This document shows positions 1 to 64,000 of a stretch of 64,000 bases of DNA, piece after piece. Within the stretch, counting starts at the first letter, position 1. Each line of letters begins with the position of its first letter. Location: assembly GCA_049664225.1 (NCBI GenBank), contig JBATEX010000114.1, positions 56,351 to 120,350 on the forward strand, in the 5' to 3' direction. The DNA comes from Thermoanaerobaculia bacterium (GTDB lineage: Bacteria > Acidobacteriota > Thermoanaerobaculia > Multivoradales > JAHEKO01). Both the position numbers and the translations under genes were made by a program. The notes under the pieces are model-generated. The model did not search any database. It was not told where the DNA came from and was given only the letters and a program-made list of their open reading frames with translations.

Positions 1-456
1 GTGCTGTACCTTCTTTGCCTTCCAGGACTCGATCTCCGAATGGCAGGTAGCGCATAGTTCGTTGGGCTGATCGAGGAGCATCCCACGAATATTGCCGCCA
101 TGAGGTTGATGACATTGGGTACATGCGCCTTCGGCGAACGGCTGATGAATGACTGTTCGCTGGGCTGCAAGGGTGGTGTTGGGGTGGCAGGAAGCGCAAA
201 GGACACCGGGCCTCTCCAGCAGCAACCCGGCAATTCGCGAGACGTGTGGATTGTGGCACGCGATGCAGTCGCCCTCCGTGATCGGCGGGTGAGGGAATTT
301 GCTGGCCATCGCTTCATCGAAATCGTGGCACTCGAGACAGACTCGACCGTCCTGCGCGCTGGCCAGCGAGGGAGAGGCCTCACTCCGATCGGGCCCGAGC
401 ACCAATGCGAACCACAACGCAGCTAGTAATCCGACGCAGCTGAGCAGCGTTTTCAC
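1..456 (-). CDS. multiheme cytochrome c, partial (3' part lies beyond window start)
   Basis: Reverse-strand reading from a GTG at 456-454 gives VKTLLSCVGLLAALWFALVLGP... (signal-peptide-like). It continues with CLECH, CIACHNPH, CASCH, CTQCHQPH and CATCH motifs to position 1 without a stop. The GTG overlaps the TGA stop of the upstream 26-haem gene (GTGA). This ORF is not in the track because it is incomplete. Confidence 0.6.
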   Translation of the reverse strand, partial: MKTLLSCVGLLAALWFALVLGPDRSEASPSLASAQDGRVCLECHDFDEAMASKFPHPPITEGDCIACHNPHVSRIAGLLLERPGVLCASCHPNTTLAAQRTVIHQPFAEGACTQCHQPHGGNIRGMLLDQPNELCATCHSEIESWKAKKVQH

Positions 457-2414
457 TGAGCACCTCCTGACGGCTCTGTCACCGCTTCGTGGCAAGCGGA
501 ACAGTCGCCGGCAGCAAACGGGTCGTGTTGCTGCGGCTGTAGTAGACCTGTCATCAGCGAAGCATGCGGGTCGTGGCAGGATGCACATTCGAGACCGTCG
601 CCTGAAAACCCAAGGTGGTCTGCGGTGAATCCCGTATCGCCGGTCTCGTGGCACTGCCCACAGGTAGCGCTCTCGCTGTCCAGTAGCAGGTTTCGCTCCG
701 CCGTTGCATGGGGACCATGGCAGCCGAGGCAGCCATCGGGCTCGCCGGCTGGTTGATGTACAGTCTCGGTAGCCAACCGTTCACCCAGATCCGAATGGCA
801 GGTGAAGCAAAGGGCAGGTATCGCAGCGCGAAGCAGAGGCTCCCTTTCACTTGCGTGTGGCTGGTGGCAGGCCGAGCATTCGTTGGCAGCGGGCGCATGC
901 AAGCTGCCGCCTTCCTCCGGCGCATCCGCTGTGTCGTGACAGGTGCGACACAGCCGCCCCGGCGACTCTGTAAGGAGGAACTCGACATCGGAGCCGTGGG
1001 GCAGATGGCAGGTTGCGCACTCACCCTCCTCGAAGGGGACATGTAACTGACGTTCTGTCGGCGAGGTTTCTGACGAATGACATTCGGAACACAAATCCTT
1101 GCCCTGTGCTAGCAGGAGTCCGGTGTTTCCACCGTGGGGCGTATGACACCCGGTGCATTCGCCGCGGGCTACAGGTTCGTGAAGAACTCGCAGACCGGCG
1201 CGGGCTCCGATGCCACCGTGACAGTCGCCACACAGATCATCCTGCCGAGCCACCAGAAGTCCCTCGCGACCGGAGCCATGCGGAGCATGGCAGAGGGTGC
1301 AGCTCTCTTCCAGAGGAGAGTGGCTGACTTCGACATCGCCCGCCGGATCACCATGGCAGTCAAGGCACAGTTGCCGCTCTGTTGTGCGCAACAGTGCGGG
1401 ATGGTTCGATTCGTGTCCGCTGTGGCAATTTGTGCACTGCTCCATCGCGGCGTGCGGATGGCTACCGGATCGGAACTGCTCGGCTTCGGTATGACAGGAA
1501 GTACAGAGCAGCAGCTCGCTGTTCGCGAGTAGAGGAGCGGTCGCTGAGGTGTGGGGCTGGTGACAATCCAGGCAGAGCCCACCGGCTGCCGGTCCATGCG
1601 TCGAGGTGGCGGAGCCGGTCGGAGGATCATGGCAATCCAGACAGATCTTGGCGTCGGGCAGATTCGCCAACTCACTGTCGTCCCGGTGGCAGGACGTACA
1701 GTCGAGATCTGGATGGACGGAGGCCAGCAGCAGTCCTTCCGAGGCCCCCGAATGAGGAGAGTGACAGCTGGTGCACTGACTGCCTGTGGGCTGCAGCCCT
1801 CCATGGGCGGCACGAAGCCCGTCGCCAGAGTCGTGACACTCGAAGCAGAGCGATGCTGCAGGCAACGCGAGTAGTTGCTCTTCGGTACTGCCGTGAATCG
1901 CGTGACAAGACAAACATCCGCCGTCCATCGCAGCGTGTTGCGCACTACCCTCGAAGCTGGAGCTCCCGTGGCAGGAGAGACACATCTCCTTCTCCGGCTG
2001 CTGAAGCAAACCGGCGTTGTCGGACCCATGAGGGTTGTGACAGGTGGAACAAGCTTCGATATTTGGATGTCGCACAGCGCTGTCGAGCCCCAGATCCTCA
2101 CTCGAGTGGCAATCCGAACAGAGCTCGAGCTCGTCGCTCTTGAGCCTCAATACACCCACGATTCCGTGTGGCTGATGGCAGGAGGTGCAATCTCCTCCGA
2201 TCATCGGTTCATGGGCGAAGGCGACCGGCTTGACGCTGTCGGCATGACAGTCGGCACAGGTTCCTCCCCGATCGAAGCGAGAGCCGCGCTTCAGCTGCGC
2301 CATCGCCGGAGCCGTTGCCATGAGACTCCAGAGCAGGACGACTGCTCCGGCCGTGGCCAGCCAGGGAAGCCCAGGACCCGAGCACTTGGTTGTCTTGGAG
2401 ATGAATCCAGTCAT
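453..2414 (-). CDS. 26-haem c-type cytochrome with periodic CxxCHxPH repeats
   Basis: I count 26 CxxCH motifs in the translation. The predicted signal peptide is MTGFISKTT...ATAPAMA|Q. I trimmed the start to the internal Met at 2414 because the track start at 2501 overlaps the upstream gene by 68 nt; the true start remains uncertain. Confidence 0.85.
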   Translation of the reverse strand: MTGFISKTTKCSGPGLPWLATAGAVVLLWSLMATAPAMAQLKRGSRFDRGGTCADCHADSVKPVAFAHEPMIGGDCTSCHQPHGIVGVLRLKSDELELCSDCHSSEDLGLDSAVRHPNIEACSTCHNPHGSDNAGLLQQPEKEMCLSCHGSSSFEGSAQHAAMDGGCLSCHAIHGSTEEQLLALPAASLCFECHDSGDGLRAAHGGLQPTGSQCTSCHSPHSGASEGLLLASVHPDLDCTSCHRDDSELANLPDAKICLDCHDPPTGSATSTHGPAAGGLCLDCHQPHTSATAPLLANSELLLCTSCHTEAEQFRSGSHPHAAMEQCTNCHSGHESNHPALLRTTERQLCLDCHGDPAGDVEVSHSPLEESCTLCHAPHGSGREGLLVARQDDLCGDCHGGIGARAGLRVLHEPVARGECTGCHTPHGGNTGLLLAQGKDLCSECHSSETSPTERQLHVPFEEGECATCHLPHGSDVEFLLTESPGRLCRTCHDTADAPEEGGSLHAPAANECSACHQPHASEREPLLRAAIPALCFTCHSDLGERLATETVHQPAGEPDGCLGCHGPHATAERNLLLDSESATCGQCHETGDTGFTADHLGFSGDGLECASCHDPHASLMTGLLQPQQHDPFAAGDCSACHEAVTEPSGGAQ

Positions 2415-2433
2415 GATCTCGACGCAAACCCTC

Positions 2434-4179
2434 TCAAGGTAAGCCGTGCGCCCCCGGCTCGTCGCCGGTGGCGCTTTCGGCATTGATCTGTAGCGATGCA
2501 ATGTGATCCTCGTAGAACCGGATGTCCGAGTTCTCCCGCAGCGTCATGAGAAGGCTATCCATGGTCTCGGCAAACTTGAGGGACTTGAGACGGTTTCGGA
2601 CGTTTCCCGACACCTCTTCGAATGAATAGTCGCCCTGTTCCTCGACCGCTGCAACTCGCAGAACCACGAAGTTGTCCTCCCACCCCTTGGGGCCGAGAAT
2701 CTCGCCTGCCTCCGTCACTCGCAGCTCGGAGGGACTGAAGGGCTCGATCGCTCGACCCGATTTGATCCACCCGCGATCGCCGCCACTGTCTTTGAACCGA
2801 TCGATAGAGCGCTGGCGGGCAATCCACGACATGTCGGCACCTTCGCGCAAGAGTTGGGCGACCTCTTCAGCCTCCTCCAGCGTGGTAGTGGTGACCTGGA
2901 AGATCCTCAGGTTCGGGGGCTTGCGAAACTCCGGGCGATGCGTTTCATAGTACTGCTCGGCCTCCTCTTGGGGAACCTCGAGGCTTGGCAAGATCACCTC
3001 GTCCAGGTATTTGCCGACCAGAAGTCGGGTCAGATTCGCCTGTTGAGCCCGCTCGACGTCTGGCGAATCACCATAGCCCATGGCCAGGGCCTCGACGAGG
3101 ATCACTTGCTCGGCGATGAGCTTATCGAGAACCAGAGGCTTGGTGAGAAGCGCTGCCTCTTCGTTTTGTACGTTGCGCCAGCGGTCGAGCAGAGCGGCCC
3201 CGAGGTCATCAGCACGAATCAAGCGGTCTTGGATTTGCACAAGGATCTGTTTGGGGTCCGGGACCACCGGCCATAGCCCCTCGCTGCCCCGGCGTTCACA
3301 CCCTATGGCGGCAATGGCCTCGTTGTCGATCTCTGGCTCATGCTTGGCGAGTAGCTCTGCCAGAAGTTCTGCCCTCAGGGTGTCCGCCTGGCGCAACTCG
3401 AGGATCCCCCGAATCCGATCCTCGACCGTTGGCAGGACTTGCGGATCAGCGGCAGCGAAGCTCTCGGCGCGGAACACCGTCCATCCCAGCTCGTTGAGAA
3501 GGGGAGCTGACAGGCTGCCTGGCTCCAGATCGAAGACGACTTCGGCGATCTCGGGAGGCAGGTTCCTGTAGGGGAAATTCTCTGCCAGTCCCCCTTGCCC
3601 TCTCAGGCCGTCGACCGAACGCTCCCTGGCGAGAGCCTCGAAATCTGCACCGGCACGGATCTCGTCGAGGAATCGGCCGGCCTCCTCTCGGGACTTCAAT
3701 GTTGCCATGTGAGCGGTGACTGTGCGGTAGTCCGACTCGAAGATCGTCTCGATCAGACTCTCGTCGATCTCGACTCGGCTCGTGATCGCCTCGTACTCGA
3801 GCCTCTCACGGGCCATGTCGTCGCGCAGTTTTTCGAGTCGCTTCGGAATGGGAGCTTCGCGATCCATCGCCAGGGCCGCGGCCTCGCCTGCGAGGAGAGC
3901 ATCCCCAACCAGCCTATTGCGGATGAGTGAGTCGACGTCGAAGTCGGGCCGCGAGGAAGCCTGAATCCGAGAGTGGAGATCGGAGAGTACCCTTTCCAGG
4001 TCCTCTACATAGACTGGCCAGTCGTTGACCATGGCCAATAAGTTCTTGTCGACAGCGACCTCTTTGGGGATTGCGCTCGAAGTCGGCTCTTCTGCCTGAG
4101 TCCCAGCCGGATGGGCGACGACTGCAAACCCAGCGATGAGGGCCAGTTGGATTGGTAGGGCCAGAAATCTGGTTGACAT
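2434..4179 (-). CDS. SurA/PpiD-like periplasmic chaperone with two PpiC (parvulin) PPIase domains
   Basis: Signal peptide MSTRFLALPIQLALIAGFAVVAHPA. There are two parvulin-like segments (...FEALARERSVDGLRGQGGLAENF... and ...MSWIARQRSIDRFKDSGGDRGWIKSG...). The ATG at 4177-4179 overlaps the TAA stop of the upstream gene (TAATG). Confidence 0.7.
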   Translation of the reverse strand: MSTRFLALPIQLALIAGFAVVAHPAGTQAEEPTSSAIPKEVAVDKNLLAMVNDWPVYVEDLERVLSDLHSRIQASSRPDFDVDSLIRNRLVGDALLAGEAAALAMDREAPIPKRLEKLRDDMARERLEYEAITSRVEIDESLIETIFESDYRTVTAHMATLKSREEAGRFLDEIRAGADFEALARERSVDGLRGQGGLAENFPYRNLPPEIAEVVFDLEPGSLSAPLLNELGWTVFRAESFAAADPQVLPTVEDRIRGILELRQADTLRAELLAELLAKHEPEIDNEAIAAIGCERRGSEGLWPVVPDPKQILVQIQDRLIRADDLGAALLDRWRNVQNEEAALLTKPLVLDKLIAEQVILVEALAMGYGDSPDVERAQQANLTRLLVGKYLDEVILPSLEVPQEEAEQYYETHRPEFRKPPNLRIFQVTTTTLEEAEEVAQLLREGADMSWIARQRSIDRFKDSGGDRGWIKSGRAIEPFSPSELRVTEAGEILGPKGWEDNFVVLRVAAVEEQGDYSFEEVSGNVRNRLKSLKFAETMDSLLMTLRENSDIRFYEDHIASLQINAESATGDEPGAHGLP

Positions 4180-5252
4180 TATCGTCCTACTCCTGTGAGT
4201 TCGAGAGATGGAGATTGATCGGCGAGATCGCTGGTCAGTCGAGCCAATAGCACCGTCAGCAGTTGGCCACGGGAGTATATGCGACGGCCCCGAAAGATCG
4301 TCTGCCGAAACCAGCCGTCACGCTCCAGTGCTCCGGTCCAGACAATTCTTCCGCTCTCGGCGTCGAGTCCTCGCAGAGCGACGGCTACAAAGGGTCTTGG
4401 TTCGGTGCCGGGACCTGCTTCATAGGCTTCGACCGATCCGGTGAGGATCAAGTTGACCTGGCACTCTTCTGCGATGGCGGTCCAGACCTCTCGGCTCAAC
4501 TCGCCCCACCTCCGAGCCCGGTGCTGCCGCAGAACCTCGGCAATTCGGTTTGGAGCCACGATGTCGACCCCGTTTTCTCGGAGCACGGAGTAGAGCGCTT
4601 GCGTGGCTGCGTCGGCGGTGGCAGACGCACGTCTCGCGCTGCTACTGCTCAGGGGTAGGACCGCTATCCTTCCGACAGCGGCCTGCCAATTCGCGCTTGA
4701 TGACGAAGATTCGAGAGGGCGGGGAGCCTCCTCGGCCGTGAGGTCGAGTTGGTCGACAAGATCCAGCAGCGCGAGGTCAGCGAGTCGATCGAGGTCCCAG
4801 ACCTCTCCGAGCCCGAGGAAGTGCAGTCCATCGATGCCGGTTGCGCTCTTGAATGCGCTGCGCGAGTCCTCCGGGGAATCTCCCCTTACCGCCAGAGCAG
4901 AGAGAGTGATGGTAGGTACAGGACGGCTGCGGGATTCATGGAGGGTCACTGAAACGAGCCAGTCGGCCTTCAGAGCTGCTGCTAGTCGAGCGAGGTTCTC
5001 GGCCCCGGCATCGTCAACCTGACGAATTCGGAGCTGGCGAAGAGTGTCGCGCACGTGATTGCGCTCGACCACGGGCCCGGTTCCGAGGAGAAGATTCTCC
5101 AGGTATGTCGCTATTCTCGCCGTCGTGACCGGGTCCGATGCGCGATCCCGCACCGAAATGATCGCCGAGGCCGGCAGCTGCCCTGAGGAGCTGGCCTCGG
5201 CAACGATAGGAAGCAGAACAAGAACGGCAACAAGGCTTGGGCGTAGGCGCAC
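4179..5252 (-). CDS. periplasmic protein with two tandem LpoB/TolB-N/CsgG-like alpha/beta domains
   Basis: Signal peptide MRLRPSLVAVLVLLPIVAEA. Two repeats carry the pattern (I/V)xV-P-L...A..L...L...G...V and ...LILTGSVEAYEAG...RPFVAVALRGLDAESGRIVWTG, which echoes the 204-aa lipoprotein next door. Confidence 0.5.
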   Translation of the reverse strand: MRLRPSLVAVLVLLPIVAEASSSGQLPASAIISVRDRASDPVTTARIATYLENLLLGTGPVVERNHVRDTLRQLRIRQVDDAGAENLARLAAALKADWLVSVTLHESRSRPVPTITLSALAVRGDSPEDSRSAFKSATGIDGLHFLGLGEVWDLDRLADLALLDLVDQLDLTAEEAPRPLESSSSSANWQAAVGRIAVLPLSSSSARRASATADAATQALYSVLRENGVDIVAPNRIAEVLRQHRARRWGELSREVWTAIAEECQVNLILTGSVEAYEAGPGTEPRPFVAVALRGLDAESGRIVWTGALERDGWFRQTIFRGRRIYSRGQLLTVLLARLTSDLADQSPSLELTGVGR

Positions 5253-5274
5253 GATTTCGAATCCTGGATCGTCG

Positions 5275-5889
5275 TCAATCGAGAAGAGTATCGAGCAGCT
5301 TTTGGATGCACCGGCGGGTCGTCTCGGCTAGAGGTTCGCCACCCGTGCCCAGCAGGCGAGCGCCGACCGTGCTCCCCTTCTCGGTGTGAGTGGCGGCCCA
5401 GACGATGGCTCCGGTATCGGTTTCGATCATCTGGGCGTCGAGGGTGACAACGGGTCGAAGGGCGGATCCGAATCGCATGACCTCGGATTGGGCGACCGTG
5501 CCAATCACAACCGCCTGTACCCCCAGAGCCTGACCGAGGCCCAGGGCTTCTTCGGAACTGGGTGCGGTCATCCTGCCGCTGCCCATCTTGCGCATCGCCG
5601 CCTGTACCTCGCCCGGCTCGACCACGTCCAGAGCGCCGCTGGCAAGGAGCTCGGTGATCAGCAGGCGCGTAGCCCGCTCGCCGGCCTGAGAATCGGAGCT
5701 CAAATTGGCGAAGGGAATCACCGCCACCCGCTGGACGTATGAGAAATCAAAGCCGGGGTTGGCGAATTGAGTGGTCGGAAGGCTGCTCGAGCAGGCGAGC
5801 AGCGCCATCAAGCCTGTCGAGGTCAGCAGGATGAGAGAGACCCGATTGAGAGTCGTGATTCGCGATTTGCCCATGAACTTGGCCCCCAT
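5275..5889 (-). CDS. lipoprotein of the LpoB/TolB-N/CsgG-like fold
   Basis: Lipobox ...GLMALLAC|SSS. It has the motifs VAVIPFANLSSD...ATRLLITELLASGALDVVEP...VVIGTV...VTLDAQMIETDTGAIVWAA, which parallel E. coli LpoB (LLVDSVNN...LQMQLMLVQTGEIIWSG) and CsgG core strands. Its start abuts the barrel's stop codon (TGAATG). Confidence 0.6.
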   Translation of the reverse strand: MGAKFMGKSRITTLNRVSLILLTSTGLMALLACSSSLPTTQFANPGFDFSYVQRVAVIPFANLSSDSQAGERATRLLITELLASGALDVVEPGEVQAAMRKMGSGRMTAPSSEEALGLGQALGVQAVVIGTVAQSEVMRFGSALRPVVTLDAQMIETDTGAIVWAATHTEKGSTVGARLLGTGGEPLAETTRRCIQKLLDTLLD

Positions 5890-7986
5890 TCAATAGAAGA
5901 AGATGCTGAAGCCGAACAGCAGACTGTTGGTTTGTGAGGTCAGATCACCCCTGAAAGTCACCTCGGATCGGTTCCATCTGCCGGTGAGCAGAACCCGCGG
6001 GTTCAACCGATAGTCAGCCCCAACGGATGCGCCCGACGTCTTTCGCTCCGAGTCGGTGCTGCTTTGGTTGTAGGAAACATTGACGCTCAACTTCGGTCCC
6101 GGAACGAAGAAGATACCGTACCGCTGGCCGGTCGACGTTTGTTCGTTGTCTCGGGACCAAGAGAATAGGCCATTGAGAAACAGGAACGACCCGGGGCTCC
6201 AGGTCGACCCGACCTTGAAGAACTGTCGCTCCAACAGGCTTTCTTGGAGTGGCGATTCGATGAGCGAGTAACCGAGTGCACCATCGAGAGTCCAACGCTG
6301 TGTCGGCCTCGACCTGAGATCCTCACGCCATGACCATGTATTGCGATCCTGATCTCCGGTCGGATCAGTGAGTTCGGAATAGGAGAGAGTGGAAGTCAAG
6401 TCGAGGTCGGGCAGCAAGGCGGTAAACACTCTGAGACGGATGGCGTCGACGGTCTGGAGCAACAGCTCCTTCTCGGCTTGGTCCCTCCGGCTTGCCGAAA
6501 GGACTGCGTCGAGCGTTGGCAGCGGCACCCATCGCAGTGCCGCATCGATCGTCTCGGTCGTGCGAAACAGACCCCCAGCCGTGCGATTCTCGGAGTCGCT
6601 GTAACGATAGCCGCCACTGAGCTCGAGATCCGAAGTCAATCGAACCCCGACGCTGCCCGACGCGTGACGTTCGTTGAAGTCGCGCCGCACAATGCCCGCC
6701 GTCACGGTCTCGTCGTTGCTGCCTCCGAGGTTGAACCTGGCTGTCACTCGGCGTGAGGGGCGCAAGCCGAGAGAAACATCCCCACGATAGAGTGTACTGT
6801 CTTGGGTGCTCTCTCCCGGCTCGATGTCGAGGTCTCTGAAAGCGGCAATCTCAGTCACCAGGACCACTGGAACCACGTTGGGTGAGATGTTGACGACCTT
6901 GAAGAAACGCTGGTTGGTCTCAGGAAAGCTGACTCTATAGAGCTGTCGACCAGCGTCGAATTCCGCCGACTCGCCCGCTACCCGCTCCCAGATCAGGTTG
7001 TCGGCGCTCTGAAACACCTGCCACAGCACGGCGGGGCCCGAAGGCCGATCGACCGAGACCTCGAGACGCGAGACAGGCAGAATCGCGCCGACGTCGATGC
7101 CGAGATTCCGAAAGGCGTTACCACCACCGATATCGATGATCGGAGGGGAGGGAGTAAAACGGTCGCCGTCGATGAGTCCAGGAGCGGGCTCGAGCTCGCC
7201 AACCTCCGGTGAAGTATCGATCGCGTAGAGGCCCTGAACCGCTGGAATCGGCTCGGCGAGGTCGTCATCTCCAGAGGTCCTCGACTGACTCTCGATGCGA
7301 CCCGCCGAGCCCGAGAAGCCCAGGCGGAGGCGCTCGTCGAAGAAGCCACGGCTTCCCGCCAGTCTCAATCGATGGACATCCTGGAGCGAGGCGAAGTCGG
7401 TAGATTCCTTCTCCAGGTCGTTGCGATTGAAGGAGTATCCCGCAGACCACCGTTTCCGCCTGTAGGTCGCATCGAAGAGGTAGGTGCGTTGGTGACCATC
7501 CCGGCCCAGGGCCGACACGTCGGCCTCGTTCTTGGAGTCGCGCGCCTGGCCCGAAAGAGTCAGCCCCCTCGTTGCGCGCCACGAGAAGCCGCCAAACAGC
7601 GCGTCAGACTGAAAGTCCTCGCTTTCGAAGGTTCCCTGAGACGTCCGCCGCTCAGCTCCCAGGTATGCGGACAAGGATGGCCTGTCATAGAGCAGCTGAA
7701 ATCGGGGATTCTGTCGGGTGCGGCTCGCCTCCGGTAGGCCGCTGAACTGGGAGGTGTAATCATAGTAGCGATAGCCGGCCTGCAATTTCAAGAAAGGCGC
7801 CAATTCCTCGGTCAGCCTCAGCGAGTACTTTTGCTCGAGGTTGTCACTGTCGGTCGCCAGGGTGTCGACGGATGTCCAGTAGACGATGGCGGTCGCGTTG
7901 AAGTCGAGGGCAAGAGCGAGTTGAGGCGAGGTCAAGAACGCAACGAGGGCGACTCGAGCCAACAGCTGTTGAAGGTCCAGGCGCAT
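5890..7986 (-). CDS. large outer-membrane beta-barrel protein (698 aa) with an internal soluble insert
   Basis: Signal peptide MRLDLQQLLARVALVAFLTSPQLALA. The body shows alternating hydrophobic/polar amphipathic strand patterns. The C-terminus ...LLFGFSIFFY ends in an aromatic residue, as in BAM-dependent OMPs. A polar/Pro-rich insert of about 150 aa (DDDLAEPIPAV...VTEIAAF) sits mid-protein. Confidence 0.7.
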   Translation of the reverse strand: MRLDLQQLLARVALVAFLTSPQLALALDFNATAIVYWTSVDTLATDSDNLEQKYSLRLTEELAPFLKLQAGYRYYDYTSQFSGLPEASRTRQNPRFQLLYDRPSLSAYLGAERRTSQGTFESEDFQSDALFGGFSWRATRGLTLSGQARDSKNEADVSALGRDGHQRTYLFDATYRRKRWSAGYSFNRNDLEKESTDFASLQDVHRLRLAGSRGFFDERLRLGFSGSAGRIESQSRTSGDDDLAEPIPAVQGLYAIDTSPEVGELEPAPGLIDGDRFTPSPPIIDIGGGNAFRNLGIDVGAILPVSRLEVSVDRPSGPAVLWQVFQSADNLIWERVAGESAEFDAGRQLYRVSFPETNQRFFKVVNISPNVVPVVLVTEIAAFRDLDIEPGESTQDSTLYRGDVSLGLRPSRRVTARFNLGGSNDETVTAGIVRRDFNERHASGSVGVRLTSDLELSGGYRYSDSENRTAGGLFRTTETIDAALRWVPLPTLDAVLSASRRDQAEKELLLQTVDAIRLRVFTALLPDLDLTSTLSYSELTDPTGDQDRNTWSWREDLRSRPTQRWTLDGALGYSLIESPLQESLLERQFFKVGSTWSPGSFLFLNGLFSWSRDNEQTSTGQRYGIFFVPGPKLSVNVSYNQSSTDSERKTSGASVGADYRLNPRVLLTGRWNRSEVTFRGDLTSQTNSLLFGFSIFFY

Positions 7987-8189
7987 TCTTCGGATTTCTG
8001 TGCTGGGCGACCTCGAGTCCGGAGCGATAGAGGGCAGGTGGAGCCTCGCCTACCGGTGGATGGTGTCACTCTGCACCGCAGCTGTCACCGGCTAAAAGGG
8101 TGGTGTCCCTGGGGGTCTGGGGTAGGTTGCGAACTACCCTTTTGATCAGGCCTACACCGCGCGGGCCACTCCGCACCGGCCGATACTAG

Positions 8190-8217
8190 AAAAATGCCCG
8201 GGGCCGAAGCCCCGGGC
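8190..8217 (-). terminator. Rho-independent terminator immediately downstream of the hexahaem cytochrome gene
   Basis: The minus-strand RNA would read GCCCGGGGC-UUCG-GCCCCGGGC followed by AUUUUUCUAG. That is a 9-bp GC stem with a UUCG tetraloop and a U-run, 30 nt after the stop at 8248. Confidence 0.7.
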
Positions 8218-8247
8218 ACGGATTCAATCAACCAGCTGGCTTGCGGG

Positions 8248-9381
8248 TTACGGAATAATCAGGCTATCGAAAATGTCCTGGCCGTGGCACTTGTTGCAGA
8301 GCGAACGCGTAACCAGGTCGGCCGGGTACGGATTCGGCAGTGGGTAGGTCCCGAAGGCGTCGCCGTCCTCTTCCAGAAAGGTCACGTTGAAGTCCCAGCG
8401 GCCGGAGTCGGCAGCCGAGGATGCGTGCGCGAAATGGCAGGTCACACAGGCGACCACGCTGGAATCCTGAGCACCGACGGTCGAGCCTATGTCGGTTTCA
8501 TCGAAGGTCGAATCTTCGAAGGGCACCTGCCATAGGTAGGCTGTGGCTGCGGTACCGCTGCCACAGGGCGGTGCAGTGGAGGCGACACAGTCGGTCGTTC
8601 CCATGTAGGCGTTGTACTGCTCCCAGACTTCTTCCATGGATTCGCCCGAGGGATGGATGTCGCGGCCTGAGCCCTGATGGAACAGGCCATGGCACGTCGA
8701 GCACCACGCGCTGTAGTTCAAGACGTAGACATTGTGCTCAGGATCGACCCGTGGGTCGTTGCTCAGTGACTGTCCATACGCTTCGATGGTCGCGGCGTAG
8801 GTGACCGACGAAACGCCGAGATCCACTTCCTGGTCTTGACGATAGAGGAGCCGGAAACTGTCGTTGCCGTGTGGGTCGTGGCAGCTCGAGCAGGCGATGT
8901 CGTTGTCTACGGTATTGCTGCTGCCGGGTGCCCAGTCGAGGGTCTGGTCGACATCGGTACCCTTGATATTCGACGCGATGTTGTGGCCAGCCGCGTCGCC
9001 AGGAATCGGAGCGCCACGTGTCGACTCGGCTAGATTGGCTTCGGTCAAGAAGCTGAAGTCACCAGCGTTTCCGAAGTCGACGGGGTCTGTCGCATCGGGA
9101 CTCCACACCGAGTAGCTCCTGCCTGTACGGCCATGGCAGCGCAGGCAAACGTCACTCCTGTTCGGAAAGAGAAGGAGGTCGTTGTAGCCTTCGCCAGGGA
9201 GTTTGTCTGGGTTGATCGGATTGCCGTTGGCATCCGCCTCGGTGCCGTTCATGGCAACACCGTTCTGGCTGTTGTGCATGGTGTGGCAACCGTTGCAGTG
9301 AGCGACACCACCGTCATGGAAAGCCATGACCGGGGTGGCGAGGATCACTGCGGCGGCCACCAGTAGCAGGGTTTTTTTCAT
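8248..9381 (-). CDS. secreted hexahaem c-type cytochrome, OmcS-like (candidate nanowire subunit)
   Basis: Start at the internal Met (MKKTLLLVAAAVILATPVMA|F) preceded by AAGGAG. There are six CxxCH motifs (CNGCH, CLRCH, CSSCH, CSTCH, CVTCH, CNKCH). The mature N-terminus FHDGGVAHCNGCHTMHN resembles Geobacter OmcS as I recall it (FHSGGVAECEGCHTMHN; Phe1 and His16). The C-terminus ...LCNKCHGQD is also similar. Confidence 0.75.
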   Translation of the reverse strand: MKKTLLLVAAAVILATPVMAFHDGGVAHCNGCHTMHNSQNGVAMNGTEADANGNPINPDKLPGEGYNDLLLFPNRSDVCLRCHGRTGRSYSVWSPDATDPVDFGNAGDFSFLTEANLAESTRGAPIPGDAAGHNIASNIKGTDVDQTLDWAPGSSNTVDNDIACSSCHDPHGNDSFRLLYRQDQEVDLGVSSVTYAATIEAYGQSLSNDPRVDPEHNVYVLNYSAWCSTCHGLFHQGSGRDIHPSGESMEEVWEQYNAYMGTTDCVASTAPPCGSGTAATAYLWQVPFEDSTFDETDIGSTVGAQDSSVVACVTCHFAHASSAADSGRWDFNVTFLEEDGDAFGTYPLPNPYPADLVTRSLCNKCHGQDIFDSLIIP

Positions 9382-9456
9382 TTGGCTTCTCCTTTGTTCA
9401 AAGTAACCGGAGTTCCGGTTGGTTTGCGTTTCTATTCTCCCTCGGCCCTCTATGTG

Positions 9457-9472
9457 AGCAAGGGGCATGCCA
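9457..9472 (-). promoter_or_regulatory. sigma-54 (-24/-12) promoter for the cytochrome/barrel operon
   Basis: The minus strand reads CTGGCATGCCCCTTGCT, i.e. TGGCAT-N5-TTGC against the consensus TGGCAC-N5-TTGC. It lies about 75 nt upstream of ATG 9381. An NtrC-family activator is encoded just upstream. Confidence 0.6.
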
Positions 9473-9656
9473 GGTCCCGAGGCTCGCTTGGTTGATTGAA
9501 ATGCGAGGATAAATAGCCATTCGTGCATGGGCGTAAAGCCTCTAATTGCTGAGGTTTACCATTCAAAGTGCTGGTGCTCTCGATGAAAACGGAGCGACCT
9601 TGGAGCATGCCCCGAGCCCTCACCACGATCATTAGAAGGCTTGTGGGGCGTTTGGG

Positions 9657-9674
9657 TGGGGAATATTCCCCACT
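9657..9674. promoter_or_regulatory. 18-bp perfect palindrome, candidate enhancer (UAS) for the sigma-54 activator
   Basis: GTGGGGAATATTCCCCAC lies about 200 bp upstream of the sigma-54 -12 element. Confidence 0.45.
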
Positions 9675-9802
9675 TTGGGAGAGCTTGTGCGGAATTTCAC
9701 AAGGTGTGCCGAGGAGATATAGCACTTCTTCGATGGGATCTGGAGAATCCGCCTGAAACGGCAGCTGGGTCGGTATCAGGACAACGACAGAGTTGTCAGG
9801 GG

Positions 9803-10198
9803 TCAAGTCTCGGGTGTCTCACTGCCCTTGACTTTGTACTCGTTGTAGCGCACCAGGCGCTCGAGCTGCTCCTTGAGATCGGAAGCGTGGTAGGGCTTCT
9901 CGATGAAGAAGCAGGAGTGATTCAGGGGGCCGAGGCCGGCCTCTTCGGGGCTGTGAAACACGCAAGATTCAAACAGTACCGGGATTTTCGGCGACCGACC
10001 CTGGCAGAGATCCTGGAACTCTCTCCAGGGAAGGCCGTCGGGGCCGATGTTGGCTATGACGGCCTCGGGCGGCCGTTTCTCGAGGGCCGAGAGAGCGTCG
10101 TCGAAGGTGGAGACCTCTTCGAGATCGACCTGGCCGTCGAGAATTCTCTTGATGATCGAGATCAACAAATGACTGCCGTCGAGGACTAGGAACCGCAT
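9803..10198 (-). CDS. stand-alone CheY-like receiver-domain protein (possibly atypical)
   Basis: I chose the second ATG, which is preceded by GGGAGGG: MRFLVLDGSHLLISIIKRIL...AVIANIGPDGLPW...IPVLFES...IEKPY. This is a receiver fold. By my manual alignment the usual phospho-Asp position appears to be Asn. The ORF-track N-terminal extension overlaps a repeat and was not used. Confidence 0.5.
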   Translation of the reverse strand: MRFLVLDGSHLLISIIKRILDGQVDLEEVSTFDDALSALEKRPPEAVIANIGPDGLPWREFQDLCQGRSPKIPVLFESCVFHSPEEAGLGPLNHSCFFIEKPYHASDLKEQLERLVRYNEYKVKGSETPET

Positions 10199-10286
10199 TT
10201 CGCGCCCTCCCATTTCATGCAGAACGGTCAATACAAGTGCAAGGAATGGGCCAGGTGTGACGCGAGGTCCAAGAGTCGGTGGGGAT

Positions 10287-10328
10287 CCCAGGGGGCTTTC
10301 CTCCCTCCCGGTGCAAGAACCCCCTGAG
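10287..10328. repeat. family B hairpin element (CCAGGGGG / CCCCCTGG stem with a conserved ~24-nt loop), copy 1 (divergent loop)
   Basis: CCCAGGGGGCTTTCCTCCCTCCCGGTGCAAGAACCCCCTGAG. Confidence 0.7.
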
Positions 10329-10480
10329 ATCCCCAACGACACCTGGACCAGATCCTCGTCGTCTGCGCAAGACCCGAGTACGGGAACCGGTGATGTTGCG
10401 CCGTGCACGCCCACCCACCCCGGCCGGCAGAGGCGCCACGGGCGGGGGCAAGCGCAGACCCGACGAAGAATGGTGGTCAT

Positions 10481-10506
10481 CCAGGACCCAGGACCCAGGC
10501 CCCAAG
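10481..10506. repeat. short tandem repeat (CCAGGAC) 3 times, same heptamer family as 14877
   Basis: CCAGGACCCAGGACCCAGGCCCCAAG, adjacent to the family-C fragment GGCGGGGGCAAGC at 10441-10454. Confidence 0.7.
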
Positions 10507-10518
10507 ACGGGTGGGGCG

Positions 10519-11880
<1,362 letters not shown>

Positions 11881-11887
11881 GGGCTAA

Positions 11888-13573
11888 TCAAGCGGGGTCG
11901 TTTCCCGGGAGCGCCGGTTCTGTGAGTTCTGACTCGTCAAGTGCATCGCTGTCTGATGTCGGTGCCGGCTCTTCACCCTCTTCCCCTGGAAGGATCAAGT
12001 AGAAGTTCGTTCCCTTGCCGACTTCGGAATCGACTTGCAGCGTACCACCGTGCTGCTCCACGAGGCTCCGAGCGATGGCCAGTCCGAGGCCTGTCCCTGA
12101 GAACTTGGTGGAGAAGAAGGGCTCGAATACACGCTTGAGCTGTTCGGGTGGGATGCCGGGGCCGTCGTCTTGCACCGCCAGCACGATGCCGCCGCCTTCT
12201 GGGAAGCCGCTAGCACGAACCGTGACGGCCCCACCGTCCTCCATGGCTTCGGCGGCGTTCTGGATGAGGTTGAGGAGCACCTGCCGAATCTTCGAGCCGT
12301 CGATCTGGGCCTCCAGGGGGCCTTCGGTTAGATCGAGCTCCAGGGCCACGTTCTGGCGTCGCAAACCGGGGGCCATGAGGATGCGGACGTCGTCCAACAG
12401 CTTGTTGAGATCGGTTTTCGCCAAGCGGGCCGGGCCGGGTCGTGCCGAGCCGAGCAGGCTGCGCAGCGTCCCATTGACCCGCTTCAGCTCGCTCAGCATC
12501 TCGTCGTACAGCTCTTTGTTGGAGTCGCTTACCGATGGTTCTTCCCGCAAGATCTCCAGTGCACCCTGAATTCCGGCCAGGGGATTCTTGATTTCATGGG
12601 CAAGACCGGCCGCCAGGCTGCCGAGGCTCGCCAGCTGGTCAGTGTGGGCCAGTTTGGTAGCTACCTCCGCTTGCCGGCGACGCTGCCGCTGCAGGAACTG
12701 CTGGAGGGAGCGCTGGAGCTCCGCCGAATGGGGGTCGAGGACCAGCCGGTGGGCTCCGGAGGCCGGTCCCTCGCCCGACTCGGCGGCGGCCAGTTCCTCT
12801 TCGAATTTGCTGGAGAAACGTTGCACGGATCGCCTAACCAGGGCGTTGATGCCGCCCAGGGCCGCTGCCCAGGCCAGCAGGAGGAGTCCGACATTACGCC
12901 GCGAGTGCTTTCGGACCGTTTGGAGAGCGTTGGTGACGTCCATGCTCATGGAGGCGACGGCAAGCGTTTCACCAGCGGAGTGGCAGCGCACGCACTGCTC
13001 CGTGGAAATCACTTTGCTAATACCCCGCACCCTTTCGCGATCTCCCTCTGCACTGAGCCACACCTCCTGCAAGCGTGGGCTGGGAATGAACTCCTGCACG
13101 ACCTCGAGCTCTGGGACCGTGATTCCGGTGGCGGCTCCAATTGTCCTTCCGTCAGGAAACATCAGTTTGAGATTCATGCCCTGGTGGCCGGCCAGAACCG
13201 CCTCGAACATGTGGCGGACACCGCCGCCACGGGTGTGTGCAACGGCGATCTGGTTGAGTTCTCGAGTCGCGATATTCAGTCTTCCTTCGGCTGTTTCGCG
13301 AGCCAGGCCCACGACTTCCATCTCCGTGATGCGGACCGTCGCGAAGTAGAGAATCCAAAAGGCGAACAGGTGCAGGGGCAGAGTGATCAGCCAGAAGCGC
13401 CCACGGCGAGCCATGAAAGCGCGGAACCGGGCCCGCCTACCGGGCCTGCTCAGGACCTCCACAGGTCCATCGGAAGAGTCGATCTCGGGGAGTTCCCCGT
13501 TGGTCTCTTCGCTGCCGGCAACGCCAGGCTCGATCGCTCCTTCGATGGGTCCCTCGGATTCCTGCGATGTCAT
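11888..13573 (-). CDS. sensor histidine kinase with a periplasmic CxxCH (haem-c) sensor domain
   Basis: TM1 FWLITLPLHLFAFWILYFATV. A periplasmic segment of about 170 aa contains CVRCH (nt ~12980-12994). TM2 VGLLLLAWAAALGGINALV. H-box LAHEIKNPLAGIQ. HATPase motif GTGLGLAIARSLVEQHGGTL. The start is ambiguous (M at 13573 or 13414). Confidence 0.85.
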   Translation of the reverse strand: MTSQESEGPIEGAIEPGVAGSEETNGELPEIDSSDGPVEVLSRPGRRARFRAFMARRGRFWLITLPLHLFAFWILYFATVRITEMEVVGLARETAEGRLNIATRELNQIAVAHTRGGGVRHMFEAVLAGHQGMNLKLMFPDGRTIGAATGITVPELEVVQEFIPSPRLQEVWLSAEGDRERVRGISKVISTEQCVRCHSAGETLAVASMSMDVTNALQTVRKHSRRNVGLLLLAWAAALGGINALVRRSVQRFSSKFEEELAAAESGEGPASGAHRLVLDPHSAELQRSLQQFLQRQRRRQAEVATKLAHTDQLASLGSLAAGLAHEIKNPLAGIQGALEILREEPSVSDSNKELYDEMLSELKRVNGTLRSLLGSARPGPARLAKTDLNKLLDDVRILMAPGLRRQNVALELDLTEGPLEAQIDGSKIRQVLLNLIQNAAEAMEDGGAVTVRASGFPEGGGIVLAVQDDGPGIPPEQLKRVFEPFFSTKFSGTGLGLAIARSLVEQHGGTLQVDSEVGKGTNFYLILPGEEGEEPAPTSDSDALDESELTEPALPGNDPA

Positions 13574-13604
13574 TCGGCTCGGGTGACCTCGGCTTGAATT
13601 CCGG

Positions 13605-14423
13605 CTAGGTGGTCTTATTGCCCCTGAGCGCCATGAAGACCAGGAGAATGCCCACGCCGATGACAATCAGGCCTGGAACCAGCCAGGGAGACACTCCCTC
13701 GGATGGAGGTGGTCCGGCCTGGCTTGCAGCTCCACTGGTAGGCACTGACGCAGGAGACTGGAAGGTCTGAGCTGGTGTCTGTGGAACAGCCGATTGCATG
13801 GCGTTCGCAGTGAGCATCGGGGAACTCTTCGTGTAGTCGATTTCGATCGCGAAGGTCTGGTCGACGGCTGCCGGGCCGAGGTCTCCGCGTTGATAGATGA
13901 GGCCGTCGTTGGCCAGGGCGGGTGCGCTGCTAGCGGGCTGCACCACGAAACCGGTAGCGCCGATCGGTTGCATGACCTCGAACAGGACGCGATCTGCTGC
14001 CAAGCCCCCAGGCCATTCGAAGTGGTAGTGGCGGTTCTCGTTGCCCAAATCGAGGGGTATGTAGTACTCGAGGCGAATCTCGGGAGCGTCGGTCGAGATG
14101 TAGACCGTGCTCATAGGGTCGCCGGCTTCCAGCATGGACTGGGCGACAAGCAGATCGCCCCCTGGGAACCTCTTTGCCACGGCGCTCGGACTCCCTGCCG
14201 CGGCTGGAATCGGCAACGGTACCGAGGTCGGAAGTGGGGTGTCTGGCGAGAGAAAGCCCCGAAGCATCACGAGCACCGAAGGCTGGTCGTACTCCGGCCA
14301 GATGGAGATCTCCAGGCGCTCGAGGCGCGGCGTGGCCGGTGCAGGCGCTTCCTGGGCGGAAGCAATGCCTGCCGAGGTCAAGAGTAGGACAAGGAAGGCG
14401 AGAGTCGTTGGCCTGGTCTTCAT
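13605..14423 (-). CDS. secreted protein with a C-terminal membrane anchor, function unknown
   Basis: Internal-Met start with signal peptide MKTRPTTLAFLVLLLTSAGIASA|Q. C-terminal helix WLVPGLIVIGVGILLVFMAL. It sits immediately upstream of, and overlaps, the kinase gene. Confidence 0.45.
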   Translation of the reverse strand: MKTRPTTLAFLVLLLTSAGIASAQEAPAPATPRLERLEISIWPEYDQPSVLVMLRGFLSPDTPLPTSVPLPIPAAAGSPSAVAKRFPGGDLLVAQSMLEAGDPMSTVYISTDAPEIRLEYYIPLDLGNENRHYHFEWPGGLAADRVLFEVMQPIGATGFVVQPASSAPALANDGLIYQRGDLGPAAVDQTFAIEIDYTKSSPMLTANAMQSAVPQTPAQTFQSPASVPTSGAASQAGPPPSEGVSPWLVPGLIVIGVGILLVFMALRGNKTT

Positions 14424-14509
14424 CGCTTGTGCAATCTCCGCCCGGCCGGCAGGGGCGCCGGCCGCGTCAATCATAGTGTGAATCATGGATAACGATGCCG
14501 GTCGTTTCA

Positions 14510-14640
14510 GGCGGGCGGGGGCAAGGCCCGCCCCTACACTGTGAGTCGTAAGTTGTACCTCACCCTTTCACTACAACCTGATGTAGGGGCGCCCCTTGCG
14601 GGCGCCCGAGGGAGGGGGGCACCCTCCCCTACGTATCCCT
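14510..14640. repeat. family C-related hairpin elements (partial copy and variant copy)
   Basis: GGCGGGCGGGGGCAAGGCCCGCCCCTACACTG at 14510-14545. GTAGGGGCGCCCCTTGCGGGCGCCCGAGGGAGGGGGGCACCCTCCCCTAC at 14583-14632. A further fragment GGGCGGGGGCAAGCCCCGCCCCTACA lies at 14839-14864. Confidence 0.6.
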
Positions 14641-14823
14641 TCGCGCGATTCTAGCGACCAACAGGCCCACGAACCAAGCGACAGTTAGCCATACGAACAT
14701 CCATTCCAGAACGTGGCTGGGCTCATCTCCTGTCGTGATGTCATCCAGAGCCGCATAGCAGAGGACCAGAAGGGCGATGGAGATCGTGATGGTGAGGAAC
14801 CGTTTCATAGACACCGCCAACAA
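14629..14823 (-). CDS. small two-TM membrane protein (hypothetical)
   Basis: The 64-aa ORF has two hydrophobic helices and is flanked on both sides by family-C structured repeats. Coding status is uncertain. Confidence 0.3.
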   Translation of the reverse strand: MLAVSMKRFLTITISIALLVLCYAALDDITTGDEPSHVLEWMFVWLTVAWFVGLLVARIARRDT

Positions 14824-14876
14824 CGATGCATCACCAAGGGCGGGGGCAAGCCCCGCCCCTACATTCGATGATGTTT

Positions 14877-14960
14877 ACCCAGGACCCAGGACCCAGGACC
14901 CAGGACCCGGGACCCAAGCCCCTGCGCCCCTAAGCCCTTGAGCCCCTACGCCCTGCTTCT
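14877..14960. repeat. short tandem repeat array: (ACCCAGG) about 6 times, then CCCCTNNG octamer variants
   Basis: ACCCAGGACCCAGGACCCAGGACCCAGGACCCGGGACCCAAG, then CCCCTGCGCCCCTAAGCCCTTGAGCCCCTACGCCCTG. Confidence 0.8.
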
Positions 14961-15957
14961 AGAGCTCCGCTTTCCAGGACTTGAGGATGTCCATGTAGTT
15001 GGCGCGCTCGTAGGCGCCGGGGTCGGGGCTGCGGCTGAGGTTCATCGAGCCCTTGGCCTGGGCCAGGGAGTCGTAGTCGTGGTCGATGAGCCACTGGGCC
15101 AGCTCGCGGCGCACGATGCGAAGGTAGTCGGGGCCGTGCTTGAGCAGGGCCGAGACCATCTGCACGGCGTCGGCACCGGTCATGATGGCTTTGACCGCGT
15201 CGATCTCGCCATGCACGCCGCCGCTGACCGCGAAGGAGCAGTCCAACTGCCCCGAGAGGATCGCCAGCCAGCGCAGTCGAAGGAGCAGTGCCGATGAGGT
15301 GGAAAGGACCAGGGTCCTCTGGACCTCCAGCTCTTCGACGTCGATGTCCGCCTGGTAGAAGCGGTTGAAAAGCACCAGGCCATCCGCCCCGGCATCCACC
15401 AGGCGCTTGCCGAAGTTGGCGAGCGAGGTGTAGTAGGCGGAGAGCTTGACCGCCACCGGGATCGAGATCTGTTGCTTGACCTCGGCGACGATCTCGACGA
15501 AGCGCTGCTCGAGCTCGGCACCGCTCTCGTTCGGGTCCGTGGCCAGGTGGTAGACGTTCAATTCCAGGGCGTTGGCGCCAGTCTCCTCGATGAGGCCGGC
15601 GTACTCCAGCCAGCGGCCCTTGGTGGTGCCGTTGAGGGAGCCGATGACGGGGACCTTGACGGCCTCCACGACCCTCCGCAACTTGTTCAGGTACTCGTCG
15701 GGGCCATAGGGTAGCGAGTCGGGCTCTGGAAAGTACGACAGCGCTTCGGCGAAGGAGTTGGCCGGATCTTCCGTCAGGCGGGAAGCGGCGATCTCCTCGT
15801 GCGCGATCTGCTCTTCGAAGAGCGAGTTCATGCAGATGGCGGCGGCGCCGGCGTCCTCCAGCTGCTTCACGGTGTCCAGATCGTCCACCATGGGGGAGGC
15901 CCCGGGCATGAAGGGGTGGGGCAGGTCAAAACCTAGGTATCGAGTCGACAGGTCCAT
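14959..15957 (-). CDS. dihydroorotate dehydrogenase-like (PyrD/DHPD family) TIM-barrel flavoprotein
   Basis: N-terminus ...LGFDLPHPFMPGASPMVDD... resembles the PyrD-class motif. It also has ...IPVAVKLSAYY...GADGLVLFNRF. Confidence 0.55.
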   Translation of the reverse strand: MDLSTRYLGFDLPHPFMPGASPMVDDLDTVKQLEDAGAAAICMNSLFEEQIAHEEIAASRLTEDPANSFAEALSYFPEPDSLPYGPDEYLNKLRRVVEAVKVPVIGSLNGTTKGRWLEYAGLIEETGANALELNVYHLATDPNESGAELEQRFVEIVAEVKQQISIPVAVKLSAYYTSLANFGKRLVDAGADGLVLFNRFYQADIDVEELEVQRTLVLSTSSALLLRLRWLAILSGQLDCSFAVSGGVHGEIDAVKAIMTGADAVQMVSALLKHGPDYLRIVRRELAQWLIDHDYDSLAQAKGSMNLSRSPDPGAYERANYMDILKSWKAEL

Positions 15958-15969
15958 GGCTGCTCTCTC

Positions 15970-19557
<3,588 letters not shown>

Positions 19558-19825
19558 GATGAGTCGTTCCTTGTCGAAAAGCGCGGGTCGCGAGTCTTGT
19601 GGGCGTAGAGGCGTAGGGGCTTGGGGGCATCGGGCCCCGCCTTGCGATTGCCAGGCTAGCAGTAGGCACAGGGGCAGCCTACACCCAGGTGGGTGGACCC
19701 GGGGGCGAGAATGCCCCACCCTCAAGGGTGGGTGTGAGGCTACCCTTCTGCCTCTGGCACTGCTGCGGGGTCAGAGCAATGATTGGATGGGGTATTCTCT
19801 TGGCAGCACCAAAAGGGGAACCAAA

Positions 19826-21151
19826 ATGCGCAAGAAACGCGATCCGCTACCGCCGAAATACGAGGGAATGCACCCCGAAAGCCTGATGATGAGCTACGGC
19901 TACGTGCCGGCCTGGTCGGAAGGCTCGGTCAAGCCGCCCATCTTCCAGACCTCGACGTTCGCCTTCCAGAGCGCCGAGGAAGGAAAGGAGTTCTTCCAGT
20001 GGGCCTATGGCCTCAAGGAGAAGGACCCCGACAAACCGATGGGGTTGATCTACAGCCGCCTCAACAACCCCGATCTGGAGATTCTCGAGGAGCGCCTCAA
20101 GCTGTGGGACGAGGCGGAAGCCAGCGCCGTATTTTCGTCAGGCATGTCGGCGATCTCGACCTCGCTGTTAGCGCTCGTGCCGATCGGCGAAGCGGTGGTC
20201 TTCTCGCGACCGGTGTATGGCGGCACCGATCTGCTGCTGGAGACGATCCTGCCCGAGCGGGGCATCGTGACCAGGGAGTTCAGGGCCCGCTCCGAACCCG
20301 AGGTCGTCGACGCCATTTGTCAGGAGCTCGAGGAGGCGGGAACTCCCGCCAAAGTGATCTTCATCGAGACGCCGGCGAACCCGACGATGTGCATGACCGA
20401 CATCGGAGGGATGGCTGAAGTGGCTCATCGCCACGGAGCGCTCTGCCTGGTGGACAACACCTTCATGGGGCCGCTCTATCAGAAGCCTCTCAAGCACGGC
20501 GCGGACCTGGTGCTGTACTCGGCGACCAAGTACCTGGGAGGACACAGCGACCTGGTGGCCGGTGTCGCCTTGGGCTCGTGTGAGCTGGTCGAGCGTGTCA
20601 AACTTTATCGCACGATCCTCGGCACCATGTTGGAGCCCTTCTCGGCCTGGCTACTCATGCGCTCGCTCGAAACGGCGAAGCTGCGCATCACCTGCGCGCG
20701 CAAGAACGCGGAGAAGATCGCGGCCTGGCTCGCGAAGCACCCGCGGATCGAAAAGGTCCACTTTCCGGGCATGCCGGACACCCCGCGCCAGAAGGAGATC
20801 TACGAAAAGCAGTGCACCGGCCCTGGTGGCATGGTGGCTTTTGAGCTCCAGGATGCCGGAGAGAAGGAGGCGTTTCGATTCCTCAACAACATCAAGCTGG
20901 CCAAGCTGGCGGTGAGCCTGGGTGGCACCGAGTCGCTGGTCGAGCATCCGGCCACGATGACTCACGCCGATGTGCCGGTGGAGGAGCAAGAGGCGATCGG
21001 CATCACGCCGGCGTTGGTGCGGCTGTCGGTGGGTATCGAGCATCCGGACGACCTCATCCAGTGCCTGTCCTACGCCCTCGATCAGATCGACGTCGAAGAG
21101 GACGATGAAACCGAGGTGGCGGTCATGAATCTCGAAGAGGAATCGAGCTAG
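19826..21151 (+). CDS. PLP-dependent Cys/Met-metabolism enzyme (methionine gamma-lyase / cystathionine gamma-synthase family)
   Basis: YSRLNNPDLEILEERL... and the PLP-lysine region SATKYLGGHSDLVAGV. Start MRKKRDPLPP at 19826 (the track start at 19523 is an upstream extension). Confidence 0.85.
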   Translation: MRKKRDPLPPKYEGMHPESLMMSYGYVPAWSEGSVKPPIFQTSTFAFQSAEEGKEFFQWAYGLKEKDPDKPMGLIYSRLNNPDLEILEERLKLWDEAEASAVFSSGMSAISTSLLALVPIGEAVVFSRPVYGGTDLLLETILPERGIVTREFRARSEPEVVDAICQELEEAGTPAKVIFIETPANPTMCMTDIGGMAEVAHRHGALCLVDNTFMGPLYQKPLKHGADLVLYSATKYLGGHSDLVAGVALGSCELVERVKLYRTILGTMLEPFSAWLLMRSLETAKLRITCARKNAEKIAAWLAKHPRIEKVHFPGMPDTPRQKEIYEKQCTGPGGMVAFELQDAGEKEAFRFLNNIKLAKLAVSLGGTESLVEHPATMTHADVPVEEQEAIGITPALVRLSVGIEHPDDLIQCLSYALDQIDVEEDDETEVAVMNLEEESS

Positions 21152-21177
21152 CGGACAGAGAGGAGGAGACGAGGAAG

Positions 21178-22092
21178 ATGCAGGTAAAGACCGTTCTCTG
21201 CCCGGTGGACTTCAGTCCGATCTCACTGCGGAACCTGCGCATGGCGGTGGAGGTCTGCAAGCGGGTCGGGGCTCGCCTGGTGATTCATCACAATCTCGAC
21301 GTGCGGCCTCCGGGATTCCTGTCGGTGGCGTGGATGTGGTCGGAAGATCACGAGGCTGGAGAGGAAGAGAAGGCGGCGCAGGTGCCGGCTCAGCTCCAGG
21401 AGCTTTTCAATCTGATTCCCAAGGGCGTGGAGTACGAGGCCAAGATCACCCGGGGACCGTTGGAGGAGACATTGCTTTTCGTTGCGCGCGGATTGCCGGC
21501 GGATCTCATCGTCATGGGGAGCCACGGCAAGAGCGGCTCGGAGCACGATTCCCTGACCGAGAAGATCATCATCAATGCTCCCTGCTCGGTGCTGACCATC
21601 GGCGAGAGCTATGTCCCAGAGGCGGTCTTCGATGCCGAGGACAACGCTCCGGCCGACGAGTTGATCATGCTCGTGCCCGTGGACTTCACGCCTCAGGGGC
21701 TCGGGGTCTTGGGTGCCGCTATCGATCTCGCGAACGATATGCCTCACCGCATCGAGGTCCTGCACGTTGTCCCACAGACCGGAACCGGGGACGCGGCGCA
21801 CGAGGAGCGGGAGGTGGAGGCTGCCCGACAGCGCCTGCAGCGCCTGATCCCAGACTCCCTGGCTGGCCAGGTGGCGGTCCAGGTGAAGATCGGCGGCCCC
21901 GCCGAGACGGTCCTGGCGATGGCCAAGGAGCTCGATGCCCTGTGCGTCATCATGGGGGCCCACGGCAAGGGGATGGTGAAGCGATTTCTCTTCGGCACCA
22001 CGACCATGACCATTCTGCATGGCGCCGGTTGCCCGGTGTGGTTCGTGCCGCAGGCCTTGACGAGGAAGCTACCGGGAGTCGCCGGTAGCTAG
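21178..22092 (+). CDS. universal stress protein, tandem UspA domains
   Basis: Two USP-like halves (VLCPVDFSP..., LIVMGSHGKSGSE..., second half MLVPVDFTP...VIMGAHGKG). Confidence 0.85.
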   Translation: MQVKTVLCPVDFSPISLRNLRMAVEVCKRVGARLVIHHNLDVRPPGFLSVAWMWSEDHEAGEEEKAAQVPAQLQELFNLIPKGVEYEAKITRGPLEETLLFVARGLPADLIVMGSHGKSGSEHDSLTEKIIINAPCSVLTIGESYVPEAVFDAEDNAPADELIMLVPVDFTPQGLGVLGAAIDLANDMPHRIEVLHVVPQTGTGDAAHEEREVEAARQRLQRLIPDSLAGQVAVQVKIGGPAETVLAMAKELDALCVIMGAHGKGMVKRFLFGTTTMTILHGAGCPVWFVPQALTRKLPGVAGS

Positions 22093-22129
22093 CGGGGAGG
22101 CAGACCGACAGGCGGAGAGGGGGTAGCGG

Positions 22130-22450
22130 ATGGATTGGCAAGAGGCGAAGGAGGCGACTCTCCACCAGTGGCGGGAGCTGAGATCCTCGGTCGACAGACT
22201 GGACGAGGTCCATCTGCTCAAGGAGATCAACGCGGTCAACGAGCTGTGCGAAAAGGCCAAGCAGCAGGCCCACGGCGAGATGAACCGTTGCAACTACTGC
22301 ATCGCGTTTCATCAGTTTGGTGGTTGTATGGGTGTCAGTCTCCAGATGAGCGAGTGTGCCGTCGACGGTGACAAAGAGAGGCTCAAAGAGCTGATGGACG
22401 GGTTCATCGGTCAGCTCGAGAGCCTGGAGCCGACGGACGCCACAGCTTGA
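22130..22450 (+). CDS. small Cys-containing hypothetical protein
   Basis: 106-aa ORF with CNYC...C...C. Confidence 0.35.
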   Translation: MDWQEAKEATLHQWRELRSSVDRLDEVHLLKEINAVNELCEKAKQQAHGEMNRCNYCIAFHQFGGCMGVSLQMSECAVDGDKERLKELMDGFIGQLESLEPTDATA

Positions 22451-22511
22451 AGCGGCCGGCGCCTCTGCCGGCCGTTCTTCTCGAGAATCGCCTCTGCTAG
22501 GGTCGCGTGGG

Positions 22512-24059
22512 ATGGCCATGTCTGGGGTTGATGGCTCGCGGGTTCCTCATTGGGTCTCATGGATCCTTCTGCTCGGGGTCGCTCTCGGTCTGCGGGTCTG
22601 GGGGTTGCAGGACGATCCGAACGGGTTCTGGACCGACGAAGCGGCCAACGGTTACTTTTCATATTGCCTTCTTGAAACAGGTCGTGGGCCTTCGGGCGAG
22701 CTCCTACCGCTCTTCTCGCAGTCCCTGGGAGACGCAAATGAGTCCCTCTACCGCTTTCTGACGGTGCCGAGCCTGGCGCTCTTCGGGCTGACGGCCTTCG
22801 CCGTGCGACTGCCAGCGGCCCTTGCCGGCATGCTGACGGTGTGGAGTTTGCAGCGGGTCACGAGTGCCTGGTTCGGCCGGGTCGCGGGCTGGTCTGCGGC
22901 CTGGCTGCTGGCGCTAAGCCCCTGGCACCTGCAATTCAGTCGGGCCGCATTTCGCACCATTCTGCTGCCGCTGCTCGTCTGTCTGGGCTTGCAGGCATTC
23001 CAGCAGGGCATCGGTGCCAGGCCGCGACGCCTCCTACTGAGTGGTTTCCTGTTCGGGCTCGGGCTCTATTCCTACTCGGCGGGCAGGGTCTTCGTGCCGC
23101 TCCTGGTCGGGAGTCTGTGTCTACTCTTCTGGCGCGAGCTTCTTCGACGGCGTCGTGACGCGATCGGTTTCGTCCTCATCTTCGTCGCGATCCTGCTTGT
23201 GCTGCTGCCATTCTGGGTCTCGTCTTCAGGCCTGGCTCGGGCCGAATCGGTGCGGGTGGAGACCTGGGGTCAGGGTGTCCTCAATTACCTCTCCTACTTC
23301 GACCCGGCTTTCCTGTTCTTTGAGGGTGACGACCTTCTGAGACACAGTTTGAGGGGCTTCGGGCAGTTGCACCGCATGGAGATGCTGACACTGCTCCTGG
23401 GCTTCACGGTCATGGCGAGCGAGAGAAGACGGTCACACTGGGTCTTGCTGGCGTGGCTGCTGGCCTATCCGCTGGCCGCAGCAGTTGCGGTCGAACCTCA
23501 CCATGCCTTGCGATCGCTCATCGGGGCACCAATCTTCGCCATCATCTCGGGGGTCGGTCTCGGAGCGCTCTACCAGCAGGTCGGCAAGCCGAGGGTGCGA
23601 CAGGTTGTGATCGGAATGTTCTCGGCGGCGCTCCTCGTGTCGGCTGGGCTCTGGGTGATGGCCTATTTCGGCAGCTATCGAGTGTATGGCGCCCCAGCCT
23701 GGAAGTATGGCTTCGAGGAGGCGCTTACCGTGGCTGGTGAGTCGTCAGCTCCCTGCCTGGTGATGAGCAACGAGTTGATGGCGCCACACCTCTTCTATCT
23801 CTTCTACCGCCAGGTCGACCCAGAGGTGTACCGCGTCTCGCCGTGGTCGGCGGCGCCCGACATCAAGATCGAGAGCTACACCCTGGGGAACTTCCACGTT
23901 CTGTCCGTCGAGTCGGCACTGGTCCGGCACTCAGAATGCGCCTTTATCACCGAAGCCTGGGAGCGCCCGGTCGCCACCGACGGCCACACGGTGCACTATC
24001 CGGATGGGACCGCTGCTTTGCAGGTGTTCCAGGTCTCGCCTGCGCTACGCGCGCCGTGA
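22512..24059 (+). CDS. GT-C fold membrane glycosyltransferase (ArnT/PMT, GT39/GT83-like)
   Basis: Polytopic protein with a DE motif in the first periplasmic loop (FWTDEAANGYFSY), as in ArnT/PMT families. Confidence 0.55.
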   Translation: MAMSGVDGSRVPHWVSWILLLGVALGLRVWGLQDDPNGFWTDEAANGYFSYCLLETGRGPSGELLPLFSQSLGDANESLYRFLTVPSLALFGLTAFAVRLPAALAGMLTVWSLQRVTSAWFGRVAGWSAAWLLALSPWHLQFSRAAFRTILLPLLVCLGLQAFQQGIGARPRRLLLSGFLFGLGLYSYSAGRVFVPLLVGSLCLLFWRELLRRRRDAIGFVLIFVAILLVLLPFWVSSSGLARAESVRVETWGQGVLNYLSYFDPAFLFFEGDDLLRHSLRGFGQLHRMEMLTLLLGFTVMASERRRSHWVLLAWLLAYPLAAAVAVEPHHALRSLIGAPIFAIISGVGLGALYQQVGKPRVRQVVIGMFSAALLVSAGLWVMAYFGSYRVYGAPAWKYGFEEALTVAGESSAPCLVMSNELMAPHLFYLFYRQVDPEVYRVSPWSAAPDIKIESYTLGNFHVLSVESALVRHSECAFITEAWERPVATDGHTVHYPDGTAALQVFQVSPALRAP

Positions 24060-24123
24060 GGTCTTGGGTCCTGAGACCTCGGCAAATGCTCATGATCTTG
24101 TGAGGTCAGCCCCGGGGGTAGGA

Positions 24124-24167
24124 CCCCCGGGGGCTATCCTCCCTTCCGCTGCAAGAACCCCCTGGGA
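24124..24167. repeat. family B hairpin element, copy 2
   Basis: CCCCCGGGGGCTATCCTCCCTTCCGCTGCAAGAACCCCCTGGG. The loop is identical to copies 3 and 4. Confidence 0.75.
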
Positions 24168-24254
24168 TCCTACCCCCCGAACCGACCTCTTGGACGTACC
24201 CAGAGAGCTCCATCCCTTCAGCTGGAATAATCCTCTGTTGGTCCCCACGGACGG

Positions 24255-24392
24255 GCCTCAACGAGATCGTGGTCCCTCAGTGCCTCAAGCCCTCGAAGAC
24301 CGGTCGGCGAAGTCGCCGAGCGGCTCAACCCCCAAGCCCTCAAAGGTCGGCCCGGAGGAACGACGGACGATTCAACCCCCTGCGCTGGGATC
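24255..24392. repeat. REP/BIME-like dispersed repeat family A (CCTCAACCCCCAAGCCCTCAAAG... units with GC hairpins)
   Basis: The 50-mer AGACCGGTCGGCGAAGTCGCCGAGCGGCTCAACCCCCAAGCCCTCAAAG at 24296-24345 recurs at 36056-36105 with one mismatch. Confidence 0.75.
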
Positions 24393-24405
24393 GGCCGTAG
24401 GGCGA

Positions 24406-24825
24406 TCATTTGACAAGCAGGACGGGGCAGCGGGCGAGAACGGCGACCTGGTGGCTGATGGAGGTCCAGGTCTTTTCGGGTCGTTCCGGGTCCAGCTGAC
24501 GGGACGAAAGGACGATGAGGTCCGTGCCATGCTGGTCGGCATAGCCGACGATCTCCCGGGCTCGATTCCCGTAGGTGATCTGCTGGTCTACGGTCCTGCC
24601 AGTCACGGTCAGGGGAGCCGCCAGGTCGACCATGGCCTTGCGCGCCTTCTCTTCGAGTCGCTGGTAGAACTCCTTCATGTCCTCGAACTCGGCATCTGCG
24701 ATCGCCTCGATCACGTGGAGGAGGGTCACGCTGCCGTCTTCGCTGGCGGCGAGCTGCGAAGCCACTTCGATGGCAGCTCGGTTGGAGTCGGTCAGATCCA
24801 CTGGAACCAGGATTTTGGTGAACAT
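24406..24825 (-). CDS. universal stress protein (single UspA domain)
   Basis: MFTKILVPVDLTDSNRAA...GTDLIVLSSRQ...ARCPVLLVK. Confidence 0.85.
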   Translation of the reverse strand: MFTKILVPVDLTDSNRAAIEVASQLAASEDGSVTLLHVIEAIADAEFEDMKEFYQRLEEKARKAMVDLAAPLTVTGRTVDQQITYGNRAREIVGYADQHGTDLIVLSSRQLDPERPEKTWTSISHQVAVLARCPVLLVK

Positions 24826-24848
24826 GGCAAAGCTCCCGACAGGCTTCC

Positions 24849-25325
24849 TCAGGCGTTCTGGAGATCGGCGAAGTCCTGCGTCTCGAGGTCGAAGGTCTTG
24901 GCGAATCCGGCAACCAGCCGGGCCGACTCGATACGCAGTTGGTAGAGGGTGAAGTCCGCGAGCTGGAAGGTGATCTGGCTCTTTGGAAACTTCTCGAGGT
25001 AGGCGTGCTGGCCGGCAGCGTAAGCGGGCTCTTCGCGGGACAGTGGGCGGACGGTTCCTTCGAGGGTGATTCGGCCCAGCTGTGCGGGATTCTTGTCAGG
25101 CGAGGAGTCGAGCTCGTGGATCAATAGAGCGAAGGGAGCGTCGGCTTGGAGGCCCGCCGAATGCCGAGCCATGCTCGAGGCGTGGATTAGGGCCGCGGAG
25201 CCATCCTCGGTCAGCGCGAAAGGCACCATGCTGGCGAACGGTCTGCCCTCCACCAGTACCGCGAGGCTGGCGACCCTCTGCCCGGTGAGAAGGTGCTTCA
25301 ACAGGTCACGTTCTTCTTGTTCCAT
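24849..25325 (-). CDS. pyridoxamine 5'-phosphate oxidase-like FMN-binding protein (general stress protein 26 family)
   Basis: Start MEQEERDLLKHLLTGQRVASLAVL.... This fits the split-barrel PNPOx-like pattern. Confidence 0.55.
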   Translation of the reverse strand: MEQEERDLLKHLLTGQRVASLAVLVEGRPFASMVPFALTEDGSAALIHASSMARHSAGLQADAPFALLIHELDSSPDKNPAQLGRITLEGTVRPLSREEPAYAAGQHAYLEKFPKSQITFQLADFTLYQLRIESARLVAGFAKTFDLETQDFADLQNA

Positions 25326-25388
25326 AGTGCTGCCTTTCCTTGTTTTGATACCAACGGGAGGGGGCAAGCGCCGCACCACCGCATCGAT

Positions 25389-25412
25389 ATCGTCACTCCC
25401 CTAAGCCCCTAA
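25389..25412. repeat. short tandem repeat (CCCCTAAG) 3 times
   Basis: CCCCTAAGCCCCTAAGCCCCTAA. Preceded by the family-C-like fragment GGAGGGGGCAAGCGCCGC. Confidence 0.7.
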
Positions 25413-25416
25413 GCCC

Positions 25417-25983
25417 CTAATCATGGTTGTACTTCAGAGGCGTGCTCTCATGGAGCCCTTCAGCCTTCTTGGTCTCGTAGTCGAAAGTGTAGTCGGGGAT
25501 CGGCACCTGTTCGTTGTGGCACTGGGTACAGACCGCCTCGTCTACGGGGTGAACCAGACCGACACCGACTAGGTCCGCCCGTTTGTATTCCTTGTTCTTG
25601 AGCGTCATGTAGCCGTCCTGGGTGTATCCGGCCCCGGCTCCATGACACATCTCGCAACCGACGCCGGCCAGATCGGGAGTGGCTTCGATGCTGGTGAAGC
25701 CGCCCTCTTTGCCGAGACCGGTCACATGGCAACGGACACAGGCCTCATCAGTGGTGTAATCCACTTCGGGATCGAGTCCGAGCTCGGCCTTGCGTTCCAC
25801 GTCTACCCCCGGCTTGAGTGTCTCGAAGGCGTTGGCCATCTTGGTCTCGGACCAGGACTTCCATTGCTTGATGTGGCACTTCTTGCAGTTCTTGGTGCCG
25901 ATGTAGGAATGCTCGCCATTTGCGGCTGACGCCAGCAAAAGAGCTGGGATGAACAGCAGCGAAAGAACTATTGCCTTCTTCAT
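25417..25983 (-). CDS. periplasmic tetrahaem cytochrome c
   Basis: Signal peptide MKKAIVLSLLFIPALLLASA. Four CxxCH motifs (CKKCH, CVRCH, CEMCH, CTQCH). Confidence 0.85.
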   Translation of the reverse strand: MKKAIVLSLLFIPALLLASAANGEHSYIGTKNCKKCHIKQWKSWSETKMANAFETLKPGVDVERKAELGLDPEVDYTTDEACVRCHVTGLGKEGGFTSIEATPDLAGVGCEMCHGAGAGYTQDGYMTLKNKEYKRADLVGVGLVHPVDEAVCTQCHNEQVPIPDYTFDYETKKAEGLHESTPLKYNHD

Positions 25984-26210
25984 AGGCTCATCTCCTTTTC
26001 TTCAGAACGATCGCGTTCCAAGAGTTCCGCGGCGCGGCATTGTCATCATATCGAATTGCCGGCGCCAGGACCTACCCGTTCAGGTGGTGGGCCCTGGGCC
26101 ACGAAAGCGATAGTCTAGGTGCGGCAGAGGGCCGGGTCAGCGCCAACCTTGGTCGAGCTCTCCGATGTTTCTTTGTATCCTCGTTGGGACCTGAGAAGAA
26201 AGGAGACAGG

Positions 26211-27572
26211 ATGGACTATCCGATCTGGGATATTGCTATAGGCGGCGGTGTCCTGATGGGCATCGTCGCGATCACCCACGTCATCGTCTCGCACTTCGCT
26301 ATCGGCGGCGGATTGCTGATCGCCGTTACCGAGACTCTGGCGGTGCGGCGGAACGACTCCGAGATGCGGGATCTAGCCAAGCGCTCGTCGCTGGTCCTCA
26401 TCCTGTTCTCGACCGTTTTCGGTGCCATCTCCGGGGTGGGGATCTGGGTAGTGGCCGGCTTGATCTCGCCGGCGGCGATCTCCGCTCTCATCCGCAATTT
26501 CGTCTGGGGATGGGCGATCGAGTGGGTGTTCTTCATCGTCGAAATCGTGGCGGCGCTGGTCTACTTTGCCACCTGGAACAAGATCTCGAAGCGGGCGCAC
26601 GTGATGGTGATCTGGATCTACTTCATCGCGGCCTATCTCTCGCTGGTGATCATCAACGGCATCGTCACCTTCATGCTGACTCCCGGCAAGTGGCTCCAGA
26701 CCGGGGCCTTTTGGGATGGTTTCTTCAACCCGACCTATTTCCCGAGCTTGTTGCTGAGGACGGGCATCGCCATCCTGATGGCTGTCGCCTTCATGGTTTG
26801 GCCGGCGAGAAAAGCCTCGGCTGAGGCCCTGCCGAGATTGAATCGGTATCTGGGTCTATGGGCTGTCGTGGGAGCACTGATCTCCTATGCCGGCTACCGG
26901 TGGTGGGAATCGGCCCTGCCGGAATCGACGCGAGACCTCTTCCTCGGAGACGGGGCGTTGCTCGATGGCCTGGCTTTCACCCGTCACGAGGTGATGTGGT
27001 CGGTCGCACTTTTCTTGGTGCTGTCGATTATCTTCCTGTTGGCTCTGCCGAAAATGGCCAAGGTCATTCCGCTCCTGTTGATCACGATCGCGGCCTTCTC
27101 GTTCTTCGGCAGCTACGAGCGACTCCGCGAGGGAACTCGCAAGCCATTCATCATCCACGACTACATGTTCTCCAACGGTGTCCTGGTCGATGAAATCGGG
27201 GAGCTCAACGAGAACGGGATGCTCTCCAAGGCGCGGTGGGCGGCCCGAGTGCCGGCGACGAACTCGGTGGAGATGGGCCGACAGGTCTTCGATGCCCAGT
27301 GCCGAAGCTGTCATACGATCGATGGCTATCTCTCCATCCGGGAGCTGGCCCCCGAAGATCCGGACATGACGTACAGCATTCTGTACGCCCTCTACGACCA
27401 GGGCGAGATGTTCACCGCGCTGGAACCGGGTGAGGCGGTGGCCATGGGGGATCTGAACTACCCGTTCATGCCGCCCTTCGTGGGTACCGAAGAGGAGATG
27501 GAAGCTCTGGTCGATTTCATCGCCTCGCTCACGACGCCAGACGGTGAAGCGGCGGCCAAAGGAGGTGTCTGA
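26211..27572 (+). CDS. cytochrome bd-like (CydA-family) membrane protein fused to a C-terminal monohaem cytochrome c domain
   Basis: Start after AAAGGAG. The first helix is ...THVIVSHFAIGGG, a CydA-like His-x-x-x-LTLG-type pattern. A helix with buried Glu (GWAIEWVFFIVEIV) follows. The C-terminal soluble domain carries CRSCH. Confidence 0.45.
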   Translation: MDYPIWDIAIGGGVLMGIVAITHVIVSHFAIGGGLLIAVTETLAVRRNDSEMRDLAKRSSLVLILFSTVFGAISGVGIWVVAGLISPAAISALIRNFVWGWAIEWVFFIVEIVAALVYFATWNKISKRAHVMVIWIYFIAAYLSLVIINGIVTFMLTPGKWLQTGAFWDGFFNPTYFPSLLLRTGIAILMAVAFMVWPARKASAEALPRLNRYLGLWAVVGALISYAGYRWWESALPESTRDLFLGDGALLDGLAFTRHEVMWSVALFLVLSIIFLLALPKMAKVIPLLLITIAAFSFFGSYERLREGTRKPFIIHDYMFSNGVLVDEIGELNENGMLSKARWAARVPATNSVEMGRQVFDAQCRSCHTIDGYLSIRELAPEDPDMTYSILYALYDQGEMFTALEPGEAVAMGDLNYPFMPPFVGTEEEMEALVDFIASLTTPDGEAAAKGGV

Positions 27573-28690
27573 TGGGTAACGAGCTGATTCCTGCTTTGGA
27601 CGCATTTCCGATTCCGGGACCGGTGTGGCTCTTTCACTTCCTGCTGGTTTTTACGTTCATCCTGCACATGCTGTTCATGAACCTGACGCTGGGCGGCACC
27701 ATCCTGGCCGCGTTGAGCCAGTTGTTCTCGAGGGGTAAGGCAGATGACTACAGGGCTGTAATGGCGATGCGACTGATGGGCATCAACACCTACGGCATCT
27801 CGCTGACGATCACCTCCGGCATAGCGCCGCTGTTGTTCGTACAGGTGCTCTACCAGCAATACTTCTACACTGCCACGATCATGATTGCGTGGACCTGGTT
27901 GATGTCCCTGGTGTTCCTGATGGTCGGCTACTACGCGGCCTATCTCTACAAGTTCAGGGGGACGCCGACGAAGGGTTCCGGTGGCACCGCGTGGCTGTGG
28001 CTCTCCGCGATCATGTTCTTCATCATCGCGATGGTGCATGTGGCGGTCAACCTCATTCACTCTCAGCCGGACAAGTGGGCGGCGCTGGCCGACAACCCGC
28101 TAGCGATTTTGGGTGATGCTGCGTTCTGGCCCCGACTCTTCCATTTCGTTTTCGCAGGATTGGGCTTCAGTGGGGTGGTCGTAGCGTGGTGGGCAGCGCG
28201 CCAGGCCGGCAAGGGCGTCGAGGTCGAGCTCAACACCAGGATCGCGAGCTACGCTTGGAAGTGGGCGCTGTGGACCACGCTGCTGCAGATTGCCGATGGG
28301 TTCCTGCTGGTCATGGTGCTGCCGCGACCGGTGCTGCTCGGCTTCATGCGGGGCGGCATGGCGACCATGCTGCCGTTCACCCTGGGCATTCTTCTTGCCC
28401 TCGGGCTGTTGGTGATGTTGGCCAAGGTGTCGAACCCGGTGGAGAAGTTCTCGACGGTCAACGGCACCCTGATGGGGATGATCGCCACGATCGCGATCAT
28501 GTCCATCACCCGGCACCAGATTCGGGCGATCTATCTCGAACCGGTGACTGCCCGATTCCGTTTGGAGACGGCGCCGCAGTGGGGCAACTTCACTTTATTC
28601 GCCCTGCTGCTCGTAGCGGGTCTCTACACCGTGTACTACATGGTCAGGGAGGTCCTCGAGAGTCGTGCAGCCGGGCAAGACGCCGCCTGA
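27572..28690 (+). CDS. second CydA-like membrane protein (cydA' paralog)
   Basis: The first helix WLFHFLLVFTFILHMLFMNLTLGG is close to E. coli CydA MYHFLFVPLTLG. The ATG overlaps the upstream stop. Confidence 0.45.
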   Translation: MGNELIPALDAFPIPGPVWLFHFLLVFTFILHMLFMNLTLGGTILAALSQLFSRGKADDYRAVMAMRLMGINTYGISLTITSGIAPLLFVQVLYQQYFYTATIMIAWTWLMSLVFLMVGYYAAYLYKFRGTPTKGSGGTAWLWLSAIMFFIIAMVHVAVNLIHSQPDKWAALADNPLAILGDAAFWPRLFHFVFAGLGFSGVVVAWWAARQAGKGVEVELNTRIASYAWKWALWTTLLQIADGFLLVMVLPRPVLLGFMRGGMATMLPFTLGILLALGLLVMLAKVSNPVEKFSTVNGTLMGMIATIAIMSITRHQIRAIYLEPVTARFRLETAPQWGNFTLFALLLVAGLYTVYYMVREVLESRAAGQDAA

Positions 28691-28940
28691 TGGCTCTTGC
28701 GTTCGAAAACGATCTGATGCGGAGCGGGCCCCTGGCTCGCTCCGTATTTTGTTTGTCGGCACGAAACACGACCCACCTGTTGGGATAGGCACCCAGTCCG
28801 CCCCAAGAGATATGGGAGATTGGTGGGAACGGGCGTATAAAAGGGCTCGAGGGTCGGGGTTCGGAGCTTGGTCCTAGCGAGACCAAGGCAGGGAAGAGTT
28901 CCGAAATACTTCACTTGCGCTGCTTGGAGGGGGGTTTGTC

Positions 28941-30845
28941 GTGGGATCCAGGATTCTCCGATTCATGCTGGTCGCCTCCCTTGGTGGGGGCGCGGCCTTT
29001 CTCGTATCGCCGGCACCATCAGCAGGCGCCGATGCGCCGATGTGCCTCGACTGTCACGACACCGATGTCGATGCGTTCGCTGAATCCGTTCACGGCTTCG
29101 CGGAGTGTCTCGACTGCCACGTGGGTGCCGACTCGGAAGACCACCCGGAAGTTGGCACGAAGGCCGACTGCACAGGCTGTCATGAAGGGGAGGTGGAACA
29201 GCACCATCTCAGTGTGCATGGTCGGATGGAGGCCTCCGGTCGACTTCCCGGCAATGGTGGCTGCGGCAGCTGTCACGGCGACATTCATACTCTTCTACTG
29301 CACGAAGATCCGGCGTCGGCGACCAATCCGCTTAGCATTGCCGGCACCTGTGGTAGCTGTCACTCCGATCCTGATCTGGCAGCCGATCTCGGAATCCGCC
29401 TCGTGCAGCCGATCGAGGCGTACAGCGAGAGCGTGCATTCGCGAGCCGTCCAGCGGGGTGTCAAGGCGGCCACTTGCTCCGAGTGCCATGGGACTCACGA
29501 CATCCAACCGGCTGCGAGGGTGGATTCAAGAGTCCATGCCGACAAAATCCCCCAGACCTGCGGCAAATGCCATGGCTCGGTGACCGCGGTTTTCAACGAG
29601 AGCGTCCATGGCCGGGCCGTGGCGCACGGCCTGGAGGATGCTCCGACCTGCACCGACTGCCATGGCGAGCACCGCATTTTGGAACCCAAGCGCGGTGACT
29701 CCACCGTCTATCCGACCAACCTGCCGAAGATGACCTGCGGCCGCTGCCACGGTGATCTGGCGCTGTCCGACAAGTTCGGGATGGAGGAGGACAAGGTCCC
29801 GGCGTACGAAGACAGTTACCACGGCCTGGCTTCCCGCTCCGGAAACGTCGTTGTGGCCAACTGCGCTTCGTGCCACGGCGTGCATGACATCCTGCCTTCG
29901 ACTGACGAGAAGTCGCATACCTTCCCGGATAATCTGGATGAGACCTGCGGCCAATGCCATCCGGGCGCCGGCGAGCGGTTCGCCATCGGCGCAGTGCATG
30001 TGCTGCCGGATGAGCCAGAGCACGCGGCCGTCTACTGGGTCCGCAAGATCTACCTCTGGCTGATCTTTCTCACGATTGGCGGGATGCTGCTGCACAACGC
30101 TCTCGACTTCTACCGGAAGCTCCGGCATCCGTTGCCTCGGCCCTCGGAGCAGGTGGAGGATGCGGTCGAGCGAATGTCGGTGGCGGGTCGCATCACTCAC
30201 GGCCTGTTGGCGGTGAGCTTTATCATCCTGGTCCACACCGGATTCGCACTCAAGTACCCCGAAGCGTGGTGGGCCTGCCCGTTGCCCTTCTTGAAGGGAT
30301 TCTGTGAGCTGCGAGGCTTGATCCACCGCATCGCTGCGGTGGTGATGATTCTCGCTTCGGTGATGCATGTCATCCACTTGATGGTCGATCGCAGGGCCAG
30401 GACCCTGATGAAGGGCATGATTCCCCAGCTCAGCGATCTGCGCGACCTGAAGGGCAAGTTCGACTATTTCCTCGGGCGCACCAAACATCCTCCGAAAGCA
30501 GAGTGGTTCAGCTACCCGGAGAAGATGGAGTATGGAGGGGTCCTGTGGGGCACGTTTGTAATGGCGGTGACAGGAGTGCTCCTCTGGTTCGAGAGCATCA
30601 CGCTCCGGTTCCTACCGAGTTGGACCCTGGATGTGGCGACCACGGTCCACTTCTACGAGGCGATTTTGGCGACTCTCTCAATTGCCATCTGGCACTTCTA
30701 CCACGTGATTTTCGACCCAGCAGTCTATCCAGTGGATACTGCTTTCCTGACCGGCGAGTCGCCACCGATTAGGAACCTCGAGCGCAATCCACCGAAGCTG
30801 CCTGAAGACAAGGATCACCCCCACGCCCCGGCGCATCCAGCGTAG
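28941..30845 (+). CDS. CbcL-like fusion: 11-haem cytochrome c N-domain plus a dihaem cytochrome b (FdnI/HydC-like) membrane domain
   Basis: GTG start after GGAGGGGGG, then a signal peptide. I count 11 CxxCH motifs. The C-terminal half has 4-5 TM helices with conserved His (LHNALDFY, ITHGLLAV, VMHVIHLM, WHFYHVIF). Confidence 0.8.
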   Translation: MGSRILRFMLVASLGGGAAFLVSPAPSAGADAPMCLDCHDTDVDAFAESVHGFAECLDCHVGADSEDHPEVGTKADCTGCHEGEVEQHHLSVHGRMEASGRLPGNGGCGSCHGDIHTLLLHEDPASATNPLSIAGTCGSCHSDPDLAADLGIRLVQPIEAYSESVHSRAVQRGVKAATCSECHGTHDIQPAARVDSRVHADKIPQTCGKCHGSVTAVFNESVHGRAVAHGLEDAPTCTDCHGEHRILEPKRGDSTVYPTNLPKMTCGRCHGDLALSDKFGMEEDKVPAYEDSYHGLASRSGNVVVANCASCHGVHDILPSTDEKSHTFPDNLDETCGQCHPGAGERFAIGAVHVLPDEPEHAAVYWVRKIYLWLIFLTIGGMLLHNALDFYRKLRHPLPRPSEQVEDAVERMSVAGRITHGLLAVSFIILVHTGFALKYPEAWWACPLPFLKGFCELRGLIHRIAAVVMILASVMHVIHLMVDRRARTLMKGMIPQLSDLRDLKGKFDYFLGRTKHPPKAEWFSYPEKMEYGGVLWGTFVMAVTGVLLWFESITLRFLPSWTLDVATTVHFYEAILATLSIAIWHFYHVIFDPAVYPVDTAFLTGESPPIRNLERNPPKLPEDKDHPHAPAHPA

Positions 30846-30916
30846 AGGGTTGAGGCAGCCGGGCGTACCTTCGGCTGGTCTCTGGGGCTTGAGTCCTGGG
30901 TCCTGAGATTGTGAGT
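30846..30916. repeat. family A repeat unit (minus orientation)
   Basis: GGGTTGAGGCAGCCGGGCGTACCTTCGGCTGG...GGGGCTTGAG shares the GGGCTTGGGGGTTGAGGC(A/G)GCCGGC core. Confidence 0.6.
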
Positions 30917-30950
30917 CAGCCGGCAGGCTTGCCGGCTGCCCTACCTTTTT
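30917..30950 (+). terminator. candidate intrinsic terminator after the CbcL-like gene
   Basis: CAGCCGGCA-GGCTT-GCCGGCTG hairpin followed by CCCTACCTTTTTGG. The U-run is displaced 7 nt from the stem. Confidence 0.35.
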
Positions 30951-31048
30951 GGATAGCTCGGAGTCCCCACCCAAAGGACAGCTCTCGGAGGGCCGCAGTG
31001 CTGTAGTCTTCTCGGGTCACCGGACCGACCGGGGAGGAGGAGTGATCC

Positions 31049-31516
31049 ATGGCCGAGGAATCGACTCGCGACGACCTGCCGGAGCTGAGCCCGGGGAGGC
31101 GGAAGTTCCTGCAGTGGCTGACCGGAGGATTCCTCTCCCTATGGGGTGTCGGGTTCCTTTGGGTCATCACCTCGTTTCTGAAGCCTCCACAATCCAAGAG
31201 CAGCATCGCGGAGAGGGTGATCAAGGTGGGGCCACTGGACGATCTGCCTGTTGGTCAGGCCCGCCTGGTCAGAAGGGGTCGAGAACCGATCTGGGTGATC
31301 CGGCCCGACGAGGAGAATCTCGTGGCCCTGGCCGGTGTCTGCACACACATGCACTGCGTGCTCGACTGGGACCCCAAGCAGCGATCGCTCGACTGCCCCT
31401 GCCATGAAGGGGCCTTCGACCTCAATGGCAACGTGCTCAAAGGGCCACCGCCGCAGTCCTTGCGCCGCTACCGTGTCGAGACCCGTCTCGGCGAGATCCA
31501 CCTTCACGTTTCTTGA
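31049..31516 (+). CDS. Rieske [2Fe-2S] subunit of a bc-type complex (Tat signal)
   Basis: RRKFLQWLTGG twin-arginine motif. Rieske boxes CTHMHC and CPCHEG. RBS GGAGGAGG. Confidence 0.9.
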   Translation: MAEESTRDDLPELSPGRRKFLQWLTGGFLSLWGVGFLWVITSFLKPPQSKSSIAERVIKVGPLDDLPVGQARLVRRGREPIWVIRPDEENLVALAGVCTHMHCVLDWDPKQRSLDCPCHEGAFDLNGNVLKGPPPQSLRRYRVETRLGEIHLHVS

Positions 31517-32652
31517 GGAGCTGGACGATGAAACAAGAAAAGTCTGGCGCCCTGGACTGGTTCTCTCGCCGTTTGAACCTGACCGAGATTTTCTCGCTCT
31601 TGACGAGCTATGGAGTTTTCCATGCCGAGCTGGACAGTCGCAAGAACATCCGCGAAGCCATCGCGGAGGCGAAGGCCCAGCCCATGCCTTCCTACGACCA
31701 GTGGCCGAGAGTCCTCGGGCTCCTCGCTGTGGTCCTGCTGCTCATCGAGATCGTGACCGGCTCGCTGCTGGCGTTCTACTATCTGCCGACACCGCAGACC
31801 GCGAGGGCCAGCGTTGCCACGATCCTGCGCGACGTGGACTTCGGCCGCTTCGTGCATCAGATTCACTTCTGGGGTGCGCAGCTCCTGATCGCTGTCCTGA
31901 TTGTCAGGGTCGTGCGCTTTTTGATGAGGGGGGTCTACCGCAAGCCGCGCGAGCTCATGTGGATCTTCGGCGTGCTCCTGCTCCTGGTCTGCTTTCACTC
32001 CGACCTGACCGGCAAGGCGCTGCCGATGACCGGTACCGCGTATTGGTCATCGGTGCGGGCTCTCGAGCTGGTGGGCAGCATCCCCATCTACGGTTCCGTA
32101 ATGCTCTTCCTGCTTGGAGGTGGGGAAACGGTGATTACCGAGCTCACCCTGATCCGCTTCTATCTGCTGCACGTCGCGCTATTGCCGTTCGCCGCCATTA
32201 CCCTCATCTACCTGCACTTCTCCGGCGTCAGGAGGCTGGGCCAGACGGAGACCGGGAGCCATGAGACGCCGACTCGCGGCGGGCCGGTGATTCGAATTCA
32301 TCTGCTGAATCAGGCGATTCTGTTCACCATCCTGCTCGGAATTCTCGTCAGTTTGGCAGTTTTGGTTCCCTTTCCGCTCGGCGACGCGGCCGATCCCTAC
32401 CTAACCGTGCCGGGTGTGGGTCCGCCGTGGTATCTGCTCGCGCCCTTTGGCTTCATGGAGCTGACGGCTCCGTTCTTGCCGACCTGGATCGGCGGGACCA
32501 TCCTCTTTTTCACCTTCACGGCTTTCGTGCTGCTGCCTTTCCTTCCTGGATTCCGCGAGGGCGCGAGGAGCCGGGGCCTGAGCTGGGTCATCGTTGCCGC
32601 CCTGCTCGCGGTTTGGATCTTCCTGACGATCTATGGAGCGAGGGTCGCATGA
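31513..32652 (+). CDS. cytochrome b subunit of the bc-type complex
   Basis: ...FVHQIHFWGAQLLIAVLIVRVVRFLMRGVYRKPRELMWIFGVLLLL... His-containing helices typical of cytochrome b/b6. The ATGA overlaps the Rieske stop. Confidence 0.9.
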   Translation: MRSWTMKQEKSGALDWFSRRLNLTEIFSLLTSYGVFHAELDSRKNIREAIAEAKAQPMPSYDQWPRVLGLLAVVLLLIEIVTGSLLAFYYLPTPQTARASVATILRDVDFGRFVHQIHFWGAQLLIAVLIVRVVRFLMRGVYRKPRELMWIFGVLLLLVCFHSDLTGKALPMTGTAYWSSVRALELVGSIPIYGSVMLFLLGGGETVITELTLIRFYLLHVALLPFAAITLIYLHFSGVRRLGQTETGSHETPTRGGPVIRIHLLNQAILFTILLGILVSLAVLVPFPLGDAADPYLTVPGVGPPWYLLAPFGFMELTAPFLPTWIGGTILFFTFTAFVLLPFLPGFREGARSRGLSWVIVAALLAVWIFLTIYGARVA

Positions 32653-33875
32653 GACCACCAAGACGAGCGCAGCTGACCGACGGGTTGATCGCCGGGCTGA
32701 TTGGGGCGCTATGGACCCTGGCGTCCGTTCCGGTGTCCGCCCAGGAGATGTGTGGGACCTGCCACCCCGAGAATCGTGTGAGCTTCGAGCAGAGCATCCA
32801 TCACCTTGAGAACGTGAGCTGCAGCGACTGTCATGGGGGAGACCCGGCAGCCCGCGAAGTGAAGGCAGCCCATCAGCGTGACTTTCGCAGTCTGTCCGAT
32901 CGGCTCGAGGTGCCGCAGATGTGTGCATCGTGCCACGCCGACCTGGATCAGATGCGGGCCTATAATCTGCCTGTCGACCAGTACGCGGTCTACCTGACGT
33001 CCCAGCACGGCAAAGCCCTGGTCGCGGGTGAGACCAGGGCGGCGATCTGCACCGACTGTCACGGCGGGCACGATATTCGGCGCCCCCGCGATCCATCTAG
33101 CTCGGTCCACCCGAGACACATTCCAGAGACGTGCGGTCAATGCCACGGAAATGAAGCCCTGATGCAGGAGTTCGGGCTGGACCCCAACGTGGTGACGGAC
33201 TACCGCTCCAGCATTCATGGTCGTATGTTGCTCGAGGAAGGTTCCCTGGCGGCGCCCAACTGCACGAGTTGTCACGGGGTCCACGGCGCCACGCCACCGG
33301 GTGTCGGAGACATCGACAAGGTCTGCGGAGCCTGTCACGAGCAGACGAGACGGGCCTTTCTGGAGGGTCCTCATTACGAGGGGATGACAGCCGCGAGTGT
33401 TGCCGAATGCGCCTCGTGCCATTCGAATCATGCCATCCAGCAGTTCGGCATCGAGCGAGTCGAGTCACTCTGCGCCGAGTGTCACGGTGAGGGCTCCGAT
33501 CAAGCCGTCCTAGGTCACAAGATCCATGCCCTGATCGACTCGGCCGGCGAGGAGGTTGCCGCAGCCGAGGCGTTGGTGCGCCGGGCCGACCAGGCCGCGC
33601 TCGAGGTGGAGGATCCGTTGAGCCGGGTGGAGGAGGCCAAGACCTATCTGACCGAAGCCTTGCCGGCCGTGCATTCGGTTTCCCTGGAGCCAGTCGAGCA
33701 GCTGACCCGTCGTGCCCAGTCCATCGCCGAAGAGGTCGAGCACGAGCTCTACTCGAAGCTGGACCGACGAGTCGCCAAGATCGGCCTGGTGCTTTTCTGG
33801 TTCTACCTGCTCATGACGATCGCGGTGCTGGTCATCTTCAGGCGCCGGCTGCGGTCCGAGACGGAGGCTTCATGA
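32650..33875 (+). CDS. membrane-anchored 9-haem cytochrome c subunit
   Basis: Start MRPPRRAQLTDGLIAGLIGALWTLASVPVSA. I count nine CxxCH motifs. C-terminal TM helix IGLVLFWFYLLMTIAVLVIF. The start overlaps the cytochrome b stop. Confidence 0.85.
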
Positions 33876-35566
33876 AACTAGGGCGCTTCACGGTTGCCGG
33901 CTACGCCATCGGCCTGATCTTGGGGATCGGCATCGTCGCCACTTATGGGGCGATGCATATGAGCTCGACGCCGAGCTTCTGCGGCAGCTGCCACGTCATG
34001 TCTCCCTACTACGAGTCATGGGCCGAGTCTTCCCACGCCAACATCAACTGCGTGGATTGCCACATTTCCCCCGGCATCACTCAGGAGCTGCGCAAGAAGT
34101 ACGAGGCGATGGCCATGGTGGCCCGCTACTTCACCGGCACCTACGGCACCAATCCGTGGGCAGAAGTCGACGATTCGGCCTGTCTGGAGTGTCACGAGCG
34201 ACGCCTGCTCATGGGGCGGGAGGTTTTTGGCGATGTCCTATTCGACCACGGACCTCATCTGAGCGAGCTGAGGCGGGGCAAGCGTCTGAAGTGCACGTCC
34301 TGTCACTCACAGATCGTGCAAGGGTCTCACATGACGGTCACCGCCACGACCTGCACGCTCTGCCACTTCAAGGGGCAGCAGCCCGGTGAAGGGACGGCTC
34401 GCTGCACGCTCTGTCACCAGGTGCCTGATCGGGTGCTCTCGGCAGGAGGGTTGGACTTCGACCACGGTGACGTCGCTCGCTTCGGCATGGAGTGCAATAC
34501 CTGCCACACCCCCCCCGATCCCAACGCCGGCCGCGTCCCCAAGGAACGATGCCTGACCTGCCACAACGAGCCGAGCCGACTGGCCGAGTACGAGAAGGGC
34601 GACCAGTTGCACCAGACCCACGTTACGGATCACAAGGTGGAGTGCACTCATTGCCACCTGGAAATCGAGCATGTGGCGCCACGACATCTGGAGGCGGCGC
34701 AGAGCGAATGTGGCTCCTGCCATGGTGGGGGTCACTCACCGCAGCGCGACCTCTACGCCGGTCTGGGCGGCAAGGGAGTCGATCCTCGCCCGGACGTGAT
34801 GTACCTGGCCGGTGTGCGCTGCGAGGGCTGCCACCTGGATCACGGGAGCGGCGAGACGGCCCTCGCCGGCGAGATCTCCTGCATGAGCTGTCACGGCCCC
34901 AAGTATCGCCAGATCTTTGAGAACTGGCAGGCCACGATTGCCGAAAGAGCCTCCGGCATGCGGCGACAAATAGACAGCACCGCCCGGCTGCTCGGTTCTG
35001 AACCGCCGGCAGCTTTCGAGAATGCTGTCATGAACCTCGAGCTGGTGGAGCGGGGCAAGGGAATCCACAATGTGCCTTACAGCGTTGCGGTGCTCGAGGC
35101 CGCGCACGGACAGATCAACCGGGCGCGCGCCGAGGAAGGCTACGCCAAGCTGTCGACGCCGTGGCCCACCGCACCCTACGCATCGGATTGCCTGGAGTGC
35201 CACGCTGGGGTTGAAGCGTTGCAGGTGAGTGTCTTCGGTGGAGGCTTTGCTCATGAGCCGCATGTAGTGGGACAGGGGCTCGATTGCCAGGAGTGTCACT
35301 CCACACACGAAGAGAGAGACACCCAGGGTATGGGGCCGCTGAAGATCCAGTCCTCGTCATGCAACAGCTGTCACCACAGCGATCCCGCGCGCGATTGCGC
35401 GACGTGTCACGGTAACGTAATGGAGCGTGCCTTGAGCACCGACCTGGGCGACTTCGAGCACGCCTTCCATGTCGGTGACCTGGAGATCGGCTGCACCGAT
35501 TGCCACGGCGAAGCCCCGAATTTGCAGGCCTCACCCGACTTGGAAGTCTGCTCTGACTGCCACTGA
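33872..35566 (+). CDS. NapC/NirT-family N-terminal module extended to an ~18-haem cytochrome c
   Basis: N-terminal TM helix plus CGSCHVMSPYYESWAESSHANINCVDCH, the NapC/NirT/NrfH hallmark. I count 18 CxxCH motifs in total. The start overlaps the upstream stop. Confidence 0.8.
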   Translation: MKLGRFTVAGYAIGLILGIGIVATYGAMHMSSTPSFCGSCHVMSPYYESWAESSHANINCVDCHISPGITQELRKKYEAMAMVARYFTGTYGTNPWAEVDDSACLECHERRLLMGREVFGDVLFDHGPHLSELRRGKRLKCTSCHSQIVQGSHMTVTATTCTLCHFKGQQPGEGTARCTLCHQVPDRVLSAGGLDFDHGDVARFGMECNTCHTPPDPNAGRVPKERCLTCHNEPSRLAEYEKGDQLHQTHVTDHKVECTHCHLEIEHVAPRHLEAAQSECGSCHGGGHSPQRDLYAGLGGKGVDPRPDVMYLAGVRCEGCHLDHGSGETALAGEISCMSCHGPKYRQIFENWQATIAERASGMRRQIDSTARLLGSEPPAAFENAVMNLELVERGKGIHNVPYSVAVLEAAHGQINRARAEEGYAKLSTPWPTAPYASDCLECHAGVEALQVSVFGGGFAHEPHVVGQGLDCQECHSTHEERDTQGMGPLKIQSSSCNSCHHSDPARDCATCHGNVMERALSTDLGDFEHAFHVGDLEIGCTDCHGEAPNLQASPDLEVCSDCH

Positions 35567-36158
35567 AGGCCTGACGGCCTTCAGCTTGGCAGTCGGGTTG
35601 ACGCGGCCGGGCGTTCCTTCGGCCGGCCTTTGAGGGCTTGGGGGTTGAGGCAGCCGGCGGGTTCGCCGGCTGATCTTTGGGGCTTGGGGGTTGAATCGTC
35701 CGTCGCTGGCTCCGGCCGACCTTTAAGGGCTTGGGGTCTTGAGGTCCTGGCACCCCTAGGCCCTCAAGCCCTTACACCCCTAAGCCCTTACGCGCCTATT
35801 GCCTTCAACGGTGCTAAGAGGTTCGTTCGGGTGGCTCGACTGTGGGGCGCCTCGTCGAGCGCATGGCAAGAGCCGAGGAAGTACTCGGGAGATCCGGCGC
35901 GAAGACGTGACGAGGTGGCGGCCGACACCGTCCGCCTGCGGACCCCCCGGACGGACCTCCAATCAGATCATGGTCACCAGCACAGGGCCCAGGACCTCAA
36001 AGATCGGCCGGAAGCAGCGCCCGGCCGCCTCAACTTTCATTGCCACACTGCCCCAAAGACCGGTCGGCGAAGTCGCCGAGCGCCTCAACCCCCAAGCCCT
36101 CAAAGATCAACCGGTGCAGCGCGCCGGTTGCCTCACCCCCCAGGGTGGGTGGGCGTGA
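35567..36158. repeat. composite family A element filling a convergent intergenic region (minus-orientation units, then plus-orientation units)
   Basis: 35620-35740 has ...TTTGAGGGCTTGGGGGTTGAGGCAGCCGGCGGGTTCGCCGGCTGATCTTTGGGGCTTGGGGGTTGAATCG.... 36000-36110 has reverse-orientation units. About 60 nt at 35690-35745 are nearly identical to 43240-43300. Confidence 0.75.
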
Positions 36159-39131
36159 TTACTTGTAGCCGAAGAGCATGGTGTAGATGATCAAGAAGAT
36201 CAGCGCCAGACCGATGAACAGCGCGGTGAATCCGAACACCTTGACCGGCTTCTCCAGGTAGGAGGGGATGGGCTCCACGATGTGCTCTTCCAGCGTGCCA
36301 TCTTCGACCAATCGCTCGTACTCGCCCGGCTTGTCGTACTTGAGCTCGTCGACGGTCATGCGCCCCGTGAAGATCACCGGATCCATTGGGAACTTGTCCG
36401 GCCGGAAGTGGGTGTTGAAGAAGTGGATGGTGAAGATGAAACCGGTAGCGAGGAGCGCCTCGTCACTGTGAATGATCGTGGCGACGTTCACGGACCAGCC
36501 TGGCAGGATACGGGTGAAGAACTCTGGGAACCAGAGCAGCAATCCGGTGCCGCCAATGATGATGATGCCCCAGAGCACGGCGAAGTAGTCGAACTTCTCC
36601 CAGTAGGTATAGCGGCCATACTGCGGTCTCGGACCGATCCCGAAGAACCACTTGATGGACTGGACGAACTCCTTGGCATCTCGGGTTGTGAAGAGAATCG
36701 AGGTCGGCCCCGTGACGACCTCCTTCCAGGACATGCCCTTGGTCTTCTTGTCGTGGAGGACGTACCAGAGATGGAGGAGAAAGACGACGAAGAGGAGCAC
36801 AGCTCCCATGCGGTGCAGTACGCCTGTCACGCCGAAGCCGCCGAGCAGGCGAGCCAGGCCCTGCGCCCAGCTCATGTAGGAGAACTTCAGCGCCATGCCC
36901 GTGAGCGACAGGGTGAAGAAGCTGACCAGCATGGTGAAGTGCAGGTGCCGATTGAAGCGCGTGAACCTGCGGAACAACGGCTTGTGATCGGGTTCGGCCA
37001 ATGCCCTGTGCGCCCTCCACTCGTCGCGGGACAGATACAGCCGCACCAACCAGGCGAGCGTGTGGAGCATGGCGAAGGTCAGCGTGCCGACCAGCAGGAT
37101 GGTCATGAACCAGAAGGACCAGAAAAGCCATGGGTAACGGTCGGGATCGTGGTGCGTGGCGTGGGTCAGGTAACCTGCGAAGCGCCTGTTGGACCCTGCG
37201 TGGCACTCGCCGCAAGTTTCCACCACGTGGTTGCGACCCAGGGCCGAATCGGGATTCGAAGTCGGCAGGATGTTGTGGGTTCCGTGACAGTCGTAGCACT
37301 TGGCGGCACCGGCCGATCCGAGGCGAGAGACCTTGCCGTGGAAGGTATCGAAGAAGGTCCCGGCTTCCTCCTCGTGGCACTTGCCACACTGATCCATCAT
37401 GGTGAAACGGAAGTCATTCAGATCGTGGCGCGAGATGGTGTGGGCGGTATGGCAGGAGATGCAGGTCGGGCGCTCGCGTCCTTCCTCCAGCTCTTCACCG
37501 TCTTCCTGAGGCCAGTGAATGCTAGTCCTGAAGGTCTCGGCGATGCCATGGTGGCACTGGGCGCAGGTCTCGGCCACGTTGTCGTGATGGATGGTAGAGC
37601 GCTCGTCGTCGGGAGGCAGCTCACGATGGGGACTGTGACAGTCACTGCAAGTTGCCGTGACCAGAAGTCCGCTTTGCAATAGGCCCCTGCCGTGGATGCT
37701 GTCTACATAGCTGTCGACAATGCTGTCGAGCTCGGTTTCGATCCGGACCTCGGCCTGGCCGCCTTCCCGATGGCACTGAGCGCACAAAGCGGGAACGTTG
37801 CTGGGGAAGGTCGGCGAGGTGGGTACGGTCATCTTCTGGATGTCGTGCTGACCATGGCAGTCCAGACAGTAGGGAGCGTCGGGGTCACCCTGCGCGTGGA
37901 GGGTGCCGTGCAGTCCAAGCTCATAGTCGGCCACCGGTTCGGCGTGGCAGATGCTGCAGTCGACCTTGGACTCGATCGTCTCGCAGGCTCGTTCCCGTGA
38001 TGTGGTGACCTCGGTGTGGCACTGAGCGCAGGCAACCGTGGCGTGCGCCGTAGTGCTGAAGCGGTCTTCATCGACGGTCAGCGAGATCGTCTCCCCGTTC
38101 CGTTCCATCGTCAGATCGGGCTTGCGATGGCAGGTCAGACAGTCCTCGTTGGCCATGCCAGCCGGATAGAACACGCGACGGATCCTGTGAGGTGAGTGGC
38201 AGTCGACACAGGCCGGGATCTTGTGGGGCTCCTCTTCCCAGAGACGGCCCTCGATCACTTTCTGGTGAACTCTCTCGATCTGCCCATGGCATTGCGTGCA
38301 GGTGCTGGCGATGTTGTCCCGGTGAATGCTCGAGGCCGGGTCGGTGTGGGGCAAGATGTCGTGCGCTGTGTGGCAGGAGGTGCAGACCGCTGTGACCGTC
38401 AGGCCCTGCTGGAACAGGCCCTCGCCATGAATACTCATGGAGTAGTGCTCGAGGATTCGCTCCTGGTGGATCTCATGGGTCTGCGTGACCTCCGTGCCCT
38501 CCTGGTGGCACTTGCCGCACAGCATCGGGATATTCACCACGGAGATCGGGGAAGTCTCGTCGGACGACGGTCGGATGTCGTGGCTGCCGTGACAGTCGCC
38601 GCAGAGCGGTGCCAACTCGTCGCCCCGCGCCGCCGCCTGACCGTGCAGGCTGCGTTGCTGCTCGGTTACCTGGCGACGGTGACAGCTGGCGCAGTTGGGT
38701 ATCTTTTCGGAGACGAAGCCGATGTCGTGTTTGCCATGGCAGTCACCGCAGTCGGGGGCCCATTGGCTGTCGGTGGCTCGAAGTCGGCCATGGCTCCCTG
38801 TCTCTATTTCGGAGACCGGACCGTCGTGGCACATACCGCAGTCCACCGGTTCGGGCTCGATCTCGTCGTCATGAAAGCCGTCGCCGGCCAGGTCGGCATG
38901 GCAGTCGACACAGGTCATGTCGCCATGGACCGAGGAACCGTAGGCCGACTCGTCTACGAAAACCGAGATCTCTTCACCATTACGGCTGCCTGTCAGGTCG
39001 GTGTCCGAATGGCACCCCAGGCAGTCCTCGGCCTCCTGGGCTACTGCCGGAGCCAGACAGGCGATCAGTCCCAGTCCTAGCGACAGGAAGAGGACGCGGT
39101 GAACGAGTCGGGAGCGAGTTGGGCCAGACAT
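36159..39131 (-). CDS. CbcL-like fusion: ~21-haem cytochrome c plus a dihaem cytochrome b membrane domain
   Basis: Signal peptide MSGPTRSRLVHRVLFLSLGLGLIACLAPAVAQ. I count 21 CxxCH motifs. The C-terminal ~330 aa have FdnI/HydC-like helices with His (AMLHTLAWL, NRHLHFTML, VTGVLHRMGA, HLWYVLH, IIHSDEALL, TIHFFNTHF). Confidence 0.8.
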   Translation of the reverse strand: MSGPTRSRLVHRVLFLSLGLGLIACLAPAVAQEAEDCLGCHSDTDLTGSRNGEEISVFVDESAYGSSVHGDMTCVDCHADLAGDGFHDDEIEPEPVDCGMCHDGPVSEIETGSHGRLRATDSQWAPDCGDCHGKHDIGFVSEKIPNCASCHRRQVTEQQRSLHGQAAARGDELAPLCGDCHGSHDIRPSSDETSPISVVNIPMLCGKCHQEGTEVTQTHEIHQERILEHYSMSIHGEGLFQQGLTVTAVCTSCHTAHDILPHTDPASSIHRDNIASTCTQCHGQIERVHQKVIEGRLWEEEPHKIPACVDCHSPHRIRRVFYPAGMANEDCLTCHRKPDLTMERNGETISLTVDEDRFSTTAHATVACAQCHTEVTTSRERACETIESKVDCSICHAEPVADYELGLHGTLHAQGDPDAPYCLDCHGQHDIQKMTVPTSPTFPSNVPALCAQCHREGGQAEVRIETELDSIVDSYVDSIHGRGLLQSGLLVTATCSDCHSPHRELPPDDERSTIHHDNVAETCAQCHHGIAETFRTSIHWPQEDGEELEEGRERPTCISCHTAHTISRHDLNDFRFTMMDQCGKCHEEEAGTFFDTFHGKVSRLGSAGAAKCYDCHGTHNILPTSNPDSALGRNHVVETCGECHAGSNRRFAGYLTHATHHDPDRYPWLFWSFWFMTILLVGTLTFAMLHTLAWLVRLYLSRDEWRAHRALAEPDHKPLFRRFTRFNRHLHFTMLVSFFTLSLTGMALKFSYMSWAQGLARLLGGFGVTGVLHRMGAVLLFVVFLLHLWYVLHDKKTKGMSWKEVVTGPTSILFTTRDAKEFVQSIKWFFGIGPRPQYGRYTYWEKFDYFAVLWGIIIIGGTGLLLWFPEFFTRILPGWSVNVATIIHSDEALLATGFIFTIHFFNTHFRPDKFPMDPVIFTGRMTVDELKYDKPGEYERLVEDGTLEEHIVEPIPSYLEKPVKVFGFTALFIGLALIFLIIYTMLFGYK

Positions 39132-39366
39132 GGAGGTTCTCCTGCGGAGTGGTTCCTAGGTCTAGTGCCAGGGGAACGTGAGGCAGTTACCAGCTCGACT
39201 TCTCGGTTACCCCCCCTGGGTACCTTCCTCAAGTAGAAGCATGGCTTCCGGCGGCTCCCGTTGCCACAACCGGAAGGGTAGGTCAATGCCTCCAAAGGGA
39301 GAGTAGATGGGCCACCCCATGAGGTAGGCAACCGGCTTGGGTCTGAGGGTCTCGAAAGGGGGAGAT

Positions 39367-39406
39367 CCCAGGGGGCTATCCTCCCTTCCGCTGCAAGAAC
39401 CCCCTG
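39367..39406. repeat. family B hairpin element, copy 3
   Basis: CCCAGGGGGCTATCCTCCCTTCCGCTGCAAGAACCCCCTGAA. Confidence 0.75.
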
Positions 39407-39607
39407 AACCCCTCTAGTCGAACCCTTCATTGCTCACCGGGACTGTATTCCCGTCTCTTGCAAGAACCCGCCAAGGCCCCACTGCCCAGAGATCAGGCGG
39501 AAGGAACGCCTGGACGCCTCAACTTCTCCCGTCGGGTATATTCTGGGGCGACACCGAACCAGGGCCTGCAAAGTGCAGTAGACGACTCCGGACTCGAGCC
39601 AACCTTG

Positions 39608-41725
39608 ATGCTGTTCCTCGGACTCATGGCAGCTGTTGTGGCCTTTGCGGGTAGCGGCCTGGTCGTCTTCATCTTCGTGTCCGAGCGTCTCGCGGGGCGG
39701 GCCATTGCCGTTCGGATCACGACCGCCGTCTGTGCGCTGCTCTGGCTCGCCTTCCTGATCTTCCAGATCCTGGGCCTCCTGGGTGCGTTTCGCCTACCGG
39801 TGGTTGTCCTGCTCTGCCTGGTGCTTCCAGTGCTGGTCCTGGTGCGTTTTCGAGGGAGGGCCGCAGTGGCTCTGCGCGTTGCCGGAGAGGACCTGAAGAA
39901 CGAGCTGGAAGCGATCGGTGCCGGTCTGAAGAGAGAGCCTCTGGTGGCCGCGGGGGTCGGAGTCGTGGCGCTTCACTTGACGGTGAGACTGGCTCGCGTC
40001 ATTGCCACGCCCACCTTCGGCTGGGACGACTTCACCTACCATCTTTTTCGGGCCGGCCGATGGGTGCAGACGGGCGGTGTGGGTCTGGAGCCCGCGCCCG
40101 ACGCCTGGACCTACTACGAGTTCTTCCCGTGGGGAGGAGACGCCGTTTGGACCTGGGCCCTGATCTGGCGGGCAGGTGACGTGCTCGTGCCGATCCTGGC
40201 CATCGGGATCTGGCTGGCGATTCTGGTGGCTTCGTTCGCTCTCACTCGGGCGCTCGGTCAAGGGCCAGTTACCGGACTGGTGGTCGGATTGGCGATCGCT
40301 ACCTTGCCGAGTCAGCTGACGCAGCTCAACACTGCATACGTGGACAACGGCGTCCTCCTCATGGCCTTGATCGCGAGTCTGTGCGTCGTCGACATGGAGC
40401 GGGGCGAAGATCGAAACTGGAGCTGTCTCCTGCTCGGGGCGAGTTGTGGATTGGGTGTAGCCGTCAAGCTCACCTTCTTACCCGTAGCGGCTGCGGGGGC
40501 ATTGCTGACAATCTGGTGGGCTTGGCAGCGGCGCCGGCCAGGTTGCCTCGGGGCCTTTCTCGTCGGGTCGGCGATTGTGCTGCCGAACTGGATCTTCAAC
40601 ATCGTCCACAGGGGCTCGCCCTTCTATCCGTTCAGGGTCGTGGAGTCGCTGCCCTACAACCAGGCTCTCGAGAATCTGCTGTCCGGAGCTCCGGCGAAGG
40701 ACCTGGGCACGGCGCTGGGAGCGGCTCTGAAGGCCCTGCTGATCAACGTTCGGGATGTGGATCCCTTTTTGAATGTCGGCTGGCTGGGCCTCTGCCTCCT
40801 GATCTTGGGGCTGGTGGGTGGTTGGCGCAGATCGAAGGAGATTGGCAGTCCACTCTTTCTGGGCTGGGCGCTGGTCACCGCGGTTTCGGTAGCGGCACCG
40901 GCGCTGGTTGGCAAGGGGGTTCTGCTGCTGGCCCAATGGCTCAATGTGCTCGGTCGATTCTGGGTGCCAGGGTTCGCGGCTCTCTTCGCCTTGGCAGGCT
41001 ATGCGGGAAAACGCCTCGTCCGCTGGACGGTGCTGCCCATTCTGCTGATCGAGCTCTTCGCCTATGCACCTCGCAAGTGGCCCGCGCCGATTCCTGGTTC
41101 CACTCTGCGAGTCTGGCTAGTCGGGTTACTACTGCTTCTTGGTGTCTGGCAGCTCTGTCGTCGGCGGGTCTCGAGCTGGAAGAGAGCGGTGGCTACGGTG
41201 CTGATGGTGACCTTGGCCCTAGTGCTGTCTACGGCGATCCGCGAGGTGACCCGGTACGACTGCTACCGGCTCTTCGCCAACTGGGAGCTGGACGACTTTC
41301 ATCACAACAACTACATTCGTGGTTGGCCGCTGTGGAAGGAGTTGGATGAAAGAGAAGCTCGCACGATCGCTGCAACGGCAGGATTCGGGGGTGGTATTGG
41401 CCATAACTGGTTTCGCTATCCGTTGCTAGGCTCATCGCTGCAGCGGGAAGTCCTCTATATCCCCATCACGACCGATGGCGGGTTGATCAGCTACGAGGAC
41501 TCGGCAGGGGTTGCGGCTGCAGCGGATCGGCGGGCCTGGTTGGGCCGCCTCTTGGACCGGGACGTGGACCACGTGGCGGCGCTGGGTCCTAGAAGCATCG
41601 AGCACGCCTGGGTCGAGGAGTTACCGGAGTTGTTTGCTGTCGAGCTGGAGTCGAAAGGGGGCAGCTGGATTCTTGCCCGAGTCGATCGCAGCTCGCTCGA
41701 GGCGCACCTGAACGCAACGCGATGA
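39608..41725 (+). CDS. large polytopic membrane protein, probable GT-C fold glycosyltransferase
   Basis: About 12 or more TM helices. Acidic DD loop motif (TFGWDDFTYHLF) near the N-terminus. It is followed directly by a polyprenyl-phosphate-sugar synthase-like GT2 gene. The start is placed at the internal Met of the track ORF. Confidence 0.45.
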   Translation: MLFLGLMAAVVAFAGSGLVVFIFVSERLAGRAIAVRITTAVCALLWLAFLIFQILGLLGAFRLPVVVLLCLVLPVLVLVRFRGRAAVALRVAGEDLKNELEAIGAGLKREPLVAAGVGVVALHLTVRLARVIATPTFGWDDFTYHLFRAGRWVQTGGVGLEPAPDAWTYYEFFPWGGDAVWTWALIWRAGDVLVPILAIGIWLAILVASFALTRALGQGPVTGLVVGLAIATLPSQLTQLNTAYVDNGVLLMALIASLCVVDMERGEDRNWSCLLLGASCGLGVAVKLTFLPVAAAGALLTIWWAWQRRRPGCLGAFLVGSAIVLPNWIFNIVHRGSPFYPFRVVESLPYNQALENLLSGAPAKDLGTALGAALKALLINVRDVDPFLNVGWLGLCLLILGLVGGWRRSKEIGSPLFLGWALVTAVSVAAPALVGKGVLLLAQWLNVLGRFWVPGFAALFALAGYAGKRLVRWTVLPILLIELFAYAPRKWPAPIPGSTLRVWLVGLLLLLGVWQLCRRRVSSWKRAVATVLMVTLALVLSTAIREVTRYDCYRLFANWELDDFHHNNYIRGWPLWKELDEREARTIAATAGFGGGIGHNWFRYPLLGSSLQREVLYIPITTDGGLISYEDSAGVAAAADRRAWLGRLLDRDVDHVAALGPRSIEHAWVEELPELFAVELESKGGSWILARVDRSSLEAHLNATR

Positions 41726-41737
41726 GGTGAGGAACGA

Positions 41738-43195
41738 ATGAGCGCAGAGACAACCATGAAGTCGGTTGGCGGCGAAGGCGGGCTCCGCCTGAGTGCCATC
41801 GTTCCTGTCTTCAACGAGCGCTATCTCGTCCTGGAGATGCTCCGAAGATTGCTCGCAGTCTCGATTCCCGGTATTCGTGAGCTCGAGGTCATCATCGTCG
41901 ACGATGCTTCCACCGACGGCAGCGCAGAGATCGTCGACGCGGTGGCTGCCGAGCACCCCGACCGGGTGCGGGTCTTCCATCACGATGTGAACCAGGGCAA
42001 AGGGGCCGCCGTGCGCACCGGCATCGAGGCCGCGACAGGGGATCTCATCGTCTTCCAGGATGCCGATCTCGAATACGACCCGCAAGATCTCGCCAAGCTG
42101 GTAGCACCGTTTCTCGAGGACGGGGCCGATGCGGTATACGGGTCGCGCTTTCTGAGCGCCGACCGTCGTCGGGTCCTTTACTTCAGGCACACACTGGGCA
42201 ATCGGCTGATCACCTTCATGAGCAATTGGGCGACTGACCTGAACCTGACCGATGTCGAGACCTGCTACAAGATGATACGGGGCCCCCTACTGAAGTCGAT
42301 TCCGATCCGTTCCAACGACTTTCGGTTGGAGATCGAGCTCACCTCCAAGCTCGCGAAGCGAAACTGTCGCATCTTCGAGGTTCCCATCAGCTACAGCGGA
42401 CGCACCTATCAGGAAGGCAAGAAGATCGGTTGGAAGGACGGCCTCAAGGCGTTGCTGGCCATTTTTCACTTCTGGATGGTCGACGACCTCTACAAGCAGG
42501 ACGAGTACGGCGGCATGATCCTGCATGCCCTTGAGAGGGCACAGCGTTTCAACGGCTGGATGGCCGACGCCGTGCGCCCGATGCTGGGCTCGCGAGTTCT
42601 GGAGATCGGAGCCGGAATTGGCAATCTGACCTCGCTTCTCGTGCCGAGGGATCGGTATCTCGCCAGCGACATAAATCCCGCCTACTTGGCCTACTTGGAG
42701 AATCTGAGCGTCGGTAAACCCTACCTGGAGGTGGCACTGCTGGACCTCGAGAAAGACGTGGGCTTCGAGACTGTCGGCGGCCGGTTCGATACGGTGATCT
42801 GCCTCAACGTCCTGGAGCATGTCAAGGATCCGGTTGCGGCTTTGCAGCGCATGCGCGAAGCCCTGCAGCCTGGAGGGCGGCTGGTGCTGTATGTACCCGT
42901 TGGCCCGTGGCTCTACTCGAGCCTCGACGAGGCCCTGGGCCACCGCTGCCGATACTCCGCCGAGAGCCTGAAGTCCGAGCTCGAGATTGTCGGCCTGCAG
43001 GTGGAGGAGACCCGGCCCTTCAACCGGGTCTCGGTGCCAGCCTGGTGGTTCAACGGCAAGGTGTTGCGTCGGCGATCCTTCAGCCGCATCCAACTCAAGT
43101 TGTTCGATCTGATGGTTCCGGTCCTGCGCCGCCTGGATCGCTTTCTCCCGTGGCCGAGCCTGGGTCTCATCGCGGTCGCAAAGCGACCGCGATGA
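41738..43195 (+). CDS. fusion of a GT2 polyprenyl-phosphate glycosyltransferase (DPM1/ArnC/GtrB-like) and a class I SAM methyltransferase
   Basis: LSAIVPVFNERYL...IIVDDASTDGS...DADLEYDP are GT2 motifs. The C-terminal half has VLEIGAGIGNLT...VICLNVLEHVKDP...GGRLVLYVP (MTase motifs I to post-I/III). Confidence 0.8.
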   Translation: MSAETTMKSVGGEGGLRLSAIVPVFNERYLVLEMLRRLLAVSIPGIRELEVIIVDDASTDGSAEIVDAVAAEHPDRVRVFHHDVNQGKGAAVRTGIEAATGDLIVFQDADLEYDPQDLAKLVAPFLEDGADAVYGSRFLSADRRRVLYFRHTLGNRLITFMSNWATDLNLTDVETCYKMIRGPLLKSIPIRSNDFRLEIELTSKLAKRNCRIFEVPISYSGRTYQEGKKIGWKDGLKALLAIFHFWMVDDLYKQDEYGGMILHALERAQRFNGWMADAVRPMLGSRVLEIGAGIGNLTSLLVPRDRYLASDINPAYLAYLENLSVGKPYLEVALLDLEKDVGFETVGGRFDTVICLNVLEHVKDPVAALQRMREALQPGGRLVLYVPVGPWLYSSLDEALGHRCRYSAESLKSELEIVGLQVEETRPFNRVSVPAWWFNGKVLRRRSFSRIQLKLFDLMVPVLRRLDRFLPWPSLGLIAVAKRPR

Positions 43196-43549
43196 GGGTT
43201 GAGGCAGCCGTCGCTGGCTCCGGCTGATCTTTGGGGCTTGGGGGTTGAATCGTCCGTCACTGGCTCCGGCCGACCTTTAAGGGCTTGGGGGGTGAGGGGG
43301 CGGCCCGCGCTTCGCCGGACTGATCTTTGGGGCAGTGAGGGAGACCTCGTACGCGGCCTTGCACCCCTAGGCCCTTACGTACCTAAGCCCTTTTTGCCCT
43401 TCCTGCTGCCCTCAACGGTGCCAGGACCTCAAGACCCCAAGCCCTCAAAGGCCGGTCGGACGTACGTCCGAGCGCTTCAACCCCTAAGCCCTCAAAGACC
43501 GACCGGAGGGTACGACCGGTCGCCTCAACCCCCGAAGCCCAGGCCGACG
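43196..43549. repeat. composite family A element at the second convergent junction
   Basis: Same architecture as 35567-36158, with minus-orientation units at 43196-43310 and plus-orientation units at 43430-43545. The inner segment shares GCACCCCTAGGCCCT and CTTCAACGGTGC with 35770-35830. Confidence 0.75.
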
Positions 43550-45277
43550 CTAGTCTGCCCGGGCTGAGATCTGTCGGATCTTGAAGGCCAGCCCGATCAA
43601 CACCAGCACGATGACGGCCAGGGAGACCAGCAGGCCCTTGCGTCGGAATGCCAGCTCGTCCATGGCTTCGATCCCGGCGGCGAAGGCAGCCTCCGCGTGC
43701 TCCATGCCTCGGGCATGGGTCTCCATGAACTCACTGTCCTCGTCCACCGCGAACCCGTGCACCAGGACCTCGAGCCCGATCTGTGCGTCGACCGCCTGGT
43801 CGATCTCGGCCAGTGCATGGCGCGTCTCGACGCCGCCGCGGCGAGCTCGGAGCAGGACCCGCTCCGCGCCGGCAGTCAGGGAGGTCAGCTCCCGCATCCG
43901 ATTCTGGATCGCGCCGGATACCCTCAGGCCCTTCGATTCGTCGACCAGGAGAGGTTCCGAGGCATGGCAGGTGTCGCAGCGGATCACGTGTCCCTCGGTC
44001 AGCTCGCCGGTCACCGGATCCTCATAGGTGAAGACGGTCTTGCCCAGGCGGAACTTGGTGAAGAGCCGCTCGAACTCCAGACGAAGCACCAAATCACCCC
44101 CCTCTGAAGTTGCCAGAGTGTGATTGGGCAGCGTCAGCGCCTGGTCGATCAGCCAATTGAATAGCGCTTGGCCTTCGAGGCCCTGCGCCTCGGCTTCGGC
44201 CATAAGGGCATCCCGGGTCTCGATATGGCTTTGGCGAATGGCTTCTGGCTCCTTCAGATACCCCGCCACCTGCTCGTTGGCGCCGTGACAGAACTCGCAG
44301 GGAGTTGGCGGAGGAGGTGAGAGCATGCCCACAGACGGTCGCACGATTCCATGATTGCCGTGACAGGCGGAGCATTCACCCAGGCTGGTCATCCTCACCG
44401 AGGCTTGCGGCTCGGGGTCTTCGTGACAGCCCGCACAGCCATCGGGGCCGGCCTCCGCCATGAACTCATTGTGTAGCTCGAACGCGGCCAGCTTGGGGCT
44501 GGCGCGGAACATCTCGGCCTCGCGCCCGTGGCACTGACCGCAGACGAAGGTCACCGAGTCGAGACCAGGTGGAGCCGCGCCATGGTTGCCGTGGCAGTCG
44601 TTGCAGGTCGGGGCTGAGAGATCCTCCTTGACCAGGAGATTTGCGGCATGGACGCTCTGTCTCCAGCGGGCGTACTGATCGATCGGCAGCGGTTGTCCGT
44701 TGGGCAGCTGGTAACCACTCATGCGCTCCGGATCACCGTGGCAGTCGCGGCATGTTTCGGCCACCTGCGTCGGGTAGACCAGAGAGTCGGGATTGCCGGC
44801 CGCCAGGATGCCGTGAACGCCATGGCAATCGACGCAGGTGGCGACGTTGAGATCCCCGTCCCGGAGCGCTATGCCGTGATGGCTGGTCCAGTACTCGCGC
44901 TCCTGGTCGACCCGAGCGTCGGGCTTGAAGCGCCTCATGTAGGTGGGGTCCGAATGACAGCGACCGCAAAAGCCCGGAATGGCATCTCGCTCGGGTGTCC
45001 CGACATAGGGGTTCTCGCCCCAACCCTCATCCATCGCCGCCATCATGTCGTCGGCGCCTGCTGGGTCGGGATTGCCGCCATGGCAGTCGTGGCAGGAGAG
45101 ACCTGCGGCTGCATGGGCTCCACCGCTGAAGTCCTCCATCATTTGCAGGCTCTCGGCCTCGAAGAGATCGGCGTCGGCGTGACAAGTCTCACAGGAGGTG
45201 GGGCCCTGGCCGAGCACGGGCGCCGCGGCGATCGCCAGCATGGCGAGGGCCAGCGTCAGAAGAGCCGATCGCTTCAT
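43550..45277 (-). CDS. membrane-anchored 11-haem cytochrome c subunit of the second bc-type complex
   Basis: Start [23 protein letters not shown] (the ATGA overlaps the cytochrome b stop). I count 11 CxxCH motifs. C-terminal TM helix [17 protein letters not shown]. Confidence 0.85.
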
Positions 45278-46464
45278 GACTTCCTCCCTTCTATCTGGCC
45301 CTCGACCGGGCCCGCATCGTGGCGCGTTGCCAGACCGAGTAGGAGCATCAGCGCACCAGTGCCGACCACGATGAACAGGGGTGTCAGCGATCGGTACCCC
45401 CAGGCTGTCATGCCCACGATGTACACCAGGGCGAGAATTCCGATGAACGTGAAGGCTGGGCTGCGCCCCGTCCTGTTGACCTTCCCATCCAGGAAGGGAA
45501 CGAGCATCATGAGCAGCCCACCGAGACTGAACAGCAGGATCGGAATCGCCTCGTACTCGATGCCGGCGATCTCCCCTCCAGGGACCAGCTTGAGGGTCTC
45601 GAACATGAACATGAAATACCACTCTGGCCGGATGTCTTTGAAGGCGGGCGCAAAGGGGTCGGCTTTCTCTCCAAGCTCCCATGGCAACAGAGCGGCGATA
45701 GCGGCGAGGACTCCTAGAGCCAGAATCCAGCCCCAGAGATCGCGCATGGCGAAGTCGGGGAAGAACTTCATGGGGCGCTTGCCGTCGGCTTCCTCCTGCT
45801 GCTTCGGCGGCACGCTCATCCCCTGGATCTGAACCAGCATCAGGTGAATCCCGAGCAGCACCGTCGTAATTGCGGGCAGGATCGCCACGTGCCAGCCGTA
45901 GAAGCGCGACAGGGTCCCACCGGTGACCCGGTCACCACCACGCAGGAACCGAAGCGCCCACTCTCCGACGATCGGCACCGCGCCGGCGATATCGGTTCCG
46001 ACCTTGGTGGCGAAAAATGCCAGTTGATTCCACGGTAGCAAGTAGCCCGAAAAGCCGAAGGCCATGGCGAGGAAAAGCAGTAGGCAGCCGGTGACCCACG
46101 TCATCTCACGAGGCTTGCGGTAGGACTTCGTGAAGTAGACGGTGGCCAGATGGACGAAGGCGAAGAAGACCATCAGGTTGGCCGACCACGAGTGGAGCGA
46201 ACGGATCAGCCAACCGAAAGGCACCACGGTCATGATGAACTCCACCGACTCGAAGGCCTCCTCCGCCGATGGTCGGTAGTAGAGCATCAGCATGATTCCG
46301 GTCACCACCTGGATGACGAAAAAGAACATGGTCATGCCGCCCAGGTAATAGAAGACCGAGAGTCGGTGTGCCGGCACCGTCTTGTGTGCGGCGAACTCCT
46401 GGGCCTCGGCCACCGGCAGGCGGTCGTCGAACCAGGCGCGGACGTTTCGAGCGAGATTTTTCAT
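45274..46464 (-). CDS. cytochrome b (b6 plus subunit IV-like, long form) of the second bc-type complex
   Basis: ...[56 protein letters not shown]... are classic cytochrome b motifs. Confidence 0.9.
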
Positions 46465-46467
46465 GGC

Positions 46468-46938
46468 TCAGGCTCGCGAGACGACGATGGTTTGGGGTTG
46501 ACCCGAGCCCTTGAAGACCAGGTCCACTTTGAAGGGCTCCAGCGGCTTGGGCGGCGGACCGGCGACGACTTGTCCGTGGAGGTTGTACTCACCGTTGTGA
46601 CAGTTGCACCAGATTCGCTGCTTGTCCTTCTGAAATTCGACAATGCAGTCGAGGTGCGTGCAGGTCCCCGCGAAGGCCCGGTACTCGGTCTCGGAGAGGC
46701 GCACCAGAATGACCGGATCGGCACCGAATCGCACGATCTTGAAGCCCTTCTCGAGGAGCTCTGCATCGTTCGTGGGGCCGGCCTCCACCTGATTGGTGCT
46801 CGCCTCGGGAACTTCGGGTGGGCTGACGAACCGGAGAACTGGATAGAGGACTGCGACAGTCAGAGCGCCTGCCGCCGTGCCGAGGAACCAGTTCAGGAAC
46901 CGTCGGCGCGAATTGTCGGAAGGAGTTGTCTCGGTCAT
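46468..46938 (-). CDS. Rieske [2Fe-2S] subunit (Tat signal) of the second bc-type complex
   Basis: RRRFLNWFLGTAAGA. Rieske boxes CTHLDC and CNCHNG. Confidence 0.9.
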   Translation of the reverse strand: MTETTPSDNSRRRFLNWFLGTAAGALTVAVLYPVLRFVSPPEVPEASTNQVEAGPTNDAELLEKGFKIVRFGADPVILVRLSETEYRAFAGTCTHLDCIVEFQKDKQRIWCNCHNGEYNLHGQVVAGPPPKPLEPFKVDLVFKGSGQPQTIVVSRA

Positions 46939-47091
46939 GGATCCCTCTCGAGTAGACTCCGGGAGGCCACCAGCGACGGGACACCAACCGGAGAAATCAA
47001 ACCATGAAGCGTTAGTCTATCCGACTCCTGTCGCACTGCGTTAACGCTTCGTACCCCTCGAAATGGCGTCGCTTTGGGAGTAAGGTAGAGG

Positions 47092-47598
47092 GTGAACTGG
47101 AGGAGCGTCGGAATGCCGAAGTCACTCACTGCCCAGGACATCATGAATCCAGAAGTCATGACGGTGACCAACGAGATGACGGTCAAGGAGCTGGCTGGCT
47201 TTTTGACCGACCAGGAGATCTCGGGGGCACCCGTGGAGGACGAGAACGGTGCCCTGATCGGTGTGGTTTCGGTGACCGATATCGTGCGTGCAGCGTCATC
47301 TGGTGGAGACCGACTGATGAACGGTCATGACCGCGAAGCGCATTTCTACACCCGTGGCTGGGAGGGGAAGCTCAGCGCCGATGAGTTGGAGACGCTCCAT
47401 CTGGAAGACGACGAACTGAAGGTTGGGGAGATCATGACGCCTTCGGTCTTCGCCGTCGAAGCCGAGGCGCCGATCAACACCGTGGCCCAGAGCATGATGG
47501 ATTCCCATCTTCATCGCCTGCTGGTGGTCCGAGAGGGTAAGGTCGTCGGGATCGTCAGCACCTCGGACCTGCTCTCGCTGTTGGCGGAGATCGACTAG
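47092..47598 (+). CDS. CBS-domain pair protein
   Basis: Two CBS motifs (IMNPEVMTVTNEMTV..., GEIMTPSVFAVEAEAPI...). The start may be the internal Met at 47113. Confidence 0.75.
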   Translation: MNWRSVGMPKSLTAQDIMNPEVMTVTNEMTVKELAGFLTDQEISGAPVEDENGALIGVVSVTDIVRAASSGGDRLMNGHDREAHFYTRGWEGKLSADELETLHLEDDELKVGEIMTPSVFAVEAEAPINTVAQSMMDSHLHRLLVVREGKVVGIVSTSDLLSLLAEID

Positions 47599-47615
47599 GA
47601 ACTGGAGGAAGTCGC

Positions 47616-48020
47616 ATGCACCCTCAGAAGGTCGCTTTTTCCATCGTTACGGATTTGAGCTACGAGGAGGCGGTACGGCGCTGCAAAGTTGCCCTGGCCG
47701 AGGAGGGCTTCGGAGTTCTCACCGAGATCGATGTCCAGGCGACATTCAAGAAGAAGCTGGACGTCGATCGCCCGCCCTACATCATCCTCGGGGCCTGCCA
47801 TCCGCCGTCGGCATACAAGGCTCTCACCGCCGCGCCGGAGGTCGGCGTGCTGTTGCCGTGCAACGTGACGGTTTCGGTCGAGGAGGGGCAGACGGTGGTG
47901 CGAGCCATGAACCCGGGTGTAGCCCTGGGAGTGCTGCAAGCCGAAGGCCTCGCCGAGGTCGCAGAGGACGTGGGAGAGGCCTTGCGGCGAGCCGTCCAGG
48001 CGGTCGCGAGCACTGTTTGA
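47616..48020 (+). CDS. DUF302 family protein
   Basis: FSIVTDLSYEEAVRRCKVALAEEGFGVLTEIDVQATFKKKL...ILGACHP, the typical DUF302 pattern. The stop lies inside a 9-bp-stem hairpin. Confidence 0.65.
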   Translation: MHPQKVAFSIVTDLSYEEAVRRCKVALAEEGFGVLTEIDVQATFKKKLDVDRPPYIILGACHPPSAYKALTAAPEVGVLLPCNVTVSVEEGQTVVRAMNPGVALGVLQAEGLAEVAEDVGEALRRAVQAVASTV

Positions 48021-48039
48021 CCCTGGTGGGACAAACAGT

Positions 48040-48215
48040 GCGGGTTGAGGCGGCCGGCATACCTTCGGCCGATCCTTGAGGGCTTGGGGGTTGAGGAGCC
48101 CGTCATACCTCCGGCCTGCCTTTGGGCAGTCAGGCAATCTCCGCCTGAACAAGGAAGCCCTTCTGTTACCCAGGACGCTACTACCTTACCCCCCTAAGCC
48201 CCTACACCCCTAGGC
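48040..48215. repeat. family A repeat units (minus orientation) plus a CCCCTAAG-type tail
   Basis: GGGTTGAGGCGGCCGGCATACCTTCGGCCGATCCTTGAGGGCTTGGGGGTTGAGG.... Confidence 0.65.
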
Positions 48216-48218
48216 CCT

Positions 48219-49142
48219 CTAGATCAGGCTCTTGCCGAAGCTCTTTACCGTGAACACAGGACAGGGTGCGAGCCGCACTACCTGTTCGGCTGTGCTGCCT
48301 ACCAACAGACGCTCCAGACCGGTGAGACCGTGGGTGGCGATCACCACCATGTCGGAGCCACGGTCCTCGGCGAACCTGGCAATCTCGCTCGCCGGTCTTC
48401 CGGTGGCGACGAACCTCTCAGCGGGTACCTCGGGCCCGGGGGTTTCGGCCAGCAGCTCGTCCAGGGCCTCTTCGGCTTTCTCACGCAAGGCCTCAAGCTG
48501 CTCGACGGGTGAGAGGCTGCTACCGGGTGTGTAGAAGTAGGGGTAGGCTGGCTCTTCGATGGTGTGAAGGACCTGCAGACCAGCGCCGTAGAGAGCGGCC
48601 AGCTCTTTGGCGAAGGAGAGAGCCTCCTTGGAATAAGGAGAGAAGTCTACGGGGACGAGGATCTTCGCCAAGGCCTCGATGGTTTCTGGTGTCTCTGTCT
48701 GGCGCAACGTGAGCACGGGGCAGCTCGCGTGGCGGACGACTTCCTCGGCTACGCTGCCGAGAAACAGGCGGGCCGGGCCCCGCCGACCATGGGTACCCAT
48801 GACGACCAGGTCGATGTCGTGCTCCTGAATATAGTCCAGGATCACCTCGCCAGCCGAAAAGCCCCTGACCCTCGCTTCTTGAAGGCTGAACGTCTTGGAT
48901 TCGTTCTGCCGTACGAGCTCCGCCATCTCGGAGTCGGCGATCTCGAAGAGCCGGTTGAGAATGTCGGATGGCTCCGGGAAGTGCTGATCCGGATCTCGAG
49001 GGTCACTCTCGTGGAGGATGATGGCGTGCAGCATGTGCAGCTCCGCCTCGAACTGCTCAGCCAGAAACAAGGCGTGCATCAGCGCTTGCCTTGCGGTGTC
49101 AGAGAAGTCGGTGGGGTACAGGATGCGACGGATCCGCATCAT
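48219..49142 (-). CDS. universal stress protein, tandem UspA domains
   Basis: ILYPTDFSDTARQAL...LVVMGTHGRRG and ILVPVDFSPYSKEAL...MVVIATHGLTG. Confidence 0.85.
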   Translation of the reverse strand: MMRIRRILYPTDFSDTARQALMHALFLAEQFEAELHMLHAIILHESDPRDPDQHFPEPSDILNRLFEIADSEMAELVRQNESKTFSLQEARVRGFSAGEVILDYIQEHDIDLVVMGTHGRRGPARLFLGSVAEEVVRHASCPVLTLRQTETPETIEALAKILVPVDFSPYSKEALSFAKELAALYGAGLQVLHTIEEPAYPYFYTPGSSLSPVEQLEALREKAEEALDELLAETPGPEVPAERFVATGRPASEIARFAEDRGSDMVVIATHGLTGLERLLVGSTAEQVVRLAPCPVFTVKSFGKSLI

Positions 49143-49175
49143 GAGAGGGCCCTCCTTTCAAGTCCCTGTCGAGAT

Positions 49176-49835
49176 TCACTCTTGCTCGGGCGGGGAATCC
49201 ACCAAGCGTGTGCGAAGAGCATAGGCGACGACCTGAGCACGGTTGTGGAGGTGGAGCTTGTCGAGAATGTTGCGCACGTGGAACTTCACGGTGTTCTCAC
49301 TGACCCCCAGGTGCTTAGCCAGTCGCCGATTCGAGGTCGTGCCCTGTACCATCAGCTCCAGGACCTCGCGTTCTCGATCGGTGAGCGCATCTGGATCGTA
49401 CTCCTCTTTGGTCGGCTTCTTTGGGCGCGCAAACTCGTCCAGCAGCTTGCGGGCCACGGCCGGCGTCAATGCCGGCTCGCCGCGCTCGACGCCTTCCAGC
49501 AGCTTGAAGAACTGTTCAGACTCGAGGTCCTTCAGGAGATAGCCTTTGGCGCCAGACTTGATCGCCTCGAAGAGGTTGTTGTCCTCGTCGGAGGCCGTTA
49601 GGACAACGACCTTGACATCGGGTAGCTCGGTGGCGATGCGCTTTGTGGCTTCCAGACCGTCCATCTCCGGCATGGTCAGGTCCATGAGCACGACGTCGGG
49701 TTTGCTCTCCCAGGACAGATCGATGGCCTCCTGACCGTTCTTGGCTTCGCCGACCACCTCGATGTCCTGCGACTCGAGGAGGCTGCGGAGGCTGTCTCGA
49801 AAGAGAGCGTGATCGTCGGCGATTAGAATTCGCAT
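49176..49835 (-). CDS. NarL/LuxR-family response regulator (DosR-like)
   Basis: Receiver MRILIADDHALFRDSL...VVLMDLTMPEMDG...KP. LuxR HTH REREVLELMVQGTTSNRRLAKHLGVSENTVKFHVRNILDKL. Confidence 0.9.
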   Translation of the reverse strand: MRILIADDHALFRDSLRSLLESQDIEVVGEAKNGQEAIDLSWESKPDVVLMDLTMPEMDGLEATKRIATELPDVKVVVLTASDEDNNLFEAIKSGAKGYLLKDLESEQFFKLLEGVERGEPALTPAVARKLLDEFARPKKPTKEEYDPDALTDREREVLELMVQGTTSNRRLAKHLGVSENTVKFHVRNILDKLHLHNRAQVVAYALRTRLVDSPPEQE

Positions 49836-49846
49836 GAGTGTCTACC

Positions 49847-51223
49847 TCAAAAACTGATGGTTGCAACTGGTACTCGTATCTTAACGCGAGTGCCACTGCC
49901 GGGCGAGGTCTCCAGATCGAGGGTGCCGCCGATGCTCTCGGTGCGCTCGCGCATGATCGCCAGGCCGAAGCGGGGGAAGGCTTCCCGCGGGCGATTCGAA
50001 GGGTCGAAGCCCTTGCCATCGTCTTCGACTGAGGCGAACAGTCGATTGTCTTCCTGGTGGATCTTGACATTGACTAGGGTAGCTCCGGAGTGCTTGCGCG
50101 CGTTGGAGAGTGCTTCCTGGAGAATCCTCAGCAGCTGAAGCTCGACGGATGCCGATACCTGGATGTCGCCCTCGATCTCCAACGAGCCGGTGATTCCGCT
50201 CTGCATCTCCCACCGTTCCATGTAGTCCTGCAGTGCCTCGCCGAGGGGTTGGTCGGGCCCCACCCTAGTGCGCAAGGCCATGATGCCCTCACGGGCGTCG
50301 GTATAGACCTCTCGTGCGGCCGACGCCAACTGTTCCAGCTGATCCGAAGCTTGTTCCGGCTTGTTCTTGTCCAGGTAGGCCTTGACCACCTGGGCCTTGG
50401 TGTTGACGTAGGCTAGGATCTGGGCCATCCCGTCGTGAATCTCCCGGGCGATCCTGACGCGCTCCTCGGCGACGGCGAGGGTTCGCAGCCGCTGGTTGAG
50501 GTGCGCGTTGTCGATTGCGATCGCCGCGGCCGTGGCGAAACGGACCAGGGTCTCTTCGTCTTCGAGCGCGAACTCGAGGGCGGTGATCTTCTCGGCAACG
50601 TACAGGTTGCCCCGGAAAGGCCCTTTGCAGATGATCGGTATTGCCAGCAGGGAGTGCATATCGGGGTGGTTCGGCGGAAAGCCCACAGACCGTGGGTCGC
50701 GCGTCACATCCGGCAAGCGGATCCGCTGACCTTGGCGCAGCACGACTCCCAACAGACCTCGTCCTTCGGGCGGGGCTCCGATGCGTTCCTTGTCCTCCTC
50801 GGGCATTCCGGAGGTCATGAACTCCTTCATGAGTCCCTTGTCGTCATAGACGGCGATGGCGCCGTACTTCGCCTCGAGCAGCTGACTCGCCTGGTCGACG
50901 ACCTTCTGGAGGACGGTGCCTAGAGACACCTCCCCATAGATGTCCAGAGCAGCCCAGTGGAGTGCCAGAAGCTCGCGGTTCTGCCTCTCCAGTCGCATCT
51001 GTAGCCGGGAAACCAGATTGAACACGACGCCGAAGAAGAAGACGGCCCCGACCAGGATCACGAGATCCATCATCAGTCGTCCCGACCAGGTATCCAGGAA
51101 CGACCTCAGGTTGTAGCGGGCGAACTCGACAAAGACGAAAAGGACCAGCAGCGTGACCAGAAAGGCCCACTTGAGCCTGAGCAGGCCTACGGAACCGGTC
51201 TGGTCTGGAGTTTGTTGCAACAA
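49847..51223 (-). CDS. membrane sensor histidine kinase with a GAF domain and HisKA_3 (NarX/DevS-like)
   Basis: Two N-terminal TM helices. GAF-like segment. H-box [12 protein letters not shown] (HisKA_3). HATPase motif. Confidence 0.85.
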
Positions 51224-51414
51224 GGCTGGCGTTCCCGTTCAGCAGACTCCCGCCGGCGCCGGCCGAGTGGCCATACCAGTCGGAACGATCTTCGAGCGGC
51301 GCGAACAAAACCCTCAAAAGGTGGGCGCAAGAACAACGTGCGCCACCTTGGGCGCTTGTGATTCTATTCGATCGGGGGGGGGAGCTGAGCGGCGGTAGGA
51401 CCGAGGACCGCTAC

Positions 51415-51636
51415 TCAGTCGGTACGAGTCTGCTTCTTGGTCCCGAAACCGAAAAGCGTGTAGAACGGGCACCAACCCAGAATGCCGGTAACCAGCGGCA
51501 CGAATCCGAAGATCCTGAAAGCGGCGCCGAAGATCCCTTCACCCAGCACGAGCCAGCCCAGCAGCAGCATTCCTGCCCCGAGCAAGATGCGGAGAATTCG
51601 GTCCCAACTGGCTTCGTTTCTGAATTCGGTTGCCAA
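51415..51636 (-). CDS. DUF2892 (YgaP-like) small membrane protein, probable TTG start
   Basis: ...[56 protein letters not shown] matches DUF2892 (DRxxRxxxG ... GxCPxYxLxG). There is no in-frame ATG near the domain. A TTG at 51636 is preceded by AGGA. The 144-aa track ORF is probably over-extended. Confidence 0.4.
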
Positions 51637-52011
51637 GGCCTTGATCCTGTCTCTTGTCCGCGGCCGGAATTCGAACGTCGACCCGTTGTGCTGCGAGACC
51701 CGCCGACGAATGAACCCCGGGAGGTGCTGGACGATTGGAGAACTCACCTGGACCTCTCCTTGGACTCTTTGGTCTCTTTCGGGGCCGGTCCACAACCGGC
51801 TTTCGTTGGCCCAAGCATGGCGCCAGACGGCGCCGAGCGCCACTGCCATCTGGGTAGTTGTGGGTCACTGATGAGGTGGCAAGAACACCCTATGTATGGG
51901 TGGTGTTGGCGCCGCCGAGCACCACCCCGGCGGGTAGTTGGCTCCCAGGCCCTCGCCCCCTGGAACCTCTGCCGGATTCTCCTCCGCACCACTGCTAGAC
52001 TTCCTCCCGCT

Positions 52012-55000
52012 ATGCCGAAGCGAACAGACATAGATTCGATTCTCATCGTGGGCTCCGGCCCCATTGTCATTGGCCAGGCCTGCGAGTTCGACTACTCCGG
52101 GACTCAGGCTTGTCGAGTCCTGAGGCGGGAGGGGTACCGGGTGATCCTGGTCAATTCCAACCCCGCCACGATCATGACGGATCCCGAGTTCTCCGATGCC
52201 ACCTACGTCGAGCCCCTGGTCCCGGAGATCGTCGAGAAGATCATCCAGAAGGAGCGCCCCGACTCCATCCTCCCGACCGTCGGCGGGCAAACGGGTATCA
52301 ATCTGACGCTGGCGCTGCACGAGGCGGGAGTCCTGGAGCGCTATGGGGTCGAGCTTTTGGGAGCCGGCATCGACGCCCTGCGGCTAGGCGAGGACAGGCA
52401 GCTGTTCAAGGAGGCCATGCAGGAGGTGGGGCTCGAGGTGCCCGCGAGCGGCTTCGCCGGCAGCGAAACAGAGGCCCGCGAGATCGCTTCGCGGATCGGC
52501 TTCCCGCTGATCATTCGGCCGAGCTTCACCCTCGGTGGGGAGGGTGGTGGCACGGTCTACAACCGCGACGAGCTGGACGACATGGTGGCGACGGCCCTGG
52601 ATGCCAGCCCGACGAGGCGGGTGTTGCTCGAGCAGTCGGTGCTGGGCTGGAAGGAGTTCGAGCTGGAGGTGATTCGGGACCGGGTCGACAATTCGATCGT
52701 CATCTGCTCGGTCGAGAACGTGGACGCGATGGGGGTCCACACTGGAGATTCCATCACCGTGGCGCCGCAGCAGACACTCTCGGACCGCGAGTACCAGGCA
52801 ATGCGCAACGACGCCTTCACAGTCATTCGGCGGGTGGGTGTCGCCACGGGTGGGTCGAACATCCAGTTCGCCGTCGATCCGGAGACCGGCCAGAGGGTGG
52901 TCATCGAGATGAACCCCCGAGTCTCCAGGAGCTCGGCGCTGGCCTCCAAGGCGACGGGCTTTCCGATCGCCAAGATCGCAGCGTTGCTGGCCGTGGACTA
53001 CACCCTGGACGAGATCCCCAACGACATCACGGGAGAGACTTACGCAGCCTTCGAGCCGTCCCTGGACTACACGGTTGTGAAGATCCCGCGCTGGGCCTTC
53101 GAGAAGTTCCCACAGACGGCTCCGGAGCTCGGTACCTCGATGAAATCGGTCGGCGAGGTAATGGCGATCGGCACGACGTTTCGGGAAGCTCTGATGAAGG
53201 GACTGGCCTCTCTGGAGCTGGATGGAACGATCGCGGCCCGCGAGCAACGGATGTCGGATCCCGTGCGTCTTCGCCGGCGCCTCGCCACCCCGAACTGGGA
53301 ACGGCTGTTCGCCGTGTTTGCAGCACTGCGACAGGGATGGACCGTAGAGGAAGTCGCCAGGACCTCGCACATCGACCCCTGGTTTCTGCGAGAAATCCAG
53401 AGAATCGTGGAGATGGAGACTGAGCTGGCCTGCTGGGATCTCGTCTCGCTGCCGGACGAGGTGTTGCGGGAGGCCAAGGTGTGTGGTCTGACCGATGCGA
53501 GAATCGCCAGCCTGGTCCAGGCGACGGAAGCGCTAATCAAGAACCGCTCGGTCGAGTCGGGCATCGAGCGAACCTTCAAGAGGGTGGACACCTGCGCCGC
53601 CGAGTTCCCGGCCCTGACGCCGTATCTCTATTCGACCTTCGGAGTGGAAGACGAGTCCGATGTGGACGAGCGGCCCAAGGTCATGATCCTGGGCTCCGGA
53701 CCGAATCGGATCGGCCAGGGAATCGAATTCGACTACTGCTGTGTGCATGCCGCCTACGGGTTGGCTGAGGCCGGCTTCGAGACCATCATGGTCAACTGCA
53801 ACCCGGAAACAGTGTCGACGGACTACGACACCTCCGATCGCCTCTACTTCGAGCCGCTGACCCTGGAGCATGTGCTGGCCGTCTTCGAGAAGGAGAAGCC
53901 CCTGGGAGTCGTCGTGCAGCTCGGCGGCCAGACGCCCTTGAAGCTCGCTCGCGGTCTGGAAGAAGCGGGTGTGCCGATCTGGGGAACGCCTCCCGAGGCC
54001 ATCGACTTGGCCGAGGACCGCAAGCGCTTCGGAGCGCTGTTGGATGCCGAAGGGATCCGCCAGCCGGAAAACGGCACCGCCATGTCGGTGGAGGAGGGGA
54101 TCCAGGTCGCTAGCAAGATCGGTTTTCCGGTGCTGGTACGACCGAGCTACGTTCTGGGTGGTCGGGCCATGGCCATCTGCTATGACGAGTCCACCTTGGA
54201 ACGGTATGTGCGGGATGCCGCCGAAGTCTCTCCGGGCCAGCCCATTCTGCTGGATCGCTTCCTGGACGATGCTATCGAGTTGGATCTGGATCTGTTGGCC
54301 GATGGCGAGTCCGCCGTCGTGGCAGGCATCCTCCAGCACATCGAGGAAGCCGGGATCCACTCGGGCGATTCGGCCGCCGTCCTGCCCCCTCAGATTGTCG
54401 GAAACGAGGATCTGGACCAGATGCGGGAGATCGCCAAACGACTGGCTTTGCGACTCGGCGTGGTGGGCCTGATGAACGTGCAGTTCGCGATCCACCAGGG
54501 CCAGATCTACGTCATCGAGGTCAACCCGCGGGCGTCGCGGACGGTGCCGTTCATCGCCAAGGCGGTCGGTGTCCCATTGGTCAAGCTGGCCGCCAAGGTG
54601 ATGGCGGGTCAGAGCCTGACCGATTTGGGGTTCACGACCGAGCCTGCGGTGCCGGGGATCTTCGTCAAGGCCCCGGTTTTTCCCTTTCGGAGATTCACCG
54701 GCGTCGATCCGGTCCTGGGTCCCGAAATGAAGTCCACCGGCGAGGTGATGGGCAGCAGTCCTCATTTCGGCAATGCCTTCGCCAAGTCCTGGGTGGCGGC
54801 GGGCCACAAGCTACCGTTGGAAGGCACGGCGTTCGTCTCGGTCCATGACACCGACAAGGAGGCCCTGTTGCCTGTTGCCAGCAAGCTCGCCGAGGTCGGC
54901 TTCGAGCTGACAGCGACTGCCGGGACCGCGGCCTTCCTGACCGCCCAGGGCCTGAAGGTCCGTCGAATCAACAAAGTGCACGAAGGCCGGCCCCACGTCG

Positions 55001-55221
55001 TCGACCATCTGATCAATCGGGATATCGATCTGGTGGTCAACACGCCATTGGGGCGCGAGTCCCACGAGGACGATGCCTCGATTCGTCAGACGGCTCTCAA
55101 GTACGACATTCCTTGCATTACCACGCTCTCGGGAGCCATGGCAGCAGTGGAAGGGATCGCCGCCTGGAAGGCCCAGGACCTCGACGTCGCCTCACTGCAA
55201 GAGCTGCACAGAGGGTTGTAG
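52012..55221 (+). CDS. carB: carbamoyl-phosphate synthase large subunit
   Basis: [34 protein letters not shown].... There are two ATP-grasp halves, and the second starts [25 protein letters not shown]. The track start at 51358 is a spurious upstream extension. Confidence 0.95.
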
Positions 55222-55223
55222 GG

Positions 55224-55368
55224 GCCTAGGGGGCTAGGCGGCTAGGGCTTGAGCCTCTGTTCCCCCAAGCCCTCAAAGACTGGCCGGAAGCAATGCCCGG
55301 CCACTTCACCCCCCACTGCCCCAAGGATCGGCAGGGAGGTACGACCGGACGCCTCAACTCAGAGGCGC
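55224..55368. repeat. family A repeat units (plus orientation)
   Basis: ...CCCCCAAGCCCTCAAAGACTGGCCGGAAGCAATGCCCGGCCA...GACGCCTCAACTC. The GACGCCTCAAC motif also occurs at 39516. Confidence 0.65.
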
Positions 55369-55419
55369 TCCGGTTTCTGAGAGAATGGCTCCTCGAATCG
55401 GATTCCAAGGAGCGCCGAC

Positions 55420-56817
55420 ATGACCAAGACTCGGACCGAACGAGACAGCCTCGGCGAGGTGCAGGTACCCGCCTCGGCCTACTACGGAGCCCAGACCCAG
55501 AGGGCGCTCGAGAACTTCCCTGTCAGTGGCCTGCGCTTCCCCCGGCGCTTCATTGGTGCGTTGGGGATGATCAAGGGCGAAGCCGCGGCCGTCAACGCAG
55601 AGCTGGGGGCAATCGACACCGACCTGGCCGCCCCAATCGGCCAGGCTGCCAACGAGGTGGCCGCCGGCAAACTCGACGACCAGTTCCCCTTGGATATTTT
55701 CCAGACCGGCTCGGGGACCTCCACGAACATGAACGCGAACGAGGTCATTGCGAACCGCGCCATCGAGATCCTCGGTGGAAAGATGGGCAGCAAGACGCCG
55801 GTGCACCCCAACGACGACGTGAATGCCGGCCAGTCCTCGAACGACGTCATTCCGACCGCCATTCATGTCGCGGCCTATGGCGCGCTGACCAAAGATCTGA
55901 TGCCGGCCCTGAGGCATCTGGAAGAGGCTCTGGATAGCAAGGCGCGCGAGTTCGACGCCATCGTCAAGATCGGTCGAACCCATCTCCAGGATGCGGTGCC
56001 GATTCGATTGGGCCAGGAGTTCTCGGGCTACGCCAAGCAAATTGACAATGGCATTGCGCGCCTCGTCGCGGTCCAACCCCGCCTGGCGGAGCTGGCACTC
56101 GGGGGAACGGCCGTGGGCACCGGCCTCAACGCCCACCCAGAGTTCGCAGTCGGAGTCATCGACCGCCTCGCCGTGCGCACCAGGCATCCCTTTGTGCCGG
56201 CGCCGAACAAGTTCGAGGCCATGGCGGCCAAAGACGCTGCCGTGGAGTGCTCCGGAGCGCTGAAGACCATCGCCGTCTCGCTGACCAAGATCGCCAATGA
56301 CATTCGTTGGCTCGGCTCCGGCCCGCGATGCGGCATCGGCGAGATCACACTGCCCAGCCTCCAACCAGGCAGCTCGATCATGCCGGGCAAGGTGAATCCG
56401 GTGATTCCGGAGTCGGTCCTGATGGTGGCCGCCCAGGTTCTCGGCAACGACGTGACGATCAGTGCCGGAGGGATGTCCGGCAACTTCGAGCTCAACGTGA
56501 TGATGCCGGTCATCGCCTACAACCTCCTGCAATCGGTGGAGATCCTCGCCAACAGCTCTCGACTGCTGGCCGACCTTTGTGTCAGCGGGCTGCAGGCCAA
56601 CGCTCAACGGTGTGAAGCCCTGGTGGAGGAGTCCCTCGCCATGGTGACGGCTCTGGCGCCGGTGATCGGTTACGACCGGGCGGCCGAGATCGCCAAGGAA
56701 GCGTTTGCCACGGGCCGCACGGTGCGTGAGCTCTGTTCGGAGAAGGGGGTTCTACCGCCGGAGGAACTGGAGCGGGTTCTCGATGCCAGAGCCCAGACCG
56801 AGGGCGGAGCAGGCTGA
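55420..56817 (+). CDS. fumC: class II fumarate hydratase (fumarase C; aspartase not excluded)
   Basis: Fumarase/aspartase signature GSSIMPGKVNP. SGTSTNMNANEVIANRA and SSNDVIPTA are closer to FumC than AspA. Confidence 0.8.
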   Translation: MTKTRTERDSLGEVQVPASAYYGAQTQRALENFPVSGLRFPRRFIGALGMIKGEAAAVNAELGAIDTDLAAPIGQAANEVAAGKLDDQFPLDIFQTGSGTSTNMNANEVIANRAIEILGGKMGSKTPVHPNDDVNAGQSSNDVIPTAIHVAAYGALTKDLMPALRHLEEALDSKAREFDAIVKIGRTHLQDAVPIRLGQEFSGYAKQIDNGIARLVAVQPRLAELALGGTAVGTGLNAHPEFAVGVIDRLAVRTRHPFVPAPNKFEAMAAKDAAVECSGALKTIAVSLTKIANDIRWLGSGPRCGIGEITLPSLQPGSSIMPGKVNPVIPESVLMVAAQVLGNDVTISAGGMSGNFELNVMMPVIAYNLLQSVEILANSSRLLADLCVSGLQANAQRCEALVEESLAMVTALAPVIGYDRAAEIAKEAFATGRTVRELCSEKGVLPPEELERVLDARAQTEGGAG

Positions 56818-56832
56818 GCACAGTTCCTGAGA

Positions 56833-57906
56833 ATGTCAGAAGTCAAAGCGGATCGACGGGTCCTGCACTGCGACATGGACTGCTTCTATGCCGCCGTGCA
56901 CATGCGGGACGACCCGACTCTCGCCGGCAAGCCGGTTGTTATCGGAGGTAGCCCGGAAGGGAGGGGGGTGGTGGCCGCTGCGAGCTACGAAGCGCGCCGA
57001 TTCGGAATTCGCTCGGCGCTGCCCGCCGCTCGCGCTGTCCGGCTGTGCCCCCAGGCGATCTTCATCCGGCCGGACTTCAATCGATATCGGGAAGAGTCGC
57101 AGTATATTGTCGAGATCTTCCGCGACTTCACGCCGGTGGTTCAGAAGGTCTCGATCGACGAGGCGTACCTCGATGTCACCGATCAACTGGAGCCCCGGGG
57201 TAGTGCCACGGCGGTAGCAAAAGAGATCAAGCGCCGCGTTAGAGAGGAACGGGGATTGACGGTCAGCGTGGGTGTCGGCCCGAACCGCCTGGTAGCCAAG
57301 ATCGCCTCCGACTTCGACAAGCCGGATGGCCTGACGGTGGTCAAACCGGCCCGTGTTCAGGCGTTTCTGGACGTTCTGTCAGTGAGGACGCTCCCTGGCG
57401 TGGGTCCGGCCTCGGAGCGTCGGCTCCTACGATCGGGGATCGAGACCATCGCCGACTTGCGGGCGGTTCCCAGGGATCGCCTCGAGACGCTGTTCGGGAA
57501 GCACGGCCAGTGGCTCTACAACTGCGCGCGGGGCATCGACGAGCGTCCGGTCCGAACCCACCGGGAACGCAAGAGCCTCAGCTGCGAGCGAACGTACGCC
57601 AAGGACCTGCAGCGTCTCGAGGAAATGGACCAGGAGCTCGAACGCATGGCCGAGCGGGTAGGCCGCGGGCTGAAGAAACGCGAGCTGTCTGCCCAGACCG
57701 TGACGATCAAGGTTCGGTACGGCGATTTCACGACGTTGACGCGATCGTACACCTTGCCAAGCCCGACGTCAGACGAACAGGTGATGGCGACCTGGGCGTA
57801 CCGGCTCTTGCGAAAGACGGAGGCCGGGCGGCGCAGCGTCCGCCTCCTGGGCCTCGGTGCCGGAAACCTCGTCCACGGAGAAATGTCCCAGCTGGAGCTG
57901 TTCTGA
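56833..57906 (+). CDS. dinB: DNA polymerase IV
   Basis: RRVLHCDMDCFYAAVHMRDDPTLAGKPVVIGG...RGVVAAASYEARRFGIRSA, the Y-family polymerase N-terminus. Confidence 0.9.
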   Translation: MSEVKADRRVLHCDMDCFYAAVHMRDDPTLAGKPVVIGGSPEGRGVVAAASYEARRFGIRSALPAARAVRLCPQAIFIRPDFNRYREESQYIVEIFRDFTPVVQKVSIDEAYLDVTDQLEPRGSATAVAKEIKRRVREERGLTVSVGVGPNRLVAKIASDFDKPDGLTVVKPARVQAFLDVLSVRTLPGVGPASERRLLRSGIETIADLRAVPRDRLETLFGKHGQWLYNCARGIDERPVRTHRERKSLSCERTYAKDLQRLEEMDQELERMAERVGRGLKKRELSAQTVTIKVRYGDFTTLTRSYTLPSPTSDEQVMATWAYRLLRKTEAGRRSVRLLGLGAGNLVHGEMSQLELF

Positions 57907-57934
57907 CCTCAGATGGGTGAGGGTCCGTCGCGGG

Positions 57935-57985
57935 ACCCCCCAGGGGGCTATCCTCCCTTCCGCTGCAAGAAGCCCCTGGGGGTCC
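57935..57985. repeat. family B hairpin element, copy 4 (extended stem)
   Basis: GGGACCCCCCAGGGGGCTATCCTCCCTTCCGCTGCAAGAAGCCCCTGGGGGTCCCC, 30 nt after the dinB stop. Confidence 0.75.
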
Positions 57986-58117
57986 CCACGACGAACCCAG
58001 GGACCAGCCTCGGCACGAAGCTGAGTGCTTTGCAGGCATAGCAAGATATCGAGCTACACTTGAGTCGCGGGCGTGCAACTCGACAATGCCCAACAGCGGC
58101 CTATCGAGGAGAATCGA

Positions 58118-58564
58118 ATGACCACCTACAAGAAATCCGACGCCGCCGTTGCCGCCCTGACTCCGGAGCAGTTTCGTGTGACCCAGCAGAGCGGCACCGA
58201 GCACCCAGGCACCGGCGAGTATCTTGCCAATTTCGAGCCGGGCATCTATGTGGATGTCGTGTCGGGCGAACCCCTGTTCGCGTCGTCAGACAAGTTCGAA
58301 TCGGGTTGCGGCTGGCCGAGTTTTGCCAAACCGATCGAGCCGGCTCGTGTCAACGAGCTCAAGGACCGCAGCCATGGCATGGTGCGAACCGAAGTCCGCT
58401 CGGTGCACGGCGACAACCACCTGGGGCACGTGTTTCCGGACGGCCCCAGCGATCGCGGTGGTTTACGCTACTGCATCAATTCTGCCTCCCTGCGATTCAT
58501 CCATCGCGATGACATGGAAGCAGAGGGCTATAGCGAGTACCTGGATCAAGTGGAGGACAACTAA
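58118..58564 (+). CDS. msrB: peptide-methionine (R)-S-oxide reductase
   Basis: ...GHVFPDGP...[11 protein letters not shown], the MsrB active-site region. Start at the internal Met. Confidence 0.9.
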
Positions 58565-59070
58565 TGGCACAGGAACGCGCTGTTCTGGCGGGCGGCTGCT
58601 TCTGGGGCATGCAAGATCTGATTCGAAAACTGCCGGGGATCGAGGTCACCCGAGTGGGCTTCACCGGCGGCGATGTCCCCAACGCCACCTACCGCAACCA
58701 CGGCACGCATGCCGAGGGAATCGAGATTCTGTTCGACCCGGACAGGATTTCGTATCGCCGCATCCTGGAGTTCTTCTTCCAGATCCACGACCCCACAACC
58801 ATCAACCGGCAGGGCAATGACTCGGGACTGTCCTATCGGTCGGCGATCTACTATGTCGACGAGGTGCAAAGACAAGTCGCCCTCGACACCATTGCCGATG
58901 TAGAAGCCTCGGGACTATGGCCGGGCAAGGTGGTAACAGAGCTCGAGTCTGAAGGTGATTTCTGGGAGGCGGAGCCCGAGCATCAGGACTATCTCGAGCG
59001 CTATCCCACCGGCTACACCTGCCACTACCCGCGACCGGAATGGGTACTACCACGGCGTGAAGTTGAGTAA
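58564..59070 (+). CDS. msrA: peptide-methionine (S)-S-oxide reductase
   Basis: [14 protein letters not shown] (GCFWG active site). Start adjacent to the msrB stop. Confidence 0.9.
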
Positions 59071-59399
59071 GCGGGCCGAATTAGAAGTTGTTCTGCCAAT
59101 GGTTGACGGCGGAAACGGAGAGATAGCAAATCGCTCGTTCATTGAGCCGGTCAGAATAGGATGGAACGGATGAGAGTGTCCCGCATCACGAGGGCCGTCA
59201 ATTGGTGTTACGCCTTCGGAAAGATTGCCTTGATCAGACCGTCGACGAGACCTGGTCGTTCGAGCCGCGATACACCCAAGTAGAGGTGCGCGGTATCGAC
59301 CCGGATTTCGACAGCACCCGCCGGCTCATCGAGTTTACGCTCAAGACCGCCGTCCGGATCCCGGACTTGCTCAAGAGTAGATAGCCGTGCGAACGAAGG

Positions 59400-59774
59400 C
59401 TAACCGGATCGCCAGCGGTCAATGTCCCGGCGGTCGCGCTTGGTTGGGCGGCCGGCACCCTTTTCGCGCTGCACCGGCCTGCCGCGCAGGATTCGCTGAA
59501 TAGGATCCAGAGTTGGCTTGGGCGGACTCAGATCCTCGAAGACCCGCGTTGCTTCGGCCTTCGGCAAGGGGCGGTCGCGTAGCTCTTTGACCACGAGGAC
59601 TCGAGTCCAGTCTCGAATCTCGATCTCCACCTGGTCATCCAGCGCCAGATTGCGGTGCGGCTTGACCACCTGGCCGTTGACCCGGACCCGCCCGAGGTTG
59701 CAGGCACGCGTCGCCTGAGTCCGGGTTTTGAACACCCGTGCCACCTGGAGCCACTTGTCCAACCGCACGGCCAT
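59400..59774 (-). CDS. hslR: ribosome-associated heat-shock protein Hsp15 (S4 RNA-binding domain)
   Basis: MAVRLDKWLQVARVFKTRTQATRACNLGRVRVNGQVVKP, an S4-domain Hsp15-like start. Confidence 0.8.
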   Translation of the reverse strand: MAVRLDKWLQVARVFKTRTQATRACNLGRVRVNGQVVKPHRNLALDDQVEIEIRDWTRVLVVKELRDRPLPKAEATRVFEDLSPPKPTLDPIQRILRGRPVQREKGAGRPTKRDRRDIDRWRSG

Positions 59775-59875
59775 GCCCAGAGTCTAGCCTGACTCGTCCC
59801 CAAGCCCTCACTGCCACAAAGTGCCTGCCGCTAGAGGCGGCGGCCGCTTCAATCCTCACTGCCTCACTGCCAGGA

Positions 59876-59927
59876 AGTAGGGGAGGGCCTTGCGCCCTCC
59901 CGCGGGCGGGGGCAAGCCCGCCCCTAC
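59876..59927. repeat. family C structured element (two GC hairpins enclosed by GTAGGGG...CCCCTAC), upstream copy flanking the GT2 gene
   Basis: GTAGGGGAGGGCCTTGCGCCCTCCCGCGGGCGGGGGCAAGCCCGCCCCTACA. Confidence 0.75.
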
Positions 59928-59976
59928 AAGCACCCGATGGCCTCAGGCACCGATACGAGCGGAGGACTAGATCGAC

Positions 59977-60780
59977 ATGATGTGGTCGGCAGCACACTTC
60001 AAAGGCCATCGTCCGGCATACCATGTTGGGGTGCAAGAGCACCAACAGTGCAGATTCTCCCTGGTCATCCCCGCCTACAACGAGGAAGGGTACCTTCCAC
60101 GTCTGCTCGACACCGTCGACATAGCTCGGTCCACATACCGAGGAGGGAGTAACTCGATCGAGGTCATCGTGGCGGACAACGGGTCCACCGACGCCACCGG
60201 GGAGATTGCCAAGCAACGGGGATGCGTCGTCGCGCAGGTCACCAACCGCCGAATCGCCTCGGTCAGGAATGGCGGTGCGGCGGTGGCGAAAGGCGATGTC
60301 CTGGCCTTCGTGGATGCGGATATGAGGATCCACCCCGAGACGTTCAACGCTATTGAAGACAGTCTGGCCACCGGCACGGTGGTGGCGGGTGCAACCGGGG
60401 TGCGTTTGGAGAGGTGGTCGGTGGGAATCGCCGCGACATATGCCGTGATGGTCCCCTGGGTATGGGTTTTGAAGATGGACACCGGAGTGGTTTTCTGCTT
60501 GTCTGAGGACTTCGCTGCCATCGGAGGCTATGACGAACGACGCTACTTCGGGGAGGACGTTCAGCTGCTGGTCGATCTCAGACGACTCGGGCGCGACAGG
60601 GGCCAACGGTTGGCCCGGGTTCGCTCCGCCAAGGCTCTGGGCTCGATGCGCAAGTTCGACCACTACGGGGACTGGCACTATTTTACGATGATCTTCGGGC
60701 TCGTCCCGGCCCTGTTTCGACCTCCAGAGACAATCGACGACAGGATCCGTGAATACTGGTACGGAGATGGGAATCGGTGA
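59977..60780 (+). CDS. GT2 family glycosyltransferase
   Basis: FSLVIPAYNEEGYL...IVADNGSTDAT...FVDADM. Flanked by family-C direct repeats. Confidence 0.7.
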   Translation: MMWSAAHFKGHRPAYHVGVQEHQQCRFSLVIPAYNEEGYLPRLLDTVDIARSTYRGGSNSIEVIVADNGSTDATGEIAKQRGCVVAQVTNRRIASVRNGGAAVAKGDVLAFVDADMRIHPETFNAIEDSLATGTVVAGATGVRLERWSVGIAATYAVMVPWVWVLKMDTGVVFCLSEDFAAIGGYDERRYFGEDVQLLVDLRRLGRDRGQRLARVRSAKALGSMRKFDHYGDWHYFTMIFGLVPALFRPPETIDDRIREYWYGDGNR

Positions 60781-60820
60781 CGCAGTGAAACAATTGCAGG
60801 CGCTGCTTCGTCGACGCATG

Positions 60821-60871
60821 TAGTGGAGGGCCTTGCGCCCTCCCGCGGGCGGGGGCAAGCCCCGCCTCTAC
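60821..60871. repeat. family C structured element, downstream copy flanking the GT2 gene (direct repeat of 59876-59927)
   Basis: GTAGTGGAGGGCCTTGCGCCCTCCCGCGGGCGGGGGCAAGCCCCGCCTCTACA, about 47/51 nt identical to the upstream copy. Confidence 0.75.
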
Positions 60872-60874
60872 AAT

Positions 60875-60976
60875 CCTCACTGCCTCACTGCCTCACTGCC
60901 TCACTGCCTCGCCACCCGGTGCCCCTACGCCCCTACGCCCCTACGCCCCTAAGCCCTTAAGCCCCTAAGCCGCTAC
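60875..60976. repeat. tandem octamer arrays: (CCTCACTG) 4 times, then (CCCCTACG) 3 times and CCCCTAAG/CCCTTAAG variants
   Basis: CCTCACTGCCTCACTGCCTCACTGCCTCACTGCCTCGCC ... CCCCTACGCCCCTACGCCCCTACGCCCCTAAGCCCTTAAGCCCCTAAGCCGCTACG. Two CCTCACTG copies also sit at 59851-59873, upstream of the other family-C copy. Confidence 0.8.
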
Positions 60977-61028
60977 GTCCTCGAGCCTACGGCTACCCGG
61001 CCGGGGGCGAGCCAGTTACAATTCGCCC

Positions 61029-62660
61029 ATGCTCCGCTCCCAGAAACGCATGCTGGCGCTGGTGGGGTCCCTGATTCTGTTATTGGTGATCTGCGCACTG
61101 CTCTACATGGTGGGAATGAGCCGCCTCGAGGGCGAGACGCGGGGCTTCTGGAGAAGTCTCGAGTTCGTCGCCGAGACCCTTTCCACAACGGGGTACGGTG
61201 CCGATGAGACCTGGTCCAGCCCGGTCATGGTCGTCTTCGTGGTGTTGCTCCAGTTTCTGGGCGTCTTCCTCATCTTCATGATCTTCCCGGTCTATCTCAT
61301 TCCCTATCTGGAGGAGCGCTTCGAAGTCCGACTTCCCAAGGAGGCCGGGAACCTGAGTGATCATGTCGTGATCTACAGGTTCGGTCCCGCGGTGTCGACT
61401 CTGGTCGATCAGCTCGAACAAGCCTCGATTCCAACAGTCATTGTCGAAGAGGACGAGACCACTGCTCGACGCCTGATCGAAGATGGTCATAAGGTCGTGT
61501 CGGGCAGTCTGGAGGATGGGGTCCTCAACCGGATCTGCCTTGACAAGGCGAAGACCCTGATCGCCAACAGCACCGACGACGAAGACGCGGCGGTAATCCT
61601 GGCCGCTCGGCAGTCCGGCTTTGACGGCGAAGCCCTGGCGCTCGTCGAGGATCCATTTCACCGGAAACCGATCATGCTGGCCGGTGCCACGGCGACTTAC
61701 ACTCCCCGTCACGTTCTGGGTGCCGCCCTGGCGGCTCGAGCCAGTCAGCGCGTCAGCCCTACTCTCGCCGATGCGCAGCAGGTGGGCCCCAGGCTGAAGG
61801 TCAGCGAGGTGAGGATCCCCAGAGGCAGCAGTCTGGCTGGTCAAACGCTCGCTGAAGCGGGTCTCGGGCAGCGGACCGGCATATCCGTGATCGGGCAATG
61901 GGTTGGCGGCCGTCTGGTGGCCCCCCCGACGGCTGAAATGCGGTTAGAGCCCGACGGAATCTTGGTTCTGGTGGGCAGTCCCACGAGCATTCACAGGTTC
62001 GAGGAGCTTTGCGACGAAGCCAAGCCGCTGCGCCGCCACGGCCCGATCGTGGTCGCCGGCTTCGGTGAGGTCGGTGGCAAAGTAGTCGAGCTGTTGACCG
62101 ATGTCGGTGAGGAAGTGATCGTCATCGACCGGGAGGAGCGCGAGGGAGTGAAAGTGGTTGGGGATGTCCTCGACCCGAGGGTCCTGGAACAGGCGGGGGT
62201 CGGCTCGGCGAAAGCCGTGGTCTTGGCCGTCGACACCGATAGCGCCACGATGTTCGCCACGGTCATCGTCAAGGATCTGGCGCCTCACGTGCCGGTGATT
62301 GCGAGGGTCAACCGCGCCGAGAACGTGGAGCGAATCCACCGGGCCGGCGCCGACTTCTCGCTCTCGATCAGTCAGGTCTCCGGACAGATCCTGGCTCGGC
62401 GACTGCTCGGTGAAGAAGCGGTTTCCGTCGACCCGCAGCTCAAGGTGCTGAAAGTCGGGGCCCAGGGTCTGGCCGGCGACCATCCGGCGCGATTGGAGAT
62501 CCGCCAGAAGACCGGCTGTTCGGTGGTAGCGGTCGAACGGGGTGACGCCTTGGTAATGGAATTCGGTTCCGACTTTCGCTTCCAGCCCGAGGACGTCATC
62601 TACGTCTGCGGCAGCAGCGATGCGACCCGGTCCTTCCTCAAGGCCTTTCCTCAGAGCTAG
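61029..62660 (+). CDS. two-TM K+ channel with tandem RCK (TrkA-N/TrkA-C) domains, MthK/Kch-like
   Basis: TM1, pore helix and selectivity-filter-like TLSTTGYGAD, then TM2. Two Rossmann TrkA-N regions (HVVIYRFGPAVSTLV..., PIVVAGFGEVGGKVVELL...) each followed by a TrkA-C-like segment. Confidence 0.8.
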   Translation: MLRSQKRMLALVGSLILLLVICALLYMVGMSRLEGETRGFWRSLEFVAETLSTTGYGADETWSSPVMVVFVVLLQFLGVFLIFMIFPVYLIPYLEERFEVRLPKEAGNLSDHVVIYRFGPAVSTLVDQLEQASIPTVIVEEDETTARRLIEDGHKVVSGSLEDGVLNRICLDKAKTLIANSTDDEDAAVILAARQSGFDGEALALVEDPFHRKPIMLAGATATYTPRHVLGAALAARASQRVSPTLADAQQVGPRLKVSEVRIPRGSSLAGQTLAEAGLGQRTGISVIGQWVGGRLVAPPTAEMRLEPDGILVLVGSPTSIHRFEELCDEAKPLRRHGPIVVAGFGEVGGKVVELLTDVGEEVIVIDREEREGVKVVGDVLDPRVLEQAGVGSAKAVVLAVDTDSATMFATVIVKDLAPHVPVIARVNRAENVERIHRAGADFSLSISQVSGQILARRLLGEEAVSVDPQLKVLKVGAQGLAGDHPARLEIRQKTGCSVVAVERGDALVMEFGSDFRFQPEDVIYVCGSSDATRSFLKAFPQS

Positions 62661-62675
62661 GCTGGCCGACCGGGC

Positions 62676-62984
62676 TCAGCCGGGCGAGCGGAGCCTCTCG
62701 ATGTCTCGATCGCGCCTCTCCTCTACACGGCGCCTGTCTTCTGCGTACTCCTCCTCGACCTTGACCCTTTCTGAAAGGTCTGCGGCTCCCTTGAGGCTGT
62801 CGTGAAAGAGAATCTCGAGCTCGGCGAGCTTGGCTTCGCTCTGATTGCGAAGCTCGGCGATCTGGTCTCGAACCTCGGGGCTCAGGCCCTCGTCACGCGG
62901 CCTCTCTATGCCCTGCTCCTCGAGTCTCTCGAGGGCCAGGTCGTAGGCCGACTTCATGCCGGTTGTCTTGTCGTCCCGTGCCAC
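62676..62984 (-). CDS. small charged, probably coiled-coil hypothetical protein
   Basis: 102-aa Glu/Arg-rich ORF with no recognisable motif. Confidence 0.3.
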   Translation of the reverse strand: MARDDKTTGMKSAYDLALERLEEQGIERPRDEGLSPEVRDQIAELRNQSEAKLAELEILFHDSLKGAADLSERVKVEEEYAEDRRRVEERRDRDIERLRSPG

Positions 62985-63137
62985 GTGGTGAGCCTATCAC
63001 CGGGGCGAGGCCCTTCACCCGAATCGAGCGATTTGCTATAAATTCGCAGTTAAGGGGGCGGGTCGTTCCTGGCTTGCTGCCGAATTCGCTCTATTTGAAT
63101 GTGAGTTTCAACCCTCGTTGGAGGAGGCTACGTAAGA

Positions 63138-64000
63138 ATGATTGATGCGCAAGGCCTGACTCGGCGGTACGGTGAGTTCACCGCCGTCGACGGGATTTCG
63201 TTCACCGTGGACGAGGGCGAGATCGTGGGCATGCTGGGCCCCAACGGCGCCGGCAAGACAACGACTCTGCGAATGATTACCGGCTTTCTGCCCCCGACCG
63301 ATGGTCACCTGACGGTTGGCGGCAGGGATCTGTTCAGCGACCCGGTGGCGGCGCGACGGGAGGTGGGATACCTGCCTGAGAATGTCGCCTTGTACCCGGA
63401 GATGAGGGTTGCGGAATACCTGCGCTACCGGGCGATGTTGGAGGGCCTTCCCCGCGCCAAGGCCAGGCCGAGGATTTCCGAGACCGTGAAGAGTTGCTTT
63501 CTCGAAGAGGTGGAGAATCAGATCATCGGCACCCTTTCCAAAGGCTACCGCCAGCGGGTTGGGCTGGCGGCTGCCATCCTCCATCATCCAAGCGTTCTGG
63601 TCTTGGACGAGCCGACCGTCGGTCTCGACCCCAAGCAGATCATCGCCATTCGGGAGTTGATTCGCGAGCTGGGACACAGGCAGACCCTGCTGCTGTCGAG
63701 CCATATCCTGCCGGAGGTCGAGCTGCTCTGCGATCGGGTGATCATCATCGACCGAGGGCGGATCGTCGCCGAGGGCTCGCCTCGGGATTTGCAGGAGAGC
63801 TGGGTCGGGAACACCATTCTCAGGGTAGAGCTGAAGGACGATCCTGGGGAGGCGCCGGAGGTGCTCGCAGCTATTCCGGGAGTCGTCGACCTCGCGGGTG
63901 GAGACACCGGGTGCTACCGACTCGAGTGCTCCACCAGCACAGATCCGCGGCAATCGGTCTTCGAAGCAGCCAAAGAAAGAGGCTGGGTACTGCTGGAGCT
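63138..64000 (+). CDS. ABC transporter ATP-binding protein (ABC-2 type), partial at window end
   Basis: RBS GAGGAGG then ATG 63138. MIDAQGLTRRYGEFTAVDGISFTVDEGEIVGMLGPNGAGKTTTLRMI (Walker A) and LSKGYRQRVGLAAAIL...LVLDEPTVGLDP (signature and Walker B). There is no stop before 64000. The antisense track ORF 63108..63953 is rejected. Confidence 0.85.
   Translation, partial: MIDAQGLTRRYGEFTAVDGISFTVDEGEIVGMLGPNGAGKTTTLRMITGFLPPTDGHLTVGGRDLFSDPVAARREVGYLPENVALYPEMRVAEYLRYRAMLEGLPRAKARPRISETVKSCFLEEVENQIIGTLSKGYRQRVGLAAAILHHPSVLVLDEPTVGLDPKQIIAIRELIRELGHRQTLLLSSHILPEVELLCDRVIIIDRGRIVAEGSPRDLQESWVGNTILRVELKDDPGEAPEVLAAIPGVVDLAGGDTGCYRLECSTSTDPRQSVFEAAKERGWVLLE

Follow-up and report, generated by a model that had tools for sequence, protein, structure and literature searches.

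A Thermoanaerobaculia gene cluster as a probable counterpart of the osc (OmcS-companion) cytochrome-nanowire cluster of Geobacter

Described systems closest to the locus

In Geobacter sulfurreducens, omcS (GSU2504) heads a cluster extending to GSU2493, and the block GSU2500-GSU2493 of the Geobacteraceae has been designated 'osc' (OmcS-companion) and published as a 'widespread and ancient' system (Shen et al., 2025, Cell Chem Biol 32:239). As related in PMC13194489 and PMC12977616, that work has assigned OscH to the folding of OmcS nanowires, OscEFG to their secretion and OscD to their morphology. Within the Thermoanaerobaculia, OmcS-like genes clustered with β-barrel and periplasmic cytochrome genes have been noted in MAGs (Flieder et al., 2021, ISME J; PMC8528874). 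The cluster of the marine member Ca. Polarisedimenticola svalbardensis, with its six-haem OmcS-like genes, barrel and periplasmic cytochromes, has been read there as a possible metal-oxide-reducing conduit, and the passages of that paper dealing with it do not discuss PelC-like proteins or a PPIase. Two further systems share parts with the locus: PelBC (PDB 9H80; PelC 5T10/5T11/5T0Z), in which an outer-membrane barrel bears a 12-mer ring of PelC at its periplasmic rim (PMC12141448), and the MtrCAB/Geobacter Pcc conduits (PDB 6R2Q), in which a very large barrel stands beside DmsE/MtrA-type multihaem periplasmic cytochromes.

The locus analysed here belongs to a Thermoanaerobaculia (Acidobacteriota) MAG, and the whole 64-kb stretch of DNA is referred to as the window (Table 1). 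We consider it probable, at roughly 80%, that the region is the Thermoanaerobaculia version of the osc nanowire-biogenesis cluster. The initial annotation had proposed a dedicated machine of barrel, ring-type lipoproteins and PPIase for exporting or anchoring an OmcS-like filament, which agrees with the role assigned to the homologous Geobacter cluster; its description of the system as a candidate undescribed one is not supported, in view of the osc publication of 2025 and the related Thermoanaerobaculia clusters of 2021 (PMC8528874). The other reading it offered, a conduit across the outer membrane wired by the 26-haem protein, is conceivable.

Table 1. Features of the locus, in window coordinates
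Feature	Position	Strand	Details
Further multihaem cytochrome, 5' part, cut by window edge	1..456	-	152 aa, 5 CxxCH; OscJ (GSU2494) position
26-haem periplasmic cytochrome, 13 paired-CXXCH repeats	453..2414	-	653 aa; OscI (GSU2495) position
Periplasmic chaperone, two parvulin-type PPIase domains	2434..4179	-	581 aa; OscH (GSU2496) position
Periplasmic protein, two PelC/LpoB-like α/β domains in tandem	4179..5252	-	357 aa, GTG start; OscG (GSU2497) position
PelC-type outer-membrane lipoprotein	5275..5889	-	204 aa; lipobox LLAC; OscF (GSU2498) position
Outer-membrane β-barrel, ~28 strands	5890..7986	-	698 aa; OscE (GSU2499) position in Geobacteraceae
F5/8-type-C (discoidin/CBM32-like) jelly-roll domain	6811..7275	-	residues ~238-392, between barrel strands 11 and 12
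Intrinsic-terminator-like hairpin	8194..8219	-	29 nt after OmcS-like stop codon
OmcS-family hexahaem c-type cytochrome, putative nanowire subunit	8248..9381	-	377 aa from MKKTLLL; signal peptide; 6 CxxCH
Sigma-54 (-24/-12) promoter-like element TGGCATGCCCCTTGCT, putative function	9457..9472	-	76-91 nt upstream of OmcS-like ATG
Small conserved gene between regulator and cluster	9803..10198	-	131 aa in the gene calls of sister contigs
NtrC-type sigma-54-dependent response regulator	10519..11880	-	Pfam Response_reg, Sigma54_activat, HTH_8
Sensor histidine kinase	11888..13666	-	Pfam HisKA, HATPase_c; one CxxCH in N-terminal sensor region

Gene order and the OmcS-family subunit

The seven minus-strand genes have been recovered by an ORF check at the positions first annotated, and direct reading has reproduced their junctions TGAATG, TAATG and GTGA as well. 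They encode, in order, the OmcS-like protein, a barrel of ~700 aa, a lipoprotein of ~200 aa, a ~360-aa protein, a double-parvulin PPIase, the 26-haem cytochrome and a further multihaem cytochrome. The G. sulfurreducens cluster is built alike, with a hexahaem OmcS-family gene at its head, then barrel, ~200-aa PelC/LpoB-type lipoprotein and ~360-430-aa tandem-domain protein in equal order, after which come a PPIase of ~600 aa with two parvulin domains, the 26-haem and one more multihaem cytochrome, and NHL-repeat proteins; it differs in carrying omcS, omcT and GSU2501 where the window has a single, shorter subunit gene of a sister clade. The order subunit-(OscD)-barrel-lipoprotein-tandem protein-PPIase-26-haem-16-haem has been found in 32 of the 79 fetched loci, cultured Geomonas species included, and these loci derive from Geomonas/Geobacteraceae, Nitrospirota, Acidobacteriota, Ignavibacteria, Zixibacteria, Krumholzibacteriota, Fibrobacteria, Myxococcales and Planctomycetota. 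Since it recurs across so many phyla, the arrangement lies far beyond chance. A Polarisedimenticolaceae locus (L046) holds the same genes as the window at 35-64% identity. GSU locus tags are assigned by gene order in the Geomonas/Geobacteraceae loci together with published descriptions, and not from G. sulfurreducens sequences; the β-propeller at the OscD position of the Geobacteraceae loci confirms the register of the block. An OscD β-propeller has not been found anywhere in the 64-kb window, which counts against the assignment to osc; of the 32 block-bearing loci, 15 lack it as well.

The annotation as a single translationally coupled operon holds for the touching or overlapping junctions, and the spacers 5' of the 357-aa and 26-haem genes measure only 22 and 19 nt, but it fails for the cluster as a whole, because a 261-nt spacer with a hairpin lies between the OmcS-like and barrel genes. 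This terminator-like hairpin has an 11-bp GC-rich stem (9 GC pairs) closed by a UUCG loop and followed by TTTTTCT, and its region folds as RNA at -45 kcal/mol (z -4.6). Other loci have a comparable hairpin after their OmcS-like gene (L047, L061, L057, L046, L036, L050, L038, L011) or, in L002 and L003, after the first OmcS-like gene, the one nearest to G. sulfurreducens OmcS. Judged from the sequence, the element is likely an attenuator placed between subunit and machinery genes.

The subunit itself matches OmcS 6EF8 significantly (phmmer against PDB, E 1.5e-22) in three colinear segments which together span the whole protein, so that the resemblance first proposed from its termini has been borne out: the mature N-terminus reads FHDGGVAHCNGCHTMHN, the C-terminal LCNKCHGQD is present, and counting has given the expected six CxxCH motifs, as it has given 26 in the 26-haem gene. 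The protein has 2512 homologues at E<=1e-3. The family alignment shows FH.GGVA.C.GCHTMHN, with H16, as an invariant motif, and H2 and at least six other non-motif His are likewise invariant. In the family tree, the window subunit falls into a 'short' clade (348-377 aa), the sister of the Geobacter OmcS, OmcT and GSU2501 proteins taken together. OmcS polymerises in Geobacter, whereas the short clade is known from its sequences, and this has been counted against the assignment to the nanowire system. Within Geobacter, polymerisation is known for OmcS alone, according to the account in PMC12977616. The same source raises the possibility that the block served, in general, the secretion or maturation of an ancestral hexahaem cytochrome which formed no filaments, and that only the Geobacter OmcS lineage recruited it for nanowires, as a GSU2501-type cytochrome is reported there for every Geobacter genome with the block and OmcS is not in all of them. 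The window protein would then be no nanowire subunit, in keeping with its place outside the OmcS/OmcT/GSU2501 clade and a length ~50 aa below that of OmcS. We regard this as unlikely, given that the short clade, too, keeps the H16 inter-subunit ligand motif and all haem-ligand His invariant, and that the terminator-after-subunit layout resembles that of the OmcS-closest first gene of L002 and L003 and not the layout at the GSU2501-position gene.

The barrel and its putative periplasmic partners

The AF2 model of the barrel (mean pLDDT 85.5) contains about 28 strands and a ~155-aa insert, and the protein aligns with those at the OscE position at an hhalign E of 1.4e-57. Searched against the PDB as a profile, the insert hits the galactose oxidase N-terminal domain (1.3e-4) and YeCBM32 (2.7e-4); Pfam F5_F8_type_C(_2) is matched by 6 of 13 barrel family members (best E 2e-5), and 'F5/8 type C domain-containing protein' is the name that one source gives to the orthologue in Geomonas terrae. 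It is in this insert that the most invariant columns of the barrel family are located. The best structural match of the barrel is MtrB (TM 0.42, 8-11% identity), with TonB-dependent receptors scoring similarly and the Pfam MtrB_PioB score slightly under its cut-off; as MtrB is a cytochrome sheath and not a secretion pore, this match also counts against the assignment to osc. It could instead point to a porin-cytochrome conduit, in which an MtrB-like sheath takes the 26-haem DmsE/MtrA-like cytochrome to the surface, the OmcS-like protein is a docked monomeric or short reductase, and the PelC-like proteins and PPIase only help to assemble the complex. To our knowledge, the known Mtr/Pcc clusters (MtrCAB, OmaB/OmbB/OmcB) possess neither PelC-like ring proteins nor a PPIase. 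Both are present in the window, together with the F5/8-type-C insert in the barrel, whereas a surface decahaem protein of the MtrC/OmcA type is lacking from the window cluster. The MtrB resemblance is moreover generic to large barrels, and the homologous Geobacter genes are reported, in the accounts cited above, to influence how OmcS nanowires are folded and secreted; we therefore hold a conduit to be quite improbable. A barrel that both exports and wires the filament could be accommodated within the osc assignment.

For the two small proteins, an LpoB/CsgG/TolB-N-type fold had been proposed, and the fold class has stood up in Pfam (CsgG, LpoB, TolB_N) and AF2, being common to CsgG, LpoB/TolB-N, GNA1162 and FlgT. 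Among solved structures, however, both are nearer to PelC than to CsgG or LpoB. The 204-aa protein, in which the annotated lipobox is indeed present, finds PelC in the PDB by phmmer (5T10 at 7.8e-6, 9H80_C at 4.8e-5), scores 24.9 bits for Pfam CsgG (cut-off 20.8) besides matching LpoB, and reaches 5e-32 to 3e-37 against the same-position Geobacteraceae proteins. A profile of the 357-aa protein hits PelC 9H80_C at 2.7e-11; its AF2 model (mean pLDDT 71) has two β-α domains, for which Foldseek ranks PelC best, followed by FlgT, GNA1162, LpoB and CsgG, and it aligns with the OscG-position proteins over 322 columns (hhalign probability 99.2, E 6.5e-20). Its cleavable-looking signal peptide has no Cys and no lipobox, so that of the 'two lipoproteins' initially annotated only the 204-aa one is supported in this lineage. 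The lipobox Cys is invariant in the OscG-position proteins of Geobacteraceae, and the missing lipidation signal, a difference from osc, also counts against the assignment. PelC scores better than CsgG throughout, and the window encodes a separate barrel protein. A CsgG-like membrane pore is unlikely, since the lipoprotein, at 204 aa, does not reach the length of the CsgG chains that the fold search found, and its Pfam match covers only profile positions 26-155 of 210.

As the 204-aa lipoprotein is related to PelC in sequence and fold, and the 357-aa protein likewise through its C-terminal domain, PelBC is by analogy the best structural precedent for the way in which OscF and OscG might act together with the barrel. 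This kinship, along with the F5/8-type-C/CBM32-like domain, might suggest a Pel-like exopolysaccharide export module merely adjoining cytochrome genes. Yet no gene at coordinates 1-14486 has been assigned as PelA, PelD-G or another glycosyltransferase, PelB combines a 16-strand barrel with TPRs and exports polysaccharide whereas the ~28-strand barrel has no TPR, and the block is flanked by cytochrome genes on both sides in every phylum examined, which renders such a module extremely improbable. The cargo of the window barrel is presumably a folded haem protein.

The PPIase, annotated as SurA-like, has two parvulin domains (Rotamase_2 4e-20, Rotamase 9e-16, two stretches each), while SurA is matched weakly in the PDB, next to Cbf2, PpiD and PrsA. 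Against same-position Geobacteraceae proteins it reaches 1e-21 to 1e-28 by phmmer, with an equal two-domain layout in L007.

Proposed regulation, pathway and electron supply

Within the 64-kb window, TGGYAYN5TTGCW is matched exactly at the promoter-like element and nowhere else, and the related Acidobacteriota locus L061 has an equivalent element, TGGCACATCCCTTGCT, at -98. The NtrC-type regulator adjoins the cluster in L061, L063 and L034 as well (64-69% identity), and similar regulators occur near it in L011, L013, L018 and L023; it is the probable activator of the cluster, presumably through this promoter. The sensor kinase is conserved in L061 and L034, and its true start is probably near 13573, as the gene call on a sister contig (L080) gives 561 aa. 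The 131-aa gene, called on L080 and L083, is without a match in Pfam, and its C-terminal 130 aa are kept beside the regulator in L063, L061 and L034.

In the proposed osc-type pathway, the sigma-54 promoter would transcribe the subunit gene, probably driven by the adjacent regulator and the haem-motif sensor kinase, and the hairpin would attenuate read-through, such that the subunit may outnumber the machinery. By extension from the Geobacter work, Sec export and periplasmic haem loading would follow, with the OscH-like double-parvulin chaperone holding or folding the subunit before it is handed to an outer-membrane complex of OscE-like barrel, OscF-like lipoprotein and OscG-like tandem protein. 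The latter two are homologous in sequence and fold to PelC and, after the PelBC model, may be arranged beneath the barrel as a ring or funnel. At the cell surface, the subunit would polymerise via inter-subunit haem ligation of the His16 type, for which it carries the conserved N-terminal motif.

The OscI/OscJ-like cytochromes would most likely relay electrons through the periplasm to the base of the filament. In the 26-haem protein, the CxxCH motifs stand ~23 aa apart, with 13 Paired_CXXCH_1 matches in Pfam and 288 bits for the NCBIfam DmsE family; exactly 26 motifs are found in 19 of the 21 full-length (>=640 aa) orthologues, and GSU2495 is described as a ~70 kDa protein with 26 haems in PMC12977616. 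The truncated cytochrome continues past the window edge on contig L081, which encodes an identical OmcS-like protein: the gene at the OscJ position has at least 15 motifs in all there, against 16 in orthologues elsewhere, and is followed by genes for NHL-repeat proteins.

An osc-type gene cluster without OscD

The seven minus-strand ORFs of the cluster have all been found where the initial annotation had placed them, and the junctions TGA-ATG (5889/5890), TAATG (4179), and GTGA (453-456) have been seen on direct reading of the sequence. GTDB species genomes were scanned with an OmcS-family alignment that had the OmcS N-terminus as its first row, and the 79 loci listed were searched with the window proteins by tblastn and phmmer; Geobacter sulfurreducens PCA is not among these loci and has been represented by the proxies Geomonas edaphica (L007), G. 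silvestris (L003), and a Geobacteraceae MAG (L002). The conservation of the neighbourhood around OmcS homologues, which had been proposed as a check, has been borne out by a block present in 32 loci among the 79 listed. Its recurring order comprises the OmcS-like gene, an optional gene of ~465-500 aa, the barrel (~700-770 aa), a lipoprotein (~190-205 aa), a protein of ~360-430 aa, the PPIase (~560-610 aa), the 26-haem cytochrome (~650-690 aa), and a 16-haem cytochrome (~400-480 aa). The block loci belong to Geomonas/Geobacteraceae and to MAGs of Nitrospirota, Acidobacteriota, Ignavibacteria, Zixibacteria, Krumholzibacteriota, Fibrobacteria, Myxococcales, and Planctomycetota.

The osc (OmcS-companion) operon of G. 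sulfurreducens is headed by omcS (GSU2504), omcT, and oscC (GSU2501), GSU2495 and GSU2494 correspond to OscI and OscJ, and roles have been proposed in folding for OscH, in secretion for OscE/F/G, and in nanowire morphology for OscD (Shen et al., 2025, as summarised in PMC13194489). According to a second source, every Geobacter genome with a hexahaem gene of the GSU2501 type has, downstream of it, a "nanowire secretion" block of eight genes (GSU2500-GSU2493), and GSU2495 is a ~70 kDa protein with 26 haems (PMC12977616). Based on position and on homology to the Geomonas/Geobacteraceae proxy proteins, the window genes can be mapped onto this register, with the barrel as OscE, the 204-aa lipoprotein as OscF, the 357-aa protein as OscG, the PPIase as OscH, the 26-haem cytochrome as OscI (26 CxxCH motifs, matching the 26 haems of GSU2495), and the truncated cytochrome as OscJ. 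NHL-repeat genes come next, as in osc; they follow the rest of the further cytochrome beyond the window's left edge on the sister contig L081, which encodes an identical subunit protein. The two clusters differ at the head, where the three genes omcS, omcT, and oscC of G. sulfurreducens are represented by a single subunit gene in the window.

The optional gene has been found in 17 of the 32 block loci and is missing from the other 15, and OscD therefore seems to be an optional module. In G. edaphica it encodes a YncE/lactonase-type beta-propeller at the OscD position, which agrees with an OscD that is reportedly beta-propeller-like, the OscEFG proteins being said to be channel-like. A tblastn search with seven OscD-position proteins has given no match in the 64-kb window, and the spacer between the subunit and barrel genes, where OscD would lie, measures only 261 nt. 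Judged from gene content and homology, the window cluster is an osc cluster without OscD in Thermoanaerobaculia. It adds no new type of system and represents a compact osc in a phylum not known to have a cultured nanowire producer. The functional interpretation in the initial annotation was largely right, but its designation of the system as undescribed has to be given up, as the osc cluster has already been reported (Shen et al., 2025), and so has, for a MAG of marine Thermoanaerobaculia, the clustering of six-haem OmcS-like genes with genes for periplasmic cytochromes and beta-barrels (Flieder et al., 2021; PMC8528874). Identities of 35-64% to the window have been obtained for a Polarisedimenticolaceae locus, and the barrel and other products are 100% identical to NCBI entries of Thermoanaerobaculia MAGs, which are annotated as hypothetical.

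Several observations on the compared loci can be added. Directly upstream of the OmcS-like gene, a conserved haem-free protein of ~375-416 aa (mutual E 1e-57 to 1e-111) has been noticed in L027, L031, L037, L038, L044, L049, and L050, i.e., in Ignavibacteria, Krumholzibacteriota, Zixibacteria, and several unclassified MAGs, often preceded by a ~270-300-aa 7-haem cytochrome. This protein, which has been searched for in the 64-kb window and is absent from it, may represent an additional companion module that has no name yet. A MAG labelled Candidatus Heimdallarchaeota (L068) carries the OscD-like, PPIase, and 26-haem genes of the osc block, and one labelled Nitrospira japonica (L001) carries an OmcS 67% identical to that of Geobacter; mis-binning is most likely the origin of both odd labels. 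The sister contig L081, from ENA, shows frameshifts relative to the window. A single 857-aa product is called there for the PPIase and 26-haem genes, the further cytochrome has a different N-terminus, and one NHL gene is split in two, so that its gene calls are to be used with caution.

The subunit gene and its expression

The subunit shows the signal peptide, the mature N-terminus FHDGGVAHCNGCHTMHN, the six CxxCH motifs, and the C-terminal LCNKCHGQD that had been described for it, and its likeness to OmcS has been recovered by phmmer against PDB 6EF8 (E 1.5e-22; segments 21-173, 218-336, and 358-369 in order). In OmcS filaments, His16 has been reported to act as haem ligand between subunits (Wang et al., 2019). 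The motif FH.GGVA.C.GCHTMHN, including H2 and H16, is invariant in the OmcS-family alignment and in 25/25 cluster-linked homologues, and for this reason it cannot tell OmcS from OmcT or GSU2501-type paralogues. In an NJ tree, the window subunit belongs to a separate clade of short proteins (348-377 aa), whose sister is the entire OmcS/OmcT/GSU2501 group of Desulfuromonadia/Nitrospirota. Strict OmcS orthology has therefore been rejected, and the subunit is, on this phylogenetic placement, a co-orthologue rather than OmcS proper, and a putative filament former. The family has 2512 matches in a word-indexed search, and G. sulfurreducens OmcS is the only member known to form a wire (PMC12977616).

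Regarding the proposal of one translationally coupled operon, the touching junctions are real, but the subunit gene is not coupled, as it is followed by a 261-nt spacer. This spacer holds a hairpin with an 11-bp stem (9 GC pairs), a UUCG loop, and a subsequent T-run (-45 kcal/mol, z -4.6). Terminator-like hairpins recur 3' of the subunit gene in acidobacterial loci, and in L002 and L003 the hairpin is found after the leading OmcS-like gene, which is closest to OmcS, but not after the gene in the place of GSU2501. Such a placement fits a highly expressed structural subunit. Searches for Rfam families and tRNAs have found none in the 64-kb window.

An exact match to the sigma-54 consensus occurs once in the window, as TGGCATGCCCCTTGCT, 76-91 nt upstream of the subunit ATG. 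Next to it are genes for an activator of the NtrC type and for a sensor kinase; the kinase has one CxxCH and, judged from this motif, may control the cluster as a haem-based redox sensor. The regulator set and a similar promoter have been found again in the related Acidobacteriota locus L061. The subunit promoter may be lineage-specific, as L061 alone among 19 related loci has an exact consensus in front of the subunit gene. The small gene between regulator and cluster has given no match in a Pfam search; by eye its product resembles a degenerate receiver domain.

Barrel, PelC-like proteins, and PPIase

Pairwise phmmer comparisons of the window barrel with Geobacteraceae barrels have been non-significant at most loci, and profile-profile comparison has been decisive, aligning window-type and Geobacteraceae-type barrels at the OscE position over their full length including the insert (hhalign prob 100, E 1.4e-57, 674 columns). 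The family comprises 1081 50%-identity representatives at E<=1e-10 among 1.84 billion proteins. A search of PDB sequences has found no relative of the barrel, and fold searches with its model (~28 strands) have returned generic large barrels only. A porin-cytochrome barrel of the MtrB/PioB type has been considered. The Pfam MtrB_PioB profile yields 22.1 bits, below the cut-off of 23, and the model aligns to MtrB with a TM of 0.42, which reflects generic structural likeness; the window has a DmsE-like repeat cytochrome but no MtrC-type protein, and this assignment is not supported.

The insert of the barrel is an F5/8-type-C/CBM32-like jelly roll, whose profile matches the galactose oxidase N-terminal domain (1.3e-4) and YeCBM32 (2.7e-4); Pfam F5_F8_type_C(_2) is matched by 6/13 family members, and the database name of the Geomonas terrae orthologue reflects the same domain. 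As the insert comes after an odd-numbered strand, it would face outward if the barrel N-terminus is periplasmic.

The LpoB/CsgG-type fold assigned to the two proteins encoded next has held, with PelC outranking both named proteins as the nearest relative. For the 204-aa protein, the best solved relatives are PelC structures (5T10 at 7.8e-6; 9H80_C); it also scores 24.9 bits against Pfam CsgG (cut-off 20.8, profile positions 26-155 of 210), with Pfam LpoB and TolB_N below CsgG. The family profile of the paralogous 357-aa protein matches PelC 9H80_C at E 2.7e-11, and its AF2 model (mean pLDDT 71, two alpha/beta domains) retrieves PelC first in Foldseek (TMt 0.58-0.66), then FlgT, GNA1162, LpoB, and CsgG. 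CsgG has accordingly been rejected as the closest analogue, PelC being better in sequence, profile, and fold searches. Both proteins are tied to their osc counterparts, by phmmer for the 204-aa protein and Geobacteraceae OscF-position proteins (5e-32 to 3e-37), and by hhalign for the 357-aa and OscG-position families (prob 99.2, E 6.5e-20, 322 columns). Of the two lipoproteins annotated before, only the 204-aa protein has a lipobox (LLAC). The signal peptide of the 357-aa protein is devoid of Cys, so that in this lineage the protein is no lipoprotein, whereas the lipobox is invariant in the OscG-position proteins of Geobacteraceae.

In PelBC, twelve PelC lipoproteins are located on the rim of the PelB barrel (PMC12141448). 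That dodecameric ring sits on a TPR-barrel encoded in a pel operon, whereas neither PelB nor any other pel gene is present at positions 1-14486 of the window, and the ~28-strand barrel is without TPR; Pel-type polysaccharide export has been rejected on these grounds.

The annotation of a SurA-like PPIase can be kept for the enzyme class and not for SurA, as the 581-aa protein is closer to Cbf2, PpiD, and PrsA. It contains two parvulin domains, the same as its G. edaphica counterpart, and matches Geobacteraceae OscH-position proteins by phmmer at 1e-21 to 1e-28.

Multihaem cytochromes and the proposed route of assembly

The 653-aa cytochrome does contain the 26 CxxCH motifs counted initially, spaced by ~23 residues and organized as 13 paired-haem repeats; the part of the further cytochrome inside the window has 5 CxxCH. 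Exactly 26 motifs are present in 19/21 full-length orthologues across phyla, and locus L028 carries a 1041-aa ORF with 42 CxxCH, an apparent fusion of the 26-haem and the neighbouring 16-haem cytochromes, which suggests that the two may act as one continuous wire. Taken together, the near-constant haem number and the 42-haem fusion point to a length constraint. In MtrA, 10 haems extend over about 8 nm. With haems spaced as in MtrA, the 26-haem protein would be ~20 nm long, roughly the width of the periplasm, an estimate that is compatible with the idea of a periplasmic wire and with a hybrid model, in which the barrel would export the filament and also connect it electrically. The parts under the strongest constraint across phyla, namely the barrel's F5/8-type-C insert, the two PelC-like proteins, and the exact 26-haem count, offer concrete structural targets in the Geobacter system.

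Resting on demonstrated homology and folds, from which we infer assembly and function, nanowire biogenesis is the best-supported reading of the window cluster. The subunit would be exported by Sec and then loaded with haem in the periplasm, where the double-parvulin protein may chaperone it; it would pass through, or be mounted on, the ~28-strand barrel, for which the PelC-like proteins could form a periplasmic ring or funnel by analogy with PelBC, and subunits would polymerise outside the cell. One may also postulate that the complex of barrel and PelC-like proteins, besides exporting the subunits, stays in place as the base of the filament, an arrangement that we consider rather improbable. 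The 26-haem cytochrome would then span the periplasm, run through the PelC-like ring into the barrel, and plug directly into the first OmcS-like subunit, and the F5/8-type-C domain, exposed at the surface, would hold on to the filament or LPS. If true, the system would be part porin-cytochrome conduit and part filament secretion system, and would account for both the anchoring and the charging of cytochrome nanowires.

Including three cluster genes, at least 9 multihaem cytochrome genes are present in the 64-kb window (Table). Both cytochrome b561 fusions recall the CbcL-type inner-membrane quinol oxidoreductases of Geobacter in architecture and are candidate proteins through which electrons may enter the same transfer chain, and the genes at 31049-35566 resemble those of a bc-type complex connected with multihaem cytochromes, as far as their domain content indicates. 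With the cluster, candidate quinol oxidoreductases, and multihaem cytochromes on one 64-kb stretch, the whole chain for extracellular electron transfer may be present in this lineage.

Table. Cluster genes, adjoining genes, and further cytochrome genes of the window
Feature	Position	Strand	Remarks
Further cytochrome	<1-456	-	cut by window edge
26-haem cytochrome	453-2414	-	
PPIase	2434-4179	-	
357-aa PelC-like protein	4179-5252	-	
204-aa PelC-like lipoprotein	5275-5889	-	
Barrel, 698 aa	5890-7986	-	
OmcS-like subunit	8248-9381	-	
Small gene (131 aa on sister contigs)	9803-10198	-	between regulator and cluster; same place in L061, L063, L034
Sensor histidine kinase	11888-13666	-	single CxxCH (…EQCVRCHSAGE…) in N-terminal sensor region; conserved in L061, L034
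4-haem c554-like protein	25417-25983	-	
Multihaem c-type cytochrome + cytochrome b561 (Ni_hydr_CYTB) fusion	28941-30845	+	11 CxxCH
Rieske + cytochrome b genes, then 9-haem cytochrome and 18-haem cytochrome	31049-35566	+	18-haem cytochrome with NapC/NirT N-terminus
Multihaem c-type cytochrome + cytochrome b561 (Ni_hydr_CYTB) fusion	36159-39131	-	21 CxxCH
11-haem protein	43550-45682	-	710 aa

Follow-up and report, generated by a model that had tools for sequence, protein, structure and literature searches.

The route by which electrons cross the 20–40 nm of the periplasm to reach conduits and filaments at the cell surface is debated, with small diffusible cytochromes being the usual answer. An electron-wire role is the published hypothesis (PMC5539420, PMC10553843) for a family of 26-haem cytochromes that occurs in more than ten phyla and in the sulfate-reducing partners of methane-oxidising archaea, and that keeps a fixed haem count. 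A core operon comprising a peptidyl-prolyl isomerase (PPIase), a 26-haem cytochrome, a 16-haem cytochrome, and an NHL β-propeller protein has been described, with both cytochromes predicted to be periplasmic and with no homologue of the then-identified porin-cytochrome-complex porins in SEEP-SRB1 genomes (Skennerton et al. 2017, PMC5539420). In the OetABI cassette, which is often accompanied by OmcS-like genes, OetA is periplasmic, OetB is a lipoprotein facing the extracellular side, and OetI is the barrel (Murali et al. 2023, PMC10553843). GSU2495, listed as periplasmic, has 26 haems and is also known as oscI, its companion GSU2494 being oscJ. The osc (omcS companion) operon is reported to provide factors for the folding (OscH), secretion (OscE, F, G), and morphology (OscD) of OmcS nanowires, the neighbouring genes reportedly being given to nanowire folding and secretion by Shen et al. 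(2025, Cell Chem Biol 32:239). Strains of G. sulfurreducens that evolved on anodes carry a frameshift in oscJ, so that at least this mode of growth does not require the pair. No solved structure or demonstrated function of any member of the 26-haem family is present in the literature examined.

The stretch of DNA analysed here (64,000 nucleotides, referred to below as the window) belongs to a Thermoanaerobaculia MAG (Acidobacteriota) and carries a cluster for extracellular electron transfer that is, by gene content and order, complete and of the osc/oet type. For the window itself, the significance of this result lies mainly in the correct annotation of such a complete cluster in an Acidobacteriota genome. 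The 26-haem protein of the cluster is not new in kind, since it falls within the GSU2495/OscI family, whose first description dates from 2017. It is most likely the Thermoanaerobaculia orthologue of GSU2495/OscI, as judged by comparison with a proxy from Geobacter sp. AOG1 (locus L027), to which it is 36% identical (E=1e-106) and with which it shares the same gene order. Like GSU2495/OscI, it includes 26 CxxCH motifs in about 650 residues and is encoded between a PPIase gene on the 5′ side and the 16-haem gene, followed by NHL propellers, on the 3′ side, with the barrel, lipoprotein, and OmcS-like genes located upstream, whereas the hosts differ, GSU2495 being found in Desulfobacterota. Unlike in osc, the OmcS-like and barrel genes of the window are not separated by an OscD-like gene. 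In comparison with OetABI, the barrel, the two cytochromes, and the OmcS-like gene are all present, but neither cytochrome carries a lipobox in the window organism; going only by the lipobox pattern across relatives, the 26-haem protein is probably OetB. What is new here, on top of the known family, is the fusion relationship by which 26-haem and 16-haem proteins correspond to a 42-haem one.

The 26-haem gene and its repeat architecture

The 26-haem gene, a homologue of GSU2495/OscI, occupies positions 453–2414 on the minus strand, with the ATG start at 2414 and the TGA stop at 453–455, and its open reading frame encodes 653 residues; an identical 653-residue protein is called on seven public contigs. 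The number of CxxCH motifs is exactly 26, in agreement with the count of the sequence-only reading, and none is found in the other five frames of 453–2414. In 5000 shuffles of the protein, such motifs number 0.34 on average and never exceed 5, as opposed to the 26 observed. The spacing of the motifs is 19–28 residues, with a median of 23. The haem density, anticipated at about one per 25 residues, amounts to one per 25.1 residues in the full-length protein and one per 23.6 in its mature form. The composition of the protein includes no Trp, no Tyr, and 1.8% Phe.

At least ten of the motifs had been expected to have the form CxxCHxPH, and all ten listed strings are present in the protein. Two further motifs of this kind, CLSCHAIH and CTNCHSGH, lack the proline and bring the total of B-type haems to 12. 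The lone His that follows the alternating motifs is also there, at a distance of 10–13 residues past the motif His (15–18 past the first Cys), close to the 12–15 claimed. Identity autocorrelation gives peaks at lags 46–47 (z about 7), with harmonics at lags 23 and 93–94, and a peak with z of 4.8 is retained when the CxxCH residues are masked. The proposed two-haem period of about 45 residues is therefore real, with a length of 46–47 residues, but it is interrupted within the protein, since the register slips at haems 9/10, where two A-type motifs are consecutive. This slip, together with the terminal A-type motif of haem 26, defines an architecture of A(BA)4 + A(BA)8, with modules of 9 and 17 haems. 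Motif typing places module 1 (haems 1–9, ABABABABA) at positions 1686–2258 and module 2 (haems 10–26, A(BA)8) at 489–1643, both on the minus strand; the string of module 1 is common to 33 of the 44 26-haem homologues.

The N-terminal sequence indicates a Sec signal peptide comprising residues 1–39 (2298–2414, minus strand), with a cleavage site, predicted by eye, between AMA and QLKRG, and no lipobox is found in the N-terminus of the window protein. The AF2 model places a helix of low pLDDT over residues 18–45. As a whole, the model (mean pLDDT 78, pTM 0.48) consists of short helices and coil only.

The "doubled CXXCH" domain, PF09699, matches the protein in 12 copies (E=3e-119) and scores 389 bits, compared to 100 bits for PF14522. 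Across 45 homologues, the 26 CxxCH motifs and 26 further His residues either do not vary or are conserved to at least 90%, and all 26 motifs of the window protein align with 44 homologues. Each of the 26 haems has one conserved candidate distal His ligand, the haem sites being strung along a chain that lacks a core. As no haem shows signs of an open coordination site, the 26-haem protein should only pass electrons. These data support, at the level of sequence, a modular and very haem-dense poly-haem protein of the MtrA type, in which every haem would be capable of bis-His ligation. The earlier picture of a nanowire-like modular poly-haem protein thus holds as regards modularity, haem density, and the MtrA type, but not as regards kinship with poly-c7 proteins or the status of an unrecognised object. 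An end-to-end alignment with a known non-repetitive family, which that reading had taken as counter-evidence, was not what was found; the family matched end to end is itself repetitive.

Comparison with other multihaem cytochromes

Among solved structures, MtrA (6r2q_A) is the only close relative of the 26-haem protein, and it ranks first in the sequence search (E=8e-21), in the profile search (E=8e-34), and in Foldseek (E=3e-6), the Foldseek alignment being limited to 175 columns. TIGR03508, which describes the DmsE/MtrA family, reaches 288 bits against a cut-off of 192.2, over seven overlapping stretches of the repeat. The 26-haem protein shares with the MtrA/DmsE/PioA/MtoA family the same two-haem "doubled CXXCH" block and a putative bis-His chain, and it is likewise encoded along with a large outer-membrane barrel, the best TM-score match of which is MtrB. 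Members of the MtrA family, however, contain ten haems in ~300–350 residues, whereas the present protein contains 26 in 653, and the mature protein has one haem per 23.6 residues, compared to about 33 residues per haem in MtrA homologues (PMC5566968). Unlike in the MtrA locus, the barrel is located three genes away and falls below the MtrB_PioB threshold, and, again unlike MtrA, the 26-haem protein is partnered with a second putative wire of like kind.

Poly-c7 proteins of the GSU1996 type, suggested earlier as comparators, turn out to be distant, with GSU1996 (3ov0) scoring 36 bits in the profile search and MtrA scoring 120 bits. Identification with a poly-c7 dodecahaem cytochrome (GSU1996, GSU0592/OmcQ) was rejected, the window protein having a two-haem period of 46–47 residues without tandem three-haem c7 domains. 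The likeness to these dodecahaem proteins, which are periplasmic, is that of a modular, "nanowire-like" multihaem protein.

PCC3 of iron oxidisers has a periplasmic, very haem-dense cytochrome that is built of repeats, of low complexity, and encoded adjacent to a porin, with a median of 21 haems, and that has been proposed to be a molecular wire; the defining companions of this cytochrome are a five-helix inner-membrane protein, which is conserved, and an extracellular cytochrome of very large size (He et al. 2017, PMC5566968). Measured against this published description, the 26-haem protein is similar in being built of repeats, very haem-dense, and encoded near a porin. PCC3 was nevertheless rejected, as its five-helix inner-membrane protein and huge extracellular cytochrome fit none of the nine operon genes by Pfam contents and haem counts.

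Organisation of the cluster

The genes of the cluster are arranged in the order OmcS homologue, ~28-strand barrel, lipoprotein, 357-residue protein, PPIase, 26-haem cytochrome, and 16-haem cytochrome, and the haem counts along the nine operon genes of the identical locus L001 are 6, 0, 0, 0, 0, 26, 16, 0, and 0. The first gene (8248–9381, minus strand) encodes a six-haem OmcS homologue of 377 residues, counted from MKKTLLL, which phmmer aligns with OmcS (6ef8_A, E=1.5e-22); the alignment begins at residue F1 of the mature chain and takes in H16. The outer-membrane β-barrel that follows (5890–7986, minus strand; 698 residues) occupies the OscE/OetI position. Its AF2 model (pLDDT 85.5) predicts about 28 strands, consisting of 11 + 17 long strands and an inserted β domain of ~140 residues. 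The TM-score of the barrel to its best match, MtrB (6r2q_B), is 0.42–0.44, and its score for PF11854 (MtrB_PioB) is 22.1 bits, the cut-off being 23.

The gene in the OscF position (5275–5874, minus strand) encodes a 199-residue lipoprotein with the lipobox LLAC, weakly similar in Pfam to CsgG (E=1.5e-5) and LpoB (E=2e-4); it is present in all 23 of the 26-haem loci with wide flanks. In the OscG position, supported by conserved synteny, is a 357-residue exported protein (4179–5252, minus strand) with no Pfam or NCBIfam match. It is followed by an OscH-like, periplasmic PPIase of the PpiC type (2434–4179, minus strand; 581 residues) with two rotamase domains (PF13145, PF00639, PF13616), and a PPIase gene lies immediately 5′ of 28 out of 34 26-haem genes.

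At the edge of the window, positions 1–456 of the minus strand carry the 5′ part of the OscJ-like 16-haem gene, as seen from its translation. The partial downstream cytochrome, for which a shared motif had been noted, is indeed the 5′ end of a 16-haem protein built of the same repeat. The complete protein in L001 has 421 residues and 16 CxxCH motifs, and its NCBI name is [quoted passage not shown]. The TGA of the 26-haem gene and the GTG of the 16-haem gene overlap in the sequence GTGA, with AGGAGG located 7 nt upstream (453–470, minus strand). This 4-nt overlap, with a Shine-Dalgarno sequence inside the upstream gene, implies translational coupling of the two cytochromes. Two faint NHL matches are found 3′ of the 16-haem gene in L001, and searches with these NHL-type proteins of L001 pick up NHL genes across the loci. 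Among the loci, with 26-haem genes located by a genome scan with a profile from a seven-sequence alignment, the order of the nine genes persists at 45% identity and in more than ten phyla. The GC content of the window is even, at 59–65%; no tRNA genes were found in it, and the tRNA and GC scans give no sign of a mobile island.

Split and fused forms and the proposed path of electrons

Haem counts among the relatives of the 26-haem protein are quantised, being either 26 or 42. The 42-haem proteins, named "cytochrome c3 family proteins" and found in Zixibacteria, Latescibacterota, Gemmatimonadota, Krumholzibacteriia, and others, are colinear with the window protein over haems 1–26 and have the same motif-type string but, unlike it, run unbroken into a 16-haem part. 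In all 59 of them, haems 1–26 match the 26-haem protein over its full length, and haems 27–42 match the 16-haem protein, likewise over its full length, and have their best score against it. The motif-type strings are 9+17 in the 26-haem proteins and 9+17+9+7 in the 42-haem ones, and the haem spacing over the fusion junction (median 22 residues) is the same as within the chain. A 16-haem gene is located directly 3′ of 36 out of 38 26-haem genes but of none of the 12 42-haem genes, adjacency being counted by ORF ends. The module is not uniform, since 42-haem loci are mostly devoid of the PPIase and the barrel probe matches only two of nine. Neither the 42-haem form nor a 26+16 fusion was found to be mentioned in the searchable literature.

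Gene fusion shows a functional link between the two cytochromes and strongly suggests, as far as can be judged from sequences, that they are in contact. The fusions in relatives suggest, moreover, that both proteins join end to end in a 42-haem chain. Tentatively, and with rather less than even confidence, we propose that they are halves of one obligate 42-haem wire, which would be made either as coupled chains or as a single polypeptide, depending on the phylum. The broader proposal, that the 26-haem protein is a Sec-exported, MtrA-like wire which with its 16-haem partner would form a 42-haem chain serving the barrel and filament module, we consider fairly probable. In such an arrangement, the C terminus of the 26-haem protein would dock on the N terminus of the 16-haem protein, making the chain of haems continuous. 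By analogy with MtrA, in which 10 haems span 8–10 nm, the length of the 26-haem protein would be about 21–26 nm and that of the pair about 34–42 nm, with both straightness and length extrapolated from MtrA. A pair of this length would cross most or all of the periplasm. The module served would be the one encoded upstream, namely the ~28-strand barrel, the lipoprotein, the 357-residue protein, and the OmcS-like filament cytochrome, and electrons would move via the chain between the cell surface and carriers in the inner membrane or periplasm. If the reading as one obligate wire is true, a protein "cable" would span the whole periplasm without diffusible carriers. The docking of the C terminus of GSU2495 on the N terminus of GSU2494 is a testable prediction, and the 42-haem proteins, as a natural single-chain version, should be easier subjects for structural study.

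A different arrangement, possible but in our view unlikely, is the porin-cytochrome conduit of the OetABI model, in which the two cytochromes would lie on opposite sides of the outer membrane; the 26-haem protein, a lipoprotein in many lineages, would face outward, the 16-haem protein would be periplasmic and inserted in the ~28-strand barrel, and the two would meet within it in the manner of MtrC and MtrA in MtrB. Such a conduit agrees with the roles assigned to OetA, OetB, and OetI (Murali et al. 2023, PMC10553843) and with the top TM-score of the barrel to MtrB, and it also needs the end-to-end contact that the fusions imply. Comparison of N-termini provides further support, as a lipobox is present in the 26-haem protein of 14 out of 35 loci, including the sulfate-reducer and many Desulfuromonadales versions, and in none of 40 16-haem proteins. 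A lipobox would tether the N terminus of the 26-haem protein to the membrane and fits the surface-lipoprotein model equally well. In the window protein and in all Acidobacteriota loci compared, however, the lipobox is absent and the signal is a plain Sec one. Other points against this conduit are the periplasmic location predicted for both cytochromes and the lack of a known porin homologue in SEEP-SRB1 (PMC5539420), the listing of GSU2495 as periplasmic, and the absence of haem counts for OetA and OetB from the text and supplement of Murali et al. 2023. In addition, a fused 42-haem protein would need to thread the barrel as one chain.

It is improbable that the cluster is instead an assembly and secretion machine for OmcS-type nanowires, in which the pair would act as an accessory that maintains the proper redox state of filament subunits or of the filament base, or that templates polymerisation. 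The folding, secretion, and morphology roles reported for the osc operon, with GSU2495 and GSU2494 as oscI and oscJ, favour this function, as does the osc gene order 3′ of the OmcS homologue in the window. A 26-haem chain that is all bis-His would, however, far exceed the redox capacity that a chaperone needs, and the fused 42-haem forms commonly dispense with the PPIase while the cytochrome is kept.

Periplasmic multihaem cytochromes of Geobacter buffer electrons, and the very high haem content and soluble, Sec-exported form of the window protein would suit a store or shuttle of electrons free in the periplasm (a "capacitor") that shares its expression with the barrel module without being physically wired to it, yet this role is very improbable in view of the strict order that the gene keeps, across phyla, with those of the barrel, the lipoprotein, and the OmcS-like protein, of the fixed haem numbers (26, 16, 42), which argue for a defined length or geometry, and of the lipid anchoring in many lineages. 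For the 42-haem chain that we favour, candidate inner-membrane donors are encoded within the window, and include multihaem-cytochrome b fusions and an 18-haem protein of the NapC/NirT type.

The 26-haem chain and its repeat

The 26-haem cytochrome gene lies on the minus strand (ATG at 2414, TGA at 453-455) and encodes 653 residues, with an identical 653-aa product predicted by gene callers on seven public contigs. The 26 CxxCH motifs claimed in the sequence-only reading were all counted in the window protein, spaced by 19-28 residues (median 23), against a chance expectation of 0.34 (maximum 5) in 5000 shuffles of the protein and none in the other five frames of the gene region. All ten CxxCHxPH strings listed in that reading were located as well, and two additional motifs of this type (B-type) lack the proline (CLSCHAIH, CTNCHSGH). 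The 12 B-type haems alternate with A-type motifs, in which a single His lies 10-13 residues past the motif His, so the alternation proposed earlier is borne out by motif typing. The two-haem period described for the entire chain is real, with the maximum of the identity autocorrelation at lags 46-47 (z about 7, and still 4.8 with the motif Cys and His masked), but it is not unbroken. There is one slip of register, two A-type haems (9 and 10) standing in succession, and the chain closes with an A-type haem 26; it thus comprises two modules, A(BA)4 and A(BA)8.

The mature protein carries one haem per 23.6 residues, has neither Trp nor Tyr, and contains 1.8% Phe. Across an alignment of 45 26-haem homologues, every one of the 26 motifs is invariant or conserved to at least 90%, and so are 26 additional His, providing one candidate distal ligand per haem; nothing points to a catalytic site. 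The two-haem unit corresponds to Pfam PF09699/TIGR01905 ('doubled CXXCH'; 12 copies, E=3e-119), and the whole protein passes the cut-off of TIGR03508 (the DmsE/MtrA decahaem family) via seven overlapping stretches of the repeat. The sole close relative among solved structures is 6R2Q chain A, matched in sequence (E=8e-21), in a search with a profile built from 45 homologues (E=8e-34, 120 bits), and in fold (Foldseek E=3e-6, 175 columns). This chain is MtrA from the MtrCAB complex of Shewanella baltica; the structure table gives it a wrong molecule name. The poly-c7 protein GSU1996 (3ov0), previously suggested as a comparator, scored just 36 bits in the profile search and is therefore remote. 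The window protein is a Sec-exported chain of the MtrA kind, with 26 c-type haem sites, each capable of bis-His ligation. Its AlphaFold2 model (mean pLDDT 78, pTM 0.48) consists of short helices and coil and fits a thin, core-less chain, the long-range shape of which is not fixed by the prediction.

On one ENA contig (P0001), a 99%-identical relative appears as a single protein of 857 aa, in which rotamase domains are joined to 23 haem motifs. The 26-haem frame of the window is open upstream to 2543 and overlaps, in another frame, the 3' end of the gene for the peptidyl-prolyl isomerase (PPIase). The fusion is likely a one-base indel or a gene-calling artefact.

Split and fused forms of the 26- and 16-haem chains

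A homologue search with the 26-haem protein returned more than 1000 matches, and among the best 120 the haem counts cluster sharply at 26 (44 proteins) and 42 (59 proteins). When each 42-haem protein was divided before haem 27, all 59 gave end-to-end alignments of the first part to the 26-haem protein and of the second part to the 16-haem protein, with the second part always scoring higher against the 16-haem protein than against any 26-haem stretch (59/59). The strings of motif types are 9+17 in the 26-haem class and 9+17+9+7 in the 42-haem class, identical in 52 of the 59, and the gap that separates haem 27 from haem 26 in the fused proteins (median 22 residues, range 16-27) is the same as within the chain.

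Where the genes are separate, the 16-haem gene directly follows the 26-haem gene in 36 of the 38 cases with enough downstream sequence, the two exceptions being a 16-haem gene frameshifted into 10+6 (L037, a MAG) and a pair at the edge of its locus; at the gene level, pairing of the 26-haem chain with a similar 16-haem chain is obligate. The stop and start of the two window genes overlap (GTGA), and an AGGAGG lies 7 nt ahead of the GTG. The window 26-haem protein has 11 residues after its last motif and the 16-haem protein about 5 before its first, if the signal peptide is cut after ASA (by eye), and together these ends would span the fusion-type haem gap. No 16-haem gene follows any of the 12 42-haem genes in the scanned loci, nor those in three further 42-haem neighbourhoods. 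By the usual gene-fusion argument, the C terminus of the 26-haem protein and the N terminus of the 16-haem protein probably meet, forming one 42-haem chain. This split/fused 26+16=42 relationship is new here and, with the lineage-specific lipobox, worth carrying forward; no relevant literature on 42-haem cytochromes was found, although they may be mentioned in the study of Shen et al. that defined the Geobacter osc cluster.

Among the 42-haem loci of the genome scan (L007-L009, L034, L048, L051-L056), the PPIase is present in 1 of 12, a locus that also has the split pair, and the barrel probe matches in 2 of 9, while the genes for the LpoB/CsgG-like lipoprotein and the OmcS-like protein are mostly retained. 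An uncultured delta proteobacterium MAG (L038, contig_30905) combines both forms, a split 25/26-haem and 16-haem pair lying within a few kb of a fused 42-haem gene. A frameshift at position 868 of oscJ (GSU2494) has been reported for G. sulfurreducens strains evolved on anodes and, along with the frameshift in the L037 MAG, hints that the 16-haem partner is dispensable under some conditions; the oscJ frameshift and the usual lack of PPIase in the 42-haem loci argue against a strict requirement.

The operon and its known relatives

The whole operon is on the minus strand, and its genes beyond the window edge were read from contigs with the identical 26-haem protein. It starts with a six-haem cytochrome homologous to OmcS (8248-9381; match to 6ef8, E=1.5e-22), followed by a 698-aa barrel (5890-7986), a 199-aa lipoprotein (5275-5874), a 357-aa protein without a family match (4179-5252), the PPIase with two rotamase domains (2434-4179), the 26-haem cytochrome, a 16-haem cytochrome (421 aa) built from the 26-haem protein's type of repeat and, at the end, two NHL-repeat proteins. 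From the barrel to the 16-haem gene, this order is that of oscE to oscJ, as far as the names map. The six-haem protein aligns with OmcS from the first mature residue, His16 included (mature N terminus FHDGGVAHCNGCHTMH versus FHSGGVAECEGCHTMH in OmcS). In the OmcS filament, His16 ligates a haem of the neighbouring subunit. The homologue is a candidate subunit of a cytochrome nanowire from an Acidobacteriota MAG.

In the confident model of the barrel (pLDDT 85.5), 11 + 17 long strands flank an inserted β domain, giving a barrel of about 28 strands, with the top TM-score for MtrB (0.42-0.44) and the remaining matches being generic large barrels. The β-rich insert (about 140 residues, ~244-385) lies between strands 11 and 12. 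In the family alignment, G252 to E379 hold most of the invariant columns, making the insert the most conserved part of the protein, possibly a plug or a docking site for a filament or cytochrome.

The window comes from a Thermoanaerobaculia (Acidobacteriota) MAG, and the nearest genomic relatives (46-50% identity) are Acidobacteriota/Thermoanaerobaculia. With the operon proteins as probes on 80 loci from species-representative genomes, the same gene order was found in Acidobacteriota, Ignavibacteria, Thermodesulfobacteriota, Desulfobulbaceae, Nitrospirota, Deferrimicrobiaceae, Eisenbacteria, Schekmanbacteria, a Geobacter, an EthSRB1 MAG, Spirochaetota, Planctomycetota, and an alphaproteobacterial MAG, with the PPIase directly upstream of the 26-haem gene in 28 of 34. 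Skennerton et al. 2017 (PMC5539420) reported the operon from the sulfate reducers that partner methanotrophic archaea and from Desulfuromonadales, Anaeromyxobacter, and others; its four core genes encode a six-bladed β-propeller protein, a 16-haem cytochrome, a 26-haem cytochrome, and a peptidyl-prolyl isomerase, and as of that report it had no known physiological function. In Geobacter sulfurreducens the family is represented by GSU2495 (26 haems, about 70 kDa), now named oscI, with GSU2494 as oscJ. [quoted passage not shown] The window protein is an Acidobacteriota addition to this family known since 2017. The OetABI conduit of Murali et al. 2023 (PMC10553843), with periplasmic OetA, the barrel OetI, the lipoprotein OetB, and OmcS-like genes often alongside, appears to be the same cassette.

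Location and possible electron path

The window 26-haem protein has a plain Sec signal, cut by eye between AMA and QLKRG, and no lipobox. Across the loci, a lipobox is present in 14 of 35 26-haem proteins, including those of EthSRB1, Desulfuromonadales, Nitrospirota, Planctomycetota, and Spirochaetota MAGs, in 0 of 40 16-haem proteins, and, by the scan criterion, in 0 of 11 42-haem proteins (L054 shows a lipobox-like NGC by eye). Since the lipobox occurs in the 26-haem but not the 16-haem proteins, OetB is probably the former and OetA the latter. Where there is a lipid anchor, it ties the 9-haem module at the N terminus to a membrane, which is presumably the outer membrane; by its sequence, the 26-haem protein may face either the periplasm or the outside.

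The 26/16-haem pair is co-located with the ~28-strand barrel and the OmcS homologue. Head-to-tail docking of the two chains is probable, and electrons would pass along the docked pair, linking donors in the inner membrane or periplasm with the module of barrel and filament. By crystallography, the 10 haems of MtrA extend over about 8 nm. Its maximal dimension is about 10 nm, as quoted in He et al. 2017 (PMC5566968). Extrapolated from MtrA, the 26-haem protein would, if straight, measure 21-26 nm and the pair 34-42 nm. The earlier wire-like reading is reasonable and matches published proposals.

Nine ORFs in the window have at least four CxxCH motifs. Three large membrane-type proteins among them may feed quinol-derived electrons into the wire at the inner membrane: a CbcL-like fusion of 11 haems with a cytochrome b561/Ni_hydr_CYTB domain (28941-30845, plus strand), a 21-haem protein with the same b-type domain (36159-39131, minus strand), and an 18-haem protein with a NapC/NirT N terminus (33872-35566, plus strand). 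Just upstream of the operon, also on the minus strand, are a sigma-54-dependent response regulator (10519-11880) and a histidine kinase with a CxxCH (CVRCH) in its N-terminal sensor region (11888-13666); the omcS/osc region of G. sulfurreducens is likewise adjoined by a sigma-54 regulator and a kinase (GSU2506, GSU2507). Additionally, a 1251-aa ORF at 15970-19725 (minus strand) resembles, by eye, a pyruvate:ferredoxin oxidoreductase, as it has a GDG motif of the thiamine-diphosphate type and two ferredoxin motifs (CxxCxxCxxxCP).

Follow-up and report, generated by a model that had tools for sequence, protein, structure and literature searches.

Sigma-54 promoters need an enhancer-binding protein, and an IHF site between enhancer and promoter is frequent, but not obligatory. 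The archetypal enhancer-dependent sigma-54 promoter is glnAp2 with its activator NtrC (NRI) in enteric bacteria, where the enhancer sites lie at -108 and -140. The locus described here, i.e. the region upstream of an OmcS-like cytochrome gene in a stretch of 64,000 nucleotides that was analysed as a whole (the window), shares with that system a predicted promoter of the form GG-N10-GC, candidate dyad sites of 17-18 bp with G+C-rich arms and an A+T-rich centre, a response regulator of the REC-AAA+-Fis-type HTH class paired with a histidine kinase and, in related loci, two sites separated by about three helical turns (31-32 bp). Nevertheless, the window sites lie further from the promoter (centres at about -218 and -247), their motif is TGNGGAATATTCCNCA, the loop of the regulator reads GAFTDA instead of GAFTGA, the regulator reaches about 374 bits against the NtrC equivalog cut-off of 559, and the putative target gene encodes an extracellular cytochrome instead of serving nitrogen assimilation.

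Three further systems are related to the locus. In Geobacter sulfurreducens BccR, a REC-AAA+-HTH sigma-54 activator, is encoded beside the sigma-54-dependent cbcBA unit, which is induced as the redox potential falls, in a manner shown genetically to depend on BccR, and which codes for multihaem cytochromes used in extracellular electron transfer and for a receiver protein that stands alone (bioRxiv 10.1101/2021.04.15.440034). The window locus resembles this arrangement, but the cbcBA operon is read divergently from its regulator gene and specifies a bc-type complex of the inner membrane (bioRxiv 10.1101/2021.04.15.440034), whereas the window target, known here from sequence alone, is a secreted cytochrome of the OmcS type in the same orientation as the regulator, and a CXXCH kinase belongs to the window module. 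DVU3142-ohcBAC of Desulfovibrio vulgaris was predicted, together with other enhancer-binding protein regulons, by the same comparative logic as used here and likewise pairs an activator gene with a neighbouring multihaem cytochrome operon whose sigma-54 promoter is conserved and preceded by a palindromic site, with GAFTDA accepted as an active loop variant (PMC4641369); phylum, cytochrome family and motif are different. Finally, the kinase GSU2507 and the sigma-54 response regulator GSU2506 of G. sulfurreducens are encoded immediately upstream of omcS (GSU2504) and the osc cluster, whose channel-like OscEFG and prolyl isomerase OscH are, as far as these sources describe them, matched in order by a barrel, lipoproteins and a PpiC-domain protein in the window (PMC10599522, PMC11077965, PMC13194489). 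In contrast to the window proteins, the annotation of GSU2506 includes a PAS domain and that of GSU2507 includes Cache and HAMP domains, and deletion of GSU2507 is reported to raise omcB transcripts (PMC10599522, PMC11077965, PMC13194489). The literature searched holds no report of control of omcS by sigma-54, RpoN, an enhancer-binding protein or an enhancer site, and when the OmcS fragment from the PDB alignment was used to look for homologues, just short proteins (55-87% identical) came up, GSU2504 not among them.

The target gene (8248-9381, minus strand) encodes a secreted cytochrome of 377 residues with six CXXCH motifs, and a phmmer alignment with OmcS (PDB 6EF8/6NEF; E = 1.5e-22 against 6EF8) spans the mature protein from its N-terminus FHDGGVAHCNGCHTMHNS to the CNKCH at the C-terminus. 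Thus, the label 'OmcS-like' given by the initial sequence-only reading was correct, and by this homology the protein is a true OmcS homologue in an osc-like cluster. It is followed by genes for a barrel with weak porin/MtrB matches, a CsgG/LpoB-like lipoprotein and a PpiC-domain protein, and this synteny of cytochrome, barrel, lipoprotein and prolyl isomerase is found in more than 20 loci, the osc-likeness being judged by gene order and domain matches. The same reading had postulated a sigma-54-dependent cytochrome/barrel operon, of which the promoter before the cytochrome gene stands. The shared operon is doubtful, since a hairpin resembling an intrinsic terminator (8194-8219, minus strand; 11 pairs, nine of them G-C, followed by TTTTTCT) lies 29 nt past the cytochrome stop codon, and a hairpin with T-run, differing in sequence, is present in the spacer between the OmcS and barrel genes in 13 of 17 loci. 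Hence, the promoter may serve mainly the cytochrome gene.

Based on our findings we propose that this gene is probably controlled by a classical enhancer-dependent sigma-54 promoter. The candidate promoter, the 17-nt string CTGGCATGCCCCTTGCT (9457-9473, minus strand), has GG at 9471-9470 and GC at 9459-9458, exactly 10 nt apart as in sigma-54 promoters, and its core TGGCATGCCCCTTGCT deviates in one position from TGGCAC-N5-TTGCW. The single mismatch to the -24/-12 consensus noted earlier was thus confirmed, with the coordinates shifted by one base, and the distance of about 75 nt to the AAGGAG-ATG is closely reproduced, the ATG of AAGGAG-N7-ATG lying at 9381, 77 nt downstream of the promoter GC. 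Transcription is predicted to start near 9446, which would result in a 5' UTR of about 65 nt. When both strands of the window (128 kb) were scanned with a sigma-54 weight matrix, modelled on the published consensus and yielding approximate bit scores, this site scored highest with 15.8 bits at 9473-9457, followed by a match of 14.3 bits at 10253. A search for an RpoN box covered the 64-kb window and found none there, the enhancer-binding protein gene in the window being just an indirect hint that the genome has rpoN.

It may be argued that both the -24/-12 match and the palindrome upstream of it are chance occurrences devoid of function and that the gene uses an unrecognised promoter of the sigma-70 type. 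The statistics of the window itself are unremarkable: TGGCAC-N5-TTGC with at most one mismatch occurs four times where 4.16 matches are expected, so that such counts do not exclude chance, and perfect palindromes of at least 18 bp arise in 31 of 100 dinucleotide shuffles of the window, i.e. the palindrome is not significant on window statistics by themselves. As regards the sigma-70 alternative, a simple scan of positions 8000-12000, which may not cover acidobacterial promoters, revealed no sigma-70-type consensus. What makes coincidence very unlikely indeed, the least probable of the explanations weighed here, is conservation of the positions and sequences of the elements across loci whose proteins share just 36-50% identity, and it is because of this conservation that we do not regard promoter and palindrome as chance matches.

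This conservation is seen at several levels. Of 30 matrix matches of at least 14 bits in 1.55 Mb (both strands), nine are found at the cytochrome promoter position and three at a second promoter described below. A sigma-54 site of at least 15 bits is located 87-109 nt before the cytochrome start in nine genome loci (L001, L002, L003, L037, L044, L045, L046, L065, L074) and in four metagenome loci (L085, L104, L113, L132). In alignment A2 all 17 promoter columns are invariant, as compared with 26% across the remaining spacer, and in the loci aligned with the window the promoter and both upstream sites form conserved islands in a spacer that has otherwise diverged. Moreover, 16 related loci combine a strong -24/-12 match with a TGNGGAATATTCCNCA site, 15 times before a cytochrome gene and once (L049) before a barrel gene. 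Within 773 kb of related loci this motif (up to two mismatches) is almost confined to the regions upstream of the sigma-54 promoters of OmcS homologues.

The proximal, stronger candidate enhancer site is the perfect 18-bp palindrome GTGGGGAATATTCCCCAC, which was verified at 9656-9673 (previously placed at 9657-9674). Relative to the predicted start its centre is at about -218, and the -24 GG follows 194 bp downstream, close to the 200 bp estimated before. The palindrome columns are invariant at 16 of 18 positions in alignment A2 and at 15 of 18 in A1. The enhancer had been viewed as this palindrome alone; the palindrome itself holds, but it is flanked by a second conserved island, the weaker distal site TTGTGAAATTCCGCACAA (9685-9702, minus strand; centre at about -247, 29 bp upstream of the palindrome), with 15 of its 18 columns invariant in alignment A1 and 13 of 18 in A2. 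In six loci (L001, L037, L044, L045, L061, L074) a second palindrome-like site lies 31-32 bp from the first, the pair in the window being 29 bp apart. The distance from the palindrome to the -24 element varies between 82 and 273 bp over the 15 loci besides the window and clusters at 193-205 bp, variability of this kind being expected if activation involves DNA looping. The IHF consensus WATCAANNNNTTR has no match in the spacer between enhancer and promoter in any of 16 loci.

The window distal site scores below 8 bits against the palindrome matrix, i.e. it is a poor match, and its sequence TGTGA-AATTCC-GCACA is one base away from the CRP/FNR-type pattern TGTGA-N6-TCACA; from this it could be either a second activator site or the site of another factor. 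More generally, the sigma-54 promoter might be real while the palindrome, the distal site or both are bound by a different protein, candidates being a factor of the CRP/FNR family recognising TGNGN-N6-NCNCA or an activator encoded elsewhere, and the adjacent regulator would then act at other targets. The sites fit this general frame, three loci devoid of the sigma-54 promoter (L005, L008, L067) have TTGTGA-N6-TCACAA some 190 nt upstream of the same cytochrome gene, and three others (L044, L045, L046) have promoter and site but lack a regulator gene in the adjoining 5 kb or so upstream. Nevertheless, we regard this explanation as unlikely: an enhancer-binding protein is required, the two sites are the sole conserved blocks upstream of the promoter, and pairs spaced by 31-32 bp at variable distance from the promoter are typical of enhancer sites. 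Moreover, enrichment of the palindrome close to sigma-54 promoters extends to unrelated loci, as an unbiased metagenome scan with the 16-mer gave 13 correctly oriented sigma-54 matches 60-450 bp away where 2.4 were expected, these loci falling into only about five families and thus not being independent, and including some with no cytochrome gene. Three lineages that are independent of one another, namely the window clade, L082 and L101, have a gene for an enhancer-binding protein near the palindrome.

We now return to the regulator encoded upstream (10519-11880, minus strand), whose assignment to the NtrC-family sigma-54 activators proved genuine. It has the complete domain set of a receiver (PF00072, 5e-26), a sigma-54 AAA+ domain (PF00158, 3e-63) and HTH_8 (PF02954, 7e-13), and it reaches the cut-off of none of the named NCBIfam equivalogs (AtoC, PrsR, NtrC, ZraR and others), for which the best scores were 396, 378 and 375 bits and the respective cut-offs 714, 503 and 559. 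The sigma-54-contact loop, canonically GAFTGA, reads GAFTDA in the window, L001 and L065 and GSFTDA in L074; GAFTDA is listed as a variant compatible with activation (PMC4641369). Orthologues of the regulator adjoin the palindrome in L001, L065, L074, L061 and L085, i.e. in six lineages including the window, and the recognition helix NQTRAAELLG[VI]TRDQLRYRL is invariant among the palindrome-adjacent regulators, whereas L056, which lacks the palindrome, encodes a paralogue whose helix differs. From adjacency in six lineages and the invariant helix we infer that the nearby regulator is the candidate binder of the palindrome. One metagenome-assembled genome carries the module twice (L044 and L074) with the regulator adjoining one copy, which looks like a small regulon. 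The organism of the window itself is known from metagenomes only.

The sequence-only reading had taken the regulator gene for the next gene upstream, which is wrong because a conserved receiver-like ORF of 131 codons (9803-10198, minus strand) sits between it and the enhancer. The encoded protein, which has no match in Pfam or NCBIfam, carries Asn in place of the phospho-acceptor Asp, and orthologues of this pseudo-receiver gene are found in nine related loci (L001, L002, L045, L065, L074, L085, L104, L113, L132). A longer version of 225 codons starting at 10480 was rejected, since the orthologues start at MR(L/F)LVLDG and a conserved promoter lies just upstream of this start. This second predicted sigma-54 promoter, TGGCCCATTCCTTGCA (10238-10253, minus strand; 14.3 bits, the second-best score in the window), is intergenic, correctly oriented and located 41 nt upstream of the start codon; six loci share TGG...CCTTGCA without change, and the equivalents in L001, L002 and L065 score 15.0-15.9 bits.

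The palindrome lies 130 nt past the stop codon of the pseudo-receiver gene and could form a 7-bp stem with a 4-nt loop, which raises the question of whether it belongs to that gene, be it that it forms a hairpin or terminator at the 3' end or that it serves the promoter at 10253 as an enhancer from downstream. The latter finds some support in L074, where the regulator gene and the pseudo-receiver promoter are just about 40 bp apart, which leaves no room for a separate upstream site. For an RNA element, on the other hand, a T-run would be expected after the palindrome on the gene strand and is absent, and the variants TGCGG...CCCCA and TGTGG...CCGCA carry substitutions that break the pairing with no compensation. 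The palindrome is thus to be seen as a DNA site, and an RNA hairpin or terminator was rejected. Additionally, L044, L003 and L037 keep palindrome and promoter with no pseudo-receiver match upstream, the upstream sequence of L003 and L037 being short. Taken as a whole, assignment of the palindrome to the pseudo-receiver gene appears improbable, and a palindrome acting on both promoters is compatible with the enhancer-dependent control of the cytochrome gene that we favour.

The partner of the regulator is a membrane sensor histidine kinase (11888-13666, minus strand; start codon uncertain) with HisKA and HATPase_c domains. A CXXCH motif (CVRCH) in a predicted periplasmic loop is conserved in L001, L065 and L132. 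We thus suggest that the kinase may sense a periplasmic redox or ligand signal, probably via a c-type haem, and would then phosphorylate the receiver domain of the activator. Activator dimers would fill the strong and the weak site and build the ATPase ring, which DNA looping would carry to the sigma-54 holoenzyme in the closed complex at the -24/-12 elements, and ATP hydrolysis, coupled via the GAFTDA loop, would finally open the promoter. Transcription would proceed from near 9446 and mostly end at the hairpin at 8219-8194, so that the cytochrome subunit may be made in excess over the products of the downstream osc-like genes for barrel, lipoprotein and prolyl isomerase. The second sigma-54 promoter (10253-10238) would drive the pseudo-receiver gene, possibly allowing feedback on the system.

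The earlier interpretation thus survives in its core and is strengthened by the comparative evidence, with gene adjacency, the single site and the shared operon corrected. This core idea, a putative sigma-54 promoter with an upstream palindromic enhancer and an NtrC-family activator encoded nearby, is well supported by the conservation described. As the mechanism itself is standard, the value of the locus lies in annotation and in the generation of hypotheses rather than in new biology. The timing of the production of cytochrome "nanowires" is poorly understood, also in Geobacter, and the window offers a compact, conserved cis-regulatory module from the Acidobacteriota, a phylum abundant in soils and sediments, with a defined promoter, a defined candidate activator site of 16-18 bp and a sensor kinase with a haem-binding motif. 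The hypothesis that a periplasmic redox signal switches on OmcS-type cytochromes through sigma-54 becomes testable in this way, and the motif may be used to find further members of the regulon in metagenomes.

In a wider and more speculative reading, kinase, activator, pseudo-receiver, enhancer, promoter, 5' UTR and signal peptide would constitute a portable redox-sensing control cassette that recombines with different cassettes of OmcS-type subunit and assembly genes, the conserved 5' end of the cytochrome gene being the point of exchange, and the palindrome TGGGGAATATTCCCCA would serve as common enhancer for a larger, uncharacterised subfamily of sigma-54 activators. We consider this possible, if rather doubtful; if true, close relatives would keep one control circuit and swap the extracellular cytochrome that they display.

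At the gathering score Rfam gave no match in the whole window, and at E <= 1 positions 9300-10600 yielded just chance matches to miRNA-like hairpins (10259-10360) and no cyclic-dinucleotide riboswitch. In the predicted 5' UTR of the cytochrome gene, about 20 nt before the Shine-Dalgarno sequence, lies a small hairpin or palindrome, AACCGG-AACT-CCGGTT (9404-9421, minus strand), and a CCGG-N4-6-CCGG element occupies the equivalent place in the 5' UTR in nine of 14 loci.

Enhancer-dependent sigma-54 control of the OmcS-type cytochrome gene in the window is likely, with a regulator bound to an upstream palindrome acting on a -24/-12 promoter, as the sequence-only reading had proposed. According to an ORF listing, Pfam and NCBIfam, the genes all lie on the minus strand and run from a histidine kinase (11888-13666) through a regulator with REC, sigma-54 AAA+ (GAFTDA loop) and HTH_8 domains (10519-11880; under the cut-off of every named equivalog), a receiver-like ORF of 131 codons (9803-10198) and a secreted 377-aa hexahaem cytochrome (8248-9381) to a strong terminator-like hairpin (8219-8194), a 698-aa beta-barrel (5890-7986), a CsgG/LpoB-like lipoprotein (5275-5889), a 357-aa protein (4179-5252), a PpiC-domain protein (2434-4179) and a large multihaem cytochrome with 12 doubled-CXXCH (Paired_CXXCH_1) repeats (453-2501). 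The label "OmcS-like" is borne out by phmmer against PDB 6EF8/6NEF (E = 1.5e-22, the alignment spanning mature N-terminus to C-terminal CXXCH); the 377-aa protein is a true OmcS homologue. The layout matches the Geobacter osc (omcS-companion) cluster as summarized in PMC13194489. Upstream of the regulatory genes, translation alone indicates a dihydroorotate-dehydrogenase-like ORF (14959-15957, minus strand) and a pyruvate:ferredoxin oxidoreductase-like ORF of 1251 aa (15970-19725, minus strand).

The minus strand reads CTGGCATGCCCCTTGCT at 9473-9457, with GG at 9471-9470 and GC at 9459-9458, a spacing of 10 nt that is exactly that of sigma-54 promoters, and AAGGAG-N7-ATG follows downstream (ATG at 9381, minus strand). 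The perfect palindrome GTGGGGAATATTCCCCAC occupies 9656-9673, its centre being 194 bp from the -24 GG and at about -218 relative to the predicted start near 9446. Both elements had been recognized before, each one base off (9472-9457 and 9657-9674). In the window by itself neither exceeds chance: TGGCAC-N5-TTGC with at most one mismatch gives 4 matches versus 4.16 expected, and perfect palindromes of at least 18 bp occur in 31 of 100 dinucleotide shuffles. With a sigma-54 weight matrix written from the published consensus, which makes all bit scores approximate, the window's two highest-scoring sites, both strands considered, are 9473-9457 (15.8 bits) and 10253-10238 (14.3 bits), each intergenic and correctly oriented. 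The predicted 5' UTR also contains a small palindrome or hairpin, AACCGG-AACT-CCGGTT (9404-9421), which precedes the Shine-Dalgarno sequence by about 20 nt and might serve as an operator or as a stem that stabilises the mRNA; in 9 of 14 loci the matching place has a CCGG-N4-6-CCGG element.

The reading as a promoter with an upstream palindromic enhancer is well supported by the conservation of both elements across related loci (numbered L001 and so on). A search for the cytochrome protein in one genome of each species yielded 80 loci, which come for the most part from uncultured Acidobacteriota (Thermoanaerobaculia, Polarisedimenticolaceae) and other sediment phyla, and more than 20 of these keep the order OmcS homologue-barrel-lipoprotein-357-aa protein-PpiC protein. 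Nine loci (L001, L002, L003, L037, L044, L045, L046, L065 and L074) have their top upstream sigma-54 match, of 15-18 bits, at a distance of 87-109 nt from the start codon, and antisense controls seldom exceed 10 bits; matches of at least 14 bits number only 30 in 1.55 Mb (both strands), 9 of them at the promoter position of an OmcS homologue. The palindrome does recur upstream of other cytochrome genes: in 773 kb of related loci TGNGGAATATTCCNCA with up to two mismatches is almost confined to the region upstream of OmcS-homologue sigma-54 promoters (L001 and L061, twice each, L002, L003, L037, L044, L045, L065 and L074), with a sole stray match in L057. A matrix made from these sites revealed further, weaker partner sites, the pairs being 31-32 bp apart in L001, L037, L044, L045, L061 and L074. 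The nearest strong site lies 82-273 bp from the -24 element, clustering at 193-205 bp, and no IHF consensus was found in any enhancer-promoter spacer.

A phylogenetic footprint stands out clearly when the upstream spacer is aligned with L001 and L065 (A1) or with L085, L104 and L113, which are closer to the window (A2). In A2 17 of 17 promoter and 16 of 18 palindrome columns are invariant, compared with 26% of the remaining spacer, and a second, distal site, TTGTGAAATTCCGCACAA at 9685-9702, has 13-15 invariant columns of 18 across A1 and A2. The palindrome variants are non-compensatory (TGCGG...CCCCA, TGTGG...CCGCA), which speaks for DNA bound by a protein and against an RNA hairpin.

Metagenome contigs scanned for exact copies of TGGGGAATATTCCCCA gave at least 120 loci. 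Among those listed, at least 13 sigma-54 matches of at least 14 bits are directed away from the palindrome at a distance of 60-450 bp, versus 2.4 expected from the rate elsewhere in these loci, the loci concerned being non-independent and forming about five families. Four of the loci with such a match are osc-type (L085, L104, L113, L132); the others, namely L082, L192 and a group made up of L095, L105, L111, L136, L160 and L164, lack a cytochrome homologue. In the latter loci promoter and palindrome are about 105-120 bp apart, and L082 and the L095 group carry a weaker second site 34-42 bp beyond the palindrome. L082 and L101 have nearby genes for enhancer-binding proteins 42-45% identical to that of the window, with similar recognition helices. 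Given this co-occurrence beyond osc loci and the related activator genes, the palindrome appears to act as enhancer in a broader set of sigma-54 systems. In the L095 group TTGGGGAATATTCCCCAA lies about 110 bp upstream of TGGCACGG-N3-(A/G)TGCA, followed by a long, repeat-rich 5' UTR, a small secreted protein (MNSKNSFLLAALLATVTTLSSFAQ...) and, where the contig extends, a protein of about 416 aa; L095 and L111 additionally encode a histidine kinase.

We infer that the palindrome is bound by the adjacent regulator. Orthologues with 65-94% identity adjoin the module in the window, L001, L065, L074, L061 (partly masked) and L085, and all whose gene reads intact share the helix NQTRAAELLG[VI]TRDQLRYRL; the L065 gene has an apparent frameshift inside this recognition helix. 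L056 encodes a 39%-identical paralogue with a different helix and has no palindrome. In one MAG (CALZKB01) there are two copies of the promoter-plus-palindrome module, of which that in L074 has the regulator next to it and that in L044 does not, which fits a small regulon; no regulator gene was found within about 5 kb of the L044, L045 and L046 modules. At the distal site a CRP/FNR-type factor is a live alternative, because this site resembles TGTGA-N6-TCACA in the window and TTGTGA-N6-TCACAA occurs at a similar place, about 190 nt before the OmcS-homologue start codon, in relatives without the sigma-54 promoter (L005 at 5821, L008 and L067 at 5807). This suggests that the OmcS-type cluster may have been regulatorily rewired in these relatives; in L005 and L008 the site adjoins a divergent ccsBA-like cytochrome-biogenesis gene.

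The regulator is not the next gene upstream of the enhancer, as had been assumed, since the receiver-like gene, overlooked by the sequence-only reading, sits between them. It is conserved in nine loci, in most of which the phospho-acceptor Asp is replaced by Asn (IANIG), L074 retaining Asp; the 131-aa protein has no Pfam or NCBIfam match. The gene has its own predicted sigma-54 promoter (10253-10238); six loci share an unchanged TGG...CCTTGCA, at 30-45 nt from the start of this gene. Between regulator and pseudo-receiver lie about 200 non-coding nt (10281-10470, minus strand) that are almost identical in the window and L085, in contrast to the next spacer, which has diverged outside the footprints; Rfam gave no family for this block, only chance hairpin matches. 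It includes a long inverted repeat, GGGGATCTCAGGGGG-N24-CCCCCTGGGATCCCC (10281-10334), directly upstream of this second promoter. The kinase has a conserved CXXCH motif in a predicted periplasmic loop (CVRCH in the window, CIRCH in L001 and L065, CVPCH in L132), suggesting a sensor with a c-type haem domain.

The promoter was thought to drive a cytochrome/barrel operon. It does precede the cytochrome gene, but a shared transcript with the barrel is doubtful as in 13 of 17 loci the OmcS homologue is followed by a terminator-like hairpin, whose sequence differs between loci. Thus, it is probably the cytochrome gene that this promoter mainly serves, and the barrel would be expressed via read-through or from a promoter of its own. 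In L049 the palindrome-like GTGCGGGATTTCCCCCAC and the sigma-54 promoter TGGTACCGAACTTGCT lie between OmcS homologue and barrel gene (2052-2166), i.e. there the module precedes the barrel gene.

The anatomy of the module is that of glnAp2 with NtrC, a well-known regulatory type found here in the interesting setting of an OmcS-type cytochrome in Acidobacteriota. Sigma-54 activators control extracellular electron transfer cytochromes in Geobacter (BccR-cbcBA, likewise with a stand-alone receiver in the regulated unit; bioRxiv 10.1101/2021.04.15.440034), and DVU3142-ohcBAC of Desulfovibrio is a further activator/cytochrome precedent (PMC4641369, which lists GAFTDA as an activation-competent loop variant). 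In G. sulfurreducens omcS likewise adjoins a kinase/sigma-54 regulator pair, GSU2507/GSU2506 (PMC10599522, PMC11077965); a literature search for a sigma-54 promoter or enhancer of omcS found no report.

The locus itself is a mosaic, and the 5' end of the cytochrome gene seems to be where regulatory and structural cassettes recombine. Compared over window positions 9234-10986, L085 and L113 are 75-77% identical in DNA along a stretch that runs from the regulator gene by way of pseudo-receiver, enhancer, promoter and 5' UTR into the cytochrome gene (first ~147 nt), and beyond this stretch their mature cytochrome is only 47% identical. L132 shows the reverse pattern: its cytochrome, barrel and lipoprotein genes, together with the 12 nt ahead of the ATG, are 84% identical in DNA (window 5409-9393), and its regulatory part is diverged (pseudo-receiver 46%).

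Follow-up and report, generated by a model that had tools for sequence, protein, structure and literature searches.

Organization of the locus

The window (the whole 64-kb stretch of DNA analysed here) carries on its minus strand a sensor histidine kinase gene, an NtrC-type response regulator gene that begins 7 nt past the kinase stop, a small receiver-like gene, and a cluster encoding multihaem c-type cytochromes, an outer-membrane barrel and several companion proteins (Table 1). The longest open reading frame form of the kinase gene spans 11888..13666 (-) from a TTG start; the ATG at 13573 inside it is also the start in the gene calls of the close homologues P0001 and P0002, both of which begin MTSQE.

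Table 1. Coordinates of genes, protein domains and candidate regulatory sites, numbered along the window; residues are those of the 561-aa kinase
Feature	Position	Strand	Basis and remarks
orf293, conserved exported protein with C-terminal TM anchor	13605..14486	-	ORF
Sensor histidine kinase gene	11888..13573	-	561 aa; ORF, Pfam HisKA and HATPase_c
TM1, residues 60-80	13334..13396	-	hydropathy
Periplasmic sCache_haem-type sensor domain (supported), residues 81-226	12896..13333	-	AlphaFold, Foldseek, family profile
CVRCH haem-c attachment motif	12980..12994	-	C194-V-R-C197-H198; codons TGC GTG CGC TGC CAC
TM2, residues 227-246	12836..12895	-	hydropathy; conserved Trp
Linker, residues 247-316	12626..12835	-	cytoplasmic helix-connector-helix; HAMP-like in topology only
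HisKA/DHp, residues 317-378	12440..12625	-	Pfam, E 5e-13
HATPase_c, residues 425-530	11984..12301	-	Pfam, E 3e-30; N, G1 and G2 boxes
NtrC-type response regulator	10519..11880	-	receiver, sigma-54 AAA+, HTH_8; Pfam, NCBIfam, gene spacing
Predicted sigma-54 -24/-12 promoter TGGCCCATTCCTTGCA	10238..10253	-	~40 nt upstream of 131-aa receiver-like gene
Receiver-like protein, 131 aa	9803..10198	-	weak Pfam Response_reg match, E 0.089
Second conserved dyad TGTGAAATTCCGCACA	9686..9701	-	adjoins palindrome
Perfect palindrome TGGGGAATATTCCCCA	9657..9672	.	candidate upstream activator site
Predicted sigma-54 -24/-12 promoter TGGCATGCCCCTTGCT	9457..9472	-	~75 nt upstream of cytochrome gene
Six-haem c-type cytochrome	8248..9381	-	Pfam, CxxCH count; first gene of putative target operon
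Outer-membrane beta-barrel, 698 aa	5890..7986	-	weak Pfam MtrB/PioB and porin matches; synteny
CsgG/LpoB-like lipoprotein	5275..5889	-	Pfam, synteny; part of 2434..5889
357-aa protein	4179..5252	-	synteny; part of 2434..5889
PpiC-type rotamase	2434..4179	-	Pfam, synteny; part of 2434..5889
26-haem c-type cytochrome	453..2501	-	Paired_CXXCH_1, E 7e-119; 26 CxxCH counted

The protein is a two-TM class-I (HisKA) histidine kinase with the full set of catalytic motifs: the phospho-acceptor His326 sits in the H-box HEIKNP at 326, and the HATPase_c domain has NLIQNA at 435, DDGPG at 469 and GTGLG at 493. The initial annotation was thus right to call it a sensor histidine kinase with HisKA and HATPase modules, both of which are matched by Pfam. 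Its partner gene encodes an NtrC-type sigma-54 enhancer-binding response regulator with complete motifs, matching Response_reg (E 5e-26), Sigma54_activat (E 3e-63) and HTH_8 (E 7e-13) in Pfam and displaying the GAFTDA loop in its translation. The 131-aa protein, when aligned with six homologues and the receiver of the regulator, has Asn at the phospho-acceptor site in all homologues; since Asn takes the place of the phospho-acceptor Asp, we reject this protein as a genuine phospho-accepting receiver and consider it an unlikely phosphotransfer target, although the initial annotation had listed it, as a stand-alone receiver, for phosphotransfer profiling. The cytochrome/barrel cluster is likely to be an extracellular electron-transfer conduit; none of the window ORFs checked is a cytochrome-maturation gene.

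Topology of the kinase and the CVRCH motif

Hydropathy gives exactly two TM segments in the kinase, confirming that two TM helices flank a periplasmic segment, which measures 146 aa rather than the roughly 170 aa first estimated. The N-flank of TM1 contains 8 Lys or Arg and no acidic residues, and is therefore cytoplasmic; because the kinase core, which follows TM2, must be cytoplasmic too, the loop with the CxxCH is predicted to be periplasmic, and on this topology we reject a cytoplasmic CxxCH. Both TM segments carry conserved residues, a mid-membrane Pro-x-His in TM1 whose His (His68 of the 561-aa protein, His15 in sensor numbering) is kept in 37/39 homologues, and a Trp in TM2 that is kept in 38/39. 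The linker following TM2 had been called HAMP-like. This description holds for topology, in that the full-length AlphaFold model shows a helix up to residue 212, a connector of 15 residues and a second helix starting at 228, which would fit a HAMP-like arrangement, but not for homology, since Pfam HAMP (PF00672) matched neither the whole protein at E<=0.1 nor the linker at E<=1.

The CVRCH motif reads directly as 12994..12980 on the minus strand, as first reported, and contains both of the only two Cys in the 561-aa protein. Composition-preserving shuffles yielded a CxxCH in just 7 of 100,000 cases, and across the 43 aligned homologues no column is invariant except those of the Cys, Cys and His of the motif; a chance CxxCH is therefore rejected. 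On the related metagenome contig L002 the CxxCH segment is missing, with a frame-shifting deletion of ~76 nt.

Homology and fold of the sensor domain

Used as a single query, the N-terminal 260 aa of the kinase retrieved nothing meaningful from Pfam (E<=10), NCBIfam or the PDB sequences, and the window protein alone matches neither PF21563 (Mcp40H-20_sensor) nor PF11845; family membership therefore rests on a family profile. A word-indexed homologue search returned 3 proteins, all truncated and 2 of them visibly frame-shifted near the CxxCH; an exhaustive profile search recovered ~50 relatives, and the family alignment comprises 43 homologues with 22-49% identity. The resulting profile matches the solved Geobacter haem-c sensor domains 3B47 (E 1.7e-12) and 3B42 (E 9.1e-11) in the PDB with the whole domain covered, and hhalign gives 97.3%. 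PF21563 is matched by 13/43 family members, and PF11845 by one, the distant GGDEF protein P0049 (E 1.5e-14). The two Pfam models thus overlook an entire branch of the haem-c Cache sensors, for which the 43-sequence alignment is a possible seed of a better model.

AlphaFold predicts an sCache/PDC fold for the sensor (pLDDT 92.5, pTM 0.84) in which a short helix (116-118 in the model) and the CxxCH (118-122) lie between strands 103-113 and 127-136; in sCache_haem domains the CxxCH likewise occupies an insertion between two beta-strands (PMC12889525). The best Foldseek matches of the model are sCache domains, headed by 9A5D and 4YWZ (query-normalised TM-scores 0.74 and 0.64), together with 3B42. 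Profile homology supports the suggestion in the initial annotation of a haem-c PAS-type sensor related to GSU0582 and GSU0935, and together with the predicted fold it supports assignment of the periplasmic domain as a divergent sCache_haem (GSU0582/GSU0935-type) module. Sensors of this class are already known from Geobacter, and the kinase described here is a divergent member from a soil bacterium.

The closest known systems compare with the window protein as follows: i) the Geobacter sulfurreducens chemoreceptors GSU0582 and GSU0935 (PDB 3B47 and 3B42; PF21563; "sCache_haem") have the same single-Cache/PDC fold between two TM helices, and likewise a single CxxCH in an inter-strand insertion with a glycine after the motif (CxxCHxxG), but their signalling output is that of an MCP rather than a HisKA/HATPase kinase, their distal ligand Met60 is replaced here by Ala and a subclade His 11 residues later, and the window protein is too divergent for the Pfam model and has the conserved Pro-x-His in TM1; ii) the Tll0287-like or DUF3365 group (PF11845), which includes NO-binding Pseudomonas sCache_haem receptors, belongs to the same haem-c Cache superfamily, but the window protein lacks a PF11845 match as well as the long insertion of P0049; iii) the extracytoplasmic sCache kinases WalK, CitA and DcuS, the group to which the leading Foldseek matches 9A5D and 4YWZ point, have the overall fold and membrane architecture in common with the window protein, but their domains are cofactor-free ligand binders without CxxCH; and iv) across the haem-c Cache superfamily the sensors are joined to kinases as well as to MCPs and GGDEF domains (PMC12889525).

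The distal side of the haem site is less constant than the CxxCH. In the hhalign alignment the column of Met60, the distal ligand of GSU0935, is Ala in the window protein; Met is found there in 23/43 family members but in none of the window protein's subclade, and a distal Met characterises the Geobacter pair rather than the sCache_haem superfamily at large. The subclade instead conserves a His 11 residues after the Met60 column, within an xHxFE motif; this is His68 in sensor numbering, hereafter sensor His68. In the solved Geobacter domains the spin state switches on reduction, and NO and CO are bound (PMC8396549). In the absence of the distal Met60, this His/Met spin-switch mechanism is not directly transferable to the window protein, whose coordination and sensing chemistry may differ from those of the Geobacter sensors, and in which sensor His68 may fill the sixth coordination site. 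The contrast between Met-to-Ala and sensor His68 offers a natural comparison for distal-ligand tuning of haem-c sensors.

Could the CxxCH function without haem, as a thiol/disulfide redox switch or a Cys2His metal site in a cofactor-free sCache domain? In favour of this, haem attachment is a prediction, the haem-sensor Pfam models miss the single sequence, and the distal ligand is not conserved; but the His of the CxxCH is as invariant as both Cys in 43/43 homologues, homology extends over the full length of two crystal structures with covalent haem c, and the motif occupies the equivalent structural position in the AlphaFold model (PMC12889525). Moreover, the host encodes many c-type cytochromes, so the machinery for haem attachment must exist. 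We regard a haem-free CxxCH as extremely improbable, and consider it almost certain that the domain binds haem covalently.

Synteny and candidate promoters

Loci L002-L006 show synteny for the kinase, its sigma-54 regulator and the cytochrome cluster, and the arrangement of kinase, sigma-54 regulator and cytochrome recurs in the divergent members L007-L009; overall, ten loci with kinase identities of 33-80% preserve a gene order of kinase, then sigma-54 regulator, then multihaem cytochrome. At <=1 mismatch the sigma-54 consensus occurs at 3 sites in 64 kb, 2 of which are on the correct strand and fall in the two gaps between genes that follow the regulator. Over the window as a whole, the number of sigma-54-like matches stays within the shuffled-sequence expectation, so it is position and conservation that carry the case for these two promoters. 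The promoter upstream of the receiver-like gene is conserved in position in L002-L007, and at the place equivalent to the cytochrome promoter L002-L006 have a perfect TGGCAC-N5-TTGCT. The palindrome TGGGGAATATTCCCCA, ~190 bp upstream of the cytochrome promoter, occurs once in the window and is conserved in L002-L006; its core is also present in L009, where it comes after the promoter and falls within the called cytochrome gene. Promoters and palindrome hold their position while the surrounding intergenic sequence diverges. A scan of 9400..15100 for sigma-70 promoters and terminators found nothing above the shuffled background.

By promoter spacing and the candidate upstream activator site, the cluster is predicted to be a sigma-54-dependent operon. 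Together with the gene order, the two positionally conserved -24/-12 promoters and the palindrome also support the link from kinase to sigma-54 regulator to cytochrome operon that the initial annotation had proposed, and suggest that the regulator controls the neighbouring cytochrome/outer-membrane cluster. Alternatively, the kinase and regulator might control distant genes or only their own operon, another sigma-54 activator driving the cytochrome cluster and the adjacency being incidental. This would be compatible with the chance-level frequency of consensus matches, with the fact that binding of the regulator to its site and the regulon are predicted from sequence, and with L008, which gave no sigma-54 match at the scan thresholds (a weaker GG-N10-GC site is visible by eye); it fits poorly with conservation of gene order across ten loci of such different kinase identity, and with promoters and a palindrome that stay in place when their flanks do not. 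We therefore think incidental adjacency improbable, and retain control of the neighbouring cluster as the preferred reading.

A precedent exists in Geobacter: when the redox potential drops, the sigma-54 response regulator BccR turns on expression of the cbcBA cytochrome operon (bioRxiv 10.1101/2021.04.15.440034). BccR (GSU0598 of G. sulfurreducens), which we liken to the window regulator by architecture, has the same receiver, sigma-54 AAA+ and HTH layout, and also adjoins a cytochrome operon that is under a -24/-12 promoter and includes a gene for a small regulator-like protein; its target, however, is an inner-membrane bc-type quinol oxidoreductase rather than a cytochrome/outer-membrane-barrel cluster, and its host is a Geobacter rather than a member of the Acidobacteriota. 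GSU0599, the neighbour of the BccR gene, is listed among the Geobacter proteins with haem-c sensor domains (PMC3831638), and we infer that it is paired with BccR.

A proposed signalling pathway

Sequence features, homology and the predicted fold, together with the promoter motifs and the synteny described above, lead us to infer a pathway of haem binding, signal, phosphotransfer and regulon that we consider, taken as a whole, to be very probable: a haem-c sensor kinase acts through an NtrC-type regulator and two sigma-54 promoters on the cytochrome cluster. The cytochrome-c maturation system of the host would link haem c covalently to Cys194 and Cys197, with His198 as the presumptive proximal ligand; a change in haem oxidation, spin or coordination, triggered by periplasmic redox poise or by a diatomic gas (NO, CO), would shift the N- and C-terminal helices of the sensor domain; and this shift, by analogy, would pass through TM2 and the helix-connector-helix linker to the DHp domain and set the autophosphorylation of His326. 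The phosphoryl group would then be transferred, as adjacency suggests, to Asp54 of the NtrC-type regulator, which probably binds the palindrome TGGGGAATATTCCCCA and would activate sigma-54 RNA polymerase at both conserved -24/-12 promoters, driving expression of the pseudo-receiver gene and of the cluster encoding a multihaem cytochrome, the outer-membrane barrel, the lipoprotein, the PpiC rotamase and the 26-haem cytochrome.

The same architecture and regulon could serve a different signal, with a diatomic gas (NO, CO, O2) binding to the distal haem face instead of redox poise or acceptor availability being sensed. The domains from Geobacter bind NO whether oxidised or reduced, and bind CO in the reduced state (PMC8396549), Pseudomonas sCache_haem domains have been characterised as NO sensors (PMC12889525), and loss of the distal Met in the subclade could leave the distal site open or weakly ligated. 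Yet the conserved target, a multihaem-cytochrome/porin cluster, fits redox or acceptor control, BccR, the precedent for which experiments exist, reacts to a drop in redox potential, and sensor His68 may occupy the sixth coordination site; a gas signal is accordingly the less likely of the two, albeit a possibility to be taken seriously.

Acidobacteriota are abundant in soil, and their regulation of extracellular electron transfer is, to our knowledge, poorly understood. The locus provides a compact and testable circuit, conserved across several uncultured lineages, that consists of a predicted haem-c sensor kinase, a sigma-54 activator, a candidate palindrome, two putative -24/-12 promoters and a cytochrome/porin cluster. 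We stress that the concept is already established in Geobacter, so that the locus adds to known biology and does not open up a new field.

A more elaborate and rather doubtful scenario would combine the loss of the distal Met and the gain of sensor His68 (giving a bis-His, lower-potential or differently gated haem) with the nearly invariant Pro-x-His of TM1 and with the periplasmic protein orf293 into a two-input redox sensor that monitors both periplasm and membrane and governs extracellular electron transfer in Acidobacteriota; in such a sensor, the TM1 Pro-x-His could, in the kinase dimer, bind a further cofactor within the membrane or respond to the quinone pool. A gap of 31 nt separates the end of the orf293 gene from the kinase start downstream, and the two genes probably share a transcript. 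orf293 has no family match and none in a PDB sequence search, is syntenic in L001 and L003-L006, and is found only in the subclade of the window protein.

Homology of the kinase to haem-c sensors

The 561-aa kinase is encoded on the minus strand, with its end at 11888. Two close homologues are called from the same start (MTSQE...) as the ATG at 13573, which supports the choice made in the initial annotation. The CxxCH claimed there can be read directly at 12994..12980 on the minus strand (TGC GTG CGC TGC CAC, Cys194-Val-Arg-Cys197-His198); its cysteines are the only two in the kinase, and a CxxCH arises in 7 of 100,000 shuffles of the kinase's own composition. Hydropathy, scanned over 19 residues, shows two hydrophobic segments and no more: 60-80 (TM1) and 227-246 (TM2). 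With eight Lys/Arg and no acidic residue in the 20 residues preceding TM1, and the kinase core after TM2, the 146-residue loop between them (81-226) is predicted to be periplasmic, placing the CxxCH outside the cytoplasm as proposed, in a segment of about 146 residues rather than the ~170 originally given.

The HisKA and HATPase modules are confirmed by Pfam (HisKA at 317-378, HATPase_c at 425-530) and by the presence of H, N, G1, and G2 boxes. The HAMP-like module stands only in part: the full-length AlphaFold model has the TM2 helix extending to residue 212 (sensor numbering), then ~15 poorly ordered residues as connector, then a long helix into the DHp domain, a helix-connector-helix arrangement that is, in this model, HAMP-like in topology only; neither the whole protein nor the isolated linker has a HAMP match in Pfam.

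As a single sequence, the N-terminal region has no match in Pfam (E<=10), NCBIfam, or PDB sequences, and a word-indexed search of 5.8 billion proteins returned three relatives only, all truncated and two of them visibly frame-shifted near the CxxCH. An exhaustive search of 1.84 billion cluster representatives with a two-sequence profile retrieved 50 proteins at E<=1e-3 (34 at E<=1e-10); judged by these searches, the kinase family is small. Across an alignment of 43 of these proteins, which share 22-49% identity with the window protein, no column is invariant apart from the two Cys and the His of CxxCH. Pfam model PF21563 (Mcp40H-20_sensor), built on Geobacter chemoreceptor haem sensors, is matched by 13 of the 43, and PF11845 (Tll0287-like) by one, a GGDEF protein; the window protein lies in a branch missed by current Pfam models.

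The proposed homology to the Geobacter sensors GSU0582 and GSU0935 is nonetheless correct, given that i) profile A4, built on the sensor region alone (36 sequences), matches 3B47 (GSU0582; E 1.7e-12) and 3B42 (GSU0935; E 9.1e-11) in the PDB over essentially the full domain; ii) hhalign gives a probability of 97.3%; iii) AlphaFold2 with the family alignment yields a sensor model (pLDDT 92.5, pTM 0.84) comprising a five-stranded sheet, a long helix at the N terminus, a second helix, and one at the C terminus that leads into TM2; and iv) a Foldseek search of the PDB has sCache sensors of extracytoplasmic type (WalK) at the top and 3B42 in third place, the large rmsd to 3B42 being expected because the GSU0582 and GSU0935 crystal structures are domain-swapped dimers (PMC8396549). 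In the AlphaFold2 model, two strands flank a short helical insertion that carries the CxxCH, the position described for the "sCache_haem" class (PMC12889525).

Putative haem ligands and conserved membrane residues

The haem of GSU0935 is liganded by His144 and Met60; upon reduction Met60 binds, switching the haem from high-spin to low-spin, and it is displaced by NO or CO (PMC8396549). The column aligned to Met60 is Met in 23 of the 43 family sequences, inside an "LHPxM" motif, whereas the window protein and roughly 15 nearest relatives have Ala, Leu, Val, or Thr. This subclade keeps a histidine eleven residues past the Met60 column (His68 in sensor numbering, motif xHxFE) that is absent from the Met-containing subclade, a pattern that looks like a distal-ligand swap from Met60 to His68. 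The signal may be redox poise or may be a gas, for example NO, a choice to which loss of the distal Met lends more interest.

Synteny of the kinase with orf293 occurs only in this distal-Met-less subclade (loci L001 and L003-L006), which is why orf293 may be a co-sensor; family and PDB searches with orf293 gave no match.

TM1 contains a nearly invariant mid-membrane Pro-x-His (His in 37 of 39 sequences; residue 68 of the 561-aa protein, distinct from His68 in sensor numbering), and TM2 a Trp kept in 38 of 39. It is unusual for a His to be conserved at such a mid-membrane position.

Gene order and candidate regulatory sites

Coordinates of features in the window
Feature	Position	Strand	Remark
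orf293, 293-aa exported protein	13605..14486	-	C-terminal TM anchor; ends 31 nt before kinase start
Kinase	11888..13573	-	
Kinase TM1	13334..13396	-	
Kinase TM2	12836..12895	-	
NtrC-type sigma-54 regulator	10519..11880	-	
Sigma-54 promoter	10253..10238	-	putative; about 40 nt before 131-aa gene
131-aa receiver-like protein	9803..10198	-	own putative sigma-54 promoter upstream
Second dyad TGTGAAATTCCGCACA	9686..9701		next to palindrome
Perfect 16-bp palindrome TGGGGAATATTCCCCA	9657..9672		about 190 bp upstream of cytochrome promoter
Sigma-54 promoter	9472..9457	-	putative; about 75 nt before six-haem cytochrome gene
Cytochrome-bd-subunit-I-like + cytochrome c fusion	26040..27572		
Cytochrome-c7 + cytochrome-b561 fusion	28941..30845		CbcL-like architecture
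NapC/NirT-type and other multihaem cytochromes	32427..35566; 36159..39131; 43550..45682		second, 990 aa
Cytochrome b	45274..46464		
Tandem universal-stress protein	48219..49142	-	
GAF-HisKA_3-HATPase kinase	49847..51223	-	next to universal-stress protein

The regulator (receiver, sigma-54 AAA+, HTH_8) starts seven nt past the kinase stop. Scanning the whole 64-kb window for TGGCAC-N5-TTGCW with one mismatch or fewer gave only three matches, a count not above chance; two are on the coding strand, in the pair of intergenic gaps that come directly after the regulator, and both recur at matching positions in five related loci, with a perfect consensus at the cytochrome gene in 5/5. The cytochrome promoter is followed, in order, by genes for a six-haem cytochrome, a 698-aa outer-membrane barrel with weak MtrB/PioB similarity, a CsgG/LpoB-like lipoprotein, a 357-aa protein, a PpiC rotamase, and a 26-haem cytochrome.

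The palindrome TGGGGAATATTCCCCA, a good candidate activator binding site, occurs once in the window and is kept in L002-L006 amid otherwise unalignable sequence, as is the second dyad. In L009, a divergent locus, the core of the palindrome is instead on the downstream side of the promoter.

In the 131-aa protein and 6/6 homologues examined (L002-L007), Asn takes the place of the phospho-acceptor Asp (…AVIANIGPDG…). The protein resembles a pseudo-receiver, conserved across these loci, and might act in feedback modulation instead of receiving a phosphoryl group.

The order PFOR, DHOD-like, orf293, kinase, regulator, small receiver-like gene is kept in Acidobacteriota MAGs and continues there through the cytochrome, barrel, lipoprotein, 357-aa, and PpiC genes; the closest locus, L003, has 94.5% identity in PFOR and 80% in the kinase. 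Three divergent family members (33-38% identity, unrelated contigs) also have kinase, sigma-54 regulator, and multihaem cytochromes in succession, two of the three with NHL and PpiC genes, which argues that the association is a property of the family, beyond this genome.

In the syntenic homologue at L002:590-650 (JGI 3300033154 contig; ~80% identity), a ~76-nt deletion takes out exactly the CxxCH segment and shifts the frame, so that the kinase is called as two genes. Either a natural pseudogene or a mistake in assembly could account for this. L006 (CAXMQZ010000041.1) is from a MAG labelled Polyangiaceae, the other syntenic loci being Acidobacteriota; the MAG may be mis-binned, or the cluster may have been transferred horizontally.

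Proposed circuit

In the best-supported reading, the haem-c Cache sensor would report periplasmic redox or ligand state to the HisKA kinase, which would pass a phosphoryl group to the adjacent NtrC-type regulator, which in turn would activate the sigma-54 promoters of the cytochrome/porin cluster. The experimentally established analogue is Geobacter BccR, a sigma-54 response regulator through which falling redox potential induces the cbcBA cytochrome operon; GSU0599, a neighbor of BccR, is among the listed haem-c sensor proteins.

The initial observation is real, and its interpretation largely right, with corrections for loop length and HAMP. Earlier work already describes the sensor class, kinases fused to it, and respiratory cytochromes under sigma-54 control; new here are an unusually divergent Acidobacteriota member and a neatly conserved cis-regulatory layout, and specialist interest would rise only if a distinct sensing mode came from the ligand swap, the TM1 histidine, or orf293.

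Elsewhere in the window, 26040..46464, with many further respiratory genes, looks like an electron-transfer island, and the GAF-HisKA_3-HATPase kinase with its universal-stress protein forms a second sensory module unrelated to the putative haem-c kinase.
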